Notes under the pieces: generated by a model | What the model was told of the DNA's origin: nothing | Databases searched by the model: none | The model's input: the letters and a program-made list of their open reading frames with translations, nothing else | Shown: positions 1 to 32,000 of the stretch, piece by piece | Numbering within the stretch: the stretch's first letter is position 1 | How the letters are laid out: every line of letters starts with the position of its first letter | Position numbers and translations under genes: made by a program | Assembly (NCBI GenBank): GCA_048886185.1 | Contig: JBHLKY010000016.1 | Coordinates: 60,001-92,000, forward strand | Length of the DNA: 32,000 nucleotides | DNA from: Candidatus Hermodarchaeota archaeon | GTDB lineage: Archaea; Asgardarchaeota; Heimdallarchaeia; Hodarchaeales; Hodarchaeaceae | Direction: 5' to 3'

Positions 1-2145
1 TATTGTCTTTCTTTCATCCCCCGATCGCCATAAGTAATATTTCAAAATTCGACTTCTGTTAAATAGTTGGTTTTTATTACGCTCAAGGTAACTCATGATC
101 TTCTTGTTTGTGCTGATTTCATCGTTTCGATAGTTAGGAGCAAAAAGAACCTCTCTTTCCGTTCTCCAAAGTGAGAATTGCGTAATGTCTTTTCCTTTGA
201 TCCAAGGTTTGACATGGGATTTGTTAATCTTTAAGACTCTGGAAAAATAGAATGGGTCTTTCGGTGCAAAAATATGATCACAACCAGTTTCAATTCCCTT
301 GCTAATATTAGCTACGTCTTTAAGTGTCAGATTAGAATTTTCTCTAATTCTATAAAGGATATTAAGCTTAAGCCAATCAAGCAAAATCCATTTTTCTGGC
401 TTTAGATTAAATTGATAGACTCTACAGGGTTTTCTTAAAACTTGAGAGCCATTTTTTTGGTACTTGTTATAGATAAAACTTTGATCAGCGGGAGTATGAG
501 ACTTCTTCAAATGTATAATGATACTCTTAATATTTATATTCTGAAATAGTGTAAAATCTGTCAAGTCATGTATTTCTAGAATGCTTGCTGATTTAGAAAT
601 ACATTTTCTGATTTTCCTTGCATATAGACTGTGTAATATATATTTTGGGAGAATGAAAGATAGAATTCCGTTGTTGGTATTTAAAGCTGACAATGCTCTC
701 GTAATAAAAAAATAAGATAGATCATTATTCCCAGTATATATTTCTGGATATACTTTTTGTAACATTTTTCGTACAATCATCGGCATATCCGTTAATGCTA
801 CAAATGGGGGATTGCCAATGATTAAATCAAACTTCGGGAAGTTAAAATCTGCCCAATGGAATTTTAATATTAAATTCCTTTTGCTTTCTAGATGATAAGC
901 CAATGATTTATCTACAGATAGATCTATTGGGGATGAGAAAACAGCATAGAGTTTAAAATCAGATATTTGAGAACTTGAAATTGAGTATCGGATTTTCTTT
1001 AAAATTTTACTGTCAAGACTTTCCTTTTCACGATTCCAGACTGCCCTATCCCCTTCTAAAATGAAATATTGAAATCCTGGATACTTCAATAAGCTAGCAC
1101 AAGTATTGAAAAGCTGATTAATCTTTTGGTTCGTGGTCGAAGGAATCATGATTTCATATATATTGAATTGTTCGAAAAAATAATGATCATAATAAAGGTC
1201 TAGTAACGTTTTTCTCTTCTTTAACTCCATTTCGACAATTTTATTTTCACTGTATTCTAATGGTAATTTTTGAAAGCCAAAAAGGGCGTCTCCACTGTAA
1301 AGATTACATTTAAAACTGATTGGATCAGTTAAATTGAAACTCTTCTGATTATAAATCCACAACCAAAATTTCATTTGTGAAATTCTGATAGCTATCGGAT
1401 CTATATCTATTCCATAGAGGTTTCTTTTCAATATCAGAGATTTTATTTTCTCTATGGATAGAGTTGGGTTTAGAATCCTTAAAATCCGTATTAACAGATT
1501 TGCAGCTGCAAATAGAAACACACCAGTACCTAATGCAGGGTCACAAATTTTGATCGATTCCACTTTCCCCAGAATAATGTGTTTTGTTTTGAGATCTAAT
1601 TCATCTATCTGGCGTAGATCAGAAAAGGTATTACTAAATTCATGGAAATTGTTTCTTAACCAGTAAATAAAGCTTTCTTCTGCTATATAGGCTGCAAACT
1701 GATAAGGAGTATAAACATTTCCAGCAATTTTTTTTGAAGTGGAAAAATATTTTCTTAATTGAGTTACAAGAGTATCAAAGATTTCTAGGGTAATTAGACT
1801 TTCAGAATTGGTTTTACAATCAGAATAATCTCTAATCCATATAAATTTTTGTGAAAGATTATCAGCAATGGGCCCCCAGTCAATTGAATTTATCTTATTA
1901 TTCTGAAACTTTTTTTTGGCCTTTTTTCTAATAGGAAAAAGGATTTCTAGAGTTACTAAACTTGAAATGTTTTCTATTAAAAGAAATATATCTTTTGGGT
2001 TGCCATGATAGTTATATACTTCTATCCAATTTTTGAAGCGTTTTCCTGAAGACGAGGGAATGTTTTCTGGATTTAAAAAGAGTAGACAAGTGAATTTCAG
2101 CACTATGTTTAAGCTCTCTTCCTCACTTAATTTCAATGAGTTCAA
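1..2145 (-). CDS. Gamma-class N6-adenine DNA methyltransferase with TaqI/Eco57I-type target recognition domain; C-terminus runs off the window, start uncertain
   Basis: Hand translation: the minus frame is open from 2247 to base 1, and is absent from the ORF track because there is no stop in the window. Motif X GNVYTP, motif I ICDPALGTGVF (Asp codon 1542), YGIDID, GDALFG (1290), motif IV DLIIGNPPFV (Asn codon 813), TRD-type KGIETGCD. No in-frame ATG near the 5' end; TTG at 2145/2136 or GTG at 2103 are candidates. Confidence 0.88.
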   Translation of the reverse strand, partial: MNSLKLSEEESLNIVLKFTCLLFLNPENIPSSSGKRFKNWIEVYNYHGNPKDIFLLIENISSLVTLEILFPIRKKAKKKFQNNKINSIDWGPIADNLSQKFIWIRDYSDCKTNSESLITLEIFDTLVTQLRKYFSTSKKIAGNVYTPYQFAAYIAEESFIYWLRNNFHEFSNTFSDLRQIDELDLKTKHIILGKVESIKICDPALGTGVFLFAAANLLIRILRILNPTLSIEKIKSLILKRNLYGIDIDPIAIRISQMKFWLWIYNQKSFNLTDPISFKCNLYSGDALFGFQKLPLEYSENKIVEMELKKRKTLLDLYYDHYFFEQFNIYEIMIPSTTNQKINQLFNTCASLLKYPGFQYFILEGDRAVWNREKESLDSKILKKIRYSISSSQISDFKLYAVFSSPIDLSVDKSLAYHLESKRNLILKFHWADFNFPKFDLIIGNPPFVALTDMPMIVRKMLQKVYPEIYTGNNDLSYFFITRALSALNTNNGILSFILPKYILHSLYARKIRKCISKSASILEIHDLTDFTLFQNINIKSIIIHLKKSHTPADQSFIYNKYQKNGSQVLRKPCRVYQFNLKPEKWILLDWLKLNILYRIRENSNLTLKDVANISKGIETGCDHIFAPKDPFYFSRVLKINKSHVKPWIKGKDITQFSLWRTEREVLFAPNYRNDEISTNKKIMSYLERNKNQLFNRSRILKYYLWRSGDERKTI

Positions 2146-2297
2146 TTGAGTATAAATGTTTAGAAGAGTATTGATGACATTCTTTGAGCTAGGCCTTCTT
2201 TTCGCAGATTGAGTTAGTTGATGATGAATATTTCTTTTCCTCCATCTTTAAACGATAGATGGGTAAGTATTTTAAAATTGGATGAGACTGTTTGGAA

Positions 2298-2696
2298 TTA
2301 ATTTGAGGAATCCTCTGCTTCACTGGAATCCTTTTCACGGGTTTCGCTTATTTTCTTCTTGATCTTATCCATTCCCTTATATATCCATTTACGGGGCTTA
2401 CTTGGCTCTTCCTCTTGAACAATAATGTCACCTTGCTCAATGAGAGTAATGAAGACTGTAGTAATGTTTTCTGAAACCCAGTTATCGAGTTCCTTTTTGG
2501 AAACAGACGGAAAGGCCGAATTTGACTGTAAAGCTTGTTCGAACACCATTTGATGTATTTTACGATGTTGTTGCTCCTTTAAATCATACCACAGGTTACG
2601 AATTAGCTTTCTTTCCTTGGTTCGTAAAGCTTCAATCTCGAGAAGAATTTCCCACACTTTTGAGGAAACAACAACAGGTTTTATTTTTTTGGGCAT
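2298..2696 (-). CDS. Hypothetical 132-aa protein, helical with charged C-terminal tail
   Basis: ATG-started ORF with protein-like composition, co-oriented and closely spaced with its neighbours; no family motif recognised. Confidence 0.7.
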   Translation of the reverse strand: MPKKIKPVVVSSKVWEILLEIEALRTKERKLIRNLWYDLKEQQHRKIHQMVFEQALQSNSAFPSVSKKELDNWVSENITTVFITLIEQGDIIVQEEEPSKPRKWIYKGMDKIKKKISETREKDSSEAEDSSN

Positions 2697-2740
2697 TAAT
2701 CGACCTCTGTGTTAATTGTAGCAGGATTTGACAATAAGTT

Positions 2741-3007
2741 TCAGTACATGTAATCTTTCTTGCTTTTATGGAAAATAAATCGATGGATTATTACAAGCCA
2801 AACAAAACAAAGGATACCCATTCCAATGAGAAGTATTGAGATCAAATTTTTAATCCAAGTTGCGTCTTCATAACCAGGAGGCGCTCTTGCTAATTGATCA
2901 GGGATAAGGGTAGGAATAAAGAGGCCAGCAAGTATTAGAATAAGAGCTGCTAGTCCTCCAATTATTTCTGTTCTAAATCTTTCTAATTGTCGTCCCCAGA
3001 AGGACAT
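2741..3007 (-). CDS. Small membrane protein with two predicted TM helices
   Basis: Hydrophobic stretches IIGGLAALILILAGLFIPTLI and LISILLIGMGILCFVWLVII, followed by a basic C-terminus. Confidence 0.75.
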   Translation of the reverse strand: MSFWGRQLERFRTEIIGGLAALILILAGLFIPTLIPDQLARAPPGYEDATWIKNLISILLIGMGILCFVWLVIIHRFIFHKSKKDYMY

Positions 3008-3188
3008 TTTGCCAAAAACTCCTTATTTTGTTTATTCTCTTTCTTTTTGTTCATAATTGTGTCGTTAGTTTAAGTGTCAAAGTAATAAGAAAAAGTTTTC
3101 CTTTATTGATTCTTTCTCAAATATTGAAAACTTAATGAGTTCCTTCATACCTATTTGATTAATATGTCCTTTATTATGAATCGTTAAA

Positions 3189-5675
3189 CTACTTCATCAT
3201 CTTTTTAAGGATAGCAATTTCGATTAAAAGACCCTGATAGATTTTTCCAAGTAACGATTCAAACTCATGAGAGTTTTCAAAATTAAGACTCTTTAAAATC
3301 AACAAATCAAGGATCTTTCGTGGTTTAAATTGAACTCCGACAATATTTTCAAAGTTAGGGAATTGATTTCTTAATAAATTGAAATCTTGATTATTAATCT
3401 CTGAAACAGGAACATTCATGGCTAGTTGTTGCCATATTGGAGGAAATTCCTTATCTTTGAGCTTTTCAAACAAATCGTAATATGGAAGTCTCTGTTCATC
3501 CGTCCATGAGCAAATATCAGGGAATTCTATGTCTTTAACGACGTACTCATGTAGTTGCATCCATGCACCACGAGTTTCTACTCTATTGAGGAAAATTTGA
3601 AGTAAATTTATCGTGCTATTGAAAAACAAACACAAGACCTTTGCATCCTCCATTGAAATACTTGGGAAACTCCACATTACTCCTGGTGGCGCTCTTTTTT
3701 GTTTACTAAAGAAAGAAAAGAGAAAAGTCCCTGAAGCGCTAATATCAAAGCGCCTAGCAATCATTAGATGAGTAAGTCTCTCTTCCACGTACGTTCTCCA
3801 ATCTTTGAGATTAATTGAAGAGATAGCGTTACTCCCCTTTTCTTCAGATCCAATAAACTCCTTAAATTGAGAGAATGAAGATGTAACTACAAACTCTCTT
3901 TTATTGCTAATGTCTAGTCTTTTCTCACCAGTTACTCGACGTAAATGCAGATGAACACACATTTTTGGTATTTTTATCTTTACTCTGGAATGACGATTGA
4001 CTGCATTGACATGAAATTGAGTTTCATCATCAGAAATCCAAATATCTCTTGGCTGTAGGTAATTGGATCCAAAGTCATTTAATACCATGTTTTGAATCTT
4101 GAAACCTCTTGAAGTCTCAATCCCACGTTTGCATTCAATCCCTTTTGATCTTAGAAACACGTCAAATTTAATCAATGCATGATGTTTTGTAATAACTTTC
4201 CATTTCTCATTTAGATCAAACTTACTCATTGTAGCTATAGGTAGAAAAAGATTATTAGAAGAGACTTTATCGGAGGAAACTTTTCTTTCTTCCCATAAAT
4301 CGGGTATTTTTCCTTGATTCAGAATGTTTTCAGGAAATTCTTTACTCTCAAGATCCTGAATGATGATATAAGTGATTTTTTTTGTGGATGCTTTTTTCTT
4401 GGCGATTAACACTACTTCTCGAAATGCAGTATTTTCAGAAAAATTTGGTTTATCTCGTTGACAAATGATATATTGAATTTGATAATGCTTCATTAACCAT
4501 TTTCTTATTTTGAGCGTTGTATCAATTCTTAAAAAGCTTGCAGGAATAATTACAGCTAGTTTTCCTCCTGGCTTTAGAAATCTATCAGCAAGAAAAATGA
4601 AATAACAATGATAACCCATTTTTTTATCAAAATGAGGTGAATATTCACTAAAAGCCTTCTCTAATTCATCCTTATAAGACATCCTAATTTTATTTAATGT
4701 TTCCTGTCGAACAAACGGTGGATTCATGATCACAAGATCAACAAAATCAAGAGTTATTTGTTTTGGGATATTTATTACAATTTCATCATTTATTATATGT
4801 GATAACAGTGTAACTTTAGTATTTGGGGTAACAAAAGTGGAATCACATACTGCTAATCTATTCTGATTAATATTCCAAAATGGCGACTGGAGACTAAGAT
4901 GGATTGCGGAAAGGTGGACTGCAAAAGGCATCACATCAAGACCTGTGATGTCAGAAGAGAGAAATCGTCGATGATCCTCAATCGAAAAGGTTCCTTTCTG
5001 GAATTTCAAAAGTTCTTTTTTACGCCTGTAGGCTGAAACTAATAGTGCTCCACTCCCACATGCTGGATCAAGAACTTTTACCGAGGGAATTGAAATAGCG
5101 AAATGACTCAAGAGTCTTGCAGTCTTAATCCCTGAATAATATGCCCCAATTTGTTTCCTTAGTGACAATGGGATTAAATTATTGAAAATGAGAGCTATTA
5201 TCTCATATTGAAGTAATTCTGGCTTCATATTAATAATTACTTTAATTGAATCCTTTATATGCTTGAAGGTGCTGTCATCTAAATCTTTAATAATGTTTAT
5301 ACTAAAAATAGGATCATATTTAAGTCTTAAAGCCTTCTTAAGAAACCTAGCTAAGTCATTTGGAGTGTTAAATGAGTTTAGATGAACTTTAGGGAGATCA
5401 CAACGTTTTTCACTCAATATTCGATAAACTATCATTTGAGCGAGTAATAAATATGCTGCACTAATCGTTATAGCTTTTTTTTGCTCTTTTTCTGTTTCAA
5501 GATGAAATCCAAACATATTAATAAACAAATTACTATTACCAAGGCGTGAAGAGAATTTGGAGGATAAATCATCAAGGATTCTTCGGAAAATCACTGTTAG
5601 TTCATATGGATCACTCATGGTAGTTCTTTGGGTATGGTTCACCTTGTCAAATCCTTTATAGTCATGCATGGCCAC
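3189..5675 (-). CDS. Gamma-class N6-adenine DNA methyltransferase (type IIG/Eco57I-like MTase-TRD, no evident nuclease domain)
   Basis: RKQIGAYYS (motif X), VLDPACGSGALL (motif I), ITGLDV, DLVIMNPPFV (motif IV), LKPGGKLAVIIP, RGIET and CLFFNS TRD segments. The listed start is GTG; an in-frame ATG lies just downstream. Confidence 0.9.
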   Translation of the reverse strand: MAMHDYKGFDKVNHTQRTTMSDPYELTVIFRRILDDLSSKFSSRLGNSNLFINMFGFHLETEKEQKKAITISAAYLLLAQMIVYRILSEKRCDLPKVHLNSFNTPNDLARFLKKALRLKYDPIFSINIIKDLDDSTFKHIKDSIKVIINMKPELLQYEIIALIFNNLIPLSLRKQIGAYYSGIKTARLLSHFAISIPSVKVLDPACGSGALLVSAYRRKKELLKFQKGTFSIEDHRRFLSSDITGLDVMPFAVHLSAIHLSLQSPFWNINQNRLAVCDSTFVTPNTKVTLLSHIINDEIVINIPKQITLDFVDLVIMNPPFVRQETLNKIRMSYKDELEKAFSEYSPHFDKKMGYHCYFIFLADRFLKPGGKLAVIIPASFLRIDTTLKIRKWLMKHYQIQYIICQRDKPNFSENTAFREVVLIAKKKASTKKITYIIIQDLESKEFPENILNQGKIPDLWEERKVSSDKVSSNNLFLPIATMSKFDLNEKWKVITKHHALIKFDVFLRSKGIECKRGIETSRGFKIQNMVLNDFGSNYLQPRDIWISDDETQFHVNAVNRHSRVKIKIPKMCVHLHLRRVTGEKRLDISNKREFVVTSSFSQFKEFIGSEEKGSNAISSINLKDWRTYVEERLTHLMIARRFDISASGTFLFSFFSKQKRAPPGVMWSFPSISMEDAKVLCLFFNSTINLLQIFLNRVETRGAWMQLHEYVVKDIEFPDICSWTDEQRLPYYDLFEKLKDKEFPPIWQQLAMNVPVSEINNQDFNLLRNQFPNFENIVGVQFKPRKILDLLILKSLNFENSHEFESLLGKIYQGLLIEIAILKKMMK

Positions 5676-5708
5676 TCATATTTAAGATTCCGACTAAAAT
5701 CGTTGAAG

Positions 5709-5747
5709 TTTATAAAGGCACATTAATAAAAGTATCCTCTTTATAAA
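5709..5747. promoter_or_regulatory. Candidate archaeal TATA boxes in the divergent MTase / polymerase intergenic region
   Basis: Two palindromic TTTATAAA octamers at 5709-5716 and 5740-5747; the first lies about 35-40 nt upstream of the MTase start. The AT-rich background limits confidence. Confidence 0.3.
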
Positions 5748-5993
5748 AGCCTAAAGGTATCATGTAGCTTTTTAAATCGAAATAAGTCACTTTATAATAC
5801 TTGATTAAGACGAGGGGCTTTTTCCAAATATGATACTCTTGTGTTTCAACAGCATCAAGAGGAAAATATCGCCTGAAAATTGCGATTGATATAAAAGGAA
5901 ACGATTAATACTCTAAAAATTCACATCTGGAACAGTAAGCTGCGTTCCTATTGATTTGTCGTGTGCTTGTAAATTGTAGTCTGGGTAGATTCC

Positions 5994-8900
5994 ATGTCGA
6001 AACAAGGTCAAATGAAGTCCTTTAATCCTGGTTATCGGTCATGGTTTACACCCTTTCGGTACAATCAGAGGGGACAAATTCCTATTTTCATATTAGACTA
6101 TGAAACTCATAGTGAATGGGAGGATACATATGAAGAATACCCTCAATACGAAAATAGGGAATATGGAAAATCAACATTAATAAATGGAATCCAGATTTAT
6201 TTTTTAGATGAAGAGTATCAGAAACATAAGGCATTTTTAAGACATGCGCCTTATTACTATTTATTACTTGAGAAAAATTTGCCACTACAAGAGATAAACA
6301 GAATAATAAACCAAATTAGGGAAGTTGGAGAGAAACAGGTAGTTAAAGTGGAGAAAGGAGAGTATTTTGACGCAGCTGATCTTACTTTTTTGGTAAAGCA
6401 ATCATTTCTAAAAGTAACAGCTGATCGTCCAGGATCAGTGCCAAATTTAAGGGCAAAGACCGAAGAAATATCTGGTGTGGAGGAATGGCGAGAAGCCGAT
6501 GTGCTGTTTCACCATCGTTGTGCAATAGATCATAATGTTCGTGTTGGAACATGGTACTTAGCTGAAATTAACCAAGGGGAAATTAGAAGTCTTTCTCCAA
6601 TTCCTGATAAAACACCACCCCACTTACGTCTCTTAGCTTTTGATATAGAGACAGATTTTGAGCGTACACGTGATCCCAATCCCAATAAAGACGAAATATC
6701 GATGATTTCAATCTTTACTGGTAGTGAAAACAGATTAATCATTAATTCAAAAGTCGTTAATACAAAAGACATTAAGAGTTTCGATATACTCCTGCGTCAA
6801 ATGGATGATGATCATCCGAAACCATGGGTCGATTGGGAATACTCTGAAACACCAAAGGTTAGTTCAGATGTCATCGAGAGATACTCTATACAAGTAATTA
6901 TCGTAAAATCAGAAAAAGAGTTAATTCAATTATTCTATCAATACGTGGATGAATATCGGCCTGATGTGATTACAGATTTCTTTGGAGGGCGATTTGATAT
7001 TCCCTTTCTTGCTATTCGTTCAGAAAAGCACAATATTTCATTTGAAAGGGAGACTGGTTTTGAGATCAAATTTAAAATCCAAAGAAGAAATCTAAGTAGA
7101 AAAGACCTCAATAAATATTATTCTTCAGCCCACATTGATCACGTGGCAGGTGCGGGAATCATCCACCTAGACGCATATCTGTTTAATGAAAAGTACAGTT
7201 ACCTTCCTAAAAAAGATCTGGGACTCAAACCAAGTGTTAAAAAGAAACTGAAAATTATTCCAATTGGGAGAGAAGCGCTATTTAACATCAAAAATGATCC
7301 TGTCTCAGCAGCTGCGTATGCTGGTTGTGATGGCTACATCACCTGGAAATATGTACGGGAACTTGTGCTAGATTTTTTCATTTCAATGGGTCAAATATTT
7401 CCAGTACCAGCTTCAGAATTGCTTACAAGGCGCGCAGGATCATTGGATGACCTCTTAATTGATGCGGAAGATTACCAACATCAAATAATTGGAAAAAGAC
7501 GTATTGGAAAAACTGATTTTCATTCTTTCTCCCCAAACATTATAATCGAGTCTTTGGCTTATACAGGAGGATTGGTTGAGGCTAAAAGACCAGGAATATG
7601 GCGAAGTGATCTTTATTATGATTACTCAGTTAATAAAGAAGCATTACTAGAGCTTAAAGAAATCATTCAAAATATAATTGTAAAAGAAAGCAATTTATTG
7701 GCTAAGAAAGTAATTAAAGAAGAATTTGAACAACAACTACTAGCAAAACTTGGGGAAGTGAAAGTAGAGTACATTGAAGATCCAATACAATACTTGAAAC
7801 AAATAGAGACTGTACTCTTAAAAAATGGTATTCCACCTCAAGAGCGCTCAAAAAAACTTAATTCAATCAGAAACGTTTTAGAAAAGATATCTACTCTTCA
7901 ACCTGAAAACGTAGAGGAAGTTACAACAAAAGTTTTGACTCAGATTGATGAATTAACTTCTTTAAATGGAAAAACTCAGCTTAGAGGTGTTCATGTTGAT
8001 GTAACTTCTATGTATCCTTCCCAAATCCGTCAATATAAACTTCAACCTTCAAGTATCGTTTCACTAACTAGATGTCAAGTATGTCAACTATATGAAAAAG
8101 ATAATAGTTGTTTCTTTGAAGGCGATTGGGTAATTAAGTTTACTGCAAATCGTCCTTGCAGGTTTAAAGATACAGGGCCTTCTAAATGTTCCTCTACAGT
8201 TTGTTCAGCTAAAAATGAAGCCCAATGTAAGAGATATGACCCTACTCAAAATGGTATCACTCGTTCGCAAGAAATTTTTGCTTTCGATGGAAAAAAGACA
8301 GAGGCATTTATTCTTAAAAATGGATTAGGGATTGAAAAAGTTCCTGTAAATCAAACATATCTAGGCTCAAGTTTATCTGGAAAGGATCCCTTTGTTGCAC
8401 TTCAACAGTGGCTTCGTAACTCAATTGAAGCAACCCAGCTTACAACACGCCTAGGTGAGAACCACTTCGATATTTTTGAGGATACACCAGAAGTAAATCT
8501 CCCACGTAATTCCTTTCTTAGTTTGGATGTTAGAACAAAGAAAATGACCATTTTGTTGTCAGTTAATTCACGAGTCTGTCAAAAAGCCTATAATTTTGTA
8601 GCTCGGATAATGGATGATTTTTTTGCAACGAGAGTTCGTCATAAAATAGAAGCTAAGCGGTTATCACAGATAATTTCTCAAAGGAGAATTCAGAAAAAAG
8701 AGATTCCTGCTAAGTTACAACGCCAACAAAAATTCCACGACAGTACACAGATTGGGATGAAGGTTCCACTAAACAGTATTTATGGTTTACTTGGGATGAA
8801 AGGTGGTGTTAGAAATGCTAGTATGCCTTGTGCTGGAATCACTACAAAATTATCTGCTGATTTGATATTTTGGGCTGCAAACCAGCTGGAGCAAATAGGT

Positions 8901-10355
8901 TTAGTAGTAGAGTTAGATACTGACGGTATATGGCTTTGGGTTCCTAAATCATTTCCCTTGGACTTTTCTGTTACACTTAATAGTCCCTATAAAGAATCCA
9001 AAACATATAAAGTGAGTCTTATAGATAAGGTTCTTAATGAGAAAGTTGCTTCTTTTTCAAGGAACGACAACTATTGGATAAATGATGGAGAAAGAATTAG
9101 ACATACAAGTAAGAATCTTATTCAATTCGAACAAGATGGACCATACGACTTCCAGTTTGTAATGGGTAAAAAGAAATATATTGTATATAATTTTAATCAT
9201 AAAACCCAGACATGGATAGAGAAAGAATTAACAGGATTAGAATCTAAGCGCGCTGACTTCTCTAAACTACAAAAATATTTCCAAGAAAGGATTATCAATG
9301 CTTATTTAGCCCAATATAATCCTGATAATCCTATTACGCTTTCCCAGATTTACGAAAACGCAAAAAAAGAAGCTAATCAGATTCGTTCCGAACTAGTAGA
9401 CAGGAAAATGGATCCAAGCTATTTTGTAAAACCAAAAGCGATCAACAAGCCATTACGGGCATATAAATCCAATCTTCCACAAGTATCGGCCGCTTACATC
9501 TTAAAAGATCTCGGTTATTCTGTAGATCCAGGTACACGGATACAGATGTTAAATATAAAGGGAAATCATGTCATCCCTAAACAAGTTTTTGATTTTGATT
9601 TTAACACAATAAAAAAGGTTTTGATAAAACACGCGATCGCTACTCTTAGCTTTATGCTAGGGGAGCTCAGTACAAAAGAAGATTTACAAAAATTGATTGA
9701 TGTTAATCAATATATTGAAGATGTGTTTGGTCCTGGACGAATTTACGAACGGATGGTTGAGTTTCCCATGGAAGCTCAACAATTACCTAGTCAAGTACAA
9801 AGAGAGCTGGATCTAATCGATATTCCAACTTCTCAAGTAGAGGAAACACCTATCCATGACCAAAAACCTAGGTTAAAGAAAGAAAAGGTAAAGAAATCTG
9901 TGGCGAAGACAAAAAAACCAATTAAGGTTAAGAAATCTCCAAAAATAAAGAAGAGAAAACCAAAAGGTTTAACCAGTCTATTTCAACAAGAGACATCCAC
10001 AGATGCATTAGTATCATCAAAATCGTTGAATGAATACAAGGAAGTAAGAGAAAAGGAGATATCAAAATCTATAAGTGAGCTAATTGCTGAACCCACACCT
10101 AGTTCCTTAATGACAGGGATAGTCTCCAAACCTGAAGAATTAAGTGAAGAACATCCTCTTGTTTCATCAGAAGAGATCGAGGAATTAGAAACAAATGGAA
10201 TTTTCGTGCATGGGGAAGAAAGTAATGACCAATATGAATTAGATATACCAAACGAAGAACAAATGGTCTGTTCTGAATGTGGGGCATTAATAAATTCTCT
10301 AGAAATTATGAATGAGGGATGTACATTCTGTGGAAGTGGGCGACCCCTTAGATAA
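5994..10355 (+). CDS. polB: Family B DNA polymerase, DNA polymerase epsilon catalytic-subunit-like
   Basis: Exo I FDIET (D217/E219), Exo II GRFDIPFL, Exo III YAGCD, Pol A HVDVTSMYPS (D669), Pol B KVPLNSIYG, Pol C ELDTDGIW (D975/D977). Pol epsilon-specific segments: EADVLFHHRCAIDHNVRVGTWY, GGLVEAKRPGIWRSD, CysX, FEQDGPY, ELTGLESKR. C-terminal C4 zinc finger. Confidence 0.93.
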   Translation: MSKQGQMKSFNPGYRSWFTPFRYNQRGQIPIFILDYETHSEWEDTYEEYPQYENREYGKSTLINGIQIYFLDEEYQKHKAFLRHAPYYYLLLEKNLPLQEINRIINQIREVGEKQVVKVEKGEYFDAADLTFLVKQSFLKVTADRPGSVPNLRAKTEEISGVEEWREADVLFHHRCAIDHNVRVGTWYLAEINQGEIRSLSPIPDKTPPHLRLLAFDIETDFERTRDPNPNKDEISMISIFTGSENRLIINSKVVNTKDIKSFDILLRQMDDDHPKPWVDWEYSETPKVSSDVIERYSIQVIIVKSEKELIQLFYQYVDEYRPDVITDFFGGRFDIPFLAIRSEKHNISFERETGFEIKFKIQRRNLSRKDLNKYYSSAHIDHVAGAGIIHLDAYLFNEKYSYLPKKDLGLKPSVKKKLKIIPIGREALFNIKNDPVSAAAYAGCDGYITWKYVRELVLDFFISMGQIFPVPASELLTRRAGSLDDLLIDAEDYQHQIIGKRRIGKTDFHSFSPNIIIESLAYTGGLVEAKRPGIWRSDLYYDYSVNKEALLELKEIIQNIIVKESNLLAKKVIKEEFEQQLLAKLGEVKVEYIEDPIQYLKQIETVLLKNGIPPQERSKKLNSIRNVLEKISTLQPENVEEVTTKVLTQIDELTSLNGKTQLRGVHVDVTSMYPSQIRQYKLQPSSIVSLTRCQVCQLYEKDNSCFFEGDWVIKFTANRPCRFKDTGPSKCSSTVCSAKNEAQCKRYDPTQNGITRSQEIFAFDGKKTEAFILKNGLGIEKVPVNQTYLGSSLSGKDPFVALQQWLRNSIEATQLTTRLGENHFDIFEDTPEVNLPRNSFLSLDVRTKKMTILLSVNSRVCQKAYNFVARIMDDFFATRVRHKIEAKRLSQIISQRRIQKKEIPAKLQRQQKFHDSTQIGMKVPLNSIYGLLGMKGGVRNASMPCAGITTKLSADLIFWAANQLEQIGLVVELDTDGIWLWVPKSFPLDFSVTLNSPYKESKTYKVSLIDKVLNEKVASFSRNDNYWINDGERIRHTSKNLIQFEQDGPYDFQFVMGKKKYIVYNFNHKTQTWIEKELTGLESKRADFSKLQKYFQERIINAYLAQYNPDNPITLSQIYENAKKEANQIRSELVDRKMDPSYFVKPKAINKPLRAYKSNLPQVSAAYILKDLGYSVDPGTRIQMLNIKGNHVIPKQVFDFDFNTIKKVLIKHAIATLSFMLGELSTKEDLQKLIDVNQYIEDVFGPGRIYERMVEFPMEAQQLPSQVQRELDLIDIPTSQVEETPIHDQKPRLKKEKVKKSVAKTKKPIKVKKSPKIKKRKPKGLTSLFQQETSTDALVSSKSLNEYKEVREKEISKSISELIAEPTPSSLMTGIVSKPEELSEEHPLVSSEEIEELETNGIFVHGEESNDQYELDIPNEEQMVCSECGALINSLEIMNEGCTFCGSGRPLR

Positions 10356-10725
10356 TGATTCGTCATATAATAGAAATTAATCTCTAACCTTGGTTTTTAG
10401 TATAATGAGAACTAAAGGCGTCGTAGTGGACTTTTCACATATAAAATCAATACTAAAATTCCTCCTGTGATCGCAATACGAGTGAGTAAGGGAGAGAGTA
10501 ATACCCAGAGGGAGCAGAAAAAGAGCAATGACAAGGTTAAGATCACGGAAGGAGTCAGGATCAGTGAGTGGTCCTTTCTTAACTAGATGATCCAATAAAA
10601 AGGACGACAAAGAGATCAAACCAGAAGGAGCAGAGTAAGTTGATATAAAAATAATTTTTTTAAGTAAATTATTTACCTATAAAATGATGATCTCCGTTTA
10701 AAGAAAATTTCCAAGGTTAAAAGAA

Positions 10726-11664
10726 ATGCAGACAATTGAATTTGGAAAAACAAATCTAAAGATATCTCGAATAGGCTTAGGAACGCTTGCTTTTGGTCAT
10801 CCAACAAAAGGAATTCAAGATAAGAAAGAAATCTACGATTGTCTTAATTTCGCACTTGATAATGATATTAATTTAATTGATACTGCAGAGGAATATTCCC
10901 GTGGTTTGACAGAGAATTTTATTGGTGACGTGATAAAAAAACGAGGAGATCGTGAAGATCTAGTATTGGTTACGAAAGTTTCATACAATCACTTAAGTTA
11001 TCAAGACGTCATAAAAGCAGCAAATCAAAGCTTAGAGAGATTACAAACAGACTATATAGATTTATATTTAATTCATTGGCCCAATTGTTACTTTCCTATT
11101 TCTGAAACAATAAAAGCAATGGATTATCTATTAACTGAGGGGAAAATAAGATCTGTAGGTGTGTCAAATTATCCAAATGCATTAGTGCAAGAAGCTATGG
11201 ATAATTTACAGAATGGAGAGATAATAGTGAATGAACTAGAATACAATCTAATTAATCGAAATATTGAGAAAGAAATTCTACCATTTCTAAGACAACAAGA
11301 AATTACTGTACTGGCATATTATCCGTTATTGAGTGGTTTCCTAACAACTAACTATGATGAAAATACAATCTTTCTAGAAAATGATTTTCGAAATCATTGG
11401 GAATTATTTAAACATAAAGAGAATTTCATTAGATCACAAAACCTCTTTGAAACAATAAGACAAATTGCTATAAAGAATGATGTTAGTCCTGCTGAAGTAG
11501 CTATTAATTGGCTATTAAAAGATAAAGACATAATACCAATCCCCGGAGTAAAGAAAAAAAGTCAAATAGAGAACAACATTCATGCTACACAATGGAATTT
11601 AACAAGGGATGAAATATCTCGATTAACAACTATTACCAATAATCTTGAATTGAATATGTGGTAA
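10726..11664 (+). CDS. Aldo/keto reductase
   Basis: ISRIGLGT, IDTAEEY (Asp/Tyr), LVTKV (Lys), DLYLIHWP (His), GVSNY, IPIPG: the AKR catalytic tetrad and NADP-binding motifs. Confidence 0.93.
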   Translation: MQTIEFGKTNLKISRIGLGTLAFGHPTKGIQDKKEIYDCLNFALDNDINLIDTAEEYSRGLTENFIGDVIKKRGDREDLVLVTKVSYNHLSYQDVIKAANQSLERLQTDYIDLYLIHWPNCYFPISETIKAMDYLLTEGKIRSVGVSNYPNALVQEAMDNLQNGEIIVNELEYNLINRNIEKEILPFLRQQEITVLAYYPLLSGFLTTNYDENTIFLENDFRNHWELFKHKENFIRSQNLFETIRQIAIKNDVSPAEVAINWLLKDKDIIPIPGVKKKSQIENNIHATQWNLTRDEISRLTTITNNLELNMW

Positions 11665-11831
11665 AAATTAGGAATATTCTATAACAGATGCGCAATAACC
11701 AACGTTATAGACAATTTTTTATATAAATTTGTATATAATATTACAGTTATCTGTTCACACTCATCTTTATTCCTCCAATACACACCAAACTGATTTATCA
11801 GCTTATTCTCCTCTCTTAAAGAGAAAAAAAC

Positions 11832-12929
11832 TCATTTTAAATTTACTCTATTTTTGAGTCGTTCAAGAGTCGCAAGTTGCTGCTTAAGTTTTTCACCATA
11901 TTCTTTGAATTGAGGAATATCTGACTCTTTTACAATTTTAGTTTCGAGAAAACGAGTGATATTTAAAAGAATTTCTTCAAAAATCCACTGAGTCTTAATT
12001 AATCGTGATAAAAGGGTAAAATTAGCGTTTTTATTCTGTTGTTTTGCCATTACTGAAACTATCTCTGATTTGATTGATTGAATATTTCCCAATCCTTTTT
12101 CAAATTGAGGATGAAAAACTTCTTTTAGTTCTAAAATAGACCATGGATTTTTACGCCAATAATAACACCTATACGGTTCAGGATGGGTATATCCTAATTT
12201 TTGCGCTAGCTTCACAGATAATGGATTTGCTGCATCCCAATGTGGTTCAATCCCTTTTATTAAACAATATTCAATCATCTTGGCACTTACTAATGTTGCA
12301 AAACCTCTTCCACGGTAATCTGGATGAGTTGCAATATACAATTCAAGACTCTGAGTAATTGGGACAGATGCCAAAAACCCCATCACAATGCACAAAATTG
12401 TTTCATTTTTCTGAATACAGAACCCTACACCTTCTTCGATAAATTTCTCGGGACTTCCAAAATAATTTTTCATTTCTACCAAATAAGTTGAAAAATTTTG
12501 ACTTGGGATTTGTTTTACTGCTTCTATATCAATCTTCTTCAGCTGAAATCCCTTAGGTAATGGACTGAATATCCCACGAATATTCTGTAGTGATAAACTC
12601 TTAGGAGAAAGTTCAGTACGTGGAATATATCCAAAATATGTCCATTGAGGTTTAAGACTTGATTCCCATTCTTGTGAGGGTACGTAGATATATGTTTTTT
12701 CTGGAATTTTCACTAAAAACTCTTTTAAATCCTCAGCTTTGTTATTTCCTGCTAAGAAACAAGGCCCTTGTTGACACAGAAACATTACTACCTCTGGATT
12801 TGTCAGATTATTCACAAAACCTCTCACATTGGACCACACTAAATTTTGGGCTAGTATGTTCCTAATTTTATGTCTTTCAAAATAAGGCCAAAAATCTATT
12901 AATTGGTTCTGTGGTATTTGTTGGATCAC
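11832..12929 (-). CDS. GNAT-family N-acetyltransferase with C-terminal helical extension
   Basis: Acetyl-CoA motif IATHPDYRGRGFAT, then WDAANPLSVKLAQKLGY. Confidence 0.88.
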   Translation of the reverse strand: MIQQIPQNQLIDFWPYFERHKIRNILAQNLVWSNVRGFVNNLTNPEVVMFLCQQGPCFLAGNNKAEDLKEFLVKIPEKTYIYVPSQEWESSLKPQWTYFGYIPRTELSPKSLSLQNIRGIFSPLPKGFQLKKIDIEAVKQIPSQNFSTYLVEMKNYFGSPEKFIEEGVGFCIQKNETILCIVMGFLASVPITQSLELYIATHPDYRGRGFATLVSAKMIEYCLIKGIEPHWDAANPLSVKLAQKLGYTHPEPYRCYYWRKNPWSILELKEVFHPQFEKGLGNIQSIKSEIVSVMAKQQNKNANFTLLSRLIKTQWIFEEILLNITRFLETKIVKESDIPQFKEYGEKLKQQLATLERLKNRVNLK

Positions 12930-13183
12930 TTCTGACCGCTCATTCTTGCTTTTAGCTACTAGAATAGAGAACGATGATTCTAGCTGGGGGAAAATATCTG
13001 ATGTATTGAAGTCTTTAAGAACTCCTGAAGAGGTAAGTAAGATGCAAAAGTCGATACTACTCCCCCAACTATACTACATATTCAACCAGTATTCGCTGTG
13101 ATAATGTTCATCTCATATCAAGGTCGTTCATTCAGTTGTAGATCCTATCACATCTAGTATTTATAATAGTAAGCATATAATTT

Positions 13184-13343
13184 TTATTTGCTAAAACCCT
13201 TCAATTTCTTGCTATTTCTAGGAATAGGATCACCTTGAAGGCCTTCTATACTTTCCAAAATACTATTTATCAAAGCTTTTTCGAGTTTCTTCAAATCTTT
13301 ATGAGCTGATCATTTGTATACTAGATTGAAGTAAATTAAACAT
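13184..13343 (-). pseudogene. relE: RelE/ParE-family toxin remnant (N-terminal half)
   Basis: Hand translation YFNLVYK*SAHKDLKKLEKALINSILESIEGLQGDPIPRNSKKLKGFSK* matches the RelE pattern (A-x-KDLKKL ... I..L..DP.P..SKKLKG). Internal TGA at 13310-13312, premature TAA at 13184-13186, and the nearest ATG (13343) is out of frame. Confidence 0.62.
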
Positions 13344-13639
13344 TTTATTGCTTGTTCATAGATTAGTAGATTATACCCTAGTGAGAGAATACCAACATAT
13401 ACTGAGATTTTTCCACTTATCGCTTGTTTTATTACATTTTTTATAGCGTTTTATATAAAAAACTAGTCTTATCCAACGCTATGTTCGCAATTTATACAAA
13501 ACCAGTTGGTCATTCAACATAAGGAAAAATCTATAGCATAAGAAACATTATAAAGCTGAGTTTTTTCTAGAAATTTAATCAAAGACATTGAAAACGATAA
13601 ATTTCATTATCAAACTGCTGCTAATGCGAACACCATCAG

Positions 13640-14692
13640 ATGAAAACGAAGAACTTGAGAAAGGATTCCAGTATGGAAAAAGAAGAAAAAAAGGGCTCAT
13701 CTAAACGATCACCTATATTAGTATTGATCATGGGAGTAATTTTCGCGTATAGAGGACTTGTGATCTTCCCTCTTTATCATGTTCATCTGTTGGTAACTAT
13801 TTTTGACATTTGTGCGCTAATCCTTACAGGGATATTCCTCGCTATCTTAACGATTCGTAAGTACTCAAAGATAATCATCTTATTTTTAGGACTGGTTTGG
13901 TTTCTCCCCCTCTTCCCTTGGGTGTGGTATTTAATTTCCATTTGGTATTTTTTTCAAATGCTCAGGTTTTTTGGAGTCGAACTGCTTTTTCCTTTGATTG
14001 TCTTCACTAGTCTAATAGTATCGTTGATCCTTTGGAAACTGATGAAAAATATGTTCAAAACACATTATTACTCTGTCTATTTAAAAAGATTTAAACTTCA
14101 ACCAGAAACCTTAGTTGCTCTCGTTATTGTCACATTAATCGTTTTGGCAACACCTCTCCCGAGATTATCTTATAATTCGATTAGTTACAATTATGAGGGG
14201 GATCAAGAGGTTATCAATAATTACCTTCAACTTGAGATCAACCAGTACTTTCCTGAATTAGAAGCGTTTCTCAGTGACACTTGTACAGGATGGGCGTCAT
14301 TTGATTTGGTTCCTAACTACATTGGGGCAACAGAAAGAAATATATATACTAATTCCATCCTTTCTTCAAAATATAAGGCGAAATTCTGGATGAAAATAAG
14401 TGCAACAACGAATGACACTTTGCTAGGTCAGGAGATTATTCAAGAAGCTGATAACCGCGAATATAGATTTGGATTTTGGAATAATTCCTTTCAAGACCTT
14501 TATTTGAATGATATGACGTTTTTCAGCAATTTGTCACAGGTGGGAGGACCTATTTACGTTATCAGAGAATTCATTCGGTGGGATAACATGGTTGGGACAG
14601 ATATGCGATTTCAACAGTTTGTGGCTTTCTTTCCCGTTAATAATTCAATTATTACTATACTCTCTGGATATGAGATAGGGTGTTATGATTAA
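13640..14692 (+). CDS. Hypothetical membrane protein: about 5 N-terminal TM helices plus a C-terminal soluble (probably extracellular) domain
   Basis: Successive hydrophobic stretches in the first 175 aa, then a polar, Asn/Thr-rich domain with NxS/T sequons. Confidence 0.8.
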   Translation: MKTKNLRKDSSMEKEEKKGSSKRSPILVLIMGVIFAYRGLVIFPLYHVHLLVTIFDICALILTGIFLAILTIRKYSKIIILFLGLVWFLPLFPWVWYLISIWYFFQMLRFFGVELLFPLIVFTSLIVSLILWKLMKNMFKTHYYSVYLKRFKLQPETLVALVIVTLIVLATPLPRLSYNSISYNYEGDQEVINNYLQLEINQYFPELEAFLSDTCTGWASFDLVPNYIGATERNIYTNSILSSKYKAKFWMKISATTNDTLLGQEIIQEADNREYRFGFWNNSFQDLYLNDMTFFSNLSQVGGPIYVIREFIRWDNMVGTDMRFQQFVAFFPVNNSIITILSGYEIGCYD

Positions 14693-15407
14693 AGAAACTC
14701 GCAAACATTAGAACTATGGGATAATAAGAGTAGTAACCATTCTCAACAGAAGTCTTATTTTATCTTGGAATCCTGATTTTTCCTGTAATTATTTTTACTC
14801 CAAAGATAATTGAGTATACTTCCTCAGTGGATTATATCATAGAGTACCGTAGACATTTTGACTTTATCCTCCAGAATTTACTGAATGGTTTATTAATTGC
14901 TAATTTTTCAAAAGAAATGTTCTTATATTCCTTAATTCCGTCAACTAAGAATATTTGAAGAATCTGATTACCTCCCAGGTAATATTCATTTAATCAGTGT
15001 TATATCTAAAATTATATCCCTTTTTATATAAAATGGTAGACGTATCCAACGATAAACGAAATTTTGAAATGATTCAATATTCAGAACCTTGTTTTAACAC
15101 ATATAAAGATTATTTGATGAAAACCAGTTTTAAATATATAAATCTCTGTTTGACGACTCCTCGCTCTTTTTTCATAAAATCATGTCTGTATTATCTAATA
15201 ACATTATATTAGTTCTTCTAAGGATTTTGTTATAACGTTTCTGTCATAAAAAAGTTACAACTGCTCTTTATGTCAAAAGGAGTTTCTTTCTAAGCAGGAC
15301 TTGAATCAATATCAGAAAGATGCATGAGCGGAGTATGATTATCAAGAATCACGATTTTACGGAGGAATCAAATCCTTCAGGATTTCCCTTATAATAACCT
15401 AGATGCA

Positions 15408-15641
15408 GTGAAATCCAGAGAATTACAAAGGCTGGTGATGGAGATAGCAAGGAAACAGGGAGTCGAAAGAACGGAGTATAAGTTTACACTAGAGGAACTA
15501 AGGGGAGGGGATGAAATGGGGGACATACTTGGGACTTTTCAAGAAAGTATTCATATTGGAGAAAACCCCAAAAGTGTCCTGACTGAAATTCATTTAAATA
15601 AGAGAATCACACGAGCCGAAAACGAATGGGAGGAAAGATAA
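15408..15641 (+). CDS. Short ORF, possibly a fragment of a decayed gene
   Basis: GTG-started 77 codons in a strongly purine-rich stretch. The same frame continues upstream to an ATG at 15270 through two stops. No family recognised. Confidence 0.3.
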   Translation: MKSRELQRLVMEIARKQGVERTEYKFTLEELRGGDEMGDILGTFQESIHIGENPKSVLTEIHLNKRITRAENEWEER

Positions 15642-15852
15642 AATAAGAGATTCCTGAAAAAAAAGGGTAATCCTTTTAGGAGAAGGTTCAATCAATGTTA
15701 GTCAACTATTGCGAGATTTATTGCCCTTAAGGTATAAATACCGCATTGCAACGGCTTAAAAGTCCACTTCGTACATCTCATACAGAATAGTGTATAGGAA
15801 GATTCCAGCGGAAATCCTATCAATACCCCCTCTAATCGCTCGTTATAGATGG

Positions 15853-15860
15853 TTTATATA
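15853..15860 (+). promoter_or_regulatory. Candidate TATA box for a leaderless transcript of the 749-aa membrane protein
   Basis: TTTATATA begins 25 nt upstream of the TTG start at 15878, the archaeal TATA-to-TSS spacing; no SD-like sequence present. Confidence 0.45.
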
Positions 15861-15877
15861 CGAAGGTTGAATGTAAC

Positions 15878-18127
15878 TTGACTGAACAGTTTCCACTCTC
15901 TAAATATCGGTCTTTAGAAGGATTTGCCTTAGACCAGACTGAACAATTTTTCAAACCAAGAACCTTTCTTGACTTAGTATTTCTTCTGTTGCTAATTTTT
16001 TGGTGGATGTCAGCATTTTTATTTCCTCAAACTGTCCTTTTTCGTGTAACAATATTCACTAGTCTTATTGCTCTTTTCTTCTTTACACCTTTATACATGA
16101 TATTCTTTAATGATGATGAGAAATCTGCAGCTTCCCCTTTGAATCGTGCTGGTAAAATCTTTATCTTCTATATCCTTATTCTTATTTCTACTCCTAATAG
16201 TTCAATCCCTGACATTCTTGGATCTAATTTACCTATCTCGTATGGTGAGCTAGAGCGTACTCTTGTTTGCATTCTCATTCCGTTTACAATACTTCTGAAC
16301 AGTTTTTCCCTGAAAACTCTTCACATTGGATATTTATTCTACATTCAAAGTATTCTTCAAGGTTTTTGGAGAGCAAGTCTGATTTTTTATTTTTTTAAAG
16401 GGATTCGTTTGTATCATCCTCTTACCATTATTAGTATTGACTTTGATTTGCTGTTAGTAGTAACATATTTCATGTTTCTATTAGGGAGTTTACTTCCAGT
16501 TGCTCCTAAACAAGTTACTTTATCTGCAACTGACCTATTCAATCAATATCAGGCCTTAAGAACTCCTGTGGAAAGAATTCGTGATGGATTACTTGCTGGA
16601 GGCTGCATTTTATTTATTATCCTGTTTTTGCAGTGGGTTACTTTAGCTTATGTTGAATTGTTTCAATATACTGCATTTTTAAGCCTCCTGATCGGTTTTA
16701 TCTTAATTTTTACGCCAAAAAAGCAAAATAAAATTCGATTTGGCTCACTTATGAGTGCTATTTCTGGTCAAGCTCAAGTTATCGATCCTACAAGTCAGCT
16801 AGGTAATCGTATTCAGAATTTTGCGCAGACTATTCAAGAAACGGAATTCAAGACACCAGAACAAGTTTATACCATTCCTTCTGATCAAATGAAGCTTGTT
16901 AGCAAAGGTAAGACCTCATTAACTGCAAAAAAAGGGACTATTGCAGTACCAAACGTTACTGAGAAAGGAACCGCTTTAGTTCTTATGGGTAAATCAGAGA
17001 TGGAGACAGAAACTGAAGAACAAGTAGTATCAAAAGAAGAAATTGAGGGGACAACCACCATTTGGTTAAGACCTGAAGAATGGGATAAAATCAAACTCCA
17101 ATTAGAGACCAAAGATTTGAGTGAATTAACAAAGAATGAGTTAACAAATGCAGGTATTGATGCAGTTACAGAGATTTTCGAGAAGACCAAGAAAGCTTTA
17201 ACTGATTTAAAGAATTGGCGAGGGCCTGAAGGTCTTTTCTCATCAGTTCTTGATGCTGCACCTTCTAAATACTCTATTACTGAAACTGCGGATTATTCTT
17301 TAGTCCGGTTACCAGGTATTTATGTTTTTGAATCTAGTATGCTGGAAATGGTCAACATTTTTGGGGGCTTTGTCAAGGTGATTGAAATAAAAGGAGTGGG
17401 GCAATATGTTCAAGTCTTCGGAGGTTTTGTGACTGTTTTAGAAACTCCTGATTACTCTTTTGTACAAACTCCTTTTGTTTCAGTCATTGAGACACCCCAT
17501 GGAGAAAGAGTCCGAGTTTTCGGCATAGACATACAGGAGGGTGATCCTATTAATTTAGAAGAAATCCGCTCTAAAATCATTCAGGATAAACAGAGTTTTG
17601 ATCAGTTATTTACTAGGAGAGTAGAAACACTTTTTCGTGAAGATCCTCAATTATTGCTAACCGATTCAAAAGGGAGAAAGATGGGTTTCATTGTGGGTGA
17701 GGAAGAGGTGATGACTGACGTTCCTAGAGATGTGAAAGGTCTGAAGGCGATAAAGGATATTAAAGGATTACATAGACATGAACCCAAGCATAAACGTCCA
17801 CCCTCACCCCCCTCACCACCTCCTTCTCCCCAACCTAAAAGGAAAAAGATCATGGGTTTAGAAATAGGGAGAGAAACATCCTCTGATGCTGTTACATTGG
17901 ATCTTAACCATGAGGGTGTTCCAGAAGATCATCCTCAGTTACTAGAAATAGATGAAGCATTAGCTCGAATTGAAGAATCGATTGCTGCAACTGATGATAG
18001 ACTCATTAATAATGAAATTTCTGAGACTAAGCATACAGAGCTAATCAATCGTTTAAAACAACGCAGAGAGAAATTACAGAGAGAGAAAAGTGATCTTCAT
18101 AATCAATTAAAACCAAAGTTAGTGTAA
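15878..18127 (+). CDS. Polytopic membrane protein (about 8 TM) with large soluble region: beta-hairpin repeats, polyproline tract, C-terminal SHOCT-like/coiled-coil
   Basis: About 8 hydrophobic segments in aa 30-280; repeats of V-x-V-x-E(T/S)...V-x-x-(F/P)-G; PPSPPSPPPSPQP; terminal helical hairpin DDRLINNEISETKHTELINRLKQRREKL. Confidence 0.82.
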   Translation: MTEQFPLSKYRSLEGFALDQTEQFFKPRTFLDLVFLLLLIFWWMSAFLFPQTVLFRVTIFTSLIALFFFTPLYMIFFNDDEKSAASPLNRAGKIFIFYILILISTPNSSIPDILGSNLPISYGELERTLVCILIPFTILLNSFSLKTLHIGYLFYIQSILQGFWRASLIFYFFKGIRLYHPLTIISIDFDLLLVVTYFMFLLGSLLPVAPKQVTLSATDLFNQYQALRTPVERIRDGLLAGGCILFIILFLQWVTLAYVELFQYTAFLSLLIGFILIFTPKKQNKIRFGSLMSAISGQAQVIDPTSQLGNRIQNFAQTIQETEFKTPEQVYTIPSDQMKLVSKGKTSLTAKKGTIAVPNVTEKGTALVLMGKSEMETETEEQVVSKEEIEGTTTIWLRPEEWDKIKLQLETKDLSELTKNELTNAGIDAVTEIFEKTKKALTDLKNWRGPEGLFSSVLDAAPSKYSITETADYSLVRLPGIYVFESSMLEMVNIFGGFVKVIEIKGVGQYVQVFGGFVTVLETPDYSFVQTPFVSVIETPHGERVRVFGIDIQEGDPINLEEIRSKIIQDKQSFDQLFTRRVETLFREDPQLLLTDSKGRKMGFIVGEEEVMTDVPRDVKGLKAIKDIKGLHRHEPKHKRPPSPPSPPPSPQPKRKKIMGLEIGRETSSDAVTLDLNHEGVPEDHPQLLEIDEALARIEESIAATDDRLINNEISETKHTELINRLKQRREKLQREKSDLHNQLKPKLV
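17270..17542 (+). repeat. Protein-level tandem repeat, 5-6 units of about 16-19 aa
   Basis: YSITETADYSLVRLPG / IYVFESSMLEMVNIFGG / FVKVIEIKGVGQYVQVFGG / FVTVLETPDYSFVQTP / FVSVIETPHGERVRVFG / IDIQEG. Confidence 0.7.
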
Positions 18128-18167
18128 ATGATCCATAAGTATGAATTAAGGATTTTCCTTGGTTGTT

Positions 18168-20084
18168 TTATGTTGTCAAGGTTTGAAGAACCATGTTCAG
18201 GCTTTCGATCATGGAATCTAGCTTAAATTTAGAATCTGCAAGTAGTAGAAGATCTCTTTTTGCTGATAAGCGGGAGATCCGAGTTTCAACAACACTCCTC
18301 ACTTCTCGCTGATTACTTTTGGGATTCTTTTCGACCCAATCTAATAATAAGGAAATAGAATGTGTGAATTTTGTAATTGCACGACTTTCATCCTCTTCTT
18401 TTAGTAATATAATTGCAGCATTGTGATAAGCAGTACTTGCTCTACGTAAACTAATTAGGGCATTAATCAATGTTTTTTCCTTTTGATCAGAGGCATTAGG
18501 AAGTGTTGATAAACCTTTGGTACTAGAAAGAAACATTTCCGCAGCTTTTTCAAAATCTTCCAATATGAAAAGTGTATTAGCATATTGAATTTGAACCGGA
18601 ATAATTTCTGAGACTGGAGCTTTTGCAGAGGTTAAACATTGAAGGGCAAGATCAAATGAATTTAGAGCTGTCGAAAACGTATTCATTTTCTCCTCTATTT
18701 TGCCTTTCTCAAAAGTAATCAATCCTAAAAGCCTATTTTCTCTACTCTCTGATTCTCTCTCCTTTAATAATGTAGATGCCCGAGAAAGTAATTTATATGA
18801 TCTTTCTAGATCCCTAATCATTCGTGCGCCATCATATAATGACTTTGCTGCCGAGATACAATCTCCGGCCTCAATAAATAGGTCTGTAGCCTTCTCTAGA
18901 AGCATGACTCCTTTTTCTTTATTTCCAAGTGAGAAATAGGCACTTACCGCTAAAATTAATGATGTTGCAGCTTTTTGAGGACTTTCTTCGGTTGATTGTA
19001 ATAACCTAGATGCTTCTTCTCTCTGTTCAGCTGATCTCCGAATTAATCCAAAGGCATAAGCAGGATTTTCTTCTTTTTCTTTATCAGCTTGATACATCAA
19101 TCTACTAGCGAAAGTTGATGAATATTCTGCAGCAAGCTGTTTATCCATTTCTATTGCTAATCGAACTGCTTTCTCAAAACAGACATTAGCCTCTTCATAG
19201 CGAGCTTGCTCGTGGAGTACAATCCCCATATCATAATTAAGTGATGCAATCAGTGAGGGATCCTTTATCCAAAGTATTGCTCCTTGGATGAGTTCAATCG
19301 CTTTCTCATATTCTTCTAGATAATAAGCACACTTGCCTGCCAAATATGATGCTTCTCCTGCTTCCTCAAAAAGTCGGACACGAGTGTAGCAATTTGTAGC
19401 TTTTTCGAATGCCTCACCTGCTTCTTGATAACTATTTCCCATTAAAAAAATCTTACCAACTAATGTAAAAGCAAGTCCAGCTCCCTTATCGTCGATATTC
19501 TCTAATCGGTTTGCCACTCGTAAGGCAGTCCAAAGTTGACTTCTATCCTTAAGGTTCTCCCATGCATCTTTTGCTGTTTCAAGATCTTTCAAAGCTCGTG
19601 GAATTGCATATTCCATATCTTCCTCTAAGGTAATACCTTTAAATTCCTCTCTGTTTTCAGGAGGATGAAAGGATTCTACAATCTTTTCCCAAACAGTTTG
19701 AGCAGAGAAGTCTGATTTCTCTTTTTTCAAAATATCTAAATAGACAAAAATAGAATCATCTAGATGATCCCCAAGCATTTCTCCAGTAGCCTGATCAGCT
19801 AGAAATGCCAAAAAAAAAGGACGTTCTTTTCCCCGTAAAGAAGGATCTGGCCACGAATCAAACGCAACACGAGTTTTTACATCTTGGCCTAGACTTAACA
19901 AGGGAACAGAAAATTCTGTTCGCTGTGAGTGACCATGCTGGCCAAAAACTGTTACAGACGCGAGATAAATTTGTAGTGCAACAGATTCAGGATCGTTCAA
20001 AGCAGTATGCGGAAACAGAGAAATTATGGATGGGCCTGAAATGTCATCCCACCGAACTGCTAGGATTGTAAGATCCATTCTCAT
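18168..20084 (-). CDS. Longin/uDENN-like domain fused to a long TPR / alpha-SNAP-like helical repeat
   Basis: aa 1-140 follow the longin beta-beta-alpha-beta-beta-beta-alpha-alpha pattern with WDDISGPSIISLFP and DPSLRGKERPFFLAF. The rest is Ala/Tyr-patterned helical repeats, e.g. EAGEAFEKATNCYTRV and EEANVCFEKAVRLA. Confidence 0.75.
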   Translation of the reverse strand: MRMDLTILAVRWDDISGPSIISLFPHTALNDPESVALQIYLASVTVFGQHGHSQRTEFSVPLLSLGQDVKTRVAFDSWPDPSLRGKERPFFLAFLADQATGEMLGDHLDDSIFVYLDILKKEKSDFSAQTVWEKIVESFHPPENREEFKGITLEEDMEYAIPRALKDLETAKDAWENLKDRSQLWTALRVANRLENIDDKGAGLAFTLVGKIFLMGNSYQEAGEAFEKATNCYTRVRLFEEAGEASYLAGKCAYYLEEYEKAIELIQGAILWIKDPSLIASLNYDMGIVLHEQARYEEANVCFEKAVRLAIEMDKQLAAEYSSTFASRLMYQADKEKEENPAYAFGLIRRSAEQREEASRLLQSTEESPQKAATSLILAVSAYFSLGNKEKGVMLLEKATDLFIEAGDCISAAKSLYDGARMIRDLERSYKLLSRASTLLKERESESRENRLLGLITFEKGKIEEKMNTFSTALNSFDLALQCLTSAKAPVSEIIPVQIQYANTLFILEDFEKAAEMFLSSTKGLSTLPNASDQKEKTLINALISLRRASTAYHNAAIILLKEEDESRAITKFTHSISLLLDWVEKNPKSNQREVRSVVETRISRLSAKRDLLLLADSKFKLDSMIESLNMVLQTLTT

Positions 20085-20120
20085 TGGTTCTGTAATATCT
20101 AGTAGATTAGACGTTTATTA

Positions 20121-21887
20121 CTACTCCTTCACTTTTTTTCGTAGACGACGCAAGTCAACCATTCTTTTCTCTGATATACTTGATCTTTCAACAAGTTGAA
20201 GCTTCACCCCTGTTGTAAATTCTATAGATGGAGCTAGTGGAGTGAAGGATTCTGATCCATTTATTTTCAAAACTATTGTTGTTAAAACCTCATTTGAGCT
20301 TAATTGCCAAGTTAACAATTGATGTGTCTTTTCATTCTTAATAGAGGGATTTAAATGAGGTGGATCTACTAAGACTACGTTAAAATCAGATGGAATGCGA
20401 TCAATTATTGTAAAATCCTTCGATATTGGATTTTCTAAGTAATAATACCACAAGTACTCACATTGATTTGAATCTACAACAGGTTGAGATATTTTTTCAA
20501 TTTTAACCATCCCTTTATCGCAATCAATTTCATCTATATAGTGTCTGGTCAAAGGTTTCTCCCTAAAATCATAAAATACAGAAAAATTGTCTCCTGGAGA
20601 AAGTGTGCTGAAAATCCAACGATATAGGGTACTGTCATGAGTTGGTATTGTTACTGGTTTAATTTTTTTGTTTGTCGTTGTTTTGGTAACAATTAATTCT
20701 GGAGGAATGACATCCTCAACAAGGATTTCATGAAACACATTACCAGAAGTATTAACAAATTCTAAGTTTGTATGTAGATCCTGTTGAACTGAATGATAAA
20801 CATTTACAATTGAAACCTTATTTTTTTCCTTACGCATGATAATGGATCGTTCTACTCGTTTTCTCAAAATATATTCGACTGAAATCTTTTCTCCAGGTTC
20901 AATTCGATCCTTTCTCCAAGTAAAAACTAATCCATTGTTCGTACGTTTTCTTTCATCCAATTCAAGATTCGATTTAACGTCGATAACTTGAAAATTGAAA
21001 GGTATGGTGTTGACTACCTCAATATCAAGTATTTCGTCCTCAAATTCATTGGTGATTTCTGATTTTGCAGAGTAGTCTAGCTCTAGAGTATCTTCTTTTT
21101 TCAAAGATTCAGATGGAGCTAATTCTTCTGTAGTACTAGTTTTAGCGGAACTAATAACTTTTGATCTCCCCTTATACTCTTGGCTATCAGTGGGTTGTAT
21201 CGAGCTTATTGTGAACTCTGGTTCTAAGAATTGGGATTCACCAGTCACATTCTTTATAATTGCGCTTGTACTGATTTCTTGATTCGATTTCATCCTTGCT
21301 GCCTGTGAGGCAGCTGCAAGAACTGCAAAAGATCCTAAGCTTAATTTTTCTTCCATCTCCAACTGCGGAACACGAAATTGCTGTTCTTTTGGTAATACAT
21401 CTTCTTCTAGAGAGAAGAGATCAGCGTCAAGAGGGATTAAATCCTCTTCTCCCTCCTCCTCAATTGGTAGAACATCAATATCTGGAAGTCTTTCTATTTC
21501 TTTATCCACTTCTTCAGTCTTATCCTCTTCAATTTTTGGTTGCCTTTCAAGTGCATCTAAAGCAATTCTATATTGATGAGTCGATGAAGAAAATCCATAT
21601 TCTTTTCCTTTTTCAATCAGGATTTCAGCTGTGGTTATGTCATCAGCCATCAAATGACGCATAATTGCTTTTCCATAACATGTTGCAGCTTTTTCCTTTT
21701 TATCTAAATCAAGGAAAAAATCCCCCGCTACTGTTAAGTATTGGCCTGCTTTTTTCCGATCTCCCTGTTTATCGAAACACTTAGCTGCATCTTCAAAAAT
21801 TCTTGCAGAAACCTCAAGAGAATGCCTAGAGGCTTCAGTTGCCTCACGTACTAATTCTTCACATTCTGATGGTTGCATTTGAGTCAC
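20121..21887 (-). CDS. SNAP-like TPR N-terminus, acidic linker, and three DUF11-like Ig beta-sandwich repeats
   Basis: IFEDAAKCFDKQGDRKKAGQYLTVAGDFF..KAATCYGKA; Glu/Asp-rich linker; three units with (D/N)xIP...W...L/I-x-PG...Y. No signal peptide or TM segment seen. GTG start. Confidence 0.72.
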   Translation of the reverse strand: MTQMQPSECEELVREATEASRHSLEVSARIFEDAAKCFDKQGDRKKAGQYLTVAGDFFLDLDKKEKAATCYGKAIMRHLMADDITTAEILIEKGKEYGFSSSTHQYRIALDALERQPKIEEDKTEEVDKEIERLPDIDVLPIEEEGEEDLIPLDADLFSLEEDVLPKEQQFRVPQLEMEEKLSLGSFAVLAAASQAARMKSNQEISTSAIIKNVTGESQFLEPEFTISSIQPTDSQEYKGRSKVISSAKTSTTEELAPSESLKKEDTLELDYSAKSEITNEFEDEILDIEVVNTIPFNFQVIDVKSNLELDERKRTNNGLVFTWRKDRIEPGEKISVEYILRKRVERSIIMRKEKNKVSIVNVYHSVQQDLHTNLEFVNTSGNVFHEILVEDVIPPELIVTKTTTNKKIKPVTIPTHDSTLYRWIFSTLSPGDNFSVFYDFREKPLTRHYIDEIDCDKGMVKIEKISQPVVDSNQCEYLWYYYLENPISKDFTIIDRIPSDFNVVLVDPPHLNPSIKNEKTHQLLTWQLSSNEVLTTIVLKINGSESFTPLAPSIEFTTGVKLQLVERSSISEKRMVDLRRLRKKVKE

Positions 21888-21895
21888 GTTAATGG

Positions 21896-22279
21896 TTATT
21901 TTATTATCTTATATTTCGATGTTATTGTTAAAACTTCAGATACGCGAGGATTGTAGTCTTCTAAGGGATTTCGGTCGTCATATTTAATAGATTGAAAAGT
22001 CCTAGAAAAAATTACCCATGATACTCGCTTATTTTGGCTTTTAGAAAAGCGAGACAATCTTTGGAATGCATCTTCACCTTTAATACCAAAATATTGGTTG
22101 CAAAGAATATTTATCTCGTTGAGAACCTCTGGAACGCGGCTTCTAGAGTAAAGGCCTAATTTTTCCAGAAGATTTGCCTCTTTAGGGTTTATTTTCTTCT
22201 CTTTCAGTAATTGATAAATAAATGATGGATCTTGTAAAGTTTGGTTTGCTTCTGCGAATGAAATATTTATGAAAGGCAC
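21896..22279 (-). CDS. Hypothetical 127-aa protein, first gene of a putative 3-gene operon
   Basis: GTG-started ORF ending 8 nt before the next co-oriented gene; no motif recognised. Confidence 0.68.
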   Translation of the reverse strand: MPFINISFAEANQTLQDPSFIYQLLKEKKINPKEANLLEKLGLYSRSRVPEVLNEINILCNQYFGIKGEDAFQRLSRFSKSQNKRVSWVIFSRTFQSIKYDDRNPLEDYNPRVSEVLTITSKYKIIK

Positions 22280-22520
22280 TCTCTAAATTCCTCAGATCGT
22301 TTTCCTATCAATGATAATACACATCTAAGGTCTGTTAAATATCTATGAATTAAATAGTTAACGAAACTGCATTTCACCTAAAGCTTTTTGTTACAAAATG
22401 ACTATCAAAGGTCATAACCTATTCTTTTAAACCTTGATTTAGAACAACAAATCCTTGTACATGGTATAGTACAAATATACTTTATAAAGAAAGTTTCAAA
22501 GAGTTTTTTGAGATTTTTAA

Positions 22521-23219
22521 TTGCCAACTTTTCCAATATGCCTTAAAGAATTACGTTCAATACTTCAGAGCGATTCCCGCTTAATCATTGATCTTCCAGA
22601 AGGTTTTCAAAGAGCAGCAGTATTAATACCTTTCATTCTACGTGAGAAGGGGTGGGCATTAGTCTTTACTCGTCGAACTGAAAATGTACCCCATCATAAA
22701 AAAGAAATCTCTTTTCCAGGAGGGAGGTATGAGGAGGAACAAGATAAAGATTTAATTCACACTGCTTTACGAGAGGTTCGTGAGGAATTAGGTATCAATA
22801 AAATAGTAACTTTTGGTATACTTGATGATCTGTTAACAATAAGCAATTATGTTGTCACACCTGTTTTAGGATTCATTGAAAATAATAGGGAATTAGATAA
22901 TGCGGTAATAGACACCTCTGAAATCGATTATATTCTAGAAATTATGATTTCCGATTTAACTGTACCTAAACAGTTCTCTGTGAAAAAAATGACATACCGT
23001 GACAGATATTCCTTTCAAGTACCTTTTTTTGATTACCATGGAGAAATAATCTGGGGGGCCACAGGGAGAATTCTAGTTAATCTTCTAAAGAAAATCAACT
23101 TACTTCCCCCTGATTGTCGGTTTACACTGATGAAACAAGATCTTTGGCATGAAGATGTCAATATTGACAATGGTCTAGATTATCTCAATAATTTAAAAAT
23201 CTTGAAAGATAAAAAATGA
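22521..23219 (+). CDS. nudL: Nudix hydrolase, CoA pyrophosphatase (NudL/PCD1) subfamily
   Basis: RAAVLIP and LVFTRR...HKKEISFPGG upstream motifs, Nudix box GGRYEEEQDKDLIHTALREVREELG, and C-terminal IIWGATGRIL. Confidence 0.9.
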   Translation: MPTFPICLKELRSILQSDSRLIIDLPEGFQRAAVLIPFILREKGWALVFTRRTENVPHHKKEISFPGGRYEEEQDKDLIHTALREVREELGINKIVTFGILDDLLTISNYVVTPVLGFIENNRELDNAVIDTSEIDYILEIMISDLTVPKQFSVKKMTYRDRYSFQVPFFDYHGEIIWGATGRILVNLLKKINLLPPDCRFTLMKQDLWHEDVNIDNGLDYLNNLKILKDKK

Positions 23220-23257
23220 TGGTCTGTTTAAGGCTTGAAGAGTTACAAAATTTTTTC

Positions 23258-24613
23258 TCATGACTCGCCTTTAATTTCCTCGTAAATCTCTTTTACACTA
23301 TCAAAAGTGACTTTTAATCTTCGTTCAGAAATTTTTTCGACAACCTTATCTATTATTTCACCTTTTGCTCCCATGGAAGCAGCTAGGTTCCTCGCATGTA
23401 ATTTCATATGCCCCGCTTGAATACCTACTGTAGCTAAGGCTCTCAATGCCCCAAAATTTTGCGCCAACCCAACTGCAGCCATAATTTCTGCAAGTTTAAG
23501 AGCTCCGCCTGGAACACTTAAACCAAGGATTTTAAAAGAAATTTGAGCAAGGGGATGAATACGAGCGACCCCACCAATTAATCCCACTGCTAGAGGAATT
23601 TCAATTGTACCTACTAGATCTCCATTCCCATTTTTTTCCCATGTTGTCAGAGAAGAATATTTCCCTGGAGTCTTGACAGCAGCATAAGTATGAGCACCTG
23701 CTTCTATTGCTCTCCAATCTTGAGCAGTAGCAATGGCAACAGCATCAATACCATTCATGATACCTTTGTTGTGTGTACTACATCTATAAGGATCAGCTTC
23801 TGCGAAGGCGTAAGCATGAAGAATCCCATTAACAACTTCTGTTCCTTTCATTTCTTTGGTGTTTAATTCATCAGATTTGAAAATTGCTCTTGCTCTCACT
23901 AATCTACGATCTGCTAGATTTGATATTATTCTTAAGAGGGATTCACCGTCTGTAATTTTTTCTAGAATGGGAGCAACTGCCTCATTCATTGTATTGACAG
24001 CATTAGCTCCCATTGCGTCACGAACGTCTACCAATAGTTCAGTAATGACCATTGTTCCATGTATAGTATCTGTCAATACTTTTACTTGTATTCCTTGACA
24101 TCCTCCTCCAAATTTAACCAAAATAGGATCTTGCTTGTTTGCCAGCTCAACAATTTCTTTCTCTTTTTCTAGAATTTTCTCTCGGGCGTTATGAGGATCA
24201 GGTACATTGATCAACTGGATTTGGCCTATCATGATAGGAGCTGTGCTGCTAGTAAAGAATCCACCTCCTGCACGGGCGATTTTTGCCGAGTTTGATGCGG
24301 CTGCTACCACCGAAGCTTCTTCAATAGCCATGGGAATTAAGTAATCCACTCCATTGATAGTGAAATTAGTTGCAATACCTAATGGAATTTGCATAACTCC
24401 AATCGTGTTTTCAATATAATGCCCTTGACCAGCTCTGTCTAAAATTAACGTTGATTGTTTTATATAATCTATATCTTCTTGACTTAGGTTACACAATTTC
24501 TGAATTATATCCTGACGTTCCTTGGGGCTTTTCCTGAAGAAACCCGATATACGAGAATTTAATTTTTGATCAACACTCACTTTAAAGCATCCTAAACACT
24601 TTTTAGCCAACAT
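23258..24613 (-). CDS. mvaA: Hydroxymethylglutaryl-CoA reductase, class II (bacterial/degradative type)
   Basis: IENTIG, PMAIEEASVVAAASN, MIGQIQL, DAMGANAVN, THNKGIMNGIDAV, GIQAGHMKLH. The true start is probably the GTG near 24580. Confidence 0.93.
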   Translation of the reverse strand: MLAKKCLGCFKVSVDQKLNSRISGFFRKSPKERQDIIQKLCNLSQEDIDYIKQSTLILDRAGQGHYIENTIGVMQIPLGIATNFTINGVDYLIPMAIEEASVVAAASNSAKIARAGGGFFTSSTAPIMIGQIQLINVPDPHNAREKILEKEKEIVELANKQDPILVKFGGGCQGIQVKVLTDTIHGTMVITELLVDVRDAMGANAVNTMNEAVAPILEKITDGESLLRIISNLADRRLVRARAIFKSDELNTKEMKGTEVVNGILHAYAFAEADPYRCSTHNKGIMNGIDAVAIATAQDWRAIEAGAHTYAAVKTPGKYSSLTTWEKNGNGDLVGTIEIPLAVGLIGGVARIHPLAQISFKILGLSVPGGALKLAEIMAAVGLAQNFGALRALATVGIQAGHMKLHARNLAASMGAKGEIIDKVVEKISERRLKVTFDSVKEIYEEIKGES

Positions 24614-24772
24614 AAATCGTTTTAATTCCAGATTCAGGAAGCGCTTAAAATTTCTTTTAATTTATGTTGCTTTTTAATATTAGAGCTTCTATACATTAAC
24701 ATATACTTTGATTAAATTTAGTTAAAACTAAAGTTTATAGTCAATAAAATGTTCTCTACAGGTGTGAAATTT

Positions 24773-25615
24773 TTAGGATTCTACGTTCACACCGATAAAG
24801 GTATCCGCGGGGCATGAAAAGTATACAGAATTACCTTTAGGTATTGGAATGTAAAGATCATCTAGTTCTAAGATTGGTACCCCTTCTTGAAGGTAAATGG
24901 CTAATATGGGTTTCTTTGTTTTACAATTCGATGTTTTGCCATCTTTGGGAATGCAATAAAAAGCAATTCTGCCCTCTGTAGCTGCTGTTGAAATATGAAG
25001 GGTAGTCAAAATAAGGTCTTGATTAGTGGCTTTGAATAGTAATATAGCCCTAGTTTCAGGTATAGCTGTGTCCACTTCCTCACTATAGTACACCATTTCC
25101 ATTTTTTCTGATTCAATTCGTTGTGATTCGACTATTGGTGGAGAAGGTTTAAGCGAGCTCTCTACTGTTTTTGTTTTCATTGGAGTTTGTGTTTTAATTG
25201 AGTCAACCTTTTTTAAGGTAGTAGGATGAGTGATTATTTCTGTTGGTTTAGAATCTGGCAGGTCAATCGATATTGAAGGAGGGGAAACCTCTAATAGAGT
25301 ACTAGCTCCAATCTCTTTACCTTTAAGACTATCAATAAAATCCCAAAATTTCAAAGTTTCATTTCCTTGATCTTCTGTGGATATTTTATGAGTAAGACCT
25401 CTTTCAAGTCTCATTTGTCGTGCAATTTGGGAGCTAATGAATCGTTTTCGAACCGAAGAATTTGAACCAGTCCAAATGAAGATATCTCGATTTTCTTCAT
25501 CAAGAAAAATGAGGACTTCTGTTTCTTTCATATCCTTATCAGGACTTGTGAATTTAACTGGAACATATTCACCATCCATTGATGGTACGAAGACATGTAC
25601 GCTCTGTTCATTCAT
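24773..25615 (-). CDS. Single gelsolin-like domain protein with a Ser/Thr/Pro/Lys linker and a C-terminal beta-sandwich domain
   Basis: EVLIFLDEENRDIFIWTGSNSSVRKRFISSQIARQM...EDQGNETLKFWDFI matches the gelsolin repeat consensus (lD...ifvW.G..s....r..a..ia......v.qG.E...Fw). Confidence 0.85.
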   Translation of the reverse strand: MNEQSVHVFVPSMDGEYVPVKFTSPDKDMKETEVLIFLDEENRDIFIWTGSNSSVRKRFISSQIARQMRLERGLTHKISTEDQGNETLKFWDFIDSLKGKEIGASTLLEVSPPSISIDLPDSKPTEIITHPTTLKKVDSIKTQTPMKTKTVESSLKPSPPIVESQRIESEKMEMVYYSEEVDTAIPETRAILLFKATNQDLILTTLHISTAATEGRIAFYCIPKDGKTSNCKTKKPILAIYLQEGVPILELDDLYIPIPKGNSVYFSCPADTFIGVNVES

Positions 25616-25947
25616 TGTTAAACCTCTCTAACGAATAAGAAAATTCCTTTCTCTTTAATGTTTTGCATTGTTTCATCAAGCTGAACCAAGTTCGTAAAGT
25701 ACTACAATTTTGGAATTCTTTTTATGAATTAAATACAGTATTTTGAGTGTATGATATGTTAAAATATTTTGTATTCATATGAATGCAGTGAAAAATACCA
25801 TTCTCATCTAAAAATTGTGATTTAAGTGTTATAAACTAAAAACAGGGTAGAGATTAAGAGAGCGATAAAAAAGTTTATATTATTCAGTTAAAAGGAACGA
25901 TTAAACTGGTATTAAAAGTTATTTAGATAATTATCTCTTAAGTCTTT

Positions 25948-26049
25948 GCGGAGGTACCAAAGTGGCTATAATATCGGGATTAATAGCCCTATTGGCTAAG
26001 GAGCAGCCTGCAAAGCTGTATTACGCGTGTTCAAATCACGCCCTCCGCT
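25948..26049 (+). tRNA. trnC: tRNA-Cys(GCA) with a 30-nt non-canonical intron in the D-arm; CCA not encoded
   Basis: Acceptor GCGGAGG/CCTCCGC with U73 discriminator; anticodon arm GCAGC-CTGCAAA-GCTGT (GCA at 26010-26012); T-arm GCGTG-TTCAAAT-CACGC. Removing 25970-25999 gives a 72-nt tRNA with D-stem CCA/TGG. Confidence 0.9.
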
Positions 26050-26094
26050 ATTTCTTCTGATCAGTCTTAAAATTTCTAGGTAAAACTTCTTTAT

Positions 26095-26100
26095 GAGGAG
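26095..26100 (+). promoter_or_regulatory. Shine-Dalgarno-like ribosome binding site
   Basis: GAGGAG ends 5 nt before the ATG at 26106. Confidence 0.55.
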
Positions 26101-26105
26101 TAACA

Positions 26106-27911
26106 ATGGCTACTACTCTTTTTGATGTTGTTGTACTTGATACTAATTTCTTCATTTCCTTACTGAATGCTGGTGTATCAGATATATTATTACCCAATTT
26201 ACAACATATTGCTACTTCCGTTGGTATGGATGTAATGGTTCCCGAGGAACTTCCAAAATCAGATATCCCAAACCGATTTCGAGAATTAAGAAGCCTAATT
26301 CCAAAACATGTTCGGATGGAGCGAGTTAATCGTGGATCTAATCTTTGGAATCAAACAGCTAGATATGCGGTACAAGAACGAATGGTTAGGGTAAATGATG
26401 ATCCTACTGATATAGATGTTATAATCCTAGCAAAAAAATTTTCGCTTAAGGATAACAATAAGGTTGCTTTAGTATCTGATGATGAGGGAGTTGCTCGAAT
26501 TGTTAAAGAAAACCAAAAATTCAAGGGGATTGATCATCTTTCCTGTGGTTCATTTGTTTCTATTCTTGCTGCAGCAGTATCAGATCCAAAAATGCGAGAT
26601 ATTTTAGACAAGACTGTTGAACGTGTATTTCGTGCTTCTTGGAGTTACAAGAAGAAAACACGACGATATATCGATGTTGCCATGTTGATCAGTGATTTAA
26701 CTGATACAGCTCGATTTGTACGGACTGCAGCTCAGGTTGGTGTTGAACCTTCAATCGAGGAGATCAAGGAAGATAGCGTTGAGCCTATTCCTACGAAAGA
26801 GCCTGAGGTCATGAGACCTGAAGATGCTTTAATTATTGCTCAACAATTAGTGATTAAAGCAAGAGAGACACGTGAGAGCTTTAATGTGCTGGAGGCAGAA
26901 CGAGTTCTTATTGAAATCCTAACGAAAAGTTCTGAACTGATCTATACAATTGATAATCTTGAACAGCGGGTGATTGTTGAACGTTTGCTTCGTTCAGAGC
27001 TGTTTGAACATCATAGCTGGCTCCTAGATTATAAATTAACACGAAATCAAATTGTAGAGGCTTTTGTCCACGCGGAAGCATGCCGTGTTTTCATGAATTT
27101 TATATCGGTTGGAAGAGAGGCCATTGAAAATCTTATTTCTCTTCAAGGTTTATTATATTTATTGTTAGGTCAATATACTCAAGCTCTTCACTTATTTGAA
27201 TCAATTCCTGTAATTGAGACTGAAATGCCTCCAACTCAGCTCCTTGGGCTTACTGTTTCGTTAATAGCGACTAACCAGTTAAATGATGCATTCTTACAAT
27301 TGAAACGTTTTCCAGCTCTTCTTGACGGTATGATATCATCGATGCATACTTATGCAAATGATCTTTATACTCATGATCAGCGTGAATTAGCTATAGAAAT
27401 CCTTAAATTTATAGTTAAGAATTTTGGCGACCGTAAAGAGACTTTCCCTTCAATTAAGCGACTTTTTATTCTCACTAGGATTCGACCAGACCTTGTGGAA
27501 ATTGATTTAAAAGTTCAAAAATTTTTTAAAGAAAAATTAAAAGAGGAGGGAAAAGATCTTACATCACGGGGTATCCCTTCTTCTTGGCGGAAGATGCTTC
27601 CCATTGAAATTCCTGCTGCTGAAACTAAGGAACTAATTGAGCAGTTTAAGGGCTTTTATCATATACTAGATTTAGTTGTAGATCATGAACGTAATGAATT
27701 GAACGTTATTGCCTGGAATGAGAGTAATAATTCAACATGGAAGCTTGTTTTTGATGAAGCATATAAACCTGCATTAGAGGAGAGTGTAAAAATCAAAATA
27801 ACTTCTGGAAGTATTATAAAAATCCATCAATCTGAAAAAAGGGAGAATTATCGTGGCAAAATAATATTTGAAGATCCTGCGATTCAACCTGTTCTTGTTA
27901 AACCTTGGTAG
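26106..27911 (+). CDS. PIN-domain protein with C-terminal helical (TPR-like) region and terminal beta domain
   Basis: VVVLDTNFFI (D12), DPTDIDVIILA (D102/D104) and ALVSDDEGV (D125/D126) give the PIN acidic cluster; aa 240-470 show helical-repeat patterning. Confidence 0.78.
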   Translation: MATTLFDVVVLDTNFFISLLNAGVSDILLPNLQHIATSVGMDVMVPEELPKSDIPNRFRELRSLIPKHVRMERVNRGSNLWNQTARYAVQERMVRVNDDPTDIDVIILAKKFSLKDNNKVALVSDDEGVARIVKENQKFKGIDHLSCGSFVSILAAAVSDPKMRDILDKTVERVFRASWSYKKKTRRYIDVAMLISDLTDTARFVRTAAQVGVEPSIEEIKEDSVEPIPTKEPEVMRPEDALIIAQQLVIKARETRESFNVLEAERVLIEILTKSSELIYTIDNLEQRVIVERLLRSELFEHHSWLLDYKLTRNQIVEAFVHAEACRVFMNFISVGREAIENLISLQGLLYLLLGQYTQALHLFESIPVIETEMPPTQLLGLTVSLIATNQLNDAFLQLKRFPALLDGMISSMHTYANDLYTHDQRELAIEILKFIVKNFGDRKETFPSIKRLFILTRIRPDLVEIDLKVQKFFKEKLKEEGKDLTSRGIPSSWRKMLPIEIPAAETKELIEQFKGFYHILDLVVDHERNELNVIAWNESNNSTWKLVFDEAYKPALEESVKIKITSGSIIKIHQSEKRENYRGKIIFEDPAIQPVLVKPW

Positions 27912-27952
27912 ATAATTAAGAAGCTTGAAGCGAGTCACAATCCAAGCGATGA

Positions 27953-28939
27953 TTACCTAAAGTTAAATTCCTCCCATATTTTTTCATAGGCTTTTATTTC
28001 TCCTATAAGAGGATCTTTTTCTAAGAATTTTGAAATATGTCCTGAAATCGGAAAGAAAATCTCATAACAGTCCATGATTAATGAAGAGATATATTCAGGT
28101 TGAATAATCTCGTAGTATTTATTCCAGATTTTAACAATTGGGCTTATATCACGTGTAATCTCCTTTGAGTTTCTATGGGGGATTTTTTGCGTCCAGTCAT
28201 GGTTTTTTTTGATGATTGATCGAAGACAAATTTTGGAGGGTGAAGCAGCAATAATTACCTCTTTCGATTGCATATGAAAGAGTTTGGCAATTGTTGCAGA
28301 TCCAATCTTATTAAGAACTTGCCCGTTAGAATGAATAACATCTGCTCCTAGAACAGCTACTTCTGCAATTTGTGAGAATTCATCGATTGCAAAATCAATA
28401 CCCAGGTGAATATTTTTAAATTCTACATTTGCTAATATATTTGCTATTCGTTCTCCTTCTTTAAGCGGACGTGATTCCAGAATAAAAATTTCTTTATCAC
28501 GAAATCCCTTTTCTGCTAACTGTAATAGCGCATTGGTTACAGTTGATGAATGAGAAAATGTTAGAATAGATTTTTTGTCTTGTAAAACTTTAGCAAGTTT
28601 TTCAATAGTATTAATTTCGCCAATCCTCATTTGTTCGCGGCGTGTTGCAAAAATTAATTCAATTGCTGCCTTAGGGTCTCCATTACGAATTGTATCAGGT
28701 TCAATAAGTTGAATCAATTTCAAAAAAACTGGTAGAAGAGCGTTTTCAATACTCGCCATAGGATGAGTATCAAGTAATAGTTCAATTGCTGTTTTCAAGC
28801 TATATTTATCCAATCTGGTGTTCAATCGAAAACATTCACGTTTAAGGGTGCTTAAACATTTATCAGCGATTTTTGCTGCACCACTTTGAGTGTCATTATG
28901 AATTGCTTTGACTTCTCTTCGGAACACATTGGATAGCAA
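27953..28939 (-). CDS. eIF2B alpha/beta/delta-family (IF-2B) protein
   Basis: DTQSGAAKIA, ILTFSHSSTV, ILESRPLKEG, LGADVIHSNGQVLNKIGS, YYEIIQPEYISSLI. Confidence 0.88.
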   Translation of the reverse strand: MLSNVFRREVKAIHNDTQSGAAKIADKCLSTLKRECFRLNTRLDKYSLKTAIELLLDTHPMASIENALLPVFLKLIQLIEPDTIRNGDPKAAIELIFATRREQMRIGEINTIEKLAKVLQDKKSILTFSHSSTVTNALLQLAEKGFRDKEIFILESRPLKEGERIANILANVEFKNIHLGIDFAIDEFSQIAEVAVLGADVIHSNGQVLNKIGSATIAKLFHMQSKEVIIAASPSKICLRSIIKKNHDWTQKIPHRNSKEITRDISPIVKIWNKYYEIIQPEYISSLIMDCYEIFFPISGHISKFLEKDPLIGEIKAYEKIWEEFNFR

Positions 28940-29093
28940 TTAAACCACTACTTTTACTGCAAAATAATGAAAATCAAGTAAATTGTAATTCATCAGAACT
29001 TTCCGAATTATTTGATCTATGATAAAACACATGTAAAATTTTGATTTTAAACAATTTCATTCTGATTCTCGCATTCTCGAAAAGCGTACATAA

Positions 29094-29789
29094 TTAATAT
29101 TTTGTCTTTTTTATTCTAGTATGCACTAAAGTGAATTCTTTAGCTAATTTCCCCAATTCACTTGCTTCTTGTATATTAAGATGATAAGGTGATTTTTTAT
29201 CAATATTATTAGTCGCTTCAATGTATGCATGGGAGGCATTTCTCAGAAAATTGGGAAGATTTTCGTTCATACCTGTATCCCCAGTGAAAACAAGCCATTT
29301 TTCTTTTCCTTTGAATATGGAGTATCCTAGTGCAGGAATTTCATCTAATATTCCATGAGAGAGGGTCGATCCCATATGTTTCATTTGAGCTGTGACAATC
29401 TTCACTTCCTCTGAAATATAGATTTTATCTTGAGACTGTAAACTGGAAGTTTTAAGATCAAAAGGTATAGTCTCTCGATATGACGTTGAAAATAAATTAA
29501 TCAGACCTTCTATTTCAATAGAACGTGAGGGGTAATAAATCTTAACTGGAGAGGACTGTCCAATCATTCGTAAAAAACCTAGTAGGGAAAATAGCCCTCC
29601 ACAGTGATCATAGTGGCCATGTGTGAGAAATATATGCAATGGAACAGATAACGGAAAAGATATTCCTTCTTTCAGTAAATCTCGGATGATACCGTCTCCC
29701 ACATCTAGTAAGATAATCATTCTCTGAGGTTCTTGTACTAGGATCTGAGTGGCAATTCCAGCACTAGAATATAGAACTTTGTGATACAA
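29094..29789 (-). CDS. Metallo-beta-lactamase superfamily hydrolase, RNase Z-like
   Basis: LLDVGDG, THGHYDH (HxHxDH), MKH, FTGDT, YHLNIQEA, LVH. Confidence 0.85.
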   Translation of the reverse strand: MYHKVLYSSAGIATQILVQEPQRMIILLDVGDGIIRDLLKEGISFPLSVPLHIFLTHGHYDHCGGLFSLLGFLRMIGQSSPVKIYYPSRSIEIEGLINLFSTSYRETIPFDLKTSSLQSQDKIYISEEVKIVTAQMKHMGSTLSHGILDEIPALGYSIFKGKEKWLVFTGDTGMNENLPNFLRNASHAYIEATNNIDKKSPYHLNIQEASELGKLAKEFTLVHTRIKKTKY

Positions 29790-29798
29790 TATAATGAC

Positions 29799-30881
29799 CT
29801 AGTCTGGGAAAGAATTCCAATTCAAAAGTTTTTCAATCAATTGACATCGGAGAATAACTTCATTCTGAATACCTGTTTCTCCTCCGAAGATATCAGTCAT
29901 CCCCTGTATATGAATGATACTCATTAGAATCATCAACGCTAAATGGAAATTCACAGGTATATAGTTTCCTTCTGAATAATATTTTGAGAATGAAGTTTGT
30001 TCATGAGCTAAGACTTCATTATATCCAGAAAGGAAGGATTTTATGTTCATTCGAAATTTCGTTAATGATTTATCTTGACGATATTGGTCAACAGCCTCAA
30101 CAGCAAAGAAATTACAGATATCCTCTAAACGATCATGTTCTGTGGATGTATCCAAATATTCCGGATCAATAAGATGTGTGTGGATCATTGGAGTTTGGCC
30201 TATTCGAACATCAAAGATTAAATTCCCAGGGTGAAAGTCTCCAAAGCTTAAAGATCCTGATGATTTAGAGGTTTGTTCTGCTCGAGGCACTACTTCGGCA
30301 AAGAGGTTTGTTAGAACTTGTTTGTAATCCTTTGTAGCTGGTAAGTTCTCCAAACTTCTTGATAAAAGCAGTTTATATTTATCAAACCAACATCGGCTTG
30401 ATTTTGAACCATGAAAAGCGGCAAGACCTCTTCCTGCATATCTATATTTTTGAGGTCGAGGGATTTTTGAATCACGAAAAACGTCTCCTTGGATCCCTTC
30501 CATTACTATAACACTTCTGGAGAAAAATATGACAGCTGCTGAAGAGATTCCAAAATGAGAGTATCTTTCCTGCGAAAGACGAGTCTGAAGGATGTTTATT
30601 CGTTTAACAACCTCTAAGGCTTGCTCCTGTTTATCATATATCTTGACAGCTATACTTGCTTCATCTGAGCCTAAATCTGAATCGAGTTGAACTTTAACAA
30701 TATGAATACCTGTTGCACCTAATTTCCGCTCAACTGTAATATTTCGGACTTCGATGGTATTTGGAGTTTGATTATAAGATTTTTCTAGACATAAAACGAA
30801 ATATTCAGAGAAACCTTCAATTATTCGCATTAAAACTGCTTTTAACCGCTCTGGGTGGGAATCATTCATGTTAGCTTTCAA
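29799..30881 (-). CDS. APH/choline-kinase-family phosphotransferase (protein-kinase-like fold)
   Basis: LGATG loop, IAVKIY lysine, VIVMEGI hinge, FGDFHPGNLIF catalytic loop, LIDPE Mg-binding motif. Confidence 0.85.
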   Translation of the reverse strand: MKANMNDSHPERLKAVLMRIIEGFSEYFVLCLEKSYNQTPNTIEVRNITVERKLGATGIHIVKVQLDSDLGSDEASIAVKIYDKQEQALEVVKRINILQTRLSQERYSHFGISSAAVIFFSRSVIVMEGIQGDVFRDSKIPRPQKYRYAGRGLAAFHGSKSSRCWFDKYKLLLSRSLENLPATKDYKQVLTNLFAEVVPRAEQTSKSSGSLSFGDFHPGNLIFDVRIGQTPMIHTHLIDPEYLDTSTEHDRLEDICNFFAVEAVDQYRQDKSLTKFRMNIKSFLSGYNEVLAHEQTSFSKYYSEGNYIPVNFHLALMILMSIIHIQGMTDIFGGETGIQNEVILRCQLIEKLLNWNSFPD

Positions 30882-30976
30882 TCTATCTTCACCGCTAATA
30901 AATTTATTTCAATCATTAAAACAAGAAAAAACAAATAATTCTATAAATAAAAAAGCAATTCCGGTGAAAATTAGCC

Positions 30977-31525
30977 ATGATACTATCTTATCAAGATATT
31001 TTAGCAGCAATTGAAGCTCATGAGATATTTATCTCCCCATTTGATGGCTCTGCTGTAGGCCCATGTAGTATTGACCTAAAACTAGGTGATACCTTTTTAG
31101 TATTCCATCATGGCAGGTTGTTCCGCCCTAATGATCGAGAAGCCATTTTGAAAAATTCTGAAGTGTTTAGGATTAAGGAGGATGAGGTGTTTCTTTTGTC
31201 ACCTAATCAATTTGTTCTTGCTTCAACACTTGAAAAAATATCAATTTCAAAGAAGTATGCTGCCACTCTGGAGGGGAAATCCTCAATCGCAAGATTGGGG
31301 ATTGTTGTCCAAGCTGCAGGATTGGTGAATCCAGGTACAGGTTTAAAGGATCCTACGACGTTAACACTTGAAATAGCTCATCAAGCGAATTCACCAGTGG
31401 AATTAATACCAGGAATGCCTATTATTCAGATAATTTTTCATCGTTTAACCTCTGAATCTCAGATTGGGTATGATGATAGAGAAGGAAGCCAATATAAAGG
31501 CCTAGATGCGGAACCAAGAGTCTAG
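30977..31525 (+). CDS. dcd: dCTP deaminase (trimeric dUTPase superfamily)
   Basis: PCSIDLKLG, LSPNQFVLASTLE, GKSSIARLGI, TLEI catalytic Glu, IIQIIF, C-terminal YKG motif. Confidence 0.88.
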   Translation: MILSYQDILAAIEAHEIFISPFDGSAVGPCSIDLKLGDTFLVFHHGRLFRPNDREAILKNSEVFRIKEDEVFLLSPNQFVLASTLEKISISKKYAATLEGKSSIARLGIVVQAAGLVNPGTGLKDPTTLTLEIAHQANSPVELIPGMPIIQIIFHRLTSESQIGYDDREGSQYKGLDAEPRV

Positions 31526-31567
31526 TCAAATTTGTAACTGATTGATTATCTATTCTAAAATGATGTT

Positions 31568-32000
31568 TCAAAGTTTCCTTTTACTAGTACTACTTTTTGC
31601 TTTGTTAATGAATAAAATGTATATGATTCCAAGGGCTATTATCAATAATATAAAAACCAGAGTATAAGGAAGTTCTGGAATACTCGTTGAAGTGTGAACA
31701 TACTCTCTCTTTGCCTCTGCAAGCCAAGTGATACAATTTAGTGCTAAAATGCTGTTTGTCAAGCTATCTCCATTATATGCATAATTTGAGAACCCAATAT
31801 TATCAAAAACTAGATCCGAGCCGAAAAGTAAAACCCTTCCTCCCATAGGATTTTTATAAGAGGCCATTGTCGGATTCTCATTGTATTCCGCAATAACTTG
31901 AGTATTTGACCCTGTTATTTGAATATAGTTGCCACGAAAAGGAAAAGAGGAAATATCCGCTGTAAAATCCTGTGGGTTGACAATGTCACTCATAACGGGG
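31568..32000 (-). CDS. C-terminal part of a membrane-anchored surface protein (GldG/DUF4350-like alpha/beta segment); start lies beyond the window
   Basis: The frame stays open to base 32000. GRVLLFGSDLVFDN...NSILALNCITWL, then a Ser/Thr spacer, TM LVFILLIIALGIIYILFI and basic tail KAKSSTSKRKL. Confidence 0.75.
   Translation of the reverse strand, partial: PVMSDIVNPQDFTADISSFPFRGNYIQITGSNTQVIAEYNENPTMASYKNPMGGRVLLFGSDLVFDNIGFSNYAYNGDSLTNSILALNCITWLAEAKREYVHTSTSIPELPYTLVFILLIIALGIIYILFINKAKSSTSKRKL

Follow-up and report, generated by a model that had tools for sequence, protein, structure and literature searches.

Pol epsilon is the leading-strand replicase of eukaryotes, and the rise of its two-module catalytic subunit is a central question on the origin of the eukaryotic replisome. 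One gene in the archaeal DNA analysed here (a stretch of 32,000 nucleotides, which we call the window) raises this question: is its product a counterpart of the active module without the second one, and if so, what is it for? A sequence-only reading had placed a Pol epsilon-like polymerase with an active core at positions 5994-10355, and that open reading frame is confirmed exactly. Our best explanation, to which as a whole we would give a probability of about 0.85, is that the product (P0001) belongs to archaeal PolB group B10, the 'epsilon-type' family-B DNA polymerase of Hodarchaeales, and that its core corresponds, on the archaeal side, to the active N-terminal half of Pol2/POLE. We know of no other cellular lineage with a free-standing enzyme of the Pol epsilon-N type; for this reason the archaeal family is a natural experimental model of the pre-fusion state.

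Both the polymerase family and its reading as a precursor of Pol epsilon were published in 2020-2025 (PMC7544198, PMC10307638, PMC12680538). Group B10 was defined by Kazlauskas et al. 2020 (PMC7544198); Eme et al. 2023 described an 'epsilon DNA polymerase subunit' specific to Hodarchaeales (PMC10307638); and a Nat Ecol Evol paper of 2025 treats the Pol-epsilon1-NTD-containing 'PolB1' of Hodarchaeales as the pre-LECA precursor of Pol epsilon (PMC12680538). Since the idea has been in print since 2020, P0001 is one more orthologue and not a discovery. What is added here is the family-wide conservation of the CysX ligands, of an extra Cys4 cluster and of a PIP-like tail motif, synteny suggesting long vertical residence in the order, and a DP2 loop that is degenerate order-wide and intact in the sister families read, which sharpens the claim of a working replicase. 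The gene and its core contain the following.

5994..10355, plus strand: whole open reading frame, ATG to stop, 1453 aa (P0001); epsilon-type family-B DNA polymerase, most probably of archaeal group B10
6159..9803, plus strand: catalytic core, aa 56-1270, colinear with the Pol2/POLE catalytic core (BLASTP, AF2, Foldseek)
6489..7220, plus strand: 3'-5' exonuclease domain, aa 166-409 (Pfam PF03104, E 3.6e-25)
6636-6656, plus strand: ExoI, AFDIETD (D217/E219)
6978-7001, plus strand: ExoII (D335)
7317-7331, plus strand: ExoIII, YAGCD (Y442/D446), just outside the Pfam exonuclease range
7992..8024, plus strand: polymerase motif A, HVDVTSMYPSQ (D669, M673, Y674), from the alignment
8073..8579, plus strand: CysX cysteines C694, C697, C706 and C862, spanning the P-domain-equivalent insertion
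8760..8786, plus strand: polymerase motif B, KVPLNSIYG, from the alignment
8910..8933, plus strand: polymerase motif C, ELDTDGIW, with the epsilon-clade glutamate E973, from the alignment

Several comparisons lead to Pol epsilon. By BLASTP, aa 56-1270 align to aa 130-1203 of a full-length yeast-family POLE (E 7e-61, about 23% identity), and among database matches some 60 Hodarchaeales or Heimdall proteins (1430-1600 aa, Heimdall LC_3 included) come first and eukaryotic POLE next. Against PDB sequences phmmer gives E 1e-56 for Pol epsilon and 1e-15 for archaeal PolB. An AF2 model of aa 60-1259 (pLDDT 86.7, pTM 0.82) has as its top 36 Foldseek matches in PDB only Pol epsilon cores (E 1e-58 to 1e-45, TM 0.64-0.76), and the fold is shared over some 1200 colinear residues with Pol2/POLE structures such as 4m8o, 6h1v, 9b8r and 9f6d (TM about 0.7). 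The Thermococcales PolBs (KOD, 9N, Pfu; PDB 4k8z) resemble P0001 in their overall family-B fold (N-terminal, exonuclease, palm, fingers and thumb domains) and in having a proofreading exonuclease, but they match more weakly (E 1e-15, TM about 0.5 over the query), lack CysX and the P-domain and are only about 775 aa long.

The details agree. The segments that had been singled out as diagnostic of Pol epsilon, namely DV..H.R..ID...V..WY, FDIET...MIS, GG.VE....G..RSD, ELDTDGIW..P.SFP and FE.DGPY, do align to the yeast-type enzyme. When 45 archaeal homologues are aligned by MAFFT with the N-halves of 10 eukaryotic POLE, the exonuclease residues D217, E219, D335, Y442 and D446 are invariant throughout, as is E973 of motif C, a glutamate regarded as a synapomorphy of PolEpsilonN, B10 and bacterial G3 (PMC7544198). 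All 45 archaeal sequences keep D669/Y674 of motif A, K923/N927/Y930/G931 of motif B and E973/D975/D977 of motif C, so that the acidic residues of both active sites are intact, as the sequence-only reading had it; the Met-Tyr of motif A and the E-L-D-T-D-G-I-W of motif C are shared with Pol2/POLE. Its CysX claim holds as well: the four cysteines of this Fe-S motif are invariant in 55/55 sequences and align to the yeast C-x2-C-x8-C...VCQ block. A P-domain-like insertion in the palm lies where POLE has its own (BLASTP, AF2 model). With exonuclease and polymerase sites intact, P0001 is apparently a one-module, catalytically competent, proofreading polymerase.

Two parts of the core set the archaeal family apart from POLE.

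7635..7889, plus strand: helical insertion, aa ~548-632 (~85 aa), mostly missing from eukaryotic POLE
8157..8228, plus strand: extra Cys4 cluster (C722, C732, C737, C745) within the P-domain region, archaeal family only

In the BLASTP alignment aa 557-600 stand opposite a gap in POLE, and the AF2 model has long helices at its positions 489-573, which are aa 548-632 of P0001. The Cys4 cluster is invariant in 45/45 archaeal homologues and falls in a gap in 10/10 POLE sequences; model confidence in its region is low (pLDDT 53-73).

A larger difference lies behind the thumb. Pol2/POLE continues with an inactive second PolB module of about 1000 aa, the DUF1744 region and a C-terminal domain with CysA and CysB, whereas P0001 has only a short tail.

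9804..10352, plus strand: C-terminal tail, aa 1271-1453 (183 aa), mostly disordered, no Pfam domain
9858..9959, plus strand: Lys-rich tract, aa 1289-1322, 18 K/R per 34 residues
9960..9983, plus strand: PIP-like box PKGLTSLF, aa 1323-1330, putative PCNA-binding motif
10164..10214, plus strand: conserved acidic helix and F-x-N/H-G motif, aa 1391-1407, consensus S..E..ELE....F.NG
10269..10331, plus strand: terminal C4 zinc ribbon C1426-x2-C1429-x13-C1443-x2-C1446, predicted beta-hairpin (pLDDT 82-87)

A tail of approximately 200 aa had been proposed, rightly, because a BLASTP core of 56-1270 leaves 183 aa. It is rich in Glu (15%), Lys (12%) and Ser (11.5%), and its AF2 model (mean pLDDT 65.7, pTM 0.27) contains a 5-residue helix, a 9-residue helix and the beta-hairpin zinc ribbon. 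Its shortness and predominant disorder rule out a degenerate PolB module. Pfam matches only DNA_pol_B_exo1 and DNA_pol_B (PF00136, E 1e-12) in P0001 and none of the second-module families of eukaryotes (e.g. PF08490), which it lists for every POLE match. The absence of a second module is thus borne out by Pfam, by length and by predicted disorder.

Within the tail, the 5-residue helix is modelled at aa 1326-1330 of the PIP-like box. This box has no canonical Gln at position 1; in closer homologues an x-Q-S/G-L-D/E-x-L/I-F block aligns behind the basic run, and some POLE sequences have a canonical Q..[LI]..F[FL] about 20-40 aa past the core. The consensus of the acidic motif comes from a 42-sequence tail alignment, with the helix modelled at aa 1392-1400. 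The one zinc finger expected in the tail is there. Its four cysteines are found in 42/45 homologues and are invariant in alignment A2, and this single C4 motif is unrelated to the paired CysA and CysB of Pol2/POLE. The C-terminal domain of the B10 family does not cluster with eukaryotic ones (PMC7544198), and in a yeast two-hybrid assay hodarchaeal DP1 did not interact with the C-terminal domain of this PolB family (PMC12680538).

How the family is related to Pol epsilon was asked with a maximum-likelihood tree (LG+C20, 47 rows, 1073 columns) of 25 archaeal sequences, 13 POLE-N and nine other PolBs, the latter including three further PolBs of the same genome; Pol alpha/delta/zeta, bacterial G3 and archaeal B8/B9 are outside this sampling. 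Monophyly holds both for the archaeal family, P0001 included, and for eukaryotic Pol epsilon-N (SH-aLRT 100 for both), and the two pair against the nine other PolBs (SH-aLRT 100), as the earlier reading would have it. P0001 does not group with the three other PolBs of its genome, and the archaeal clade contains within it P0060, the protein of Heimdall LC_3 (37% identity, E 1e-246). P0001 thus has in common with group B10 the motif C glutamate, the single C-terminal C4 motif, the sister position to Pol epsilon-N and the restriction to Hodarchaeales. The family would then be sister to Pol epsilon-N and would have retained the unfused architecture. The likeness to a pre-fusion ancestor stands as far as the unfused active core goes; since this is a sister lineage with derived insertions of its own, P0001 is not literally that ancestor.

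The gene has a stable chromosomal position and is limited to one archaeal order. At E<=1e-20, 22/23 other genomes of the order carry it, against 0/60 from other Heimdallarchaeia families; most homologues come from sources named Hodarchaeales or Heimdallarchaeota. In relatives at 71% and 61% identity it has, as here, the Eco57I-like methyltransferase cluster upstream and the 750-aa, TPR-SNAP-like, NUDIX and HMG-CoA reductase genes downstream, and LC_3, at 37%, keeps the adjoining TPR-SNAP-like gene. This synteny points to long vertical residence of the gene within the order.

What might the enzyme do? The same genome encodes a full-length DP2 that matches P. abyssi DP2 at E 7e-161 and has each of the three Pfam domains, but its catalytic loop reads N-C-N-G-D-I-D and not N-C-D-G-D-E-D. 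The loop is degenerate in 22/22 DP2s recovered from the order, while D-G-D-E-D is intact in every loop read from sister families (10 from f7, 11 from f4); DP2 degeneration and epsilon-like PolB coincide here as a single phylogenetic event in one order, not as independent replicates. D956 and D958 are critical for PolD catalysis (PMC4996933). Because DP2 has lost an essential aspartate, bulk DNA synthesis is most likely carried out by PolBs, with P0001 the prime candidate; this suggests that a PolB such as P0001 may be the working replicase of the order. The D-to-N change might leave residual activity. If this is correct, P0001 would act as a high-fidelity replicative polymerase, its P-domain would give it intrinsic processivity, and the disordered tail would hold it at the replisome, with the PIP-like box reaching PCNA and the acidic helix and C4 zinc ribbon adding a further tether. 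We infer activity, Fe-S binding, processivity and PCNA binding of the B10 family from such features.

P0001 could instead be active but specialised, in repair, gap-filling or lesion-bypass-extension, with replication left to the PolB1-like P0099 and/or PolD. This is a real possibility, if a doubtful one. The genome retains both DP1 and DP2, and two of its other PolBs, P0099 and P0100, have intact YGDTDS motifs, so that either could be the main replicase. Both have PIP-like C-termini (canonical Q-V-N-L-M-E-F-F in P0099, the less canonical ...LTVFFK in P0100), and P0099 has orthologues across Asgard archaea that bear the annotation 'DNA polymerase I'. However, a proofreading exonuclease, CysX and a P-domain are hallmarks of the processive high-fidelity eukaryotic replicase, the P0001 gene is single-copy and near-universal in the order, and the residue lost from DP2 is the D956-equivalent, shown to be essential for catalysis.

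The same protein could also have another history, as a captured N-module or as a copy that lost its C-terminal half. Such a history is argued by Forterre (PMC12395588), and the confinement of the family to one order, its strong divergence from the other PolBs of the genome (a stem of about 2 substitutions per site) and the origin of B10, which Kazlauskas et al. also call unclear (PMC7544198), would fit it. We nevertheless consider it unlikely. The eukaryotic sequences are monophyletic and neither group is nested in the other, which rules out a transfer from crown eukaryotes; the invariant Cys4 cluster and the helical insert of the archaeal family imply long independent evolution; the tail has no trace of a second module; and the locus is chromosomal, syntenic down to 37% identity, with no integrase or viral genes seen in its flanks.

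An extension of the preferred reading, that of a sister lineage serving replication, can be mentioned as a long shot: replication in Hodarchaeales may rest on a 'Pol epsilon in trans' holoenzyme, a catalytically dead PolD scaffold with the active epsilon-like PolB docked on it. Such a PolD, in which DP2 lacks the D956-equivalent yet is full length, keeps its Zn-finger CTD and is paired with DP1, would do the work of Pol-epsilon-C plus Dpb2 in eukaryotes, and the polymerase would dock on PolD or CMG by its acidic helix and zinc-ribbon tail. If true, before active and dead modules were fused in eukaryotes there was a non-covalent complex in which the work was divided in the same way.

That the gene is an artefact (contaminating eukaryotic DNA, an assembly chimera, or a gene cut short or split, with its second module elsewhere) has next to no chance of being right, as it was raised only since the best non-archaeal matches are eukaryotic and found no support, while GC is uniform over the whole window (0.31-0.37), the neighbouring genes are archaeal-type on a contig of at least 92 kb, identity to POLE is so low, the reading frame closes on the conserved zinc ribbon and a stop before an aldo/keto reductase gene, the full-length architecture is identical in about 45 independent assemblies, closed genomes among them, and no archaeal homologue of up to 2543 aa has a second PolB module, the 1.9-kaa forms having intein domains.

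Another Asgard PolB, the Baldrarchaeia PolB3-DP2CTD, to be compared along with the eukaryotic Pol delta/alpha type, has likewise been proposed as a eukaryotic replicase precursor (PMC12680538), and it too carries a C-terminal metal-binding appendage. Its CTD, however, is derived from DP2 and binds DP1, whereas that of the P0001 family is unrelated and the polymerase belongs to another PolB clade. Within its own family P0001 falls in the larger, more compact sub-clade (~1430-1500 aa), as opposed to the LC_3-type sub-clade, whose core is ~130 residues longer. The PIP-like box differs between the two: x-Q-S-L-D-x-I/L-F in the sub-clade of P0001, and S-K-N-I-S-E-F-F in the LC_3-type, whose members have SKN[IL]SEFF at another place in the tail. 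Several close relatives of P0001 carry an intein, which P0001 itself does not.

The polymerase gene (P0001; window positions 5994-10355, plus strand) reads from ATG to stop as 1453 codons. Pfam assigns aa 166-409 to the family-B exonuclease (E 3.6e-25) and also recognises the family-B polymerase domain (E 1e-12); no other substantial domain turns up. When all PDB chains are searched with phmmer, the top matches are the yeast and human Pol epsilon catalytic subunits (E 1e-56 to 1e-47), and classical archaeal PolBs rank below them, at 1e-15. BLASTP against full-length POLE, the eukaryotic catalytic subunit, makes residues 56-1270 colinear with POLE 130-1203 (23% identity, E 7e-61), and every segment that a sequence-only reading had quoted as diagnostic of Pol epsilon lies inside this alignment. 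The same reading took the acidic residues of both active sites to be intact. This holds throughout the family, as judged from an alignment of 45 full-length archaeal homologues and 10 POLE N-halves: all catalytic residues are invariant across the 45, namely those of Exo I (D217/E219), Exo II (D335) and Exo III (Y442/D446), and of motif A (D669 and a Met-Tyr pair), motif B (K923/N927/Y930) and motif C (E973/D975/D977). The CysX cysteines C694, C697, C706 and C862 are invariant in 55 of 55 sequences, archaeal and POLE alike.

The fold agrees. A model of aa 60-1259, built from the 45-sequence alignment (pLDDT 86.7, pTM 0.82), retrieves nothing but Pol epsilon catalytic cores at Foldseek ranks 1-36 against the PDB (E 1e-58 to 1e-45, TM 0.64-0.76); Thermococcales PolBs come next, at E 1e-32 and a query TM of about 0.5. 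Some features of the core are peculiar to the archaeal proteins. Four cysteines in the P-domain region (C722, C732, C737 and C745; window 8157-8228) are invariant in 45 of 45 archaeal sequences and absent from POLE; they probably form a second metal site beside CysX, and it is here that the AlphaFold2 model is least confident. Between the exonuclease and palm regions, an insertion of roughly 85 aa (window 7635-7889) is predicted to form long helices, and much of it lacks a counterpart in the POLE alignment. Several close orthologues (P0003, P0006, P0028, and those of genomes G052, G054, G059, G064 and G065) carry inteins and reach about 1.9-2.0 kaa. These inteins interrupt either motif C, within its D-T-D (the equivalent of aa ~976), or motif B (the equivalent of aa ~930); P0001 itself has no intein.

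After the end of the Pol2-core alignment 183 residues remain, with these elements:

Table. Elements of the C-terminal tail of P0001
tail: Lys-rich tract, 18 K/R in 34 residues
aa 1323-1330: PIP-like box, PKGLTSLF
tail: Glu/Ser-rich spacer
aa 1391-1407: conserved acidic helix, then F-x-N/H-G
aa 1426-1446: C-x2-C-x13-C-x2-C ribbon

This bears out the description of a low-complexity tail of roughly 200 aa with one C4 zinc finger, and also the claim that the inactive second PolB module is missing. PF08490 and related second-module families are present in all eukaryotic POLE matches and in no archaeal homologue; the archaeal forms longer than 1600 aa all have intein domains. An AlphaFold2 model of residues 1235-1453, from a 42-sequence alignment (mean pLDDT 65.7, pTM 0.27), is confident only in the ribbon and the final helices of the thumb; elsewhere it has just two short helices, one of 5 residues on the PIP-like box and an acidic one of 9. 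Length, Pfam content and model together reject a degenerate PolB module in the tail. What the sequence-only reading observed in this protein is thus confirmed in full.

The maximum-likelihood tree (IQ-TREE, LG+C20+F+G4 PMSF, quick search, 1073 columns) contains 25 archaeal homologues, 13 POLE N-halves and nine other PolBs: three from the source genome, four Asgard PolB1-type proteins and two weak non-family matches of the homologue search. The archaeal family is monophyletic, the eukaryotic sequences are monophyletic, and the two group together against the rest, each with SH-aLRT 100. In this tree P0001 and its relatives are therefore sister to POLE, rather than grouping with archaeal PolB1 or B3. 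Pol alpha, delta and zeta, bacterial G3 and archaeal B8/B9 are covered by the published trees, on which we relied for those clades. Since these clades are missing from our tree, the outgroup branches are long and the archaeal and eukaryotic stems are equal (about 2.0), it gives sisterhood, not direction. The polymerase of Heimdall LC_3 nests within the archaeal clade; it is a founding member of group B10, which Kazlauskas et al. 2020 (PMC7544198) defined from Heimdallarchaeota LC3 and B3. They found B10 to be sister to PolEpsilonN, with a motif C glutamate common to both and a CTD that has one metal-binding motif and clusters apart from eukaryotic CTDs, and they suggested a relative of these archaea as the source of PolEpsilonN (PMC7544198). 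Eme et al. 2023 reported 'the epsilon DNA polymerase subunit' in Hodarchaeales only (PMC10307638), and Pol epsilon has since been modelled as a hodarchaeal PolB fused with PolB-DP2CTD (PMC12680538). The resemblance to a pre-fusion precursor of Pol epsilon, suggested from the sequence and supported by the sisterhood and the absent second module, is accordingly correct but already known in the literature.

With the core as query, the gene is found in one copy each in 22 of the 23 other genomes of the order and in none of 60 genomes from the five other families of the class. The window belongs to contig 16; the assembly measures 4.84 Mb and is 96% complete. The locus is chromosomal, and the nearest named relatives are Hodarchaeales/Heimdallarchaeota MAGs. 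Contamination, a chimera or a split gene was rejected as an explanation. The matching sequencing runs listed are all sediment and estuary metagenome DNA, with no RNA run among them; four of these runs may come from the source sample. The surroundings of the gene are as follows.

Table. Neighbourhood of the polymerase gene (window positions)
1-5675: Eco57I-like methyltransferases, upstream, divergent from the polymerase
10726-14692: aldo/keto reductase, GNAT and a 350-aa ORF, downstream
15878-22279: 749-aa protein and convergent three-gene TPR/SNAP-like module, downstream
beyond the TPR/SNAP-like module: NUDIX and HMG-CoA reductase, downstream

These neighbours do not make a replication operon, and that context was rejected. 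These flanks recur, without the reductase/GNAT insertion, in the relatives at 71% and 61% identity, whose 749-aa and TPR/SNAP-like block stands beside the polymerase (L091:12447-18849 and L092:12731-18645), an adjacency maintained across the order; the aldo/keto reductase, GNAT and 350-aa ORF are an insertion here. The TPR/SNAP-like gene still adjoins the polymerase in LC_3, at 37% identity. Such conserved flanks indicate that the gene has long been resident by vertical descent within the order and argue against recent mobility. The upstream genes (window 1-5675 and L091:1-7608) form a cluster of Eco57I/MmeI-like N6-adenine methyltransferases without visible nuclease, also present upstream of the orthologue at 71% and 61% identity and not in LC_3.

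Intact exonuclease and polymerase sites, CysX Fe-S ligands and the P-domain are the features behind the processivity and fidelity of eukaryotic Pol epsilon. Because P0001 has the sites, the ligands and an insertion at the P-domain position, it may by analogy be a processive, high-fidelity polymerase. The case for it as a replicase draws mainly on PolD.

Table. PolD genes of the source genome
contig 14, L039:309-3632, plus strand: DP2 (P0223), 1107 aa, full length
contig 3, L040:1338-2963, minus strand: DP1, 541 aa

DP2 has all three Pfam domains and matches P. abyssi DP2 at E 7e-161, but its catalytic loop reads N-C-N-G-D-I-D against N-C-D956-G-D958-E-D in P. abyssi, where D956 and D958 are invariant aspartates critical for catalysis (PMC4996933). 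All 22 DP2 loops read from the order (relatives within L041-L090) are degenerate: 15 read C-N-G-D-[IV]-D, one reads C-S-G-N-I-D, and five, with both critical aspartates gone, read C-N-G-[AV]-[TSN]-D. The second family of the order (f2) contributes two genomes, one with A-N-G-D-I-D and one whose loop is no longer recognisable. D-G-D-E-D is kept in all loops read from the sister families f7 (10) and f4 (11), which lack the Pol epsilon-like PolB. Kazlauskas et al. had recorded 'lack active DP2' solely for LC3 and B3 (PMC7544198); the degenerate loop is now extended to the whole sampled order, and it remains a single evolutionary event, not a set of independent replicates. Many sister-family DP2 genes (L071-L075, L084-L089) carry an intein directly after the N-C of N-C-D-G-D-E-D, in ORFs of 1.4-1.7 kaa.

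The rate at which DP2 diverges within the order is about that of PCNA and the polymerase (DP2/PCNA/polymerase identities of 83/78/78% and 54/66/61% in, for example, two genomes). Constraint therefore seems to maintain DP2, presumably in some role other than catalysis. When DP1 of the source genome is aligned to P. abyssi DP1, phosphoesterase motifs I, II, IV and V are preserved, while motif III has G-E-H-D for G-N-H-D.

Among the new arguments that the Pol epsilon-like PolB may be replicative, the order-wide degenerate PolD loop is the strongest. The load could instead be shared or carried by two of the three further PolBs of the genome (P0099, P0100 and P0101, on contigs 8, 2 and 5): P0099, which is PolB1-like, has the canonical PIP box Q-V-N-L-M-E-F-F at its C-terminus and as query gives 120 listed matches that are all Asgard PolBs, and P0100, a second active-looking PolB, both have intact motifs. 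In P0101, which is PolB2-like, motif C is degenerate and reads I-V-D-S for D-T-D-S. A more daring suggestion is a 'Pol epsilon in trans', in which the active epsilon-like PolB works with a catalytically dead PolD scaffold; we give it roughly one chance in eight. If correct, it would mirror the division of eukaryotic Pol epsilon into an active half and a dead one. A yeast two-hybrid assay found no interaction of a B10-type CTD with hodarchaeal DP1 (PMC12680538).

The tail might act as a flexible tether. Its PIP-like block aligns across the closer homologues, the LC_3 type having S-K-N-I/L-S-E-F-F in its tail; a canonical PIP box lies about 20-40 residues past the core in several POLE sequences, and the other PolBs of the genome end in PIP-like C-termini. 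This recurrence makes putative PCNA binding plausible but unproven. A predicted complex of the genome's PCNA (as an alignment) with tail residues 1300-1345 scored 0.12, with a mark of 0.32, which speaks neither for nor against such binding. That single PCNA (P0222, contig 9, L008:1492-2349, plus strand) is about 33% identical to the PCNA of other Heimdallarchaeia families and ends in a C-terminal tail of some 30 aa, nearly all of them Asp, Glu or Trp.

What the first reader, a model, noticed from the sequence alone, without database searches (positions are those of the whole stretch)
8073..8579. Complete CysX Fe-S motif plus an extra four-cysteine insertion at the P-domain position
Seen: C694-x2-C697-x8-C706 ... 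C862 (SRVCQKAYNFV) lines up with the Pol epsilon CysX [4Fe-4S] ligands (recalled yeast C665/C668/C677/C763). The third-to-fourth spacing is 156 aa versus about 86 in yeast. The extra sequence carries four more cysteines: C722, C732, C737, C745 (RPCRFKDTGPSKCSSTVCSAKNEAQC). Inference: a second metal site (Zn or Fe-S) within the processivity-domain region, not present in the eukaryotic enzyme as I recall it.
Basis: partly seen in the sequence, partly recalled or inferred. Interest (0 to 1): 0.7.

Follow-up and report, generated by a model that had tools for sequence, protein, structure and literature searches.

The report
Second four-cysteine site in archaeal Pol-epsilon-like polymerase
The DNA polymerase of this Asgard (Hodarchaeales) archaeon, the closest archaeal relative of eukaryotic Pol epsilon, keeps the four cysteines that hold Pol epsilon's iron-sulfur cluster and has four more invariant cysteines nearby that eukaryotes lack, most likely a second metal site that has not yet been shown by experiment.

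Summary
ORF 5994-10355 (+) encodes a 1453-aa Pol-epsilon-N-like family B polymerase, the published archaeal group B10 or Hodarchaeales 'PolB1'.

- **CysX:** C694, C697, C706 and C862 align by HMMER to yeast Pol2 CysX (C665/C668/C677/C763).
- **Conservation:** C722, C732, C737 and C745 lie where stated. All eight cysteines are present in 66 of 66 database homologues (down to about 23% identity in this module) and in all 22 complete gene copies found in Asgard genomes.
- **Background:** in loop 716-760 only 1 of 41 non-Cys columns is invariant. Spacers between the extra cysteines vary (x7-15, x2-25, x7-9).
- **Distribution:** none of 132 other CysX-bearing representatives, nearly all eukaryotic Pol epsilon, has the four extra cysteines. 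The module occurs only in this archaeal order (22 of 23 other genomes there, 0 of 376 elsewhere in the phylum).
- **Interior:** the region between the two ribbon strands shows no detectable sequence or fold similarity to the eukaryotic P-domain, so this is a remodelled domain and not a simple insertion.

My best reading is a lineage-specific Cys4 metal site, Zn slightly favoured over Fe-S, at the distal end of the P-domain. Metal binding and 3D proximity could not be tested because no model coordinates were available. I found no description of it in the papers searched. This scan had already noted the same motif in other Hodarchaeales genomes.

The parts
5994..10355 (+). Gene for a 1453-aa Pol-epsilon-N-like family B DNA polymerase (archaeal group B10 / Hodarchaeales PolB1). 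ExoI FDIET is at residues 216-220, motif A DVTSMYPS at 669-676, motif B at 923-931 and motif C ELDTDG at 973-978.
   Evidence: Best PDB sequence matches are Pol epsilon catalytic subunits (E 1e-56) against about 1e-15 for archaeal PolBs. The AF2 model of residues 500-1030 matches only Pol epsilon chains at E 1e-15 to 1e-9, and the next best hits have E of 0.01 or worse.
8073..8111 (+). CysX N-terminal triad C694-x2-C697-x8-C706, the putative [4Fe-4S] ligands 1-3.
   Evidence: Aligned by HMMER to yeast C665/C668/C677 and by hhalign to a eukaryotic profile. Invariant in 66/66 homologues.
8112..8150 (+). First long beta-strand of the P-domain ribbon (residues 707-719), with invariant W712 and K715. 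The x15 spacing between C706 and C722 is invariant.
   Evidence: DSSP on both AF2 models gives a strand at model residues 208-220 and 20-32. The spacing is shown. The homologous eukaryotic strand carries the conserved Trp.
8157..8228 (+). Extra Cys4 motif C722-x9-C732-x4-C737-x7-C745 inside an irregular, basic loop of about 39 residues (720-758). This is the proposed second metal site.
   Evidence: All four Cys are present in 66/66 homologues and in all 22 complete genomic copies, with variable spacers. The loop is coil with pLDDT 54-68. It is absent from 132 other CysX-bearing representatives. No Pfam or PDB sequence match was found.
8268..8540 (+). Alpha/beta subdomain of the archaeal P-domain-position module (residues 759-849). 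It is confidently modelled but has no recognisable fold relative.
   Evidence: pLDDT is 80-95. The best VIA Z is 4.0, the best Foldseek E is 0.39 and the best Atlas TM is 0.39. It is not aligned to the eukaryotic P-domain by HMMER or hhalign.
8541..8579 (+). Second long beta-strand of the ribbon (residues 850-862), ending in C862, the fourth CysX ligand (RVCQK), followed directly by the fingers helix.
   Evidence: HMMER aligns it to yeast residues 753-763, ending in C763. C862, Q863 and K864 are invariant. DSSP gives a strand and then a long helix.
10269..10331 (+). C-terminal C4 finger C1426-x2-C-x13-C-x2-C1446. This is a separate, already published metal motif of group B10.
   Evidence: There are weak zinc-ribbon Pfam hits with E 0.004-0.03, all below the cut-offs. 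It is described for B10 in PMC7544198 and PMC12680538.

Best explanation
The eight cysteines form two separate sites in a remodelled processivity (P) domain. C694, C697, C706 and C862 are the CysX ligands. As in Pol epsilon, they hold a [4Fe-4S] cluster that staples the base of a two-stranded beta-ribbon (residues 707-719 and 850-862) next to the fingers. C722, C732, C737 and C745 sit just beyond the far end of that ribbon. They bind a second metal that knots an otherwise irregular, basic 39-residue loop into a fixed shape. I slightly favour a structural Zn2+ and consider an Fe-S cluster the main alternative. By analogy with human and yeast Pol epsilon, this distal end of the P-domain faces the newly made duplex DNA and the sliding clamp, so the site would stiffen the part of the enzyme that holds DNA for processive synthesis. 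Shown here: the positions, the alignment to CysX, the invariance, the restriction to one lineage and the absence from eukaryotes. Inferred: metal binding, the identity of the metal, the distal position and the role in DNA or clamp contact.
For: (1) CysX is aligned to yeast Pol2 by HMMER and by profile-profile comparison. (2) All eight Cys are present in 66/66 homologues, which fall to 23-28% identity in this module, and in all 22 complete gene copies found in 400 Asgard genomes. (3) The surrounding loop evolves freely. Only 1 of 41 non-Cys columns in 716-760 is invariant, and the mean top-residue frequency is 0.52. (4) The spacers vary (x7-15, x2-25, x7-9) while the cysteines stay, which is the pattern of ligands around a metal knot. 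The C706-C722 spacer is always x15. (5) Both AF2 models give a 13-residue strand, then about 39 residues of coil carrying the four Cys, then a well-folded alpha/beta subdomain, then a 13-residue return strand ending at C862. (6) 12 of the protein's 15 Cys lie in the three Cys4 motifs. (7) A few members have CxxC at the second and third extra Cys. The loop has 7 K/R against 3 D/E. (8) In human Pol epsilon the P-domain is elongated, with the cluster at the finger-proximal end and DNA and PCNA contacts at the other end (PMC11381554; PMC11638069).
Against: No coordinates were available, so the mutual proximity of the four Cys is untested. The loop is modelled with only moderate confidence (pLDDT 54-68), and AF2 often models real Zn sites with higher confidence. 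The motif matches no known zinc-finger or Fe-S family. Most members lack the CxxC knuckles typical of zinc fingers. Nothing here discriminates Zn from Fe-S. The distal position rests on secondary structure only, and the loop could fold back towards the base. Family B polymerases of hyperthermophiles use conserved Cys pairs after motif A as disulfides (own knowledge; alluded to in the supplement of PMC7544198).
Confidence: 0.68

Rival explanations
1. The four extra cysteines bind a second iron-sulfur cluster ([4Fe-4S] or [2Fe-2S]), which would make this a two-cluster polymerase core, possibly redox-responsive at the DNA-facing end. This is the Fe-S branch of the metal-site reading. I count it as a rival only to the Zn preference.
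For: The same protein already carries the CysX Fe-S motif. The ligands are irregularly spaced single Cys and mostly lack CxxC, as in many Fe-S sites of DNA enzymes (own knowledge). The CysX loop of Pol epsilon is itself polar and surface-near (PMC6582351). The yeast cluster is redox-active (PMC8499023 abstract).
Against: The four ligands span only 24 residues of a polar loop predicted as coil, with little hydrophobic shielding. Some members have a CxxC knuckle. If the 13-residue strand is extended, the two sites would lie roughly 40 A apart, too far for direct electron transfer between them. That distance is an inference.
Confidence: 0.28
2. The four cysteines form one or two structural disulfide bonds and bind no metal.
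For: Conserved Cys pairs after motif A form disulfides in PolBs of hyperthermophilic archaea (own knowledge). The supplement of PMC7544198 notes Cys in the same loop of archaeal B1 and B3 enzymes, suggested to aid thermostability.
Against: The window has 31-37% G+C and the organism belongs to a lineage not known as hyperthermophilic (own knowledge). Cytoplasmic disulfides are uncommon outside hyperthermophiles. Four invariant Cys with freely varying spacers fit a single shared centre better than two fixed pairs.
Confidence: 0.07
3. The eight cysteines are not split 4+4 as in the alignment. Some of the extra cysteines replace or supplement CysX ligands, for example through a cluster with alternative or switchable ligands.
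For: All eight are equally invariant, and no coordinates were available to assign the ligand sets.
Against: The four CysX positions align one-to-one with the crystallographic ligands of yeast Pol2. An invariant 15-residue segment, 13 residues of it predicted as beta-strand, separates C706 from C722.
Confidence: 0.05

Closest known systems
Archaeal PolB group B10 (Kazlauskas et al. 2020, NAR, PMC7544198), called Hodarchaeales PolB1 / Pol-epsilon1-NTD-like PolB in PMC12680538
   Same: This gene is a member. It has the Pol-epsilon-N-like core, motif C with Glu (ELDTDG), a single C-terminal C4 finger, no inactive second PolB half, and it is confined to Hodarchaeales.
   Different: Nothing differs at the level of the gene. 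The main texts of the papers I could search do not mention that B10 keeps CysX, and they do not mention the second Cys4 motif. PMC7544198 and PMC6582351 describe CysX and the P-domain as confined to Pol epsilon orthologues.
[quoted passage not shown]
   Same: The four CysX cysteines are the same. The position is the same, between motif A and the fingers. The flanking beta-ribbon strands are homologous. The overall fold of residues 500-1030 matches only Pol epsilon.
   Different: The interior is 155 residues against about 85. It shows no detectable sequence or fold similarity to the eukaryotic P-domain. It carries four extra invariant Cys, which 0 of 132 other CysX-bearing representatives have. 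There is no C-terminal inactive PolB module.
CysA/CysB C4 metal motifs of the eukaryotic PolB C-terminal domains (Zn, or Fe-S in Pol delta/zeta CysB)
   Same: They are Cys4 metal motifs in a replicative family B polymerase, and whether they bind Zn or Fe-S was long debated (PMC7544198; PMC6582351).
   Different: They sit in the C-terminal domain, are built from CxxC pairs and serve in subunit binding. The motif here is inside the catalytic core, mostly lacks CxxC, and has no sequence similarity to them.
Disulfide-forming Cys pairs after motif A in hyperthermophilic archaeal PolBs (B1/B3 groups)
   Same: They are conserved cysteines in the palm region just after motif A of a family B polymerase (supplement of PMC7544198; own knowledge).
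   Different: Those are pairs in short loops of enzymes that have no P-domain. Here there are eight Cys, four of which align to proven Fe-S ligands, in an AT-rich (31-37% G+C) genome.

Membership tests
Archaeal PolB group B10 / Pol-epsilon-N-like clade | Closest sequence relatives of known structure are Pol epsilon catalytic subunits, not other family B polymerases | tested here: met
   Pol epsilon chains score E 1e-56 to 1e-47, and archaeal PolBs score 1e-15 or weaker; the model of 500-1030 matches only Pol epsilon chains at E 1e-15 to 1e-9.
Archaeal PolB group B10 / Pol-epsilon-N-like clade | Conserved Glu in motif C (synapomorphy named in PMC7544198) | tested here: met
   ELDTDG is at residues 973-978. 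E474 of alignment A1 is invariant.
Archaeal PolB group B10 / Pol-epsilon-N-like clade | One C-terminal cysteine-rich metal motif and no second, inactive PolB module | tested here: met
   C1426-x2-C-x13-C-x2-C1446 lies at the C-terminus of a 1453-aa protein. Zinc-ribbon Pfam hits are weak.
Archaeal PolB group B10 / Pol-epsilon-N-like clade | Restricted to Heimdallarchaeia of the LC3/B3 (Hodarchaeales) lineage | tested here: met
   apart from the window's own genome, the module was found in 22 of 23 genomes of the same order and in 0 of 376 other Asgard genomes. Source names are mostly Hodarchaeales or Heimdallarchaeota and include LC_3.
Pol epsilon CysX [4Fe-4S] site | Four cysteines C-x2-C-x8-C ... 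C flanking the P-domain and aligned to yeast C665/C668/C677/C763 | tested here: met
   Searches give the alignments. Searches show invariance in 66/66 homologues.
Pol epsilon CysX [4Fe-4S] site | An iron-sulfur cluster is actually bound | not testable with these tools
   This needs UV-vis, EPR, ICP-MS or a structure of the purified protein.
Eukaryotic-type P-domain | Interior of the insertion homologous or structurally similar to the Pol epsilon P-domain (two helices that contact DNA and PCNA) | tested here: inconclusive
   hhalign aligns only the first 29 columns, covering the CysX triad and first strand. The HMMER match to Pol2 omits residues 714-851. The isolated module gave no clear PDB match, with best Z 4.0 and Foldseek E 0.39. 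A missing match does not prove that the fold differs.
Classical Cys4 zinc fingers (zinc ribbon, knuckle-based folds) | Two CxxC-type knuckles, or a match to a known zinc-finger family | tested here: not met
   Spacing is x7-15, x2-25 and x7-9. Only a few members have one CxxC. No Pfam hit was found even at E of 10 or less. The only PDB sequence hits are chance matches to WDR5 (E 0.27). This lowers the claim that it is a named zinc finger. It does not lower the claim that it binds a metal.
Cys4 metal site (generic) | Four thiolates within bonding distance of one centre in 3D | not testable with these tools
   The structure tool returns only pLDDT and secondary structure, and no coordinate file appears in /data.

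The most novel reading that the evidence does not exclude
The Hodarchaeal Pol-epsilon-like polymerase carries two iron-sulfur clusters in its catalytic core: the CysX cluster at the finger hinge and a second cluster at the DNA/clamp-facing end of the P-domain. The archaeal relative of the leading-strand polymerase would then be a two-cluster, potentially redox-sensing enzyme, and eukaryotic Pol epsilon either lost the second cluster or never gained it.
Probability: 0.25. Interest if true: 0.7.

Novelty: new variant of a known kind. Interest (0 to 1): 0.45.

Why it matters
The Fe-S cluster in the Pol epsilon catalytic core is essential, but its role is still debated: staple, finger hinge or redox switch. 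Published texts describe CysX and the P-domain as unique to Pol epsilon orthologues. This archaeal enzyme shows that the complete CysX ligand set also occurs outside eukaryotes, in the archaeal polymerases that published trees place as sister to Pol epsilon N. It offers a single-polypeptide prokaryotic model for that cluster. It also adds a second, strictly conserved Cys4 centre at the other end of a differently built processivity domain. If the second site binds metal, it is a new structural element of a replicative polymerase. It would also serve as a marker for tracing how the eukaryotic P-domain arose.

Tried and rejected
1. Cys-Cys distances. Both AF2 jobs return only pLDDT and DSSP, and no coordinate file reaches the script box.

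2. Fold of the isolated module (residues 688-870). Foldseek against PDB gave a best E of 0.39. VIA-align against 48,161 chains gave a best Z of 4.0, to unrelated proteins. The ESM Atlas gave a best TM of 0.39. No relative was recognised. This does not show that the fold is new.

3. Sequence searches with the Cys loop and the module. The only PDB hits were chance matches to WDR5 (E 0.27). Pfam gave nothing.

4. Profile-profile comparison of the archaeal and eukaryotic P-domain regions. Only the first 29 columns align.

5. One complex-prediction job with the module and three copies of this genome's PCNA (L026). It tested the idea that the distal P-domain touches the clamp, as in human Pol epsilon. 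The result was 'no answer' (score 0.00), which is no evidence either way.

6. Polarity (gain in Hodarchaeales or loss in eukaryotes). I built no rooted tree because no outgroup sequences (bacterial G3) were among the 150 listed hits.

7. Chance clustering of Cys was considered and rejected on the conservation data.

Full report
**The gene.** The finding lies in ORF 5994-10355 (+), 1453 aa. Pfam finds the family B exonuclease and polymerase domains. Against PDB sequences the best matches are all Pol epsilon catalytic subunits (E 1e-56 to 1e-47). Ordinary archaeal PolBs reach only about 1e-15. ExoI (FDIET), motif A (DVTSMYPS), motif B and motif C (ELDTDG) are intact. Database homologues are named Hodarchaeales, Hodarchaeota or Heimdallarchaeota, including LC_3. 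This is the published archaeal PolB group B10 (PMC7544198), called Hodarchaeales PolB1 in PMC12680538. The genome also has three canonical PolB genes.

**The observation.** Cysteines are at 694, 697, 706, 722, 732, 737, 745 and 862, at exactly the stated nucleotides. HMMER aligns the segment holding C694/C697/C706 to the yeast Pol2 segment holding C665/C668/C677. It aligns the segment ending in C862 to the one ending in C763. The yeast residue numbers and their role as [4Fe-4S] ligands are confirmed in PMC6582351, and the human equivalents in PMC11638069. The protein has only 15 Cys, and 12 of them lie in three Cys4 motifs. In shuffles of the protein, 4 or more Cys in 24 aa occurs in 1.5% and 7 or more in 52 aa in 0.005%.

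**Conservation.** A database search with residues 620-960 gave 68 homologues. Of these, 66 cover the region, with module identity to the query from 81% down to 23%. Every one has the pattern C-x2-C-x8-14-C-x15-C-x7-15-C-x2-25-C-x7-9-C-x91-123-C. C737 appears shifted by two columns in 18 sequences, but this is an alignment slip and the cysteine is present in all of them.

In loop 716-760 only one of 41 non-Cys columns is invariant, and the mean top-residue frequency is 0.52. Selection therefore acts on the cysteines themselves and not on the loop.

An independent search of 400 Asgard genomes found the module in 20 of 21 other genomes of the same genus-level group. The one miss is a 1.4-Mb genome that is 71% complete. 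It was also found in 2 of 2 genomes of the second family of the order and in 0 of 376 genomes outside the order. All 22 complete genomic copies, the window's own included, show the eight-Cys pattern.

**Absence elsewhere.** An exhaustive profile search of 1.84 billion representatives found 14 B10 representatives at 243 to 822 bits. Scores then drop to 167 bits or less for eukaryotic Pol epsilon. Among 132 non-B10 hits in which I could locate CysX, 84 have no cysteine between the third and fourth ligand, 41 have one and 6 have two. None has four. The single B10 fragment in that set (P0070) does have four.

**Structure.** An AF2 model of residues 500-1030 (pLDDT 80.5) matches only Pol epsilon chains in the PDB (E 1e-15 to 1e-9). 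A model of residues 688-870 (pLDDT 79.5) agrees with it on the following order of elements:
- the CysX triad;
- a 13-residue strand (707-719);
- about 39 residues of coil carrying the four extra Cys, with pLDDT 54-68;
- a confidently modelled alpha/beta subdomain (759-849, pLDDT 80-95);
- a 13-residue return strand (850-862) ending at C862;
- the fingers helix.

The first and last strands are the parts that align to Pol epsilon. The interior does not align by HMMER or by profile-profile comparison, where only 29 columns align. The isolated module has no clear fold relative. The extra cysteines are therefore not an insertion into a eukaryote-like P-domain. They are part of a differently built interior between homologous ribbon strands.

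The C706-C722 spacer is invariably 15 residues, 13 of them predicted as a long strand. I infer from this that the second site lies at the far end of the ribbon, roughly 40 A from the CysX site. This is an inference from secondary structure, not a measurement.

**Mechanism.** In human Pol epsilon the P-domain is elongated. The [4Fe-4S] end acts as a rigid hinge for the fingers. The opposite end contacts duplex DNA and a PCNA protomer (PMC11381554; PMC11638069). I propose that the archaeal Cys4 loop binds a metal at that opposite end and fixes an irregular basic loop (7 K/R against 3 D/E).
- Shown: the positions, invariance, lineage restriction and absence from eukaryotes.
- Inferred: metal binding, the identity of the metal, the location, and the DNA or clamp role.

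Zn is slightly favoured because the span is compact, the loop is polar, and some members have CxxC. Fe-S is the main alternative because the ligands are irregularly spaced single Cys and the same enzyme already has one such site. Disulfides have a precedent in hyperthermophilic PolBs (own knowledge) but fit this AT-rich genome poorly. One search shows the low G+C. That the lineage is not hyperthermophilic is my own knowledge.

**Novelty.** The polymerase family is known. In the papers I could search, the main texts on B10/PolB1 mention neither CysX conservation nor a second Cys4 motif. PMC7544198 and PMC6582351 state that CysX and the P-domain are confined to Pol epsilon orthologues. Subscription papers are not covered by the library. 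This scan had already noted the same motif in other Hodarchaeales genomes, and one follow-up recorded 'a second four-cysteine site'. It is not new to the scan.

**Limits.** No experiment bears on metal content. The direction of change (gain or loss) is unresolved.

Noticed in passing
Orthologues P0005, P0006, P0028, P0046 (also P0038, P0069); equivalent to window about 8910-8927: Several orthologues are 1280-1919 aa because an intein of about 440 aa (Pfam LAGLIDADG and Hint families) interrupts the polymerase at about query residue 976, inside motif C (ELDTDG). The window's gene has no intein.
   Followed up: partly
L001:8001-12107 (JGI contig of 91 kb): P0163 is a 1368-aa Pol-epsilon-like polymerase with CysX, a short P-domain region (72 aa, no extra Cys) and a POL2_thumb Pfam hit. 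It sits among a PCNA gene, a DNA methyltransferase, a TnpB/Cas12f-like gene and many ORFs with no family, which looks like a virus or mobile element. Four similar unnamed representatives exist (P0075, P0164, P0178, P0191). CysX therefore also occurs outside canonical eukaryotic Pol2 and B10.
   Followed up: partly
Orthologues P0052, P0054, P0057 (residues about 750-780 of each): One B10 subclade has two or three additional cysteines (C-x7-C, and in P0052 C-x-C-x7-C) 15-17 residues after the Cys4 loop, for 10-11 Cys in the module.
   Followed up: no
Eukaryotic Pol epsilon representatives (P0072-P0207): 41 of 132 representatives carry one cysteine in the P-domain, in most of those displayed in a motif like EYCRKVY, where yeast has Ser. 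It is a single, variably present residue and not a metal motif.
   Followed up: no
G000 contigs C8:31930-33012, C2:116762-118045, C5:146797-147987: Besides the Pol-epsilon-like enzyme, the genome encodes three canonical family B polymerases (open frames of 848, 868 and 805 aa).
   Followed up: no
L026:1453-2352 (G000 contig C9): The only PCNA_N match in the genome lies in a 299-aa ORF that ends in a tail of about 30 residues made almost entirely of Glu, Asp and Trp.
   Followed up: no
window 8139-8141 (residue 716): The database cluster representative for this protein (P0002) differs from the window's translation at one residue, F716L, in the first ribbon strand.
   Followed up: no

What the first reader, a model, noticed from the sequence alone, without database searches (positions are those of the whole stretch)
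24773..25615. Gelsolin domain fused to a possible nucleoplasmin-like jelly-roll domain
Seen: gelsolin repeat (aa ~1-98), S/T/P/K linker, then an approximately 107-aa beta-rich domain (24776-25096). By eye its eight strands (MVYYSE / AILLFK / DLILTTLHIS / RIAFYCI / KPILAIYL / PILELDDLYIPIP / SVYFSC / TFIGVNV) follow the order and pattern of the recalled nucleoplasmin core (LIWGCEL / TFEFK / QLALRTVCLG / HIVEIV / VPIATLK / PMATMVGIELTP / VTFRLK / LYISGQH). Established: described Asgard one-domain gelsolins carry a C-terminal X domain reported as coiled-coil, and nucleoplasmin cores pentamerise. Inference: a new gelsolin architecture, potentially an oligomeric actin cross-linker, and a possible prokaryotic nucleoplasmin-fold relative.
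Basis: inference. Interest (0 to 1): 0.75.

Follow-up and report, generated by a model that had tools for sequence, protein, structure and literature searches.

The report
Archaeal gelsolin with jelly-roll tail
A 280-residue protein confined to one clade of Hodarchaeales (Asgard) archaea joins one actin-binding gelsolin domain, through a floppy linker, to a small jelly-roll beta-sandwich that is predicted to form rings, so it may be a multi-armed actin regulator. Its likeness to nucleoplasmin is real only at the level of the fold.

Summary

- **Fold:** AlphaFold2 models the C-domain with pLDDT 94.6 as a small single jelly-roll.
- **No sequence link:** nothing connects the domain to nucleoplasmin/NPL or any other family. 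It has no acidic tract.
- **Self-association:** a four-copy ESMFold2 test supports it (ipSAE 0.46, best control 0.02). The contact pattern reads as a closed head-to-tail ring. Five copies could not be tested.
- **Distribution:** the domain occurs only in this architecture, once per genome, in 19 of 21 other genomes of the window's own family and 0 of 379 elsewhere in the phylum.
- **Calcium site:** the gelsolin domain has an invariant Lys where calcium-regulated Asgard gelsolins have Glu.

Verdict: a new X domain within the loosely defined Asgard '1DGelX' class, probably an oligomerising actin regulator. Nucleoplasmin homology is unproven and unlikely. First readers of this scan had already noted the family in three other genomes.

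The parts
24773..25615 (-). Whole gene, 280 codons plus stop: gelsolin domain, linker and jelly-roll domain
   Evidence: ORF list and translation. 84 homologues of 270-306 aa share the same architecture. Coordinates verified.
25292..25615 (-). Single gelsolin domain, aa 1-108, ProGel/1DGelX type
   Evidence: PDB phmmer hits to Asgard 2DGels, E 6e-8 to 2e-5. Pfam PF00626 E 0.002, below cut-off. Fold match to Thor ProGel 7c2f_B, TMt 0.74. Mean pairwise identity in the family 68%.
25466..25474 (-). W48-T49-G50, the gelsolin 'WxG' signature, invariant in the family
   Evidence: Invariant columns in alignment A1. The motif is used as the signature in PMC9433394.
25400..25447 (-). Long helix aa 57-72 (KRFISSQIARQMRLER), nearly invariant; presumed actin-cleft-binding helix
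   Evidence: AF2 helix 57-72. K57, F59-Q67, R69 and E71 are invariant. The actin-binding role is inferred from gelsolin G1 and ProGel-actin structures.
25445..25447 (-). Lys57, at the position where Heimdall, Loki and Thor 2DGel domains have Glu (the type II Ca2+ ligand of gelsolin, from recalled knowledge)
   Evidence: HMMER alignments to 7whf_G, 7whg_G and 7c2g_G put K57 opposite E. K57 is invariant in 40 sequences. The own-genome 2DGel keeps D/E at this position, while the single-domain paralogues have R or S.
25103..25291 (-). Disordered S/T/P/K-rich linker, aa 109-171; family length 56-82 aa, median pI 9.1
   Evidence: pLDDT below 50 for aa 110-169. Composition and length. Mean pairwise identity 29%.
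25277..25297 (-). LLEVSPP (aa 107-113), a conserved motif at the exit of the gelsolin domain
   Evidence: V110 nearly invariant and P112 invariant. A pattern of this kind occurs in 63 of 80 full-length homologues.
25205..25228 (-). HPTTLKKV (aa 130-137), a short linear motif in the linker kept in part of the family; LKKV resembles the WH2 core (lead only)
   Evidence: HPxTL[KR]x[VI] occurs in 33 of 80 homologues, in at least two subclades. The WH2 resemblance is from memory and untested.
24776..25102 (-). C-terminal single jelly-roll beta-sandwich, aa 172-280
   Evidence: AF2 pLDDT 94.6, pTM 0.87. Jelly-roll matches by Foldseek, VIA-align and Atlas. Family-restricted by sequence. Four-copy co-fold ipSAE 0.46 against a best control of 0.02.
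24854..24865 (-). L251-D252-D253-L254, a nearly invariant acidic loop. In the four-copy model it touches in all four copies, so it probably lies near the ring axis
   Evidence: Conservation. Domain residues 83-84 are listed for every copy in the interface table. The axis position is inferred from the contact list; coordinates were not seen.

Best explanation
This is a cytoplasmic actin regulator specific to one family-level clade of Hodarchaeales. It has three modules.

(1) A single gelsolin domain of the ProGel/1DGelX type. Its almost invariant long helix (aa 57-72) would sit in the cleft on the barbed face of an actin subunit. It lacks the type II calcium-binding glutamate (Lys57 instead), so it is probably not calcium-switched.

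(2) A 56-82-residue disordered, mostly basic linker that acts as a flexible tether. It carries two short conserved motifs.

(3) A roughly 107-residue single jelly-roll that self-associates head to tail into a closed ring. The conserved ELDD loop lies near the ring axis.

The ring would display several gelsolin domains on long tethers, giving a multivalent actin binder. Such a protein could gather monomers (nucleation), or cap, sever and bundle several filaments at once. This would do by oligomerisation what eukaryotic gelsolins do by domain duplication.

Shown here: the architecture, the fold, the restriction to one clade and the Lys57 substitution.

Inferred: actin binding, ring formation and its copy number, and the effect on filaments.
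For: - **Gelsolin domain:** sequence hits to Asgard 2DGels solved on actin, E 6e-8 to 2e-5. Fold match to Thor ProGel, TMt 0.74. WxG and the long helix are invariant.
- **Calcium site:** Lys57 lies opposite Glu of three characterised 2DGel domains. Thor 1DGelX severs actin without calcium control (PMC7444086).
- **Linker:** pLDDT below 50. Identity 29%, against 68% for the gelsolin domain and 53% for the C-domain.
- **Jelly-roll fold:** pLDDT 94.6.
- **Self-association:** four copies gave ipSAE 0.46 (runs 0.46, 0.50, 0.41), best of three controls 0.02. The runs share at least 89% of contacts and partner pLDDT is at least 83. In the tool's calibration the mark was reached by 20 of 30 solved homo-pairs and 1 of 23 single chains; those counts hold only roughly here, because the calibration used two copies and not the user's own alignment.
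- **Ring pattern:** one copy uses face A (domain residues 5-11, 35-44, 102-108) against face B (67-88) of the next. The opposite copy touches only through residues 74, 76 and 83-84.
- **Selection:** the domain is single copy and present in 19 of 21 other genomes of its clade, always fused to this gelsolin domain.
Against: - No experiment supports any step.
- A co-fold pass is the model's own confidence and may reflect memory of ring-forming jelly-rolls.
- The copy number is unknown: only four copies were allowed, so a closed tetramer may be forced.
- Residues at the predicted interface are only slightly more conserved than the rest (mean top-residue frequency 0.69 against 0.62).
- The most conserved stretch (aa 251-277) could equally be a ligand-binding site.
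- Jelly-rolls also serve as monomeric binding modules, such as CBMs and lectin-like domains, and these also appear among the matches.
- Gelsolin-type binding to the organism's own actin was not tested.
Confidence: 0.45

Rival explanations
1. The jelly-roll is a monomeric targeting or binding module rather than an oligomerisation module. It would bind the side of an actin filament, as Akil et al. proposed for domain X of 1DGelX. Alternatively it would bind a membrane, a glycan or another protein, and so place the gelsolin domain where it must act.
For: - Carbohydrate-binding and lectin-like jelly-rolls are among the structural matches: CBM35, CBM51, CBM6, cleaved adhesin, BNR-associated N domain.
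- The most conserved stretch (ELDDLxIPIPxGNSIYFTCPxxTFIGxN) could be a ligand site.
- Interface residues are barely more conserved than the rest.
- The published hypothesis that the 1DGelX extension holds an actin side-binding element (PMC7444086).
Against: - The four-copy co-fold passed with a wide margin over controls (0.46 against 0.02).
- The closest matches in size and coverage are ring-forming minimal jelly-rolls rather than CBMs.
- The protein has no signal peptide, so an extracellular glycan target is unlikely (read directly from the sequence).
Confidence: 0.3
2. The domain is a true, very distant homologue of the eukaryotic nucleoplasmin-like (NPL) pentamerisation domain, preserved in the archaeal order thought closest to eukaryotes.
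For: - Similar size, about 100 aa.
- A ring-type self-association is predicted.
- The clade is Hodarchaeales, by the names sources give the homologues.
Against: - The NPL matches are tied with or below unrelated viral jelly-rolls. In Foldseek they rank 38-44 with TM 0.34-0.46.
- No Pfam Nucleoplasmin or NPL hit at E <= 10 in 40 members, and no PDB sequence or profile hit.
- No acidic tract or tail, and the pI is not conserved.
- The domain is absent from all other Asgard families sampled (0 of 379 genomes). That fits a recent clade-specific acquisition better than an ancestral pre-eukaryotic domain.
Confidence: 0.07
3. The domain was captured from a virus: a small phage or archaeal-virus jelly-roll of the YomS/XepA, turret-base or penton kind. 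It was then fused to a resident ProGel-type gelsolin in the ancestor of this clade. This concerns origin and is compatible with the best explanation.
For: - The best matches are viral. PDB: HFTV1 turret base, YomS/XepA, STIV A223, phage baseplate and fibre tips. ESM Atlas: clusters that are 99-100% viral, TM 0.69-0.70 by query and up to 0.79 by target. BFVD: 84 hits at E <= 0.001, TM up to 0.70.
- The domain appears suddenly in one clade.
Against: - No sequence relative in IMG/VR viral contigs or among 1.84 billion representative proteins outside the family.
- Viral libraries are rich in jelly-rolls, so the ranking may reflect sampling.
- The margins over cellular jelly-rolls are under 1.5 Z units.
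Confidence: 0.15

Closest known systems
Asgard 1DGelX gelsolins (Thorarchaeota 1DGelX; Akil et al. 2020, PMC7444086)
   Same: One gelsolin domain followed by an unrelated C-terminal domain. The gelsolin domain is of the ProGel type. Calcium independence is expected here (Lys57) and was measured for Thor 1DGelX. No eukaryotic counterpart is known.
   Different: Thor domain X was predicted to be a coiled coil (I-TASSER). Here X is an all-beta jelly-roll behind a 56-82-aa disordered linker. The domain is confined to one Hodarchaeales clade. A second 1DGel-plus-X paralogue in the same genome (contig 6, 318-aa frame) has yet another, unrelated X domain.
Nucleoplasmin / NPL cores (Npm2, NPM1, NO38, dNLP, FKBP39/43/53 N domains, plant HDT1-4)
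   Different: No sequence or profile similarity. No acidic tracts or tail. Fused to a cytoskeletal domain, not to FKBP, HDAC-type or chaperone tails. The pentamer was not tested. The match is not better than to viral jelly-rolls.
YomS and the C-terminal domain of XepA (Bacillus prophage lytic-cassette proteins, pentamers; PMC6834076)
   Different: No detectable sequence relation. They are phage proteins of unclear function. Their partner domain is another jelly-roll, not gelsolin.
Eukaryotic multi-domain gelsolin/villin and oligomeric actin regulators such as Ena/VASP (tetramer through a coiled coil)
   Same: Works-like only: several actin-binding units are held together and give severing, capping, nucleation or bundling. 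There is a flexible, partly proline-rich linker next to the actin-binding unit.
   Different: Multivalency would come from a jelly-roll ring rather than from tandem duplication or a coiled coil. Proline runs of four or more occur in only 8 of 40 family members, and the longest in this protein is two.

Membership tests
Gelsolin superfamily (Pfam PF00626; Asgard ProGel/1DGelX/2DGel) | Significant sequence similarity to gelsolin repeats | tested here: met
   phmmer against PDB: Heimdall 2DGel 7whf_G E 6.3e-8, Loki 2DGel 1.8e-7, Thor 2DGel3 2e-5, Thor ProGel 1.3e-3, villin 5e-4. Pfam alone is below cut-off (18.3 against 21 bits). Eleven family members carry a precomputed PF00626 hit.
Gelsolin superfamily (Pfam PF00626; Asgard ProGel/1DGelX/2DGel) | Gelsolin/cofilin fold with the WxG signature and a long helix | tested here: met
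   The AF2 model matches Thor ProGel 7c2f_B, TMt 0.74, rmsd 2.9 A over 89 columns. W48 and G50 are invariant, and there is a helix at aa 57-72.
Gelsolin superfamily (Pfam PF00626; Asgard ProGel/1DGelX/2DGel) | Type II Ca2+ site glutamate (a feature of calcium-regulated members, not of the whole superfamily) | tested here: not met
   Invariant Lys57 aligns with Glu of three characterised 2DGel domains. That this Glu is the Ca2+ ligand rests on recalled knowledge of gelsolin G1.
Gelsolin superfamily (Pfam PF00626; Asgard ProGel/1DGelX/2DGel) | Binds actin | not testable with these tools
This needs a pull-down or a pyrene-actin assay.
Asgard 1DGelX architecture class (PMC7444086) | One gelsolin domain followed by a non-gelsolin domain X | tested here: met
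   Domain layout. The class is defined.
Asgard 1DGelX architecture class (PMC7444086) | X domain homologous to that of Thor 1DGelX (predicted coiled coil) | not tested
   No Thor 1DGelX sequence was held. The all-beta model here differs in kind from the published coiled-coil prediction.
Nucleoplasmin / NPL domain (Pfam PF03066, PF17800) | Eight-stranded jelly-roll core of about 100 aa | tested here: met
Nucleoplasmin / NPL domain (Pfam PF03066, PF17800) | Sequence or profile similarity to the family | tested here: not met
   No Pfam hit to any nucleoplasmin or NPL model at E <= 10 for this protein or any of 40 relatives. No PDB hit by phmmer or by profile. Profile-profile comparison (HHpred) could not be run.
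Nucleoplasmin / NPL domain (Pfam PF03066, PF17800) | Structural match standing clear of other jelly-rolls | tested here: inconclusive
Nucleoplasmin / NPL domain (Pfam PF03066, PF17800) | Homopentamer (decamer) through lateral jelly-roll contacts | tested here: inconclusive
   Four copies pass the self-association test with a ring-like, head-to-tail contact pattern.
Nucleoplasmin / NPL domain (Pfam PF03066, PF17800) | Acidic tracts that bind histones or other basic proteins | tested here: not met
   The protein ends at the last strand. The only acidic motif is ELDD. Domain net charge is -7 to +4 and pI 4.5-9.1 across the family.
YomS / XepA C-domain phage jelly-rolls | Fold match over the whole domain | tested here: met
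YomS / XepA C-domain phage jelly-rolls | Detectable sequence relation | tested here: not met
   The profile of 40 C-domains against all PDB sequences gives only chance-level hits, best E 0.02 to Rpn8.

The most novel reading that the evidence does not exclude
The C-terminal domain is a genuine prokaryotic relative of the eukaryotic nucleoplasmin-like pentamerisation domain, surviving in Hodarchaeales as the oligomerisation module of an actin regulator. The NPL fold would then predate the nucleus and would first have served to make cytoskeletal proteins multivalent.
Probability: 0.07. Interest if true: 0.85.

Novelty: new variant of a known kind. Interest (0 to 1): 0.5.

Why it matters
Hodarchaeales are currently placed closest to eukaryotes (PMC10307638). 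Asgard gelsolins are one of the few regulator families known for their actin cytoskeleton (PMC7444086, PMC9433394, PMC13716822).

This protein is a conserved, single-copy member of that toolkit in one Hodarchaeales clade. It appears to reach multivalency by a route not described for gelsolins: a ring-forming jelly-roll on a long tether instead of tandem domain duplication.

If the ring is real, it is a simple and experimentally tractable model of how valency changes the activity of a one-domain gelsolin. It also gives domain X of the 1DGelX class a concrete fold in at least one lineage. The nucleoplasmin link would matter for the origin of nuclear chaperones, but it is weakly supported.

Tried and rejected
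Stoichiometry is therefore open.
- **Pfam on the C-domain and on all 40 relatives at E <= 10:** only scattered chance hits (DIPSY, SPOC_AIPP2 and others), no nucleoplasmin or NPL.
- **PDB profile search with the C-domain alignment:** best hit Rpn8, E 0.02 over 31 residues, judged chance.
- **Exhaustive phmmer of aa 160-280 against 1.84 billion representatives:** 9 hits, all from this family or fragments of it.
  - P0085 lies on a 671-base contig and is a fragment.
  - P0086 and P0087 carry only the last ~35 residues behind unrelated N-termini and look like assembly or gene-call artefacts.
- **Search with the gelsolin region alone:** returned only the same family, so no other architecture for this gelsolin subtype was seen within the word-index limits.
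- **IMG/VR viral contigs:** no relative by sequence.
- **ESM Atlas by features:** only Promethearchaeota hypothetical clusters at 0.79-0.80, below the level that means anything.
- **Expression:** no RNA holder listed.
- **Supplement of PMC7444086:** not held, so it is unknown whether the authors listed this family among the Heimdall 1DGelX.
- **Profilin recruitment through polyproline** (an idea also noted by earlier first readers): proline runs of four or more occur in 8 of 40 members, and the maximum in this protein is two. It is not a family feature.
- **WH2-like reading of LKKV:** the conserved motif is HPxTLKxV in 33 of 80 members, and strict L[KR][KR][VT] at that linker site in about 22. 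Kept as a lead only.
- **Interface conservation test:** weak (0.69 against 0.62).
- **ARAGORN upstream of the gene:** no tRNA found.

Full report
**1. The observation**

The minus-strand ORF 24773..25615 is open and gives 280 residues. A Shine-Dalgarno-like GAGAGGT lies just upstream.

A search of 5.8 billion proteins found 84 relatives of 270-306 aa (apart from a few truncated entries), all collinear over the full length. Where a source names them, they come from Heimdall/Hodarchaeales metagenome bins. An alignment of 40 of them has 37 invariant columns. Mean pairwise identity is 68% in aa 1-108, 29% in aa 109-171 and 53% in aa 172-280. That is the pattern of two folded domains joined by a free linker. 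The gene is therefore real and under selection.

**2. The N-terminal domain**

Pfam's gelsolin model matches aa 37-91, but below its cut-off (E 0.002, 18.3 against 21 bits). Sequence search of the PDB is clearer: Heimdall 2DGel E 6e-8, Loki 2DGel 2e-7, Thor 2DGel3 2e-5, Thor ProGel 1e-3 and villin 5e-4. The full-length AlphaFold2 model superposes on Thor ProGel, which was solved on actin (7c2f_B), with TM 0.74 by target and rmsd 2.9 A.

W48, G50 (the WxG signature) and nearly every residue of the long helix 57-72 are invariant.

In the HMMER alignments, Lys57 lies opposite a glutamate in all three 2DGel domains. From recalled knowledge of gelsolin G1, that glutamate is the bidentate type II Ca2+ ligand. 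The genome's own two-domain gelsolin keeps D/E at this position, while its single-domain paralogues have S or R. I infer a calcium-independent gelsolin domain, as was measured for Thor 1DGelX (PMC7444086).

**3. The linker**

Residues 110-169 have pLDDT below 50. Across the family the linker is 56-82 residues long, rich in S/T/P/K/A/E and mostly basic, with a median pI of 9.1.

Two short motifs stand out:
- LLEV(S/T)P at the exit of the gelsolin domain, in 63 of 80 homologues.
- HPxTLKxV, in 33 of 80 homologues.

Long proline runs are not a family feature.

**4. The C-terminal domain**

Folded alone with its 40-sequence alignment, aa 170-280 gives pLDDT 94.6 and pTM 0.87.

Every structure search returns jelly-rolls:
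- **Foldseek against PDB:** bromovirus coat proteins first (E 4e-4, TM about 0.47), then C1q/TNF, Ena pilins and CBMs. NPL domains of FKBP53 and FKBP39 come at ranks 38-44.
- **Second look at Foldseek's top 1000:** HFTV1 8.0, YomS 7.9, Npm2 7.7 (rmsd 2.7 A, 87 of 95 residues, 17% identity), NPM1 7.6, NO38 7.5, HDT4 7.4, and further HDT, PfNPM and FKBP43 entries at 7.0-7.2.
- **ESM Atlas and BFVD:** small phage proteins of unknown function at TM up to 0.70.

At the sequence level there is nothing:
- No Pfam family at E <= 10 that recurs, and none of them is nucleoplasmin or NPL.
- No PDB hit by profile.
- No viral relative.
- In an exhaustive phmmer of 1.84 billion representatives, only members or fragments of this same family.

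The domain has no acidic tract. The protein ends with the last strand, and the domain's pI wanders from 4.5 to 9.1.

**5. Distribution and context**

A profile of the C-domain finds one copy in the window's own genome. It also finds one copy in each of 19 of the 21 other genomes of its family-level group. The two genomes without a match are 71% and 74% complete. It finds none in 379 other genomes of the phylum.

The gene order is kept in all 11 relatives inspected: a 601-aa ORF (divergent), then this gene, then HMG-CoA reductase on the same strand 162 bases downstream. The neighbours are 75-88% identical, so this reflects close kinship rather than functional linkage.

The own genome holds about five further gelsolin-domain genes. 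One of them is a second gelsolin + PT-repeat linker + unrelated C-terminal domain protein, 41% identical in the gelsolin part.

**6. Self-association**

Five copies could not be submitted. Four copies of the C-domain, each given its alignment, scored ipSAE 0.46 (three runs: 0.46, 0.50, 0.41) against 0.02 for the best of three controls. The runs share at least 89% of contacts and partner pLDDT is at least 83.

In the tool's calibration this mark was reached by 20 of 30 solved homo-pairs and 1 of 23 single chains. The tool adds that the counts hold only roughly here.

The contact table has three features:
- One copy gives strands 5-11, 35-44 and 102-108 to residues 67-88 of the scored copy.
- Another copy gives its own 71-86 to the scored copy's 5, 35-44 and 108.
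- The remaining copy touches only through residues 74, 76 and 83-84.

I read this as a closed head-to-tail ring, with the QEG and the nearly invariant DD loop (D252, D253) near the axis.

The top structural neighbours are themselves rings. YomS and XepA are pentamers (PMC6834076) and the HFTV1 turret base is a hexamer (PMC12494034). Nucleoplasmins and viral pentons are pentamers by recalled knowledge. The pass may partly be the model's memory of such rings. Interface residues are only a little more conserved than the rest.

**7. Mechanism**

The best-supported reading is a multivalent, calcium-independent gelsolin. A jelly-roll ring carries four to six ProGel-type actin-binding domains on 60-80-residue tethers. 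This would favour nucleation, multi-filament capping and severing, or bundling. I give this 0.45.

The main rival, at 0.3, is that the jelly-roll is a monomeric targeting module. That fits the published idea that domain X of 1DGelX binds filament sides.

True nucleoplasmin homology gets 0.07. It fails the sequence and acidic-tract tests, and its clade-restricted distribution argues for a recent acquisition.

A viral origin of the domain (0.15) is compatible with either functional reading.

**8. Comparison and novelty**

The protein falls within the loosely defined 1DGelX class (one gelsolin domain plus an unknown domain X, PMC7444086). Its X is a jelly-roll, however, not the coiled coil predicted for Thor. 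I found no paper describing this fold or this family.

It is a new variant of a known kind. First readers of this scan had already noted the same family in three other genomes. Their notes include the Lys at the Ca2+ glutamate position and a polyproline and profilin idea. I confirm the former and find the latter not general.

Noticed in passing
window 23258-24613 (-), 26106-27911 (+); loci L010-L020: The order 601-aa ORF (divergent), gelsolin-jelly-roll gene, then HMG-CoA reductase (same strand, 162-base gap) is kept in all 11 related genomes inspected. The neighbours are 75-88% identical, far more than the gelsolin gene (42-70%). The 601-aa ORF has no Pfam hit.
   Followed up: partly
window 25205-25228 (-): The motif HPTTLKKV in the disordered linker is conserved as HPxTLKxV in 33 of 80 homologues across at least two subclades. 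LKKV resembles the core of actin-binding WH2 motifs (from memory). The resemblance is untested.
   Followed up: partly
L004:1447-2400 (+) = own genome contig 6: A second protein in the same genome has one gelsolin domain (41% identical to this one, Arg at the Lys57 position). It also has a long PT/A-repeat linker and an unrelated C-terminal domain of about 110 aa with no Pfam hit. It is another '1DGelX' with a different X.
   Followed up: partly
L001:1093-2253 (+) = own genome contig 22: A two-domain gelsolin (Pfam E 7e-23) that keeps acidic residues at the Ca2+ position. It has a C-terminal extension of about 170 aa that includes a proline-rich stretch.
   Followed up: no
window 25986-26041 (+): Rfam tRNA matches at 27.4 bits, below the 29-bit gathering score, covering model positions 9-63. 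ARAGORN finds no tRNA here.
   Followed up: partly
window 18168-20084 (-): A 638-aa protein with TPR repeats and a match to the SNAP (soluble NSF attachment protein) family, E 2.8e-10. The next two genes upstream on the same strand have no Pfam hit.
   Followed up: no
proteins P0086, P0087 (metagenome gene calls): Short predicted proteins carry the last ~35 residues of the jelly-roll domain behind unrelated N-terminal sequence. They are probably chimeric contigs or frame errors, not real domain fragments.
   Followed up: no

Follow-up and report, generated by a model that had tools for sequence, protein, structure and literature searches.

A tRNA-Cys gene of a Hodarchaeales archaeon with a putative 30-nt intron at a non-canonical D-arm site

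Non-canonical tRNA introns are found in the Thermoproteales and other Crenarchaeota, as Marck and Grosjean in 2003 and Sugahara in 2008 are said to have described. The target of the splicing endonuclease EndA, the bulge-helix-bulge (BHB) motif, consists of a helix of 4 bp in which each strand is followed on its 3' side by a bulge of 3 nt; cleavage takes place after the second base of each bulge. The Hodarchaeales are the Asgard group usually placed nearest the eukaryotes. Between 92 and 95% of Asgard tRNA genes are interrupted, often non-canonically (Valentin-Alvarado et al. 2024, PMC11291895), and D-arm inserts, which were gained repeatedly, are systematically missed by tRNAscan-SE (Goswami et al. 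2026, preprint 10.64898/2026.10.13.758758). The route by which the introns arrive is an open question in that preprint. Both studies centre on Atabeyarchaeia, Freyarchaeia and Jordiarchaeia, and neither treats Hodarchaeales by name, 'Hodarchae-' being absent from the text of the preprint. Non-canonical intron sites in the D region of crenarchaeotal tRNAs include 20/21, 22/23 and 25/26, and many introns of Thermoproteales are near-copies spread among tRNA genes by transposition (PMC4090602). The cleavage of D-loop and relaxed introns was shown to be conferred by the L1 loop of the endonuclease and its residue K44 (Hirata et al. 2011, PMC3241643), and Asgard EndA has already been classed as (alpha-beta)2 with L1 (Kaneta et al., PMC5829648).

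The window analysed here, a stretch of 32,000 nt, comes from an Asgard archaeon of the Hodarchaeales whose genome has 4.84 Mb and 35% G+C; a HMG-CoA reductase encoded near the tRNA gene described below has its best matches in Candidatus Hodarchaeota MAGs, at 82-85% identity. A reading of the window made from the letters alone had pointed to a tRNA-Cys gene with an intron of the non-canonical type best known from Thermoproteales; the class holds, but the host belongs to the Hodarchaeales and not to the Thermoproteales. Like the thermoproteal and other crenarchaeotal introns, this one would be of the EndA-spliced class with relaxed motifs. Unlike them it resides in an Asgard lineage and has no genomic copy, as a search for copies of the intron elsewhere in the genome, performed as a test for Thermoproteales-like transposition, found none. 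It resembles the published Asgard D-arm introns (PMC11291895; 10.64898/2026.10.13.758758) in being a short insert with a BHB-capable boundary that is overlooked by annotators, and in its presence/absence polymorphism among close relatives, which points to repeated gains. In contrast, the tRNA-Cys of Atabeyarchaeia-1 has a single intron near the anticodon loop (Supplementary Data 4) instead of one in the D-arm, and here, unlike in the published Asgard cases, one orthologous locus shows four states in a single genus (no intron, or an intron at 15/16, 23/24 or 37/38). The pre-tRNA-Thr2(UGU) of Aeropyrum pernix (PMC3241643) likewise has a D-region intron and the same enzyme type, the catalytic subunit of the Hodarchaeales enzyme having a Lys at the K44 position. 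However, A. pernix is a crenarchaeon, its D-loop intron is described as a BHB and cleavage was shown biochemically, whereas the motif described here is of the relaxed HBh' type, contains two wobble pairs and an imperfect 5' bulge, and is predicted to be spliced. As D-arm introns of Asgard archaea have already been published, the tRNA-Cys case is a further example and leaves knowledge of the mechanism unchanged; it supports the published claim that many such introns are hidden in Asgard genomes and extends that claim to the Hodarchaeales.

The tRNA-Cys(GCA) gene, with a U73 discriminator, occupies positions 25948-26049 (+) of the window and contains a 30-nt insert at 25970-25999. Its parts are the following:

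25948..25969, + strand, exon 1 (gene nt 1-22): acceptor 5' strand, U8 A9, D-stem 5' strand CCA, A13, D-loop AGUGGCU, A22, U23
25970..25999, + strand, predicted intron of 30 nt at Sprinzl 23/24 (gene nt 22/23), missing from the syntenic orthologs L014-L018
26000..26049, + strand, exon 2: D-stem 3' strand GG, A26, anticodon arm, variable loop, T-arm, acceptor 3' strand, U73

The acceptor stem GCGGAGG/CCTCCGC (25948-54 paired with 26042-48) is followed, after its 5' strand, by TA and the D-arm part of exon 1, CCAAAGTGGCTAT. Next come the insert, AATATCGGGATTAATAGCCCTATTGGCTAA, then GGA and the anticodon arm GCAGC-CTGCAAA-GCTGT, with the anticodon GCA at 26010-26012 in the loop CTGCAAA. The variable loop ATTAC precedes the T-arm GCGTG-TTCAAAT-CACGC, and the discriminator T is at 26049 (U73). 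A GCA anticodon and a U discriminator are as expected of tRNA-Cys. The acceptor stem and the anticodon stem are separated by 48 nt, instead of the ~18 expected. A CCA 3' end is absent from the gene and would thus be added post-transcriptionally. Because G18 G19 are gene nt 17-18, position 17 is empty and the insert follows gene nt 22, the intron is placed at Sprinzl 23/24, in the 3' strand of the D-stem, whose pairs are C10-G25, C11-G24, A12-U23 and A13.A22. The minimum-energy fold of the 72-nt RNA from which 25970-25999 have been removed is a cloverleaf (-27.1 kcal/mol), and the locus scores 82.1 bits with a Cys covariance model over the full model length. These data confirm that the locus is a tRNA-Cys(GCA) gene with a 30-nt insert at a non-canonical D-arm site.

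Orthologs for comparison were obtained by searching 60 related genomes at the DNA level and extracting the loci; they belong to the same genus, sampled by about 20 genomes. All loci have in common two flanking genes, for 280-aa and 601-aa ORFs (45-85% identity), and a HMG-CoA reductase gene close by, and they are therefore taken as orthologs and not paralogs. At this syntenic locus, five genomes (L014, L015, L016, L017 and L018) are insert-free, with the junction …GTGGCTAT↓GG… (here and below, arrows mark junctions or predicted cuts). In L014, L015 and L018 the sequence across the junction, GCGGAGGTACCAAAGTGGCTAT↓GGA, is precisely the product of excising 25970-25999, and the window is matched exactly over the first 25 nt, which comprise exon 1 and the initial 3 nt of exon 2. 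L016 and L017 show 2 differences from the window in these 25 nt, around the junction (TGGTTAT…GGG), one of them being the T that replaces C at gene nt 19 of exon 1. Exon 1 is otherwise free of differences, both in the nine orthologs with the 23/24 intron and in three of the five intron-less ones. Further 3', the five intron-less sequences have few differences from the window, all at stem or variable-loop positions. ARAGORN calls all five of them tRNA-Cys(gca), but it overlooks all forms with a D-arm intron. The sequence-only reading had identified the tRNA, counted 30 extra nt in its D-arm and placed the junction at 23/24 after excision of 25970-25999; the cloverleaf, the covariance score and the ARAGORN calls bear out the identity, and all five intron-less orthologs, which fix the predicted junction at 23/24, have that same junction. 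A mature read over the spliced junction is predicted to be …AAAGUGGCUAU↓GGAGCAGCC….

We then compared the evolution of exons and insert in an alignment (A2) of the nine orthologs with a 30-nt insert at 23/24. Only 6 of the 72 exon columns are variable (8%), and four of these six belong to compensatory changes in which both sides of a stem pair are replaced, an A-U to G-C replacement in the anticodon stem of 4 sequences and a C-G to U-A replacement in the T-stem of 1. In contrast, 24 of the 30 intron columns vary (80%); the six invariant ones include G48, C49, U50 and A51, which form the splice helix and the first bulge base. Judging from these substitutions, the insert behaves as an intron and not as a part of the tRNA. 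A group I or group II self-splicing intron, or a mobile intron or insertion element, was rejected, as the insert has 30 nt, matches no Rfam family and is present as a single copy in the genome.

The prediction that standard scans may miss the gene proved correct for both programs used. ARAGORN reports no tRNA in the window and, in whole-genome intron mode, none at this locus, and Rfam gives no match to the locus at gathering thresholds. At relaxed thresholds, the Rfam tRNA model matches only 25986-26041, with 27.4 bits (below the cut-off of 29). This partial match, whose D-arm is taken from the 3' end of the intron (CCCU…AAGG), was discarded, as it has an acceptor strand without partner and a C.A mismatch. 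In the whole genome ARAGORN finds only 32 tRNAs, 21 of them with introns, and several of the anticodon-loop introns have 30-31 nt, as do the three intron types at the tRNA-Cys locus. Its intron mode also lists three 'tRNA-Pyl (cta)' genes with introns (C3:182110-182310, C11:98585-98688 and C14:26674-26782), which may be mis-spliced calls.

No second tRNA-Cys was detected in the assembly by BLAST with the whole gene and with the exons singly, by a scan for GCA anticodon-arm/T-arm stem-loops or with a covariance model (R1) built from six intron-less orthologs, so that the intron-less functional copy which had been named as a possible refutation is not found in this assembly. The three stronger of the next-best matches of the covariance model (48 and 33.5 bits) correspond to Gly and Leu tRNAs called by ARAGORN, and the rest have at most 21 bits. 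In the related genomes, wherever our searches found a Cys-type gene it was at this syntenic locus alone. The gene is thus apparently functional and apparently the only tRNA-Cys(GCA) gene of the genome, although a second one is conceivable on missing sequence, as the assembly is a draft of 75 contigs (96% complete, contamination 5%). Without this gene the genome would seem devoid of a cysteine tRNA, a concrete annotation failure. The draft state of the assembly, together with the difficulty of detecting tRNA genes in this genome, is also what could favour a decaying pseudogene disabled by the insertion, with cysteine decoded via a gene missing from the assembly. We consider this highly improbable, given the strong purifying selection on the exons, the compensatory stem changes and the presence of the same intron in 9 genomes, in addition to the position of the relatives' genes and the lack of another Cys-like locus in the covariance-model search.

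We next looked at the RNA structures that the precursor might form. With the BHB geometry that follows from the canonical 37/38 case, the candidate splice motif comprises the following elements:

25964..25967, + strand, central splice helix, 5' strand GGCU, in the exon and including G18 G19; partner 25994-25997
25968..25970, + strand, 5' bulge AU↓A, predicted cut after 25969, from sequence and energy evaluation
25970..25993, + strand, inner (h') hairpin, with AAUA/UAUU at 25970-73/25990-93 and GGG/CCC at 25976-78/25987-89
25994..25997, + strand, central splice helix, 3' strand GGCU, in the intron; partner 25964-25967
25998..26000, + strand, 3' bulge AA↓G, predicted cut after 25999; clean, with the junction fixed by the intron-less orthologs

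Two G-C and two G.U pairs make up the central helix GGCU/GGCU, whose pairing holds in 36 of 36 cells over the nine orthologs; both junctions are two bases 3' of its strands. The sole change in the helix is a G to A replacement at column 47 in L002 and L007, whose 3' strand is AGCU, turning a U.G into a U-A pair; because the 5' strand is invariant exon sequence, covariation of this helix can be one-sided only. The 5' bulge has 2 or 3 nt, since A25970 can pair with T25993 (U25993 in the RNA), leaving 2 nt, and it is a strict 3-nt bulge in L009, L005 and L003. In the inner hairpin, the pairing of GGG/CCC is kept in 85% of cells and one change is two-sided. Beside the 3' bulge the exons form no outer helix of 2 bp or more, as U16.G54 is the sole pair available and G.A comes next; the motif is accordingly classified as relaxed HBh' and not as hBHBh'. 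In the ortholog L009 the motif is clean: GGCU/GGCU is accompanied by AU↓U and AU↓G as bulges, and the inner helix is perfect over 7 bp. All the elements of the relaxed BHB drawn beforehand, namely the GGCT/GGCT helix, the 3' bulge AAG, the intron hairpin and the imperfect 5' bulge, are thus present.

Other motifs were considered and rejected. A mirror-image BHB, with bulges 5' of the helix strands, is not superimposable on the EndA motif and has no pairing (AUAU vs GAGC). An alternative BHB, GGCU/AGCC (25964-67 with 25985-88), would be spliced after gene nt 22 and 43 and so retain 9 surplus nt in the D-loop; all four of its pairs are Watson-Crick in L001 and L002, the only two of the 9 orthologs listed by a strict scan. 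Splicing via CCAA/UUGG (25957-60 with 25992-95) would remove the entire D-loop. The latter helix, which is present in this precursor (25957-25960 with 25992-25995) and drives a competing minimum-energy hairpin, is the central splice helix of the 15/16 introns of sister species; here it might be a relic or a coincidence.

The minimum-energy fold of the precursor is an extended D hairpin (CCAAAG-GGCUAU with AUAGCC-CU-UUGG; -37.7 kcal/mol, z = -3.1), and the BHB conformers lie above it, at -31.5 to -33.4 kcal/mol. The 30 nt might accordingly be retained, giving a mature tRNA-Cys with an extended D-arm hairpin, all the more so as this hairpin is the fold of the 102-nt RNA that is 4-6 kcal/mol below the BHB conformers. 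Yet across the orthologs no more than 81.5% of the hairpin's cells are paired, with six broken pairs and zero compensatory changes, which is why we read it as a competing fold of the precursor and not as the mature structure. Furthermore, the G to A replacement at column 47 disrupts the long hairpin while leaving the splice helix paired, the insert evolves about 10 times faster than the exons, and close relatives work without the insert or with an insert at another site. G18 G19 are required for the contact between D-loop and T-loop, and the hairpin would bury them. Retention of the insert thus appears very unlikely. The splice helix, for its part, is found within the minimum-energy fold in five of the nine orthologs.

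Near the boundaries of the predicted intron lies a short direct repeat, which had been noticed in the window from the start and is confirmed:

25963..25968, + strand, direct repeat copy 1, TGGCTA
25993..25998, + strand, direct repeat copy 2, TGGCTA, 30 nt downstream of copy 1

The repeat had been thought to allow alternative junctions, from 15/16 to 21/22. Excision of 30 nt from any start in 25963-25969 indeed yields one identical product, …GUGGCUA↓AGGAGC…, which has an A at Sprinzl 23 and differs from that of the 23/24 junction. This A would create an A12.A23 mismatch, and the minimum-energy fold of the product loses the normal D-stem. All intron-less orthologs have U at Sprinzl 23 and none has A, and in the geometry of the GGCU/GGCU BHB each cut falls two bases beyond the 3' end of a helix strand, at 23/24. 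Splicing at a junction inside the repeat is hence extremely improbable, and this part of the earlier interpretation does not stand.

The repeat is largely explained by the splice helix, as four of its six bases are the helix strands and GGCU pairs with itself through G.U pairs; the direct repeat is one of eight sequences able to pair with GGCU. In addition, both bulges start with A in all 14 introns examined at the tRNA-Cys locus. It had been suggested that the repeat hints at an origin by duplication, i.e. that the intron was born by a local tandem duplication of 30 nt, or by insertion of a (hairpin) sequence with a 6-nt target duplication, TGGCTA being its eroded trace. In favour of such an event, the spacing of the repeat equals the length of the intron, in L009 GGCTAT stands on either side of a 24-nt hairpin, and all three intron types at the locus have 30-31 nt. 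However, outside the hexamer the intron shares 7 of 24 positions with the 30 nt before it and 3 of 21 with the exon that follows, which by these manual counts is what chance would give for this composition. The splice helix dictates four of the six bases of the repeat, and each of the 14 introns has A as the first base of the bulge; the AGCU of L002 and L007 improves the pairing and breaks the repeat, and introns of the 15/16 type lack a repeat at their boundaries. Neither are boundary direct repeats a general rule, since the 21 other introns of the genome, whose boundaries were set approximately with ARAGORN and our own BHB scorer, show 0-2 matches out of 6. We therefore regard a duplication origin as unlikely; it is neither needed nor shown. 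If it were true, such an event at the wobble-self-complementary GGCU would have created a spliceable BHB at once, and it would provide a concrete route for repeated gains of ~30 nt at this locus (15/16, 23/24 and 37/38).

An intron of this kind had been said to require a splicing endonuclease of broad specificity, and the genes expected of one are present in the genome, in which the EndA architecture could be determined. Two EndA genes were identified, both on contig C8, at 46687-47307 and 79557-80195. The alpha protein has the catalytic Tyr/His/Lys context, and its closest solved relative is the catalytic subunit of Aeropyrum pernix (3p1z_B, 2.9e-41), with which it aligns without gaps through the Crenarchaea-specific (L1) loop, Lys63 and Lys65 being at the positions of K44 and R46. 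The best matches of the beta protein are the three-unit EndA of ARMAN-2 (4fz2) and the EndA-like unit of Methanopyrus EndA (5x89), and it has a weaker match to the structural subunit NEQ261 of Nanoarchaeum (3iey_B). In beta, the 9-residue specificity loop is absent, and the catalytic His also appears to be missing. The endonuclease thus has the (alpha-beta)2 architecture with the L1 specificity loop and is predicted to be able to cut relaxed and non-canonical motifs. A gene for the ligase RtcB was found as well (PF01139, 533.6 bits, G000:C9:134509-135786). The genome also has two full-length matches to class-I CysRS (C33:324-1250 and C10:78147-79070, with 367 and 364 bits) for one detectable tRNA-Cys gene; as the contamination is 5%, one of the two could be foreign.

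With these components, the locus would be transcribed into a 102-nt precursor with a 30-nt protein-spliced intron at Sprinzl 23/24. The D-loop GGCU with its G18 G19 would pair with the GGCU near the 3' end of the intron into a 4-bp central helix, the intron hairpin would serve as the inner helix with essentially no outer helix, and the result would be a relaxed BHB of the HBh' type. The (alpha-beta)2 EndA, by means of its L1-loop catalytic subunit, would cut after 25969 and 25999, the second base of each bulge; RtcB would join the exons and CCA would be added after ligation. We infer cleavage and ligation at these exact bonds from the genomic sequences, and the matches in the one metagenome scanned are genomic forms only. 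It is very probable that this is a functional and apparently sole tRNA-Cys(GCA) with an EndA-spliced intron at 23/24 and ligation by RtcB, and the earlier interpretation is supported overall.

Finally, we examined the distribution of intron states within the genus. Five genomes have no intron, nine have the 23/24 intron, and the 15/16 intron (30-31 nt, helix CCAA/UUGG, bulges AG↓A and AN↓U) is found in L010-L013 and in L148. The latter, from a metagenome, is the one extra ortholog found by a 15-mer scan that otherwise yielded mostly chance matches. L022 has a 30-nt intron at the canonical site 37/38. In this gene (1421-1522 (-) of L022, genome G006), the central splice helix (CUGC with CUAG) contains a C.C mismatch, the inner helix has 8 bp and the anticodon stem serves as outer helix. 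Motifs are thus relaxed in this genus even at the canonical site.

In a tree of the two flanking proteins with a midpoint root, the 15/16 forms make up one clade (SH-aLRT 99), as do seven of the nine 23/24 forms (SH-aLRT 80), without a resolved position for L005 and L009. Two intron-less genomes are at the midpoint root, and 4 state changes are required, the minimum being 3. This distribution fits separate gains from an intron-less ancestor, with losses also possible on a two-gene, midpoint-rooted tree. The four states of one syntenic tRNA locus in one genus form a compact natural series from which intron gains could be dated, and the same series could be used for probing the tolerance of the (alpha-beta)2 endonuclease.

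The surroundings of the gene yielded some additional observations. No conserved TATA box was established upstream in the genus, whose leaders are AT-rich and not alignable, and a T-rich tract follows the 3' end of the gene in most orthologs. The 601-aa ORF (26106-27911 (+)), which starts 56 nt past the tRNA and adjoins tRNA-Cys genus-wide at 68-85% identity, has no Pfam match at E <= 0.001. Elsewhere in the window, an ORF of 1453 aa (5994-10355 (+)) codes for a family-B DNA polymerase, with an exonuclease match at residues 166-409 and a polymerase match at 1040-1189; the gap of ~630 residues between these matches points to one or several inteins or to a large insert of another kind.
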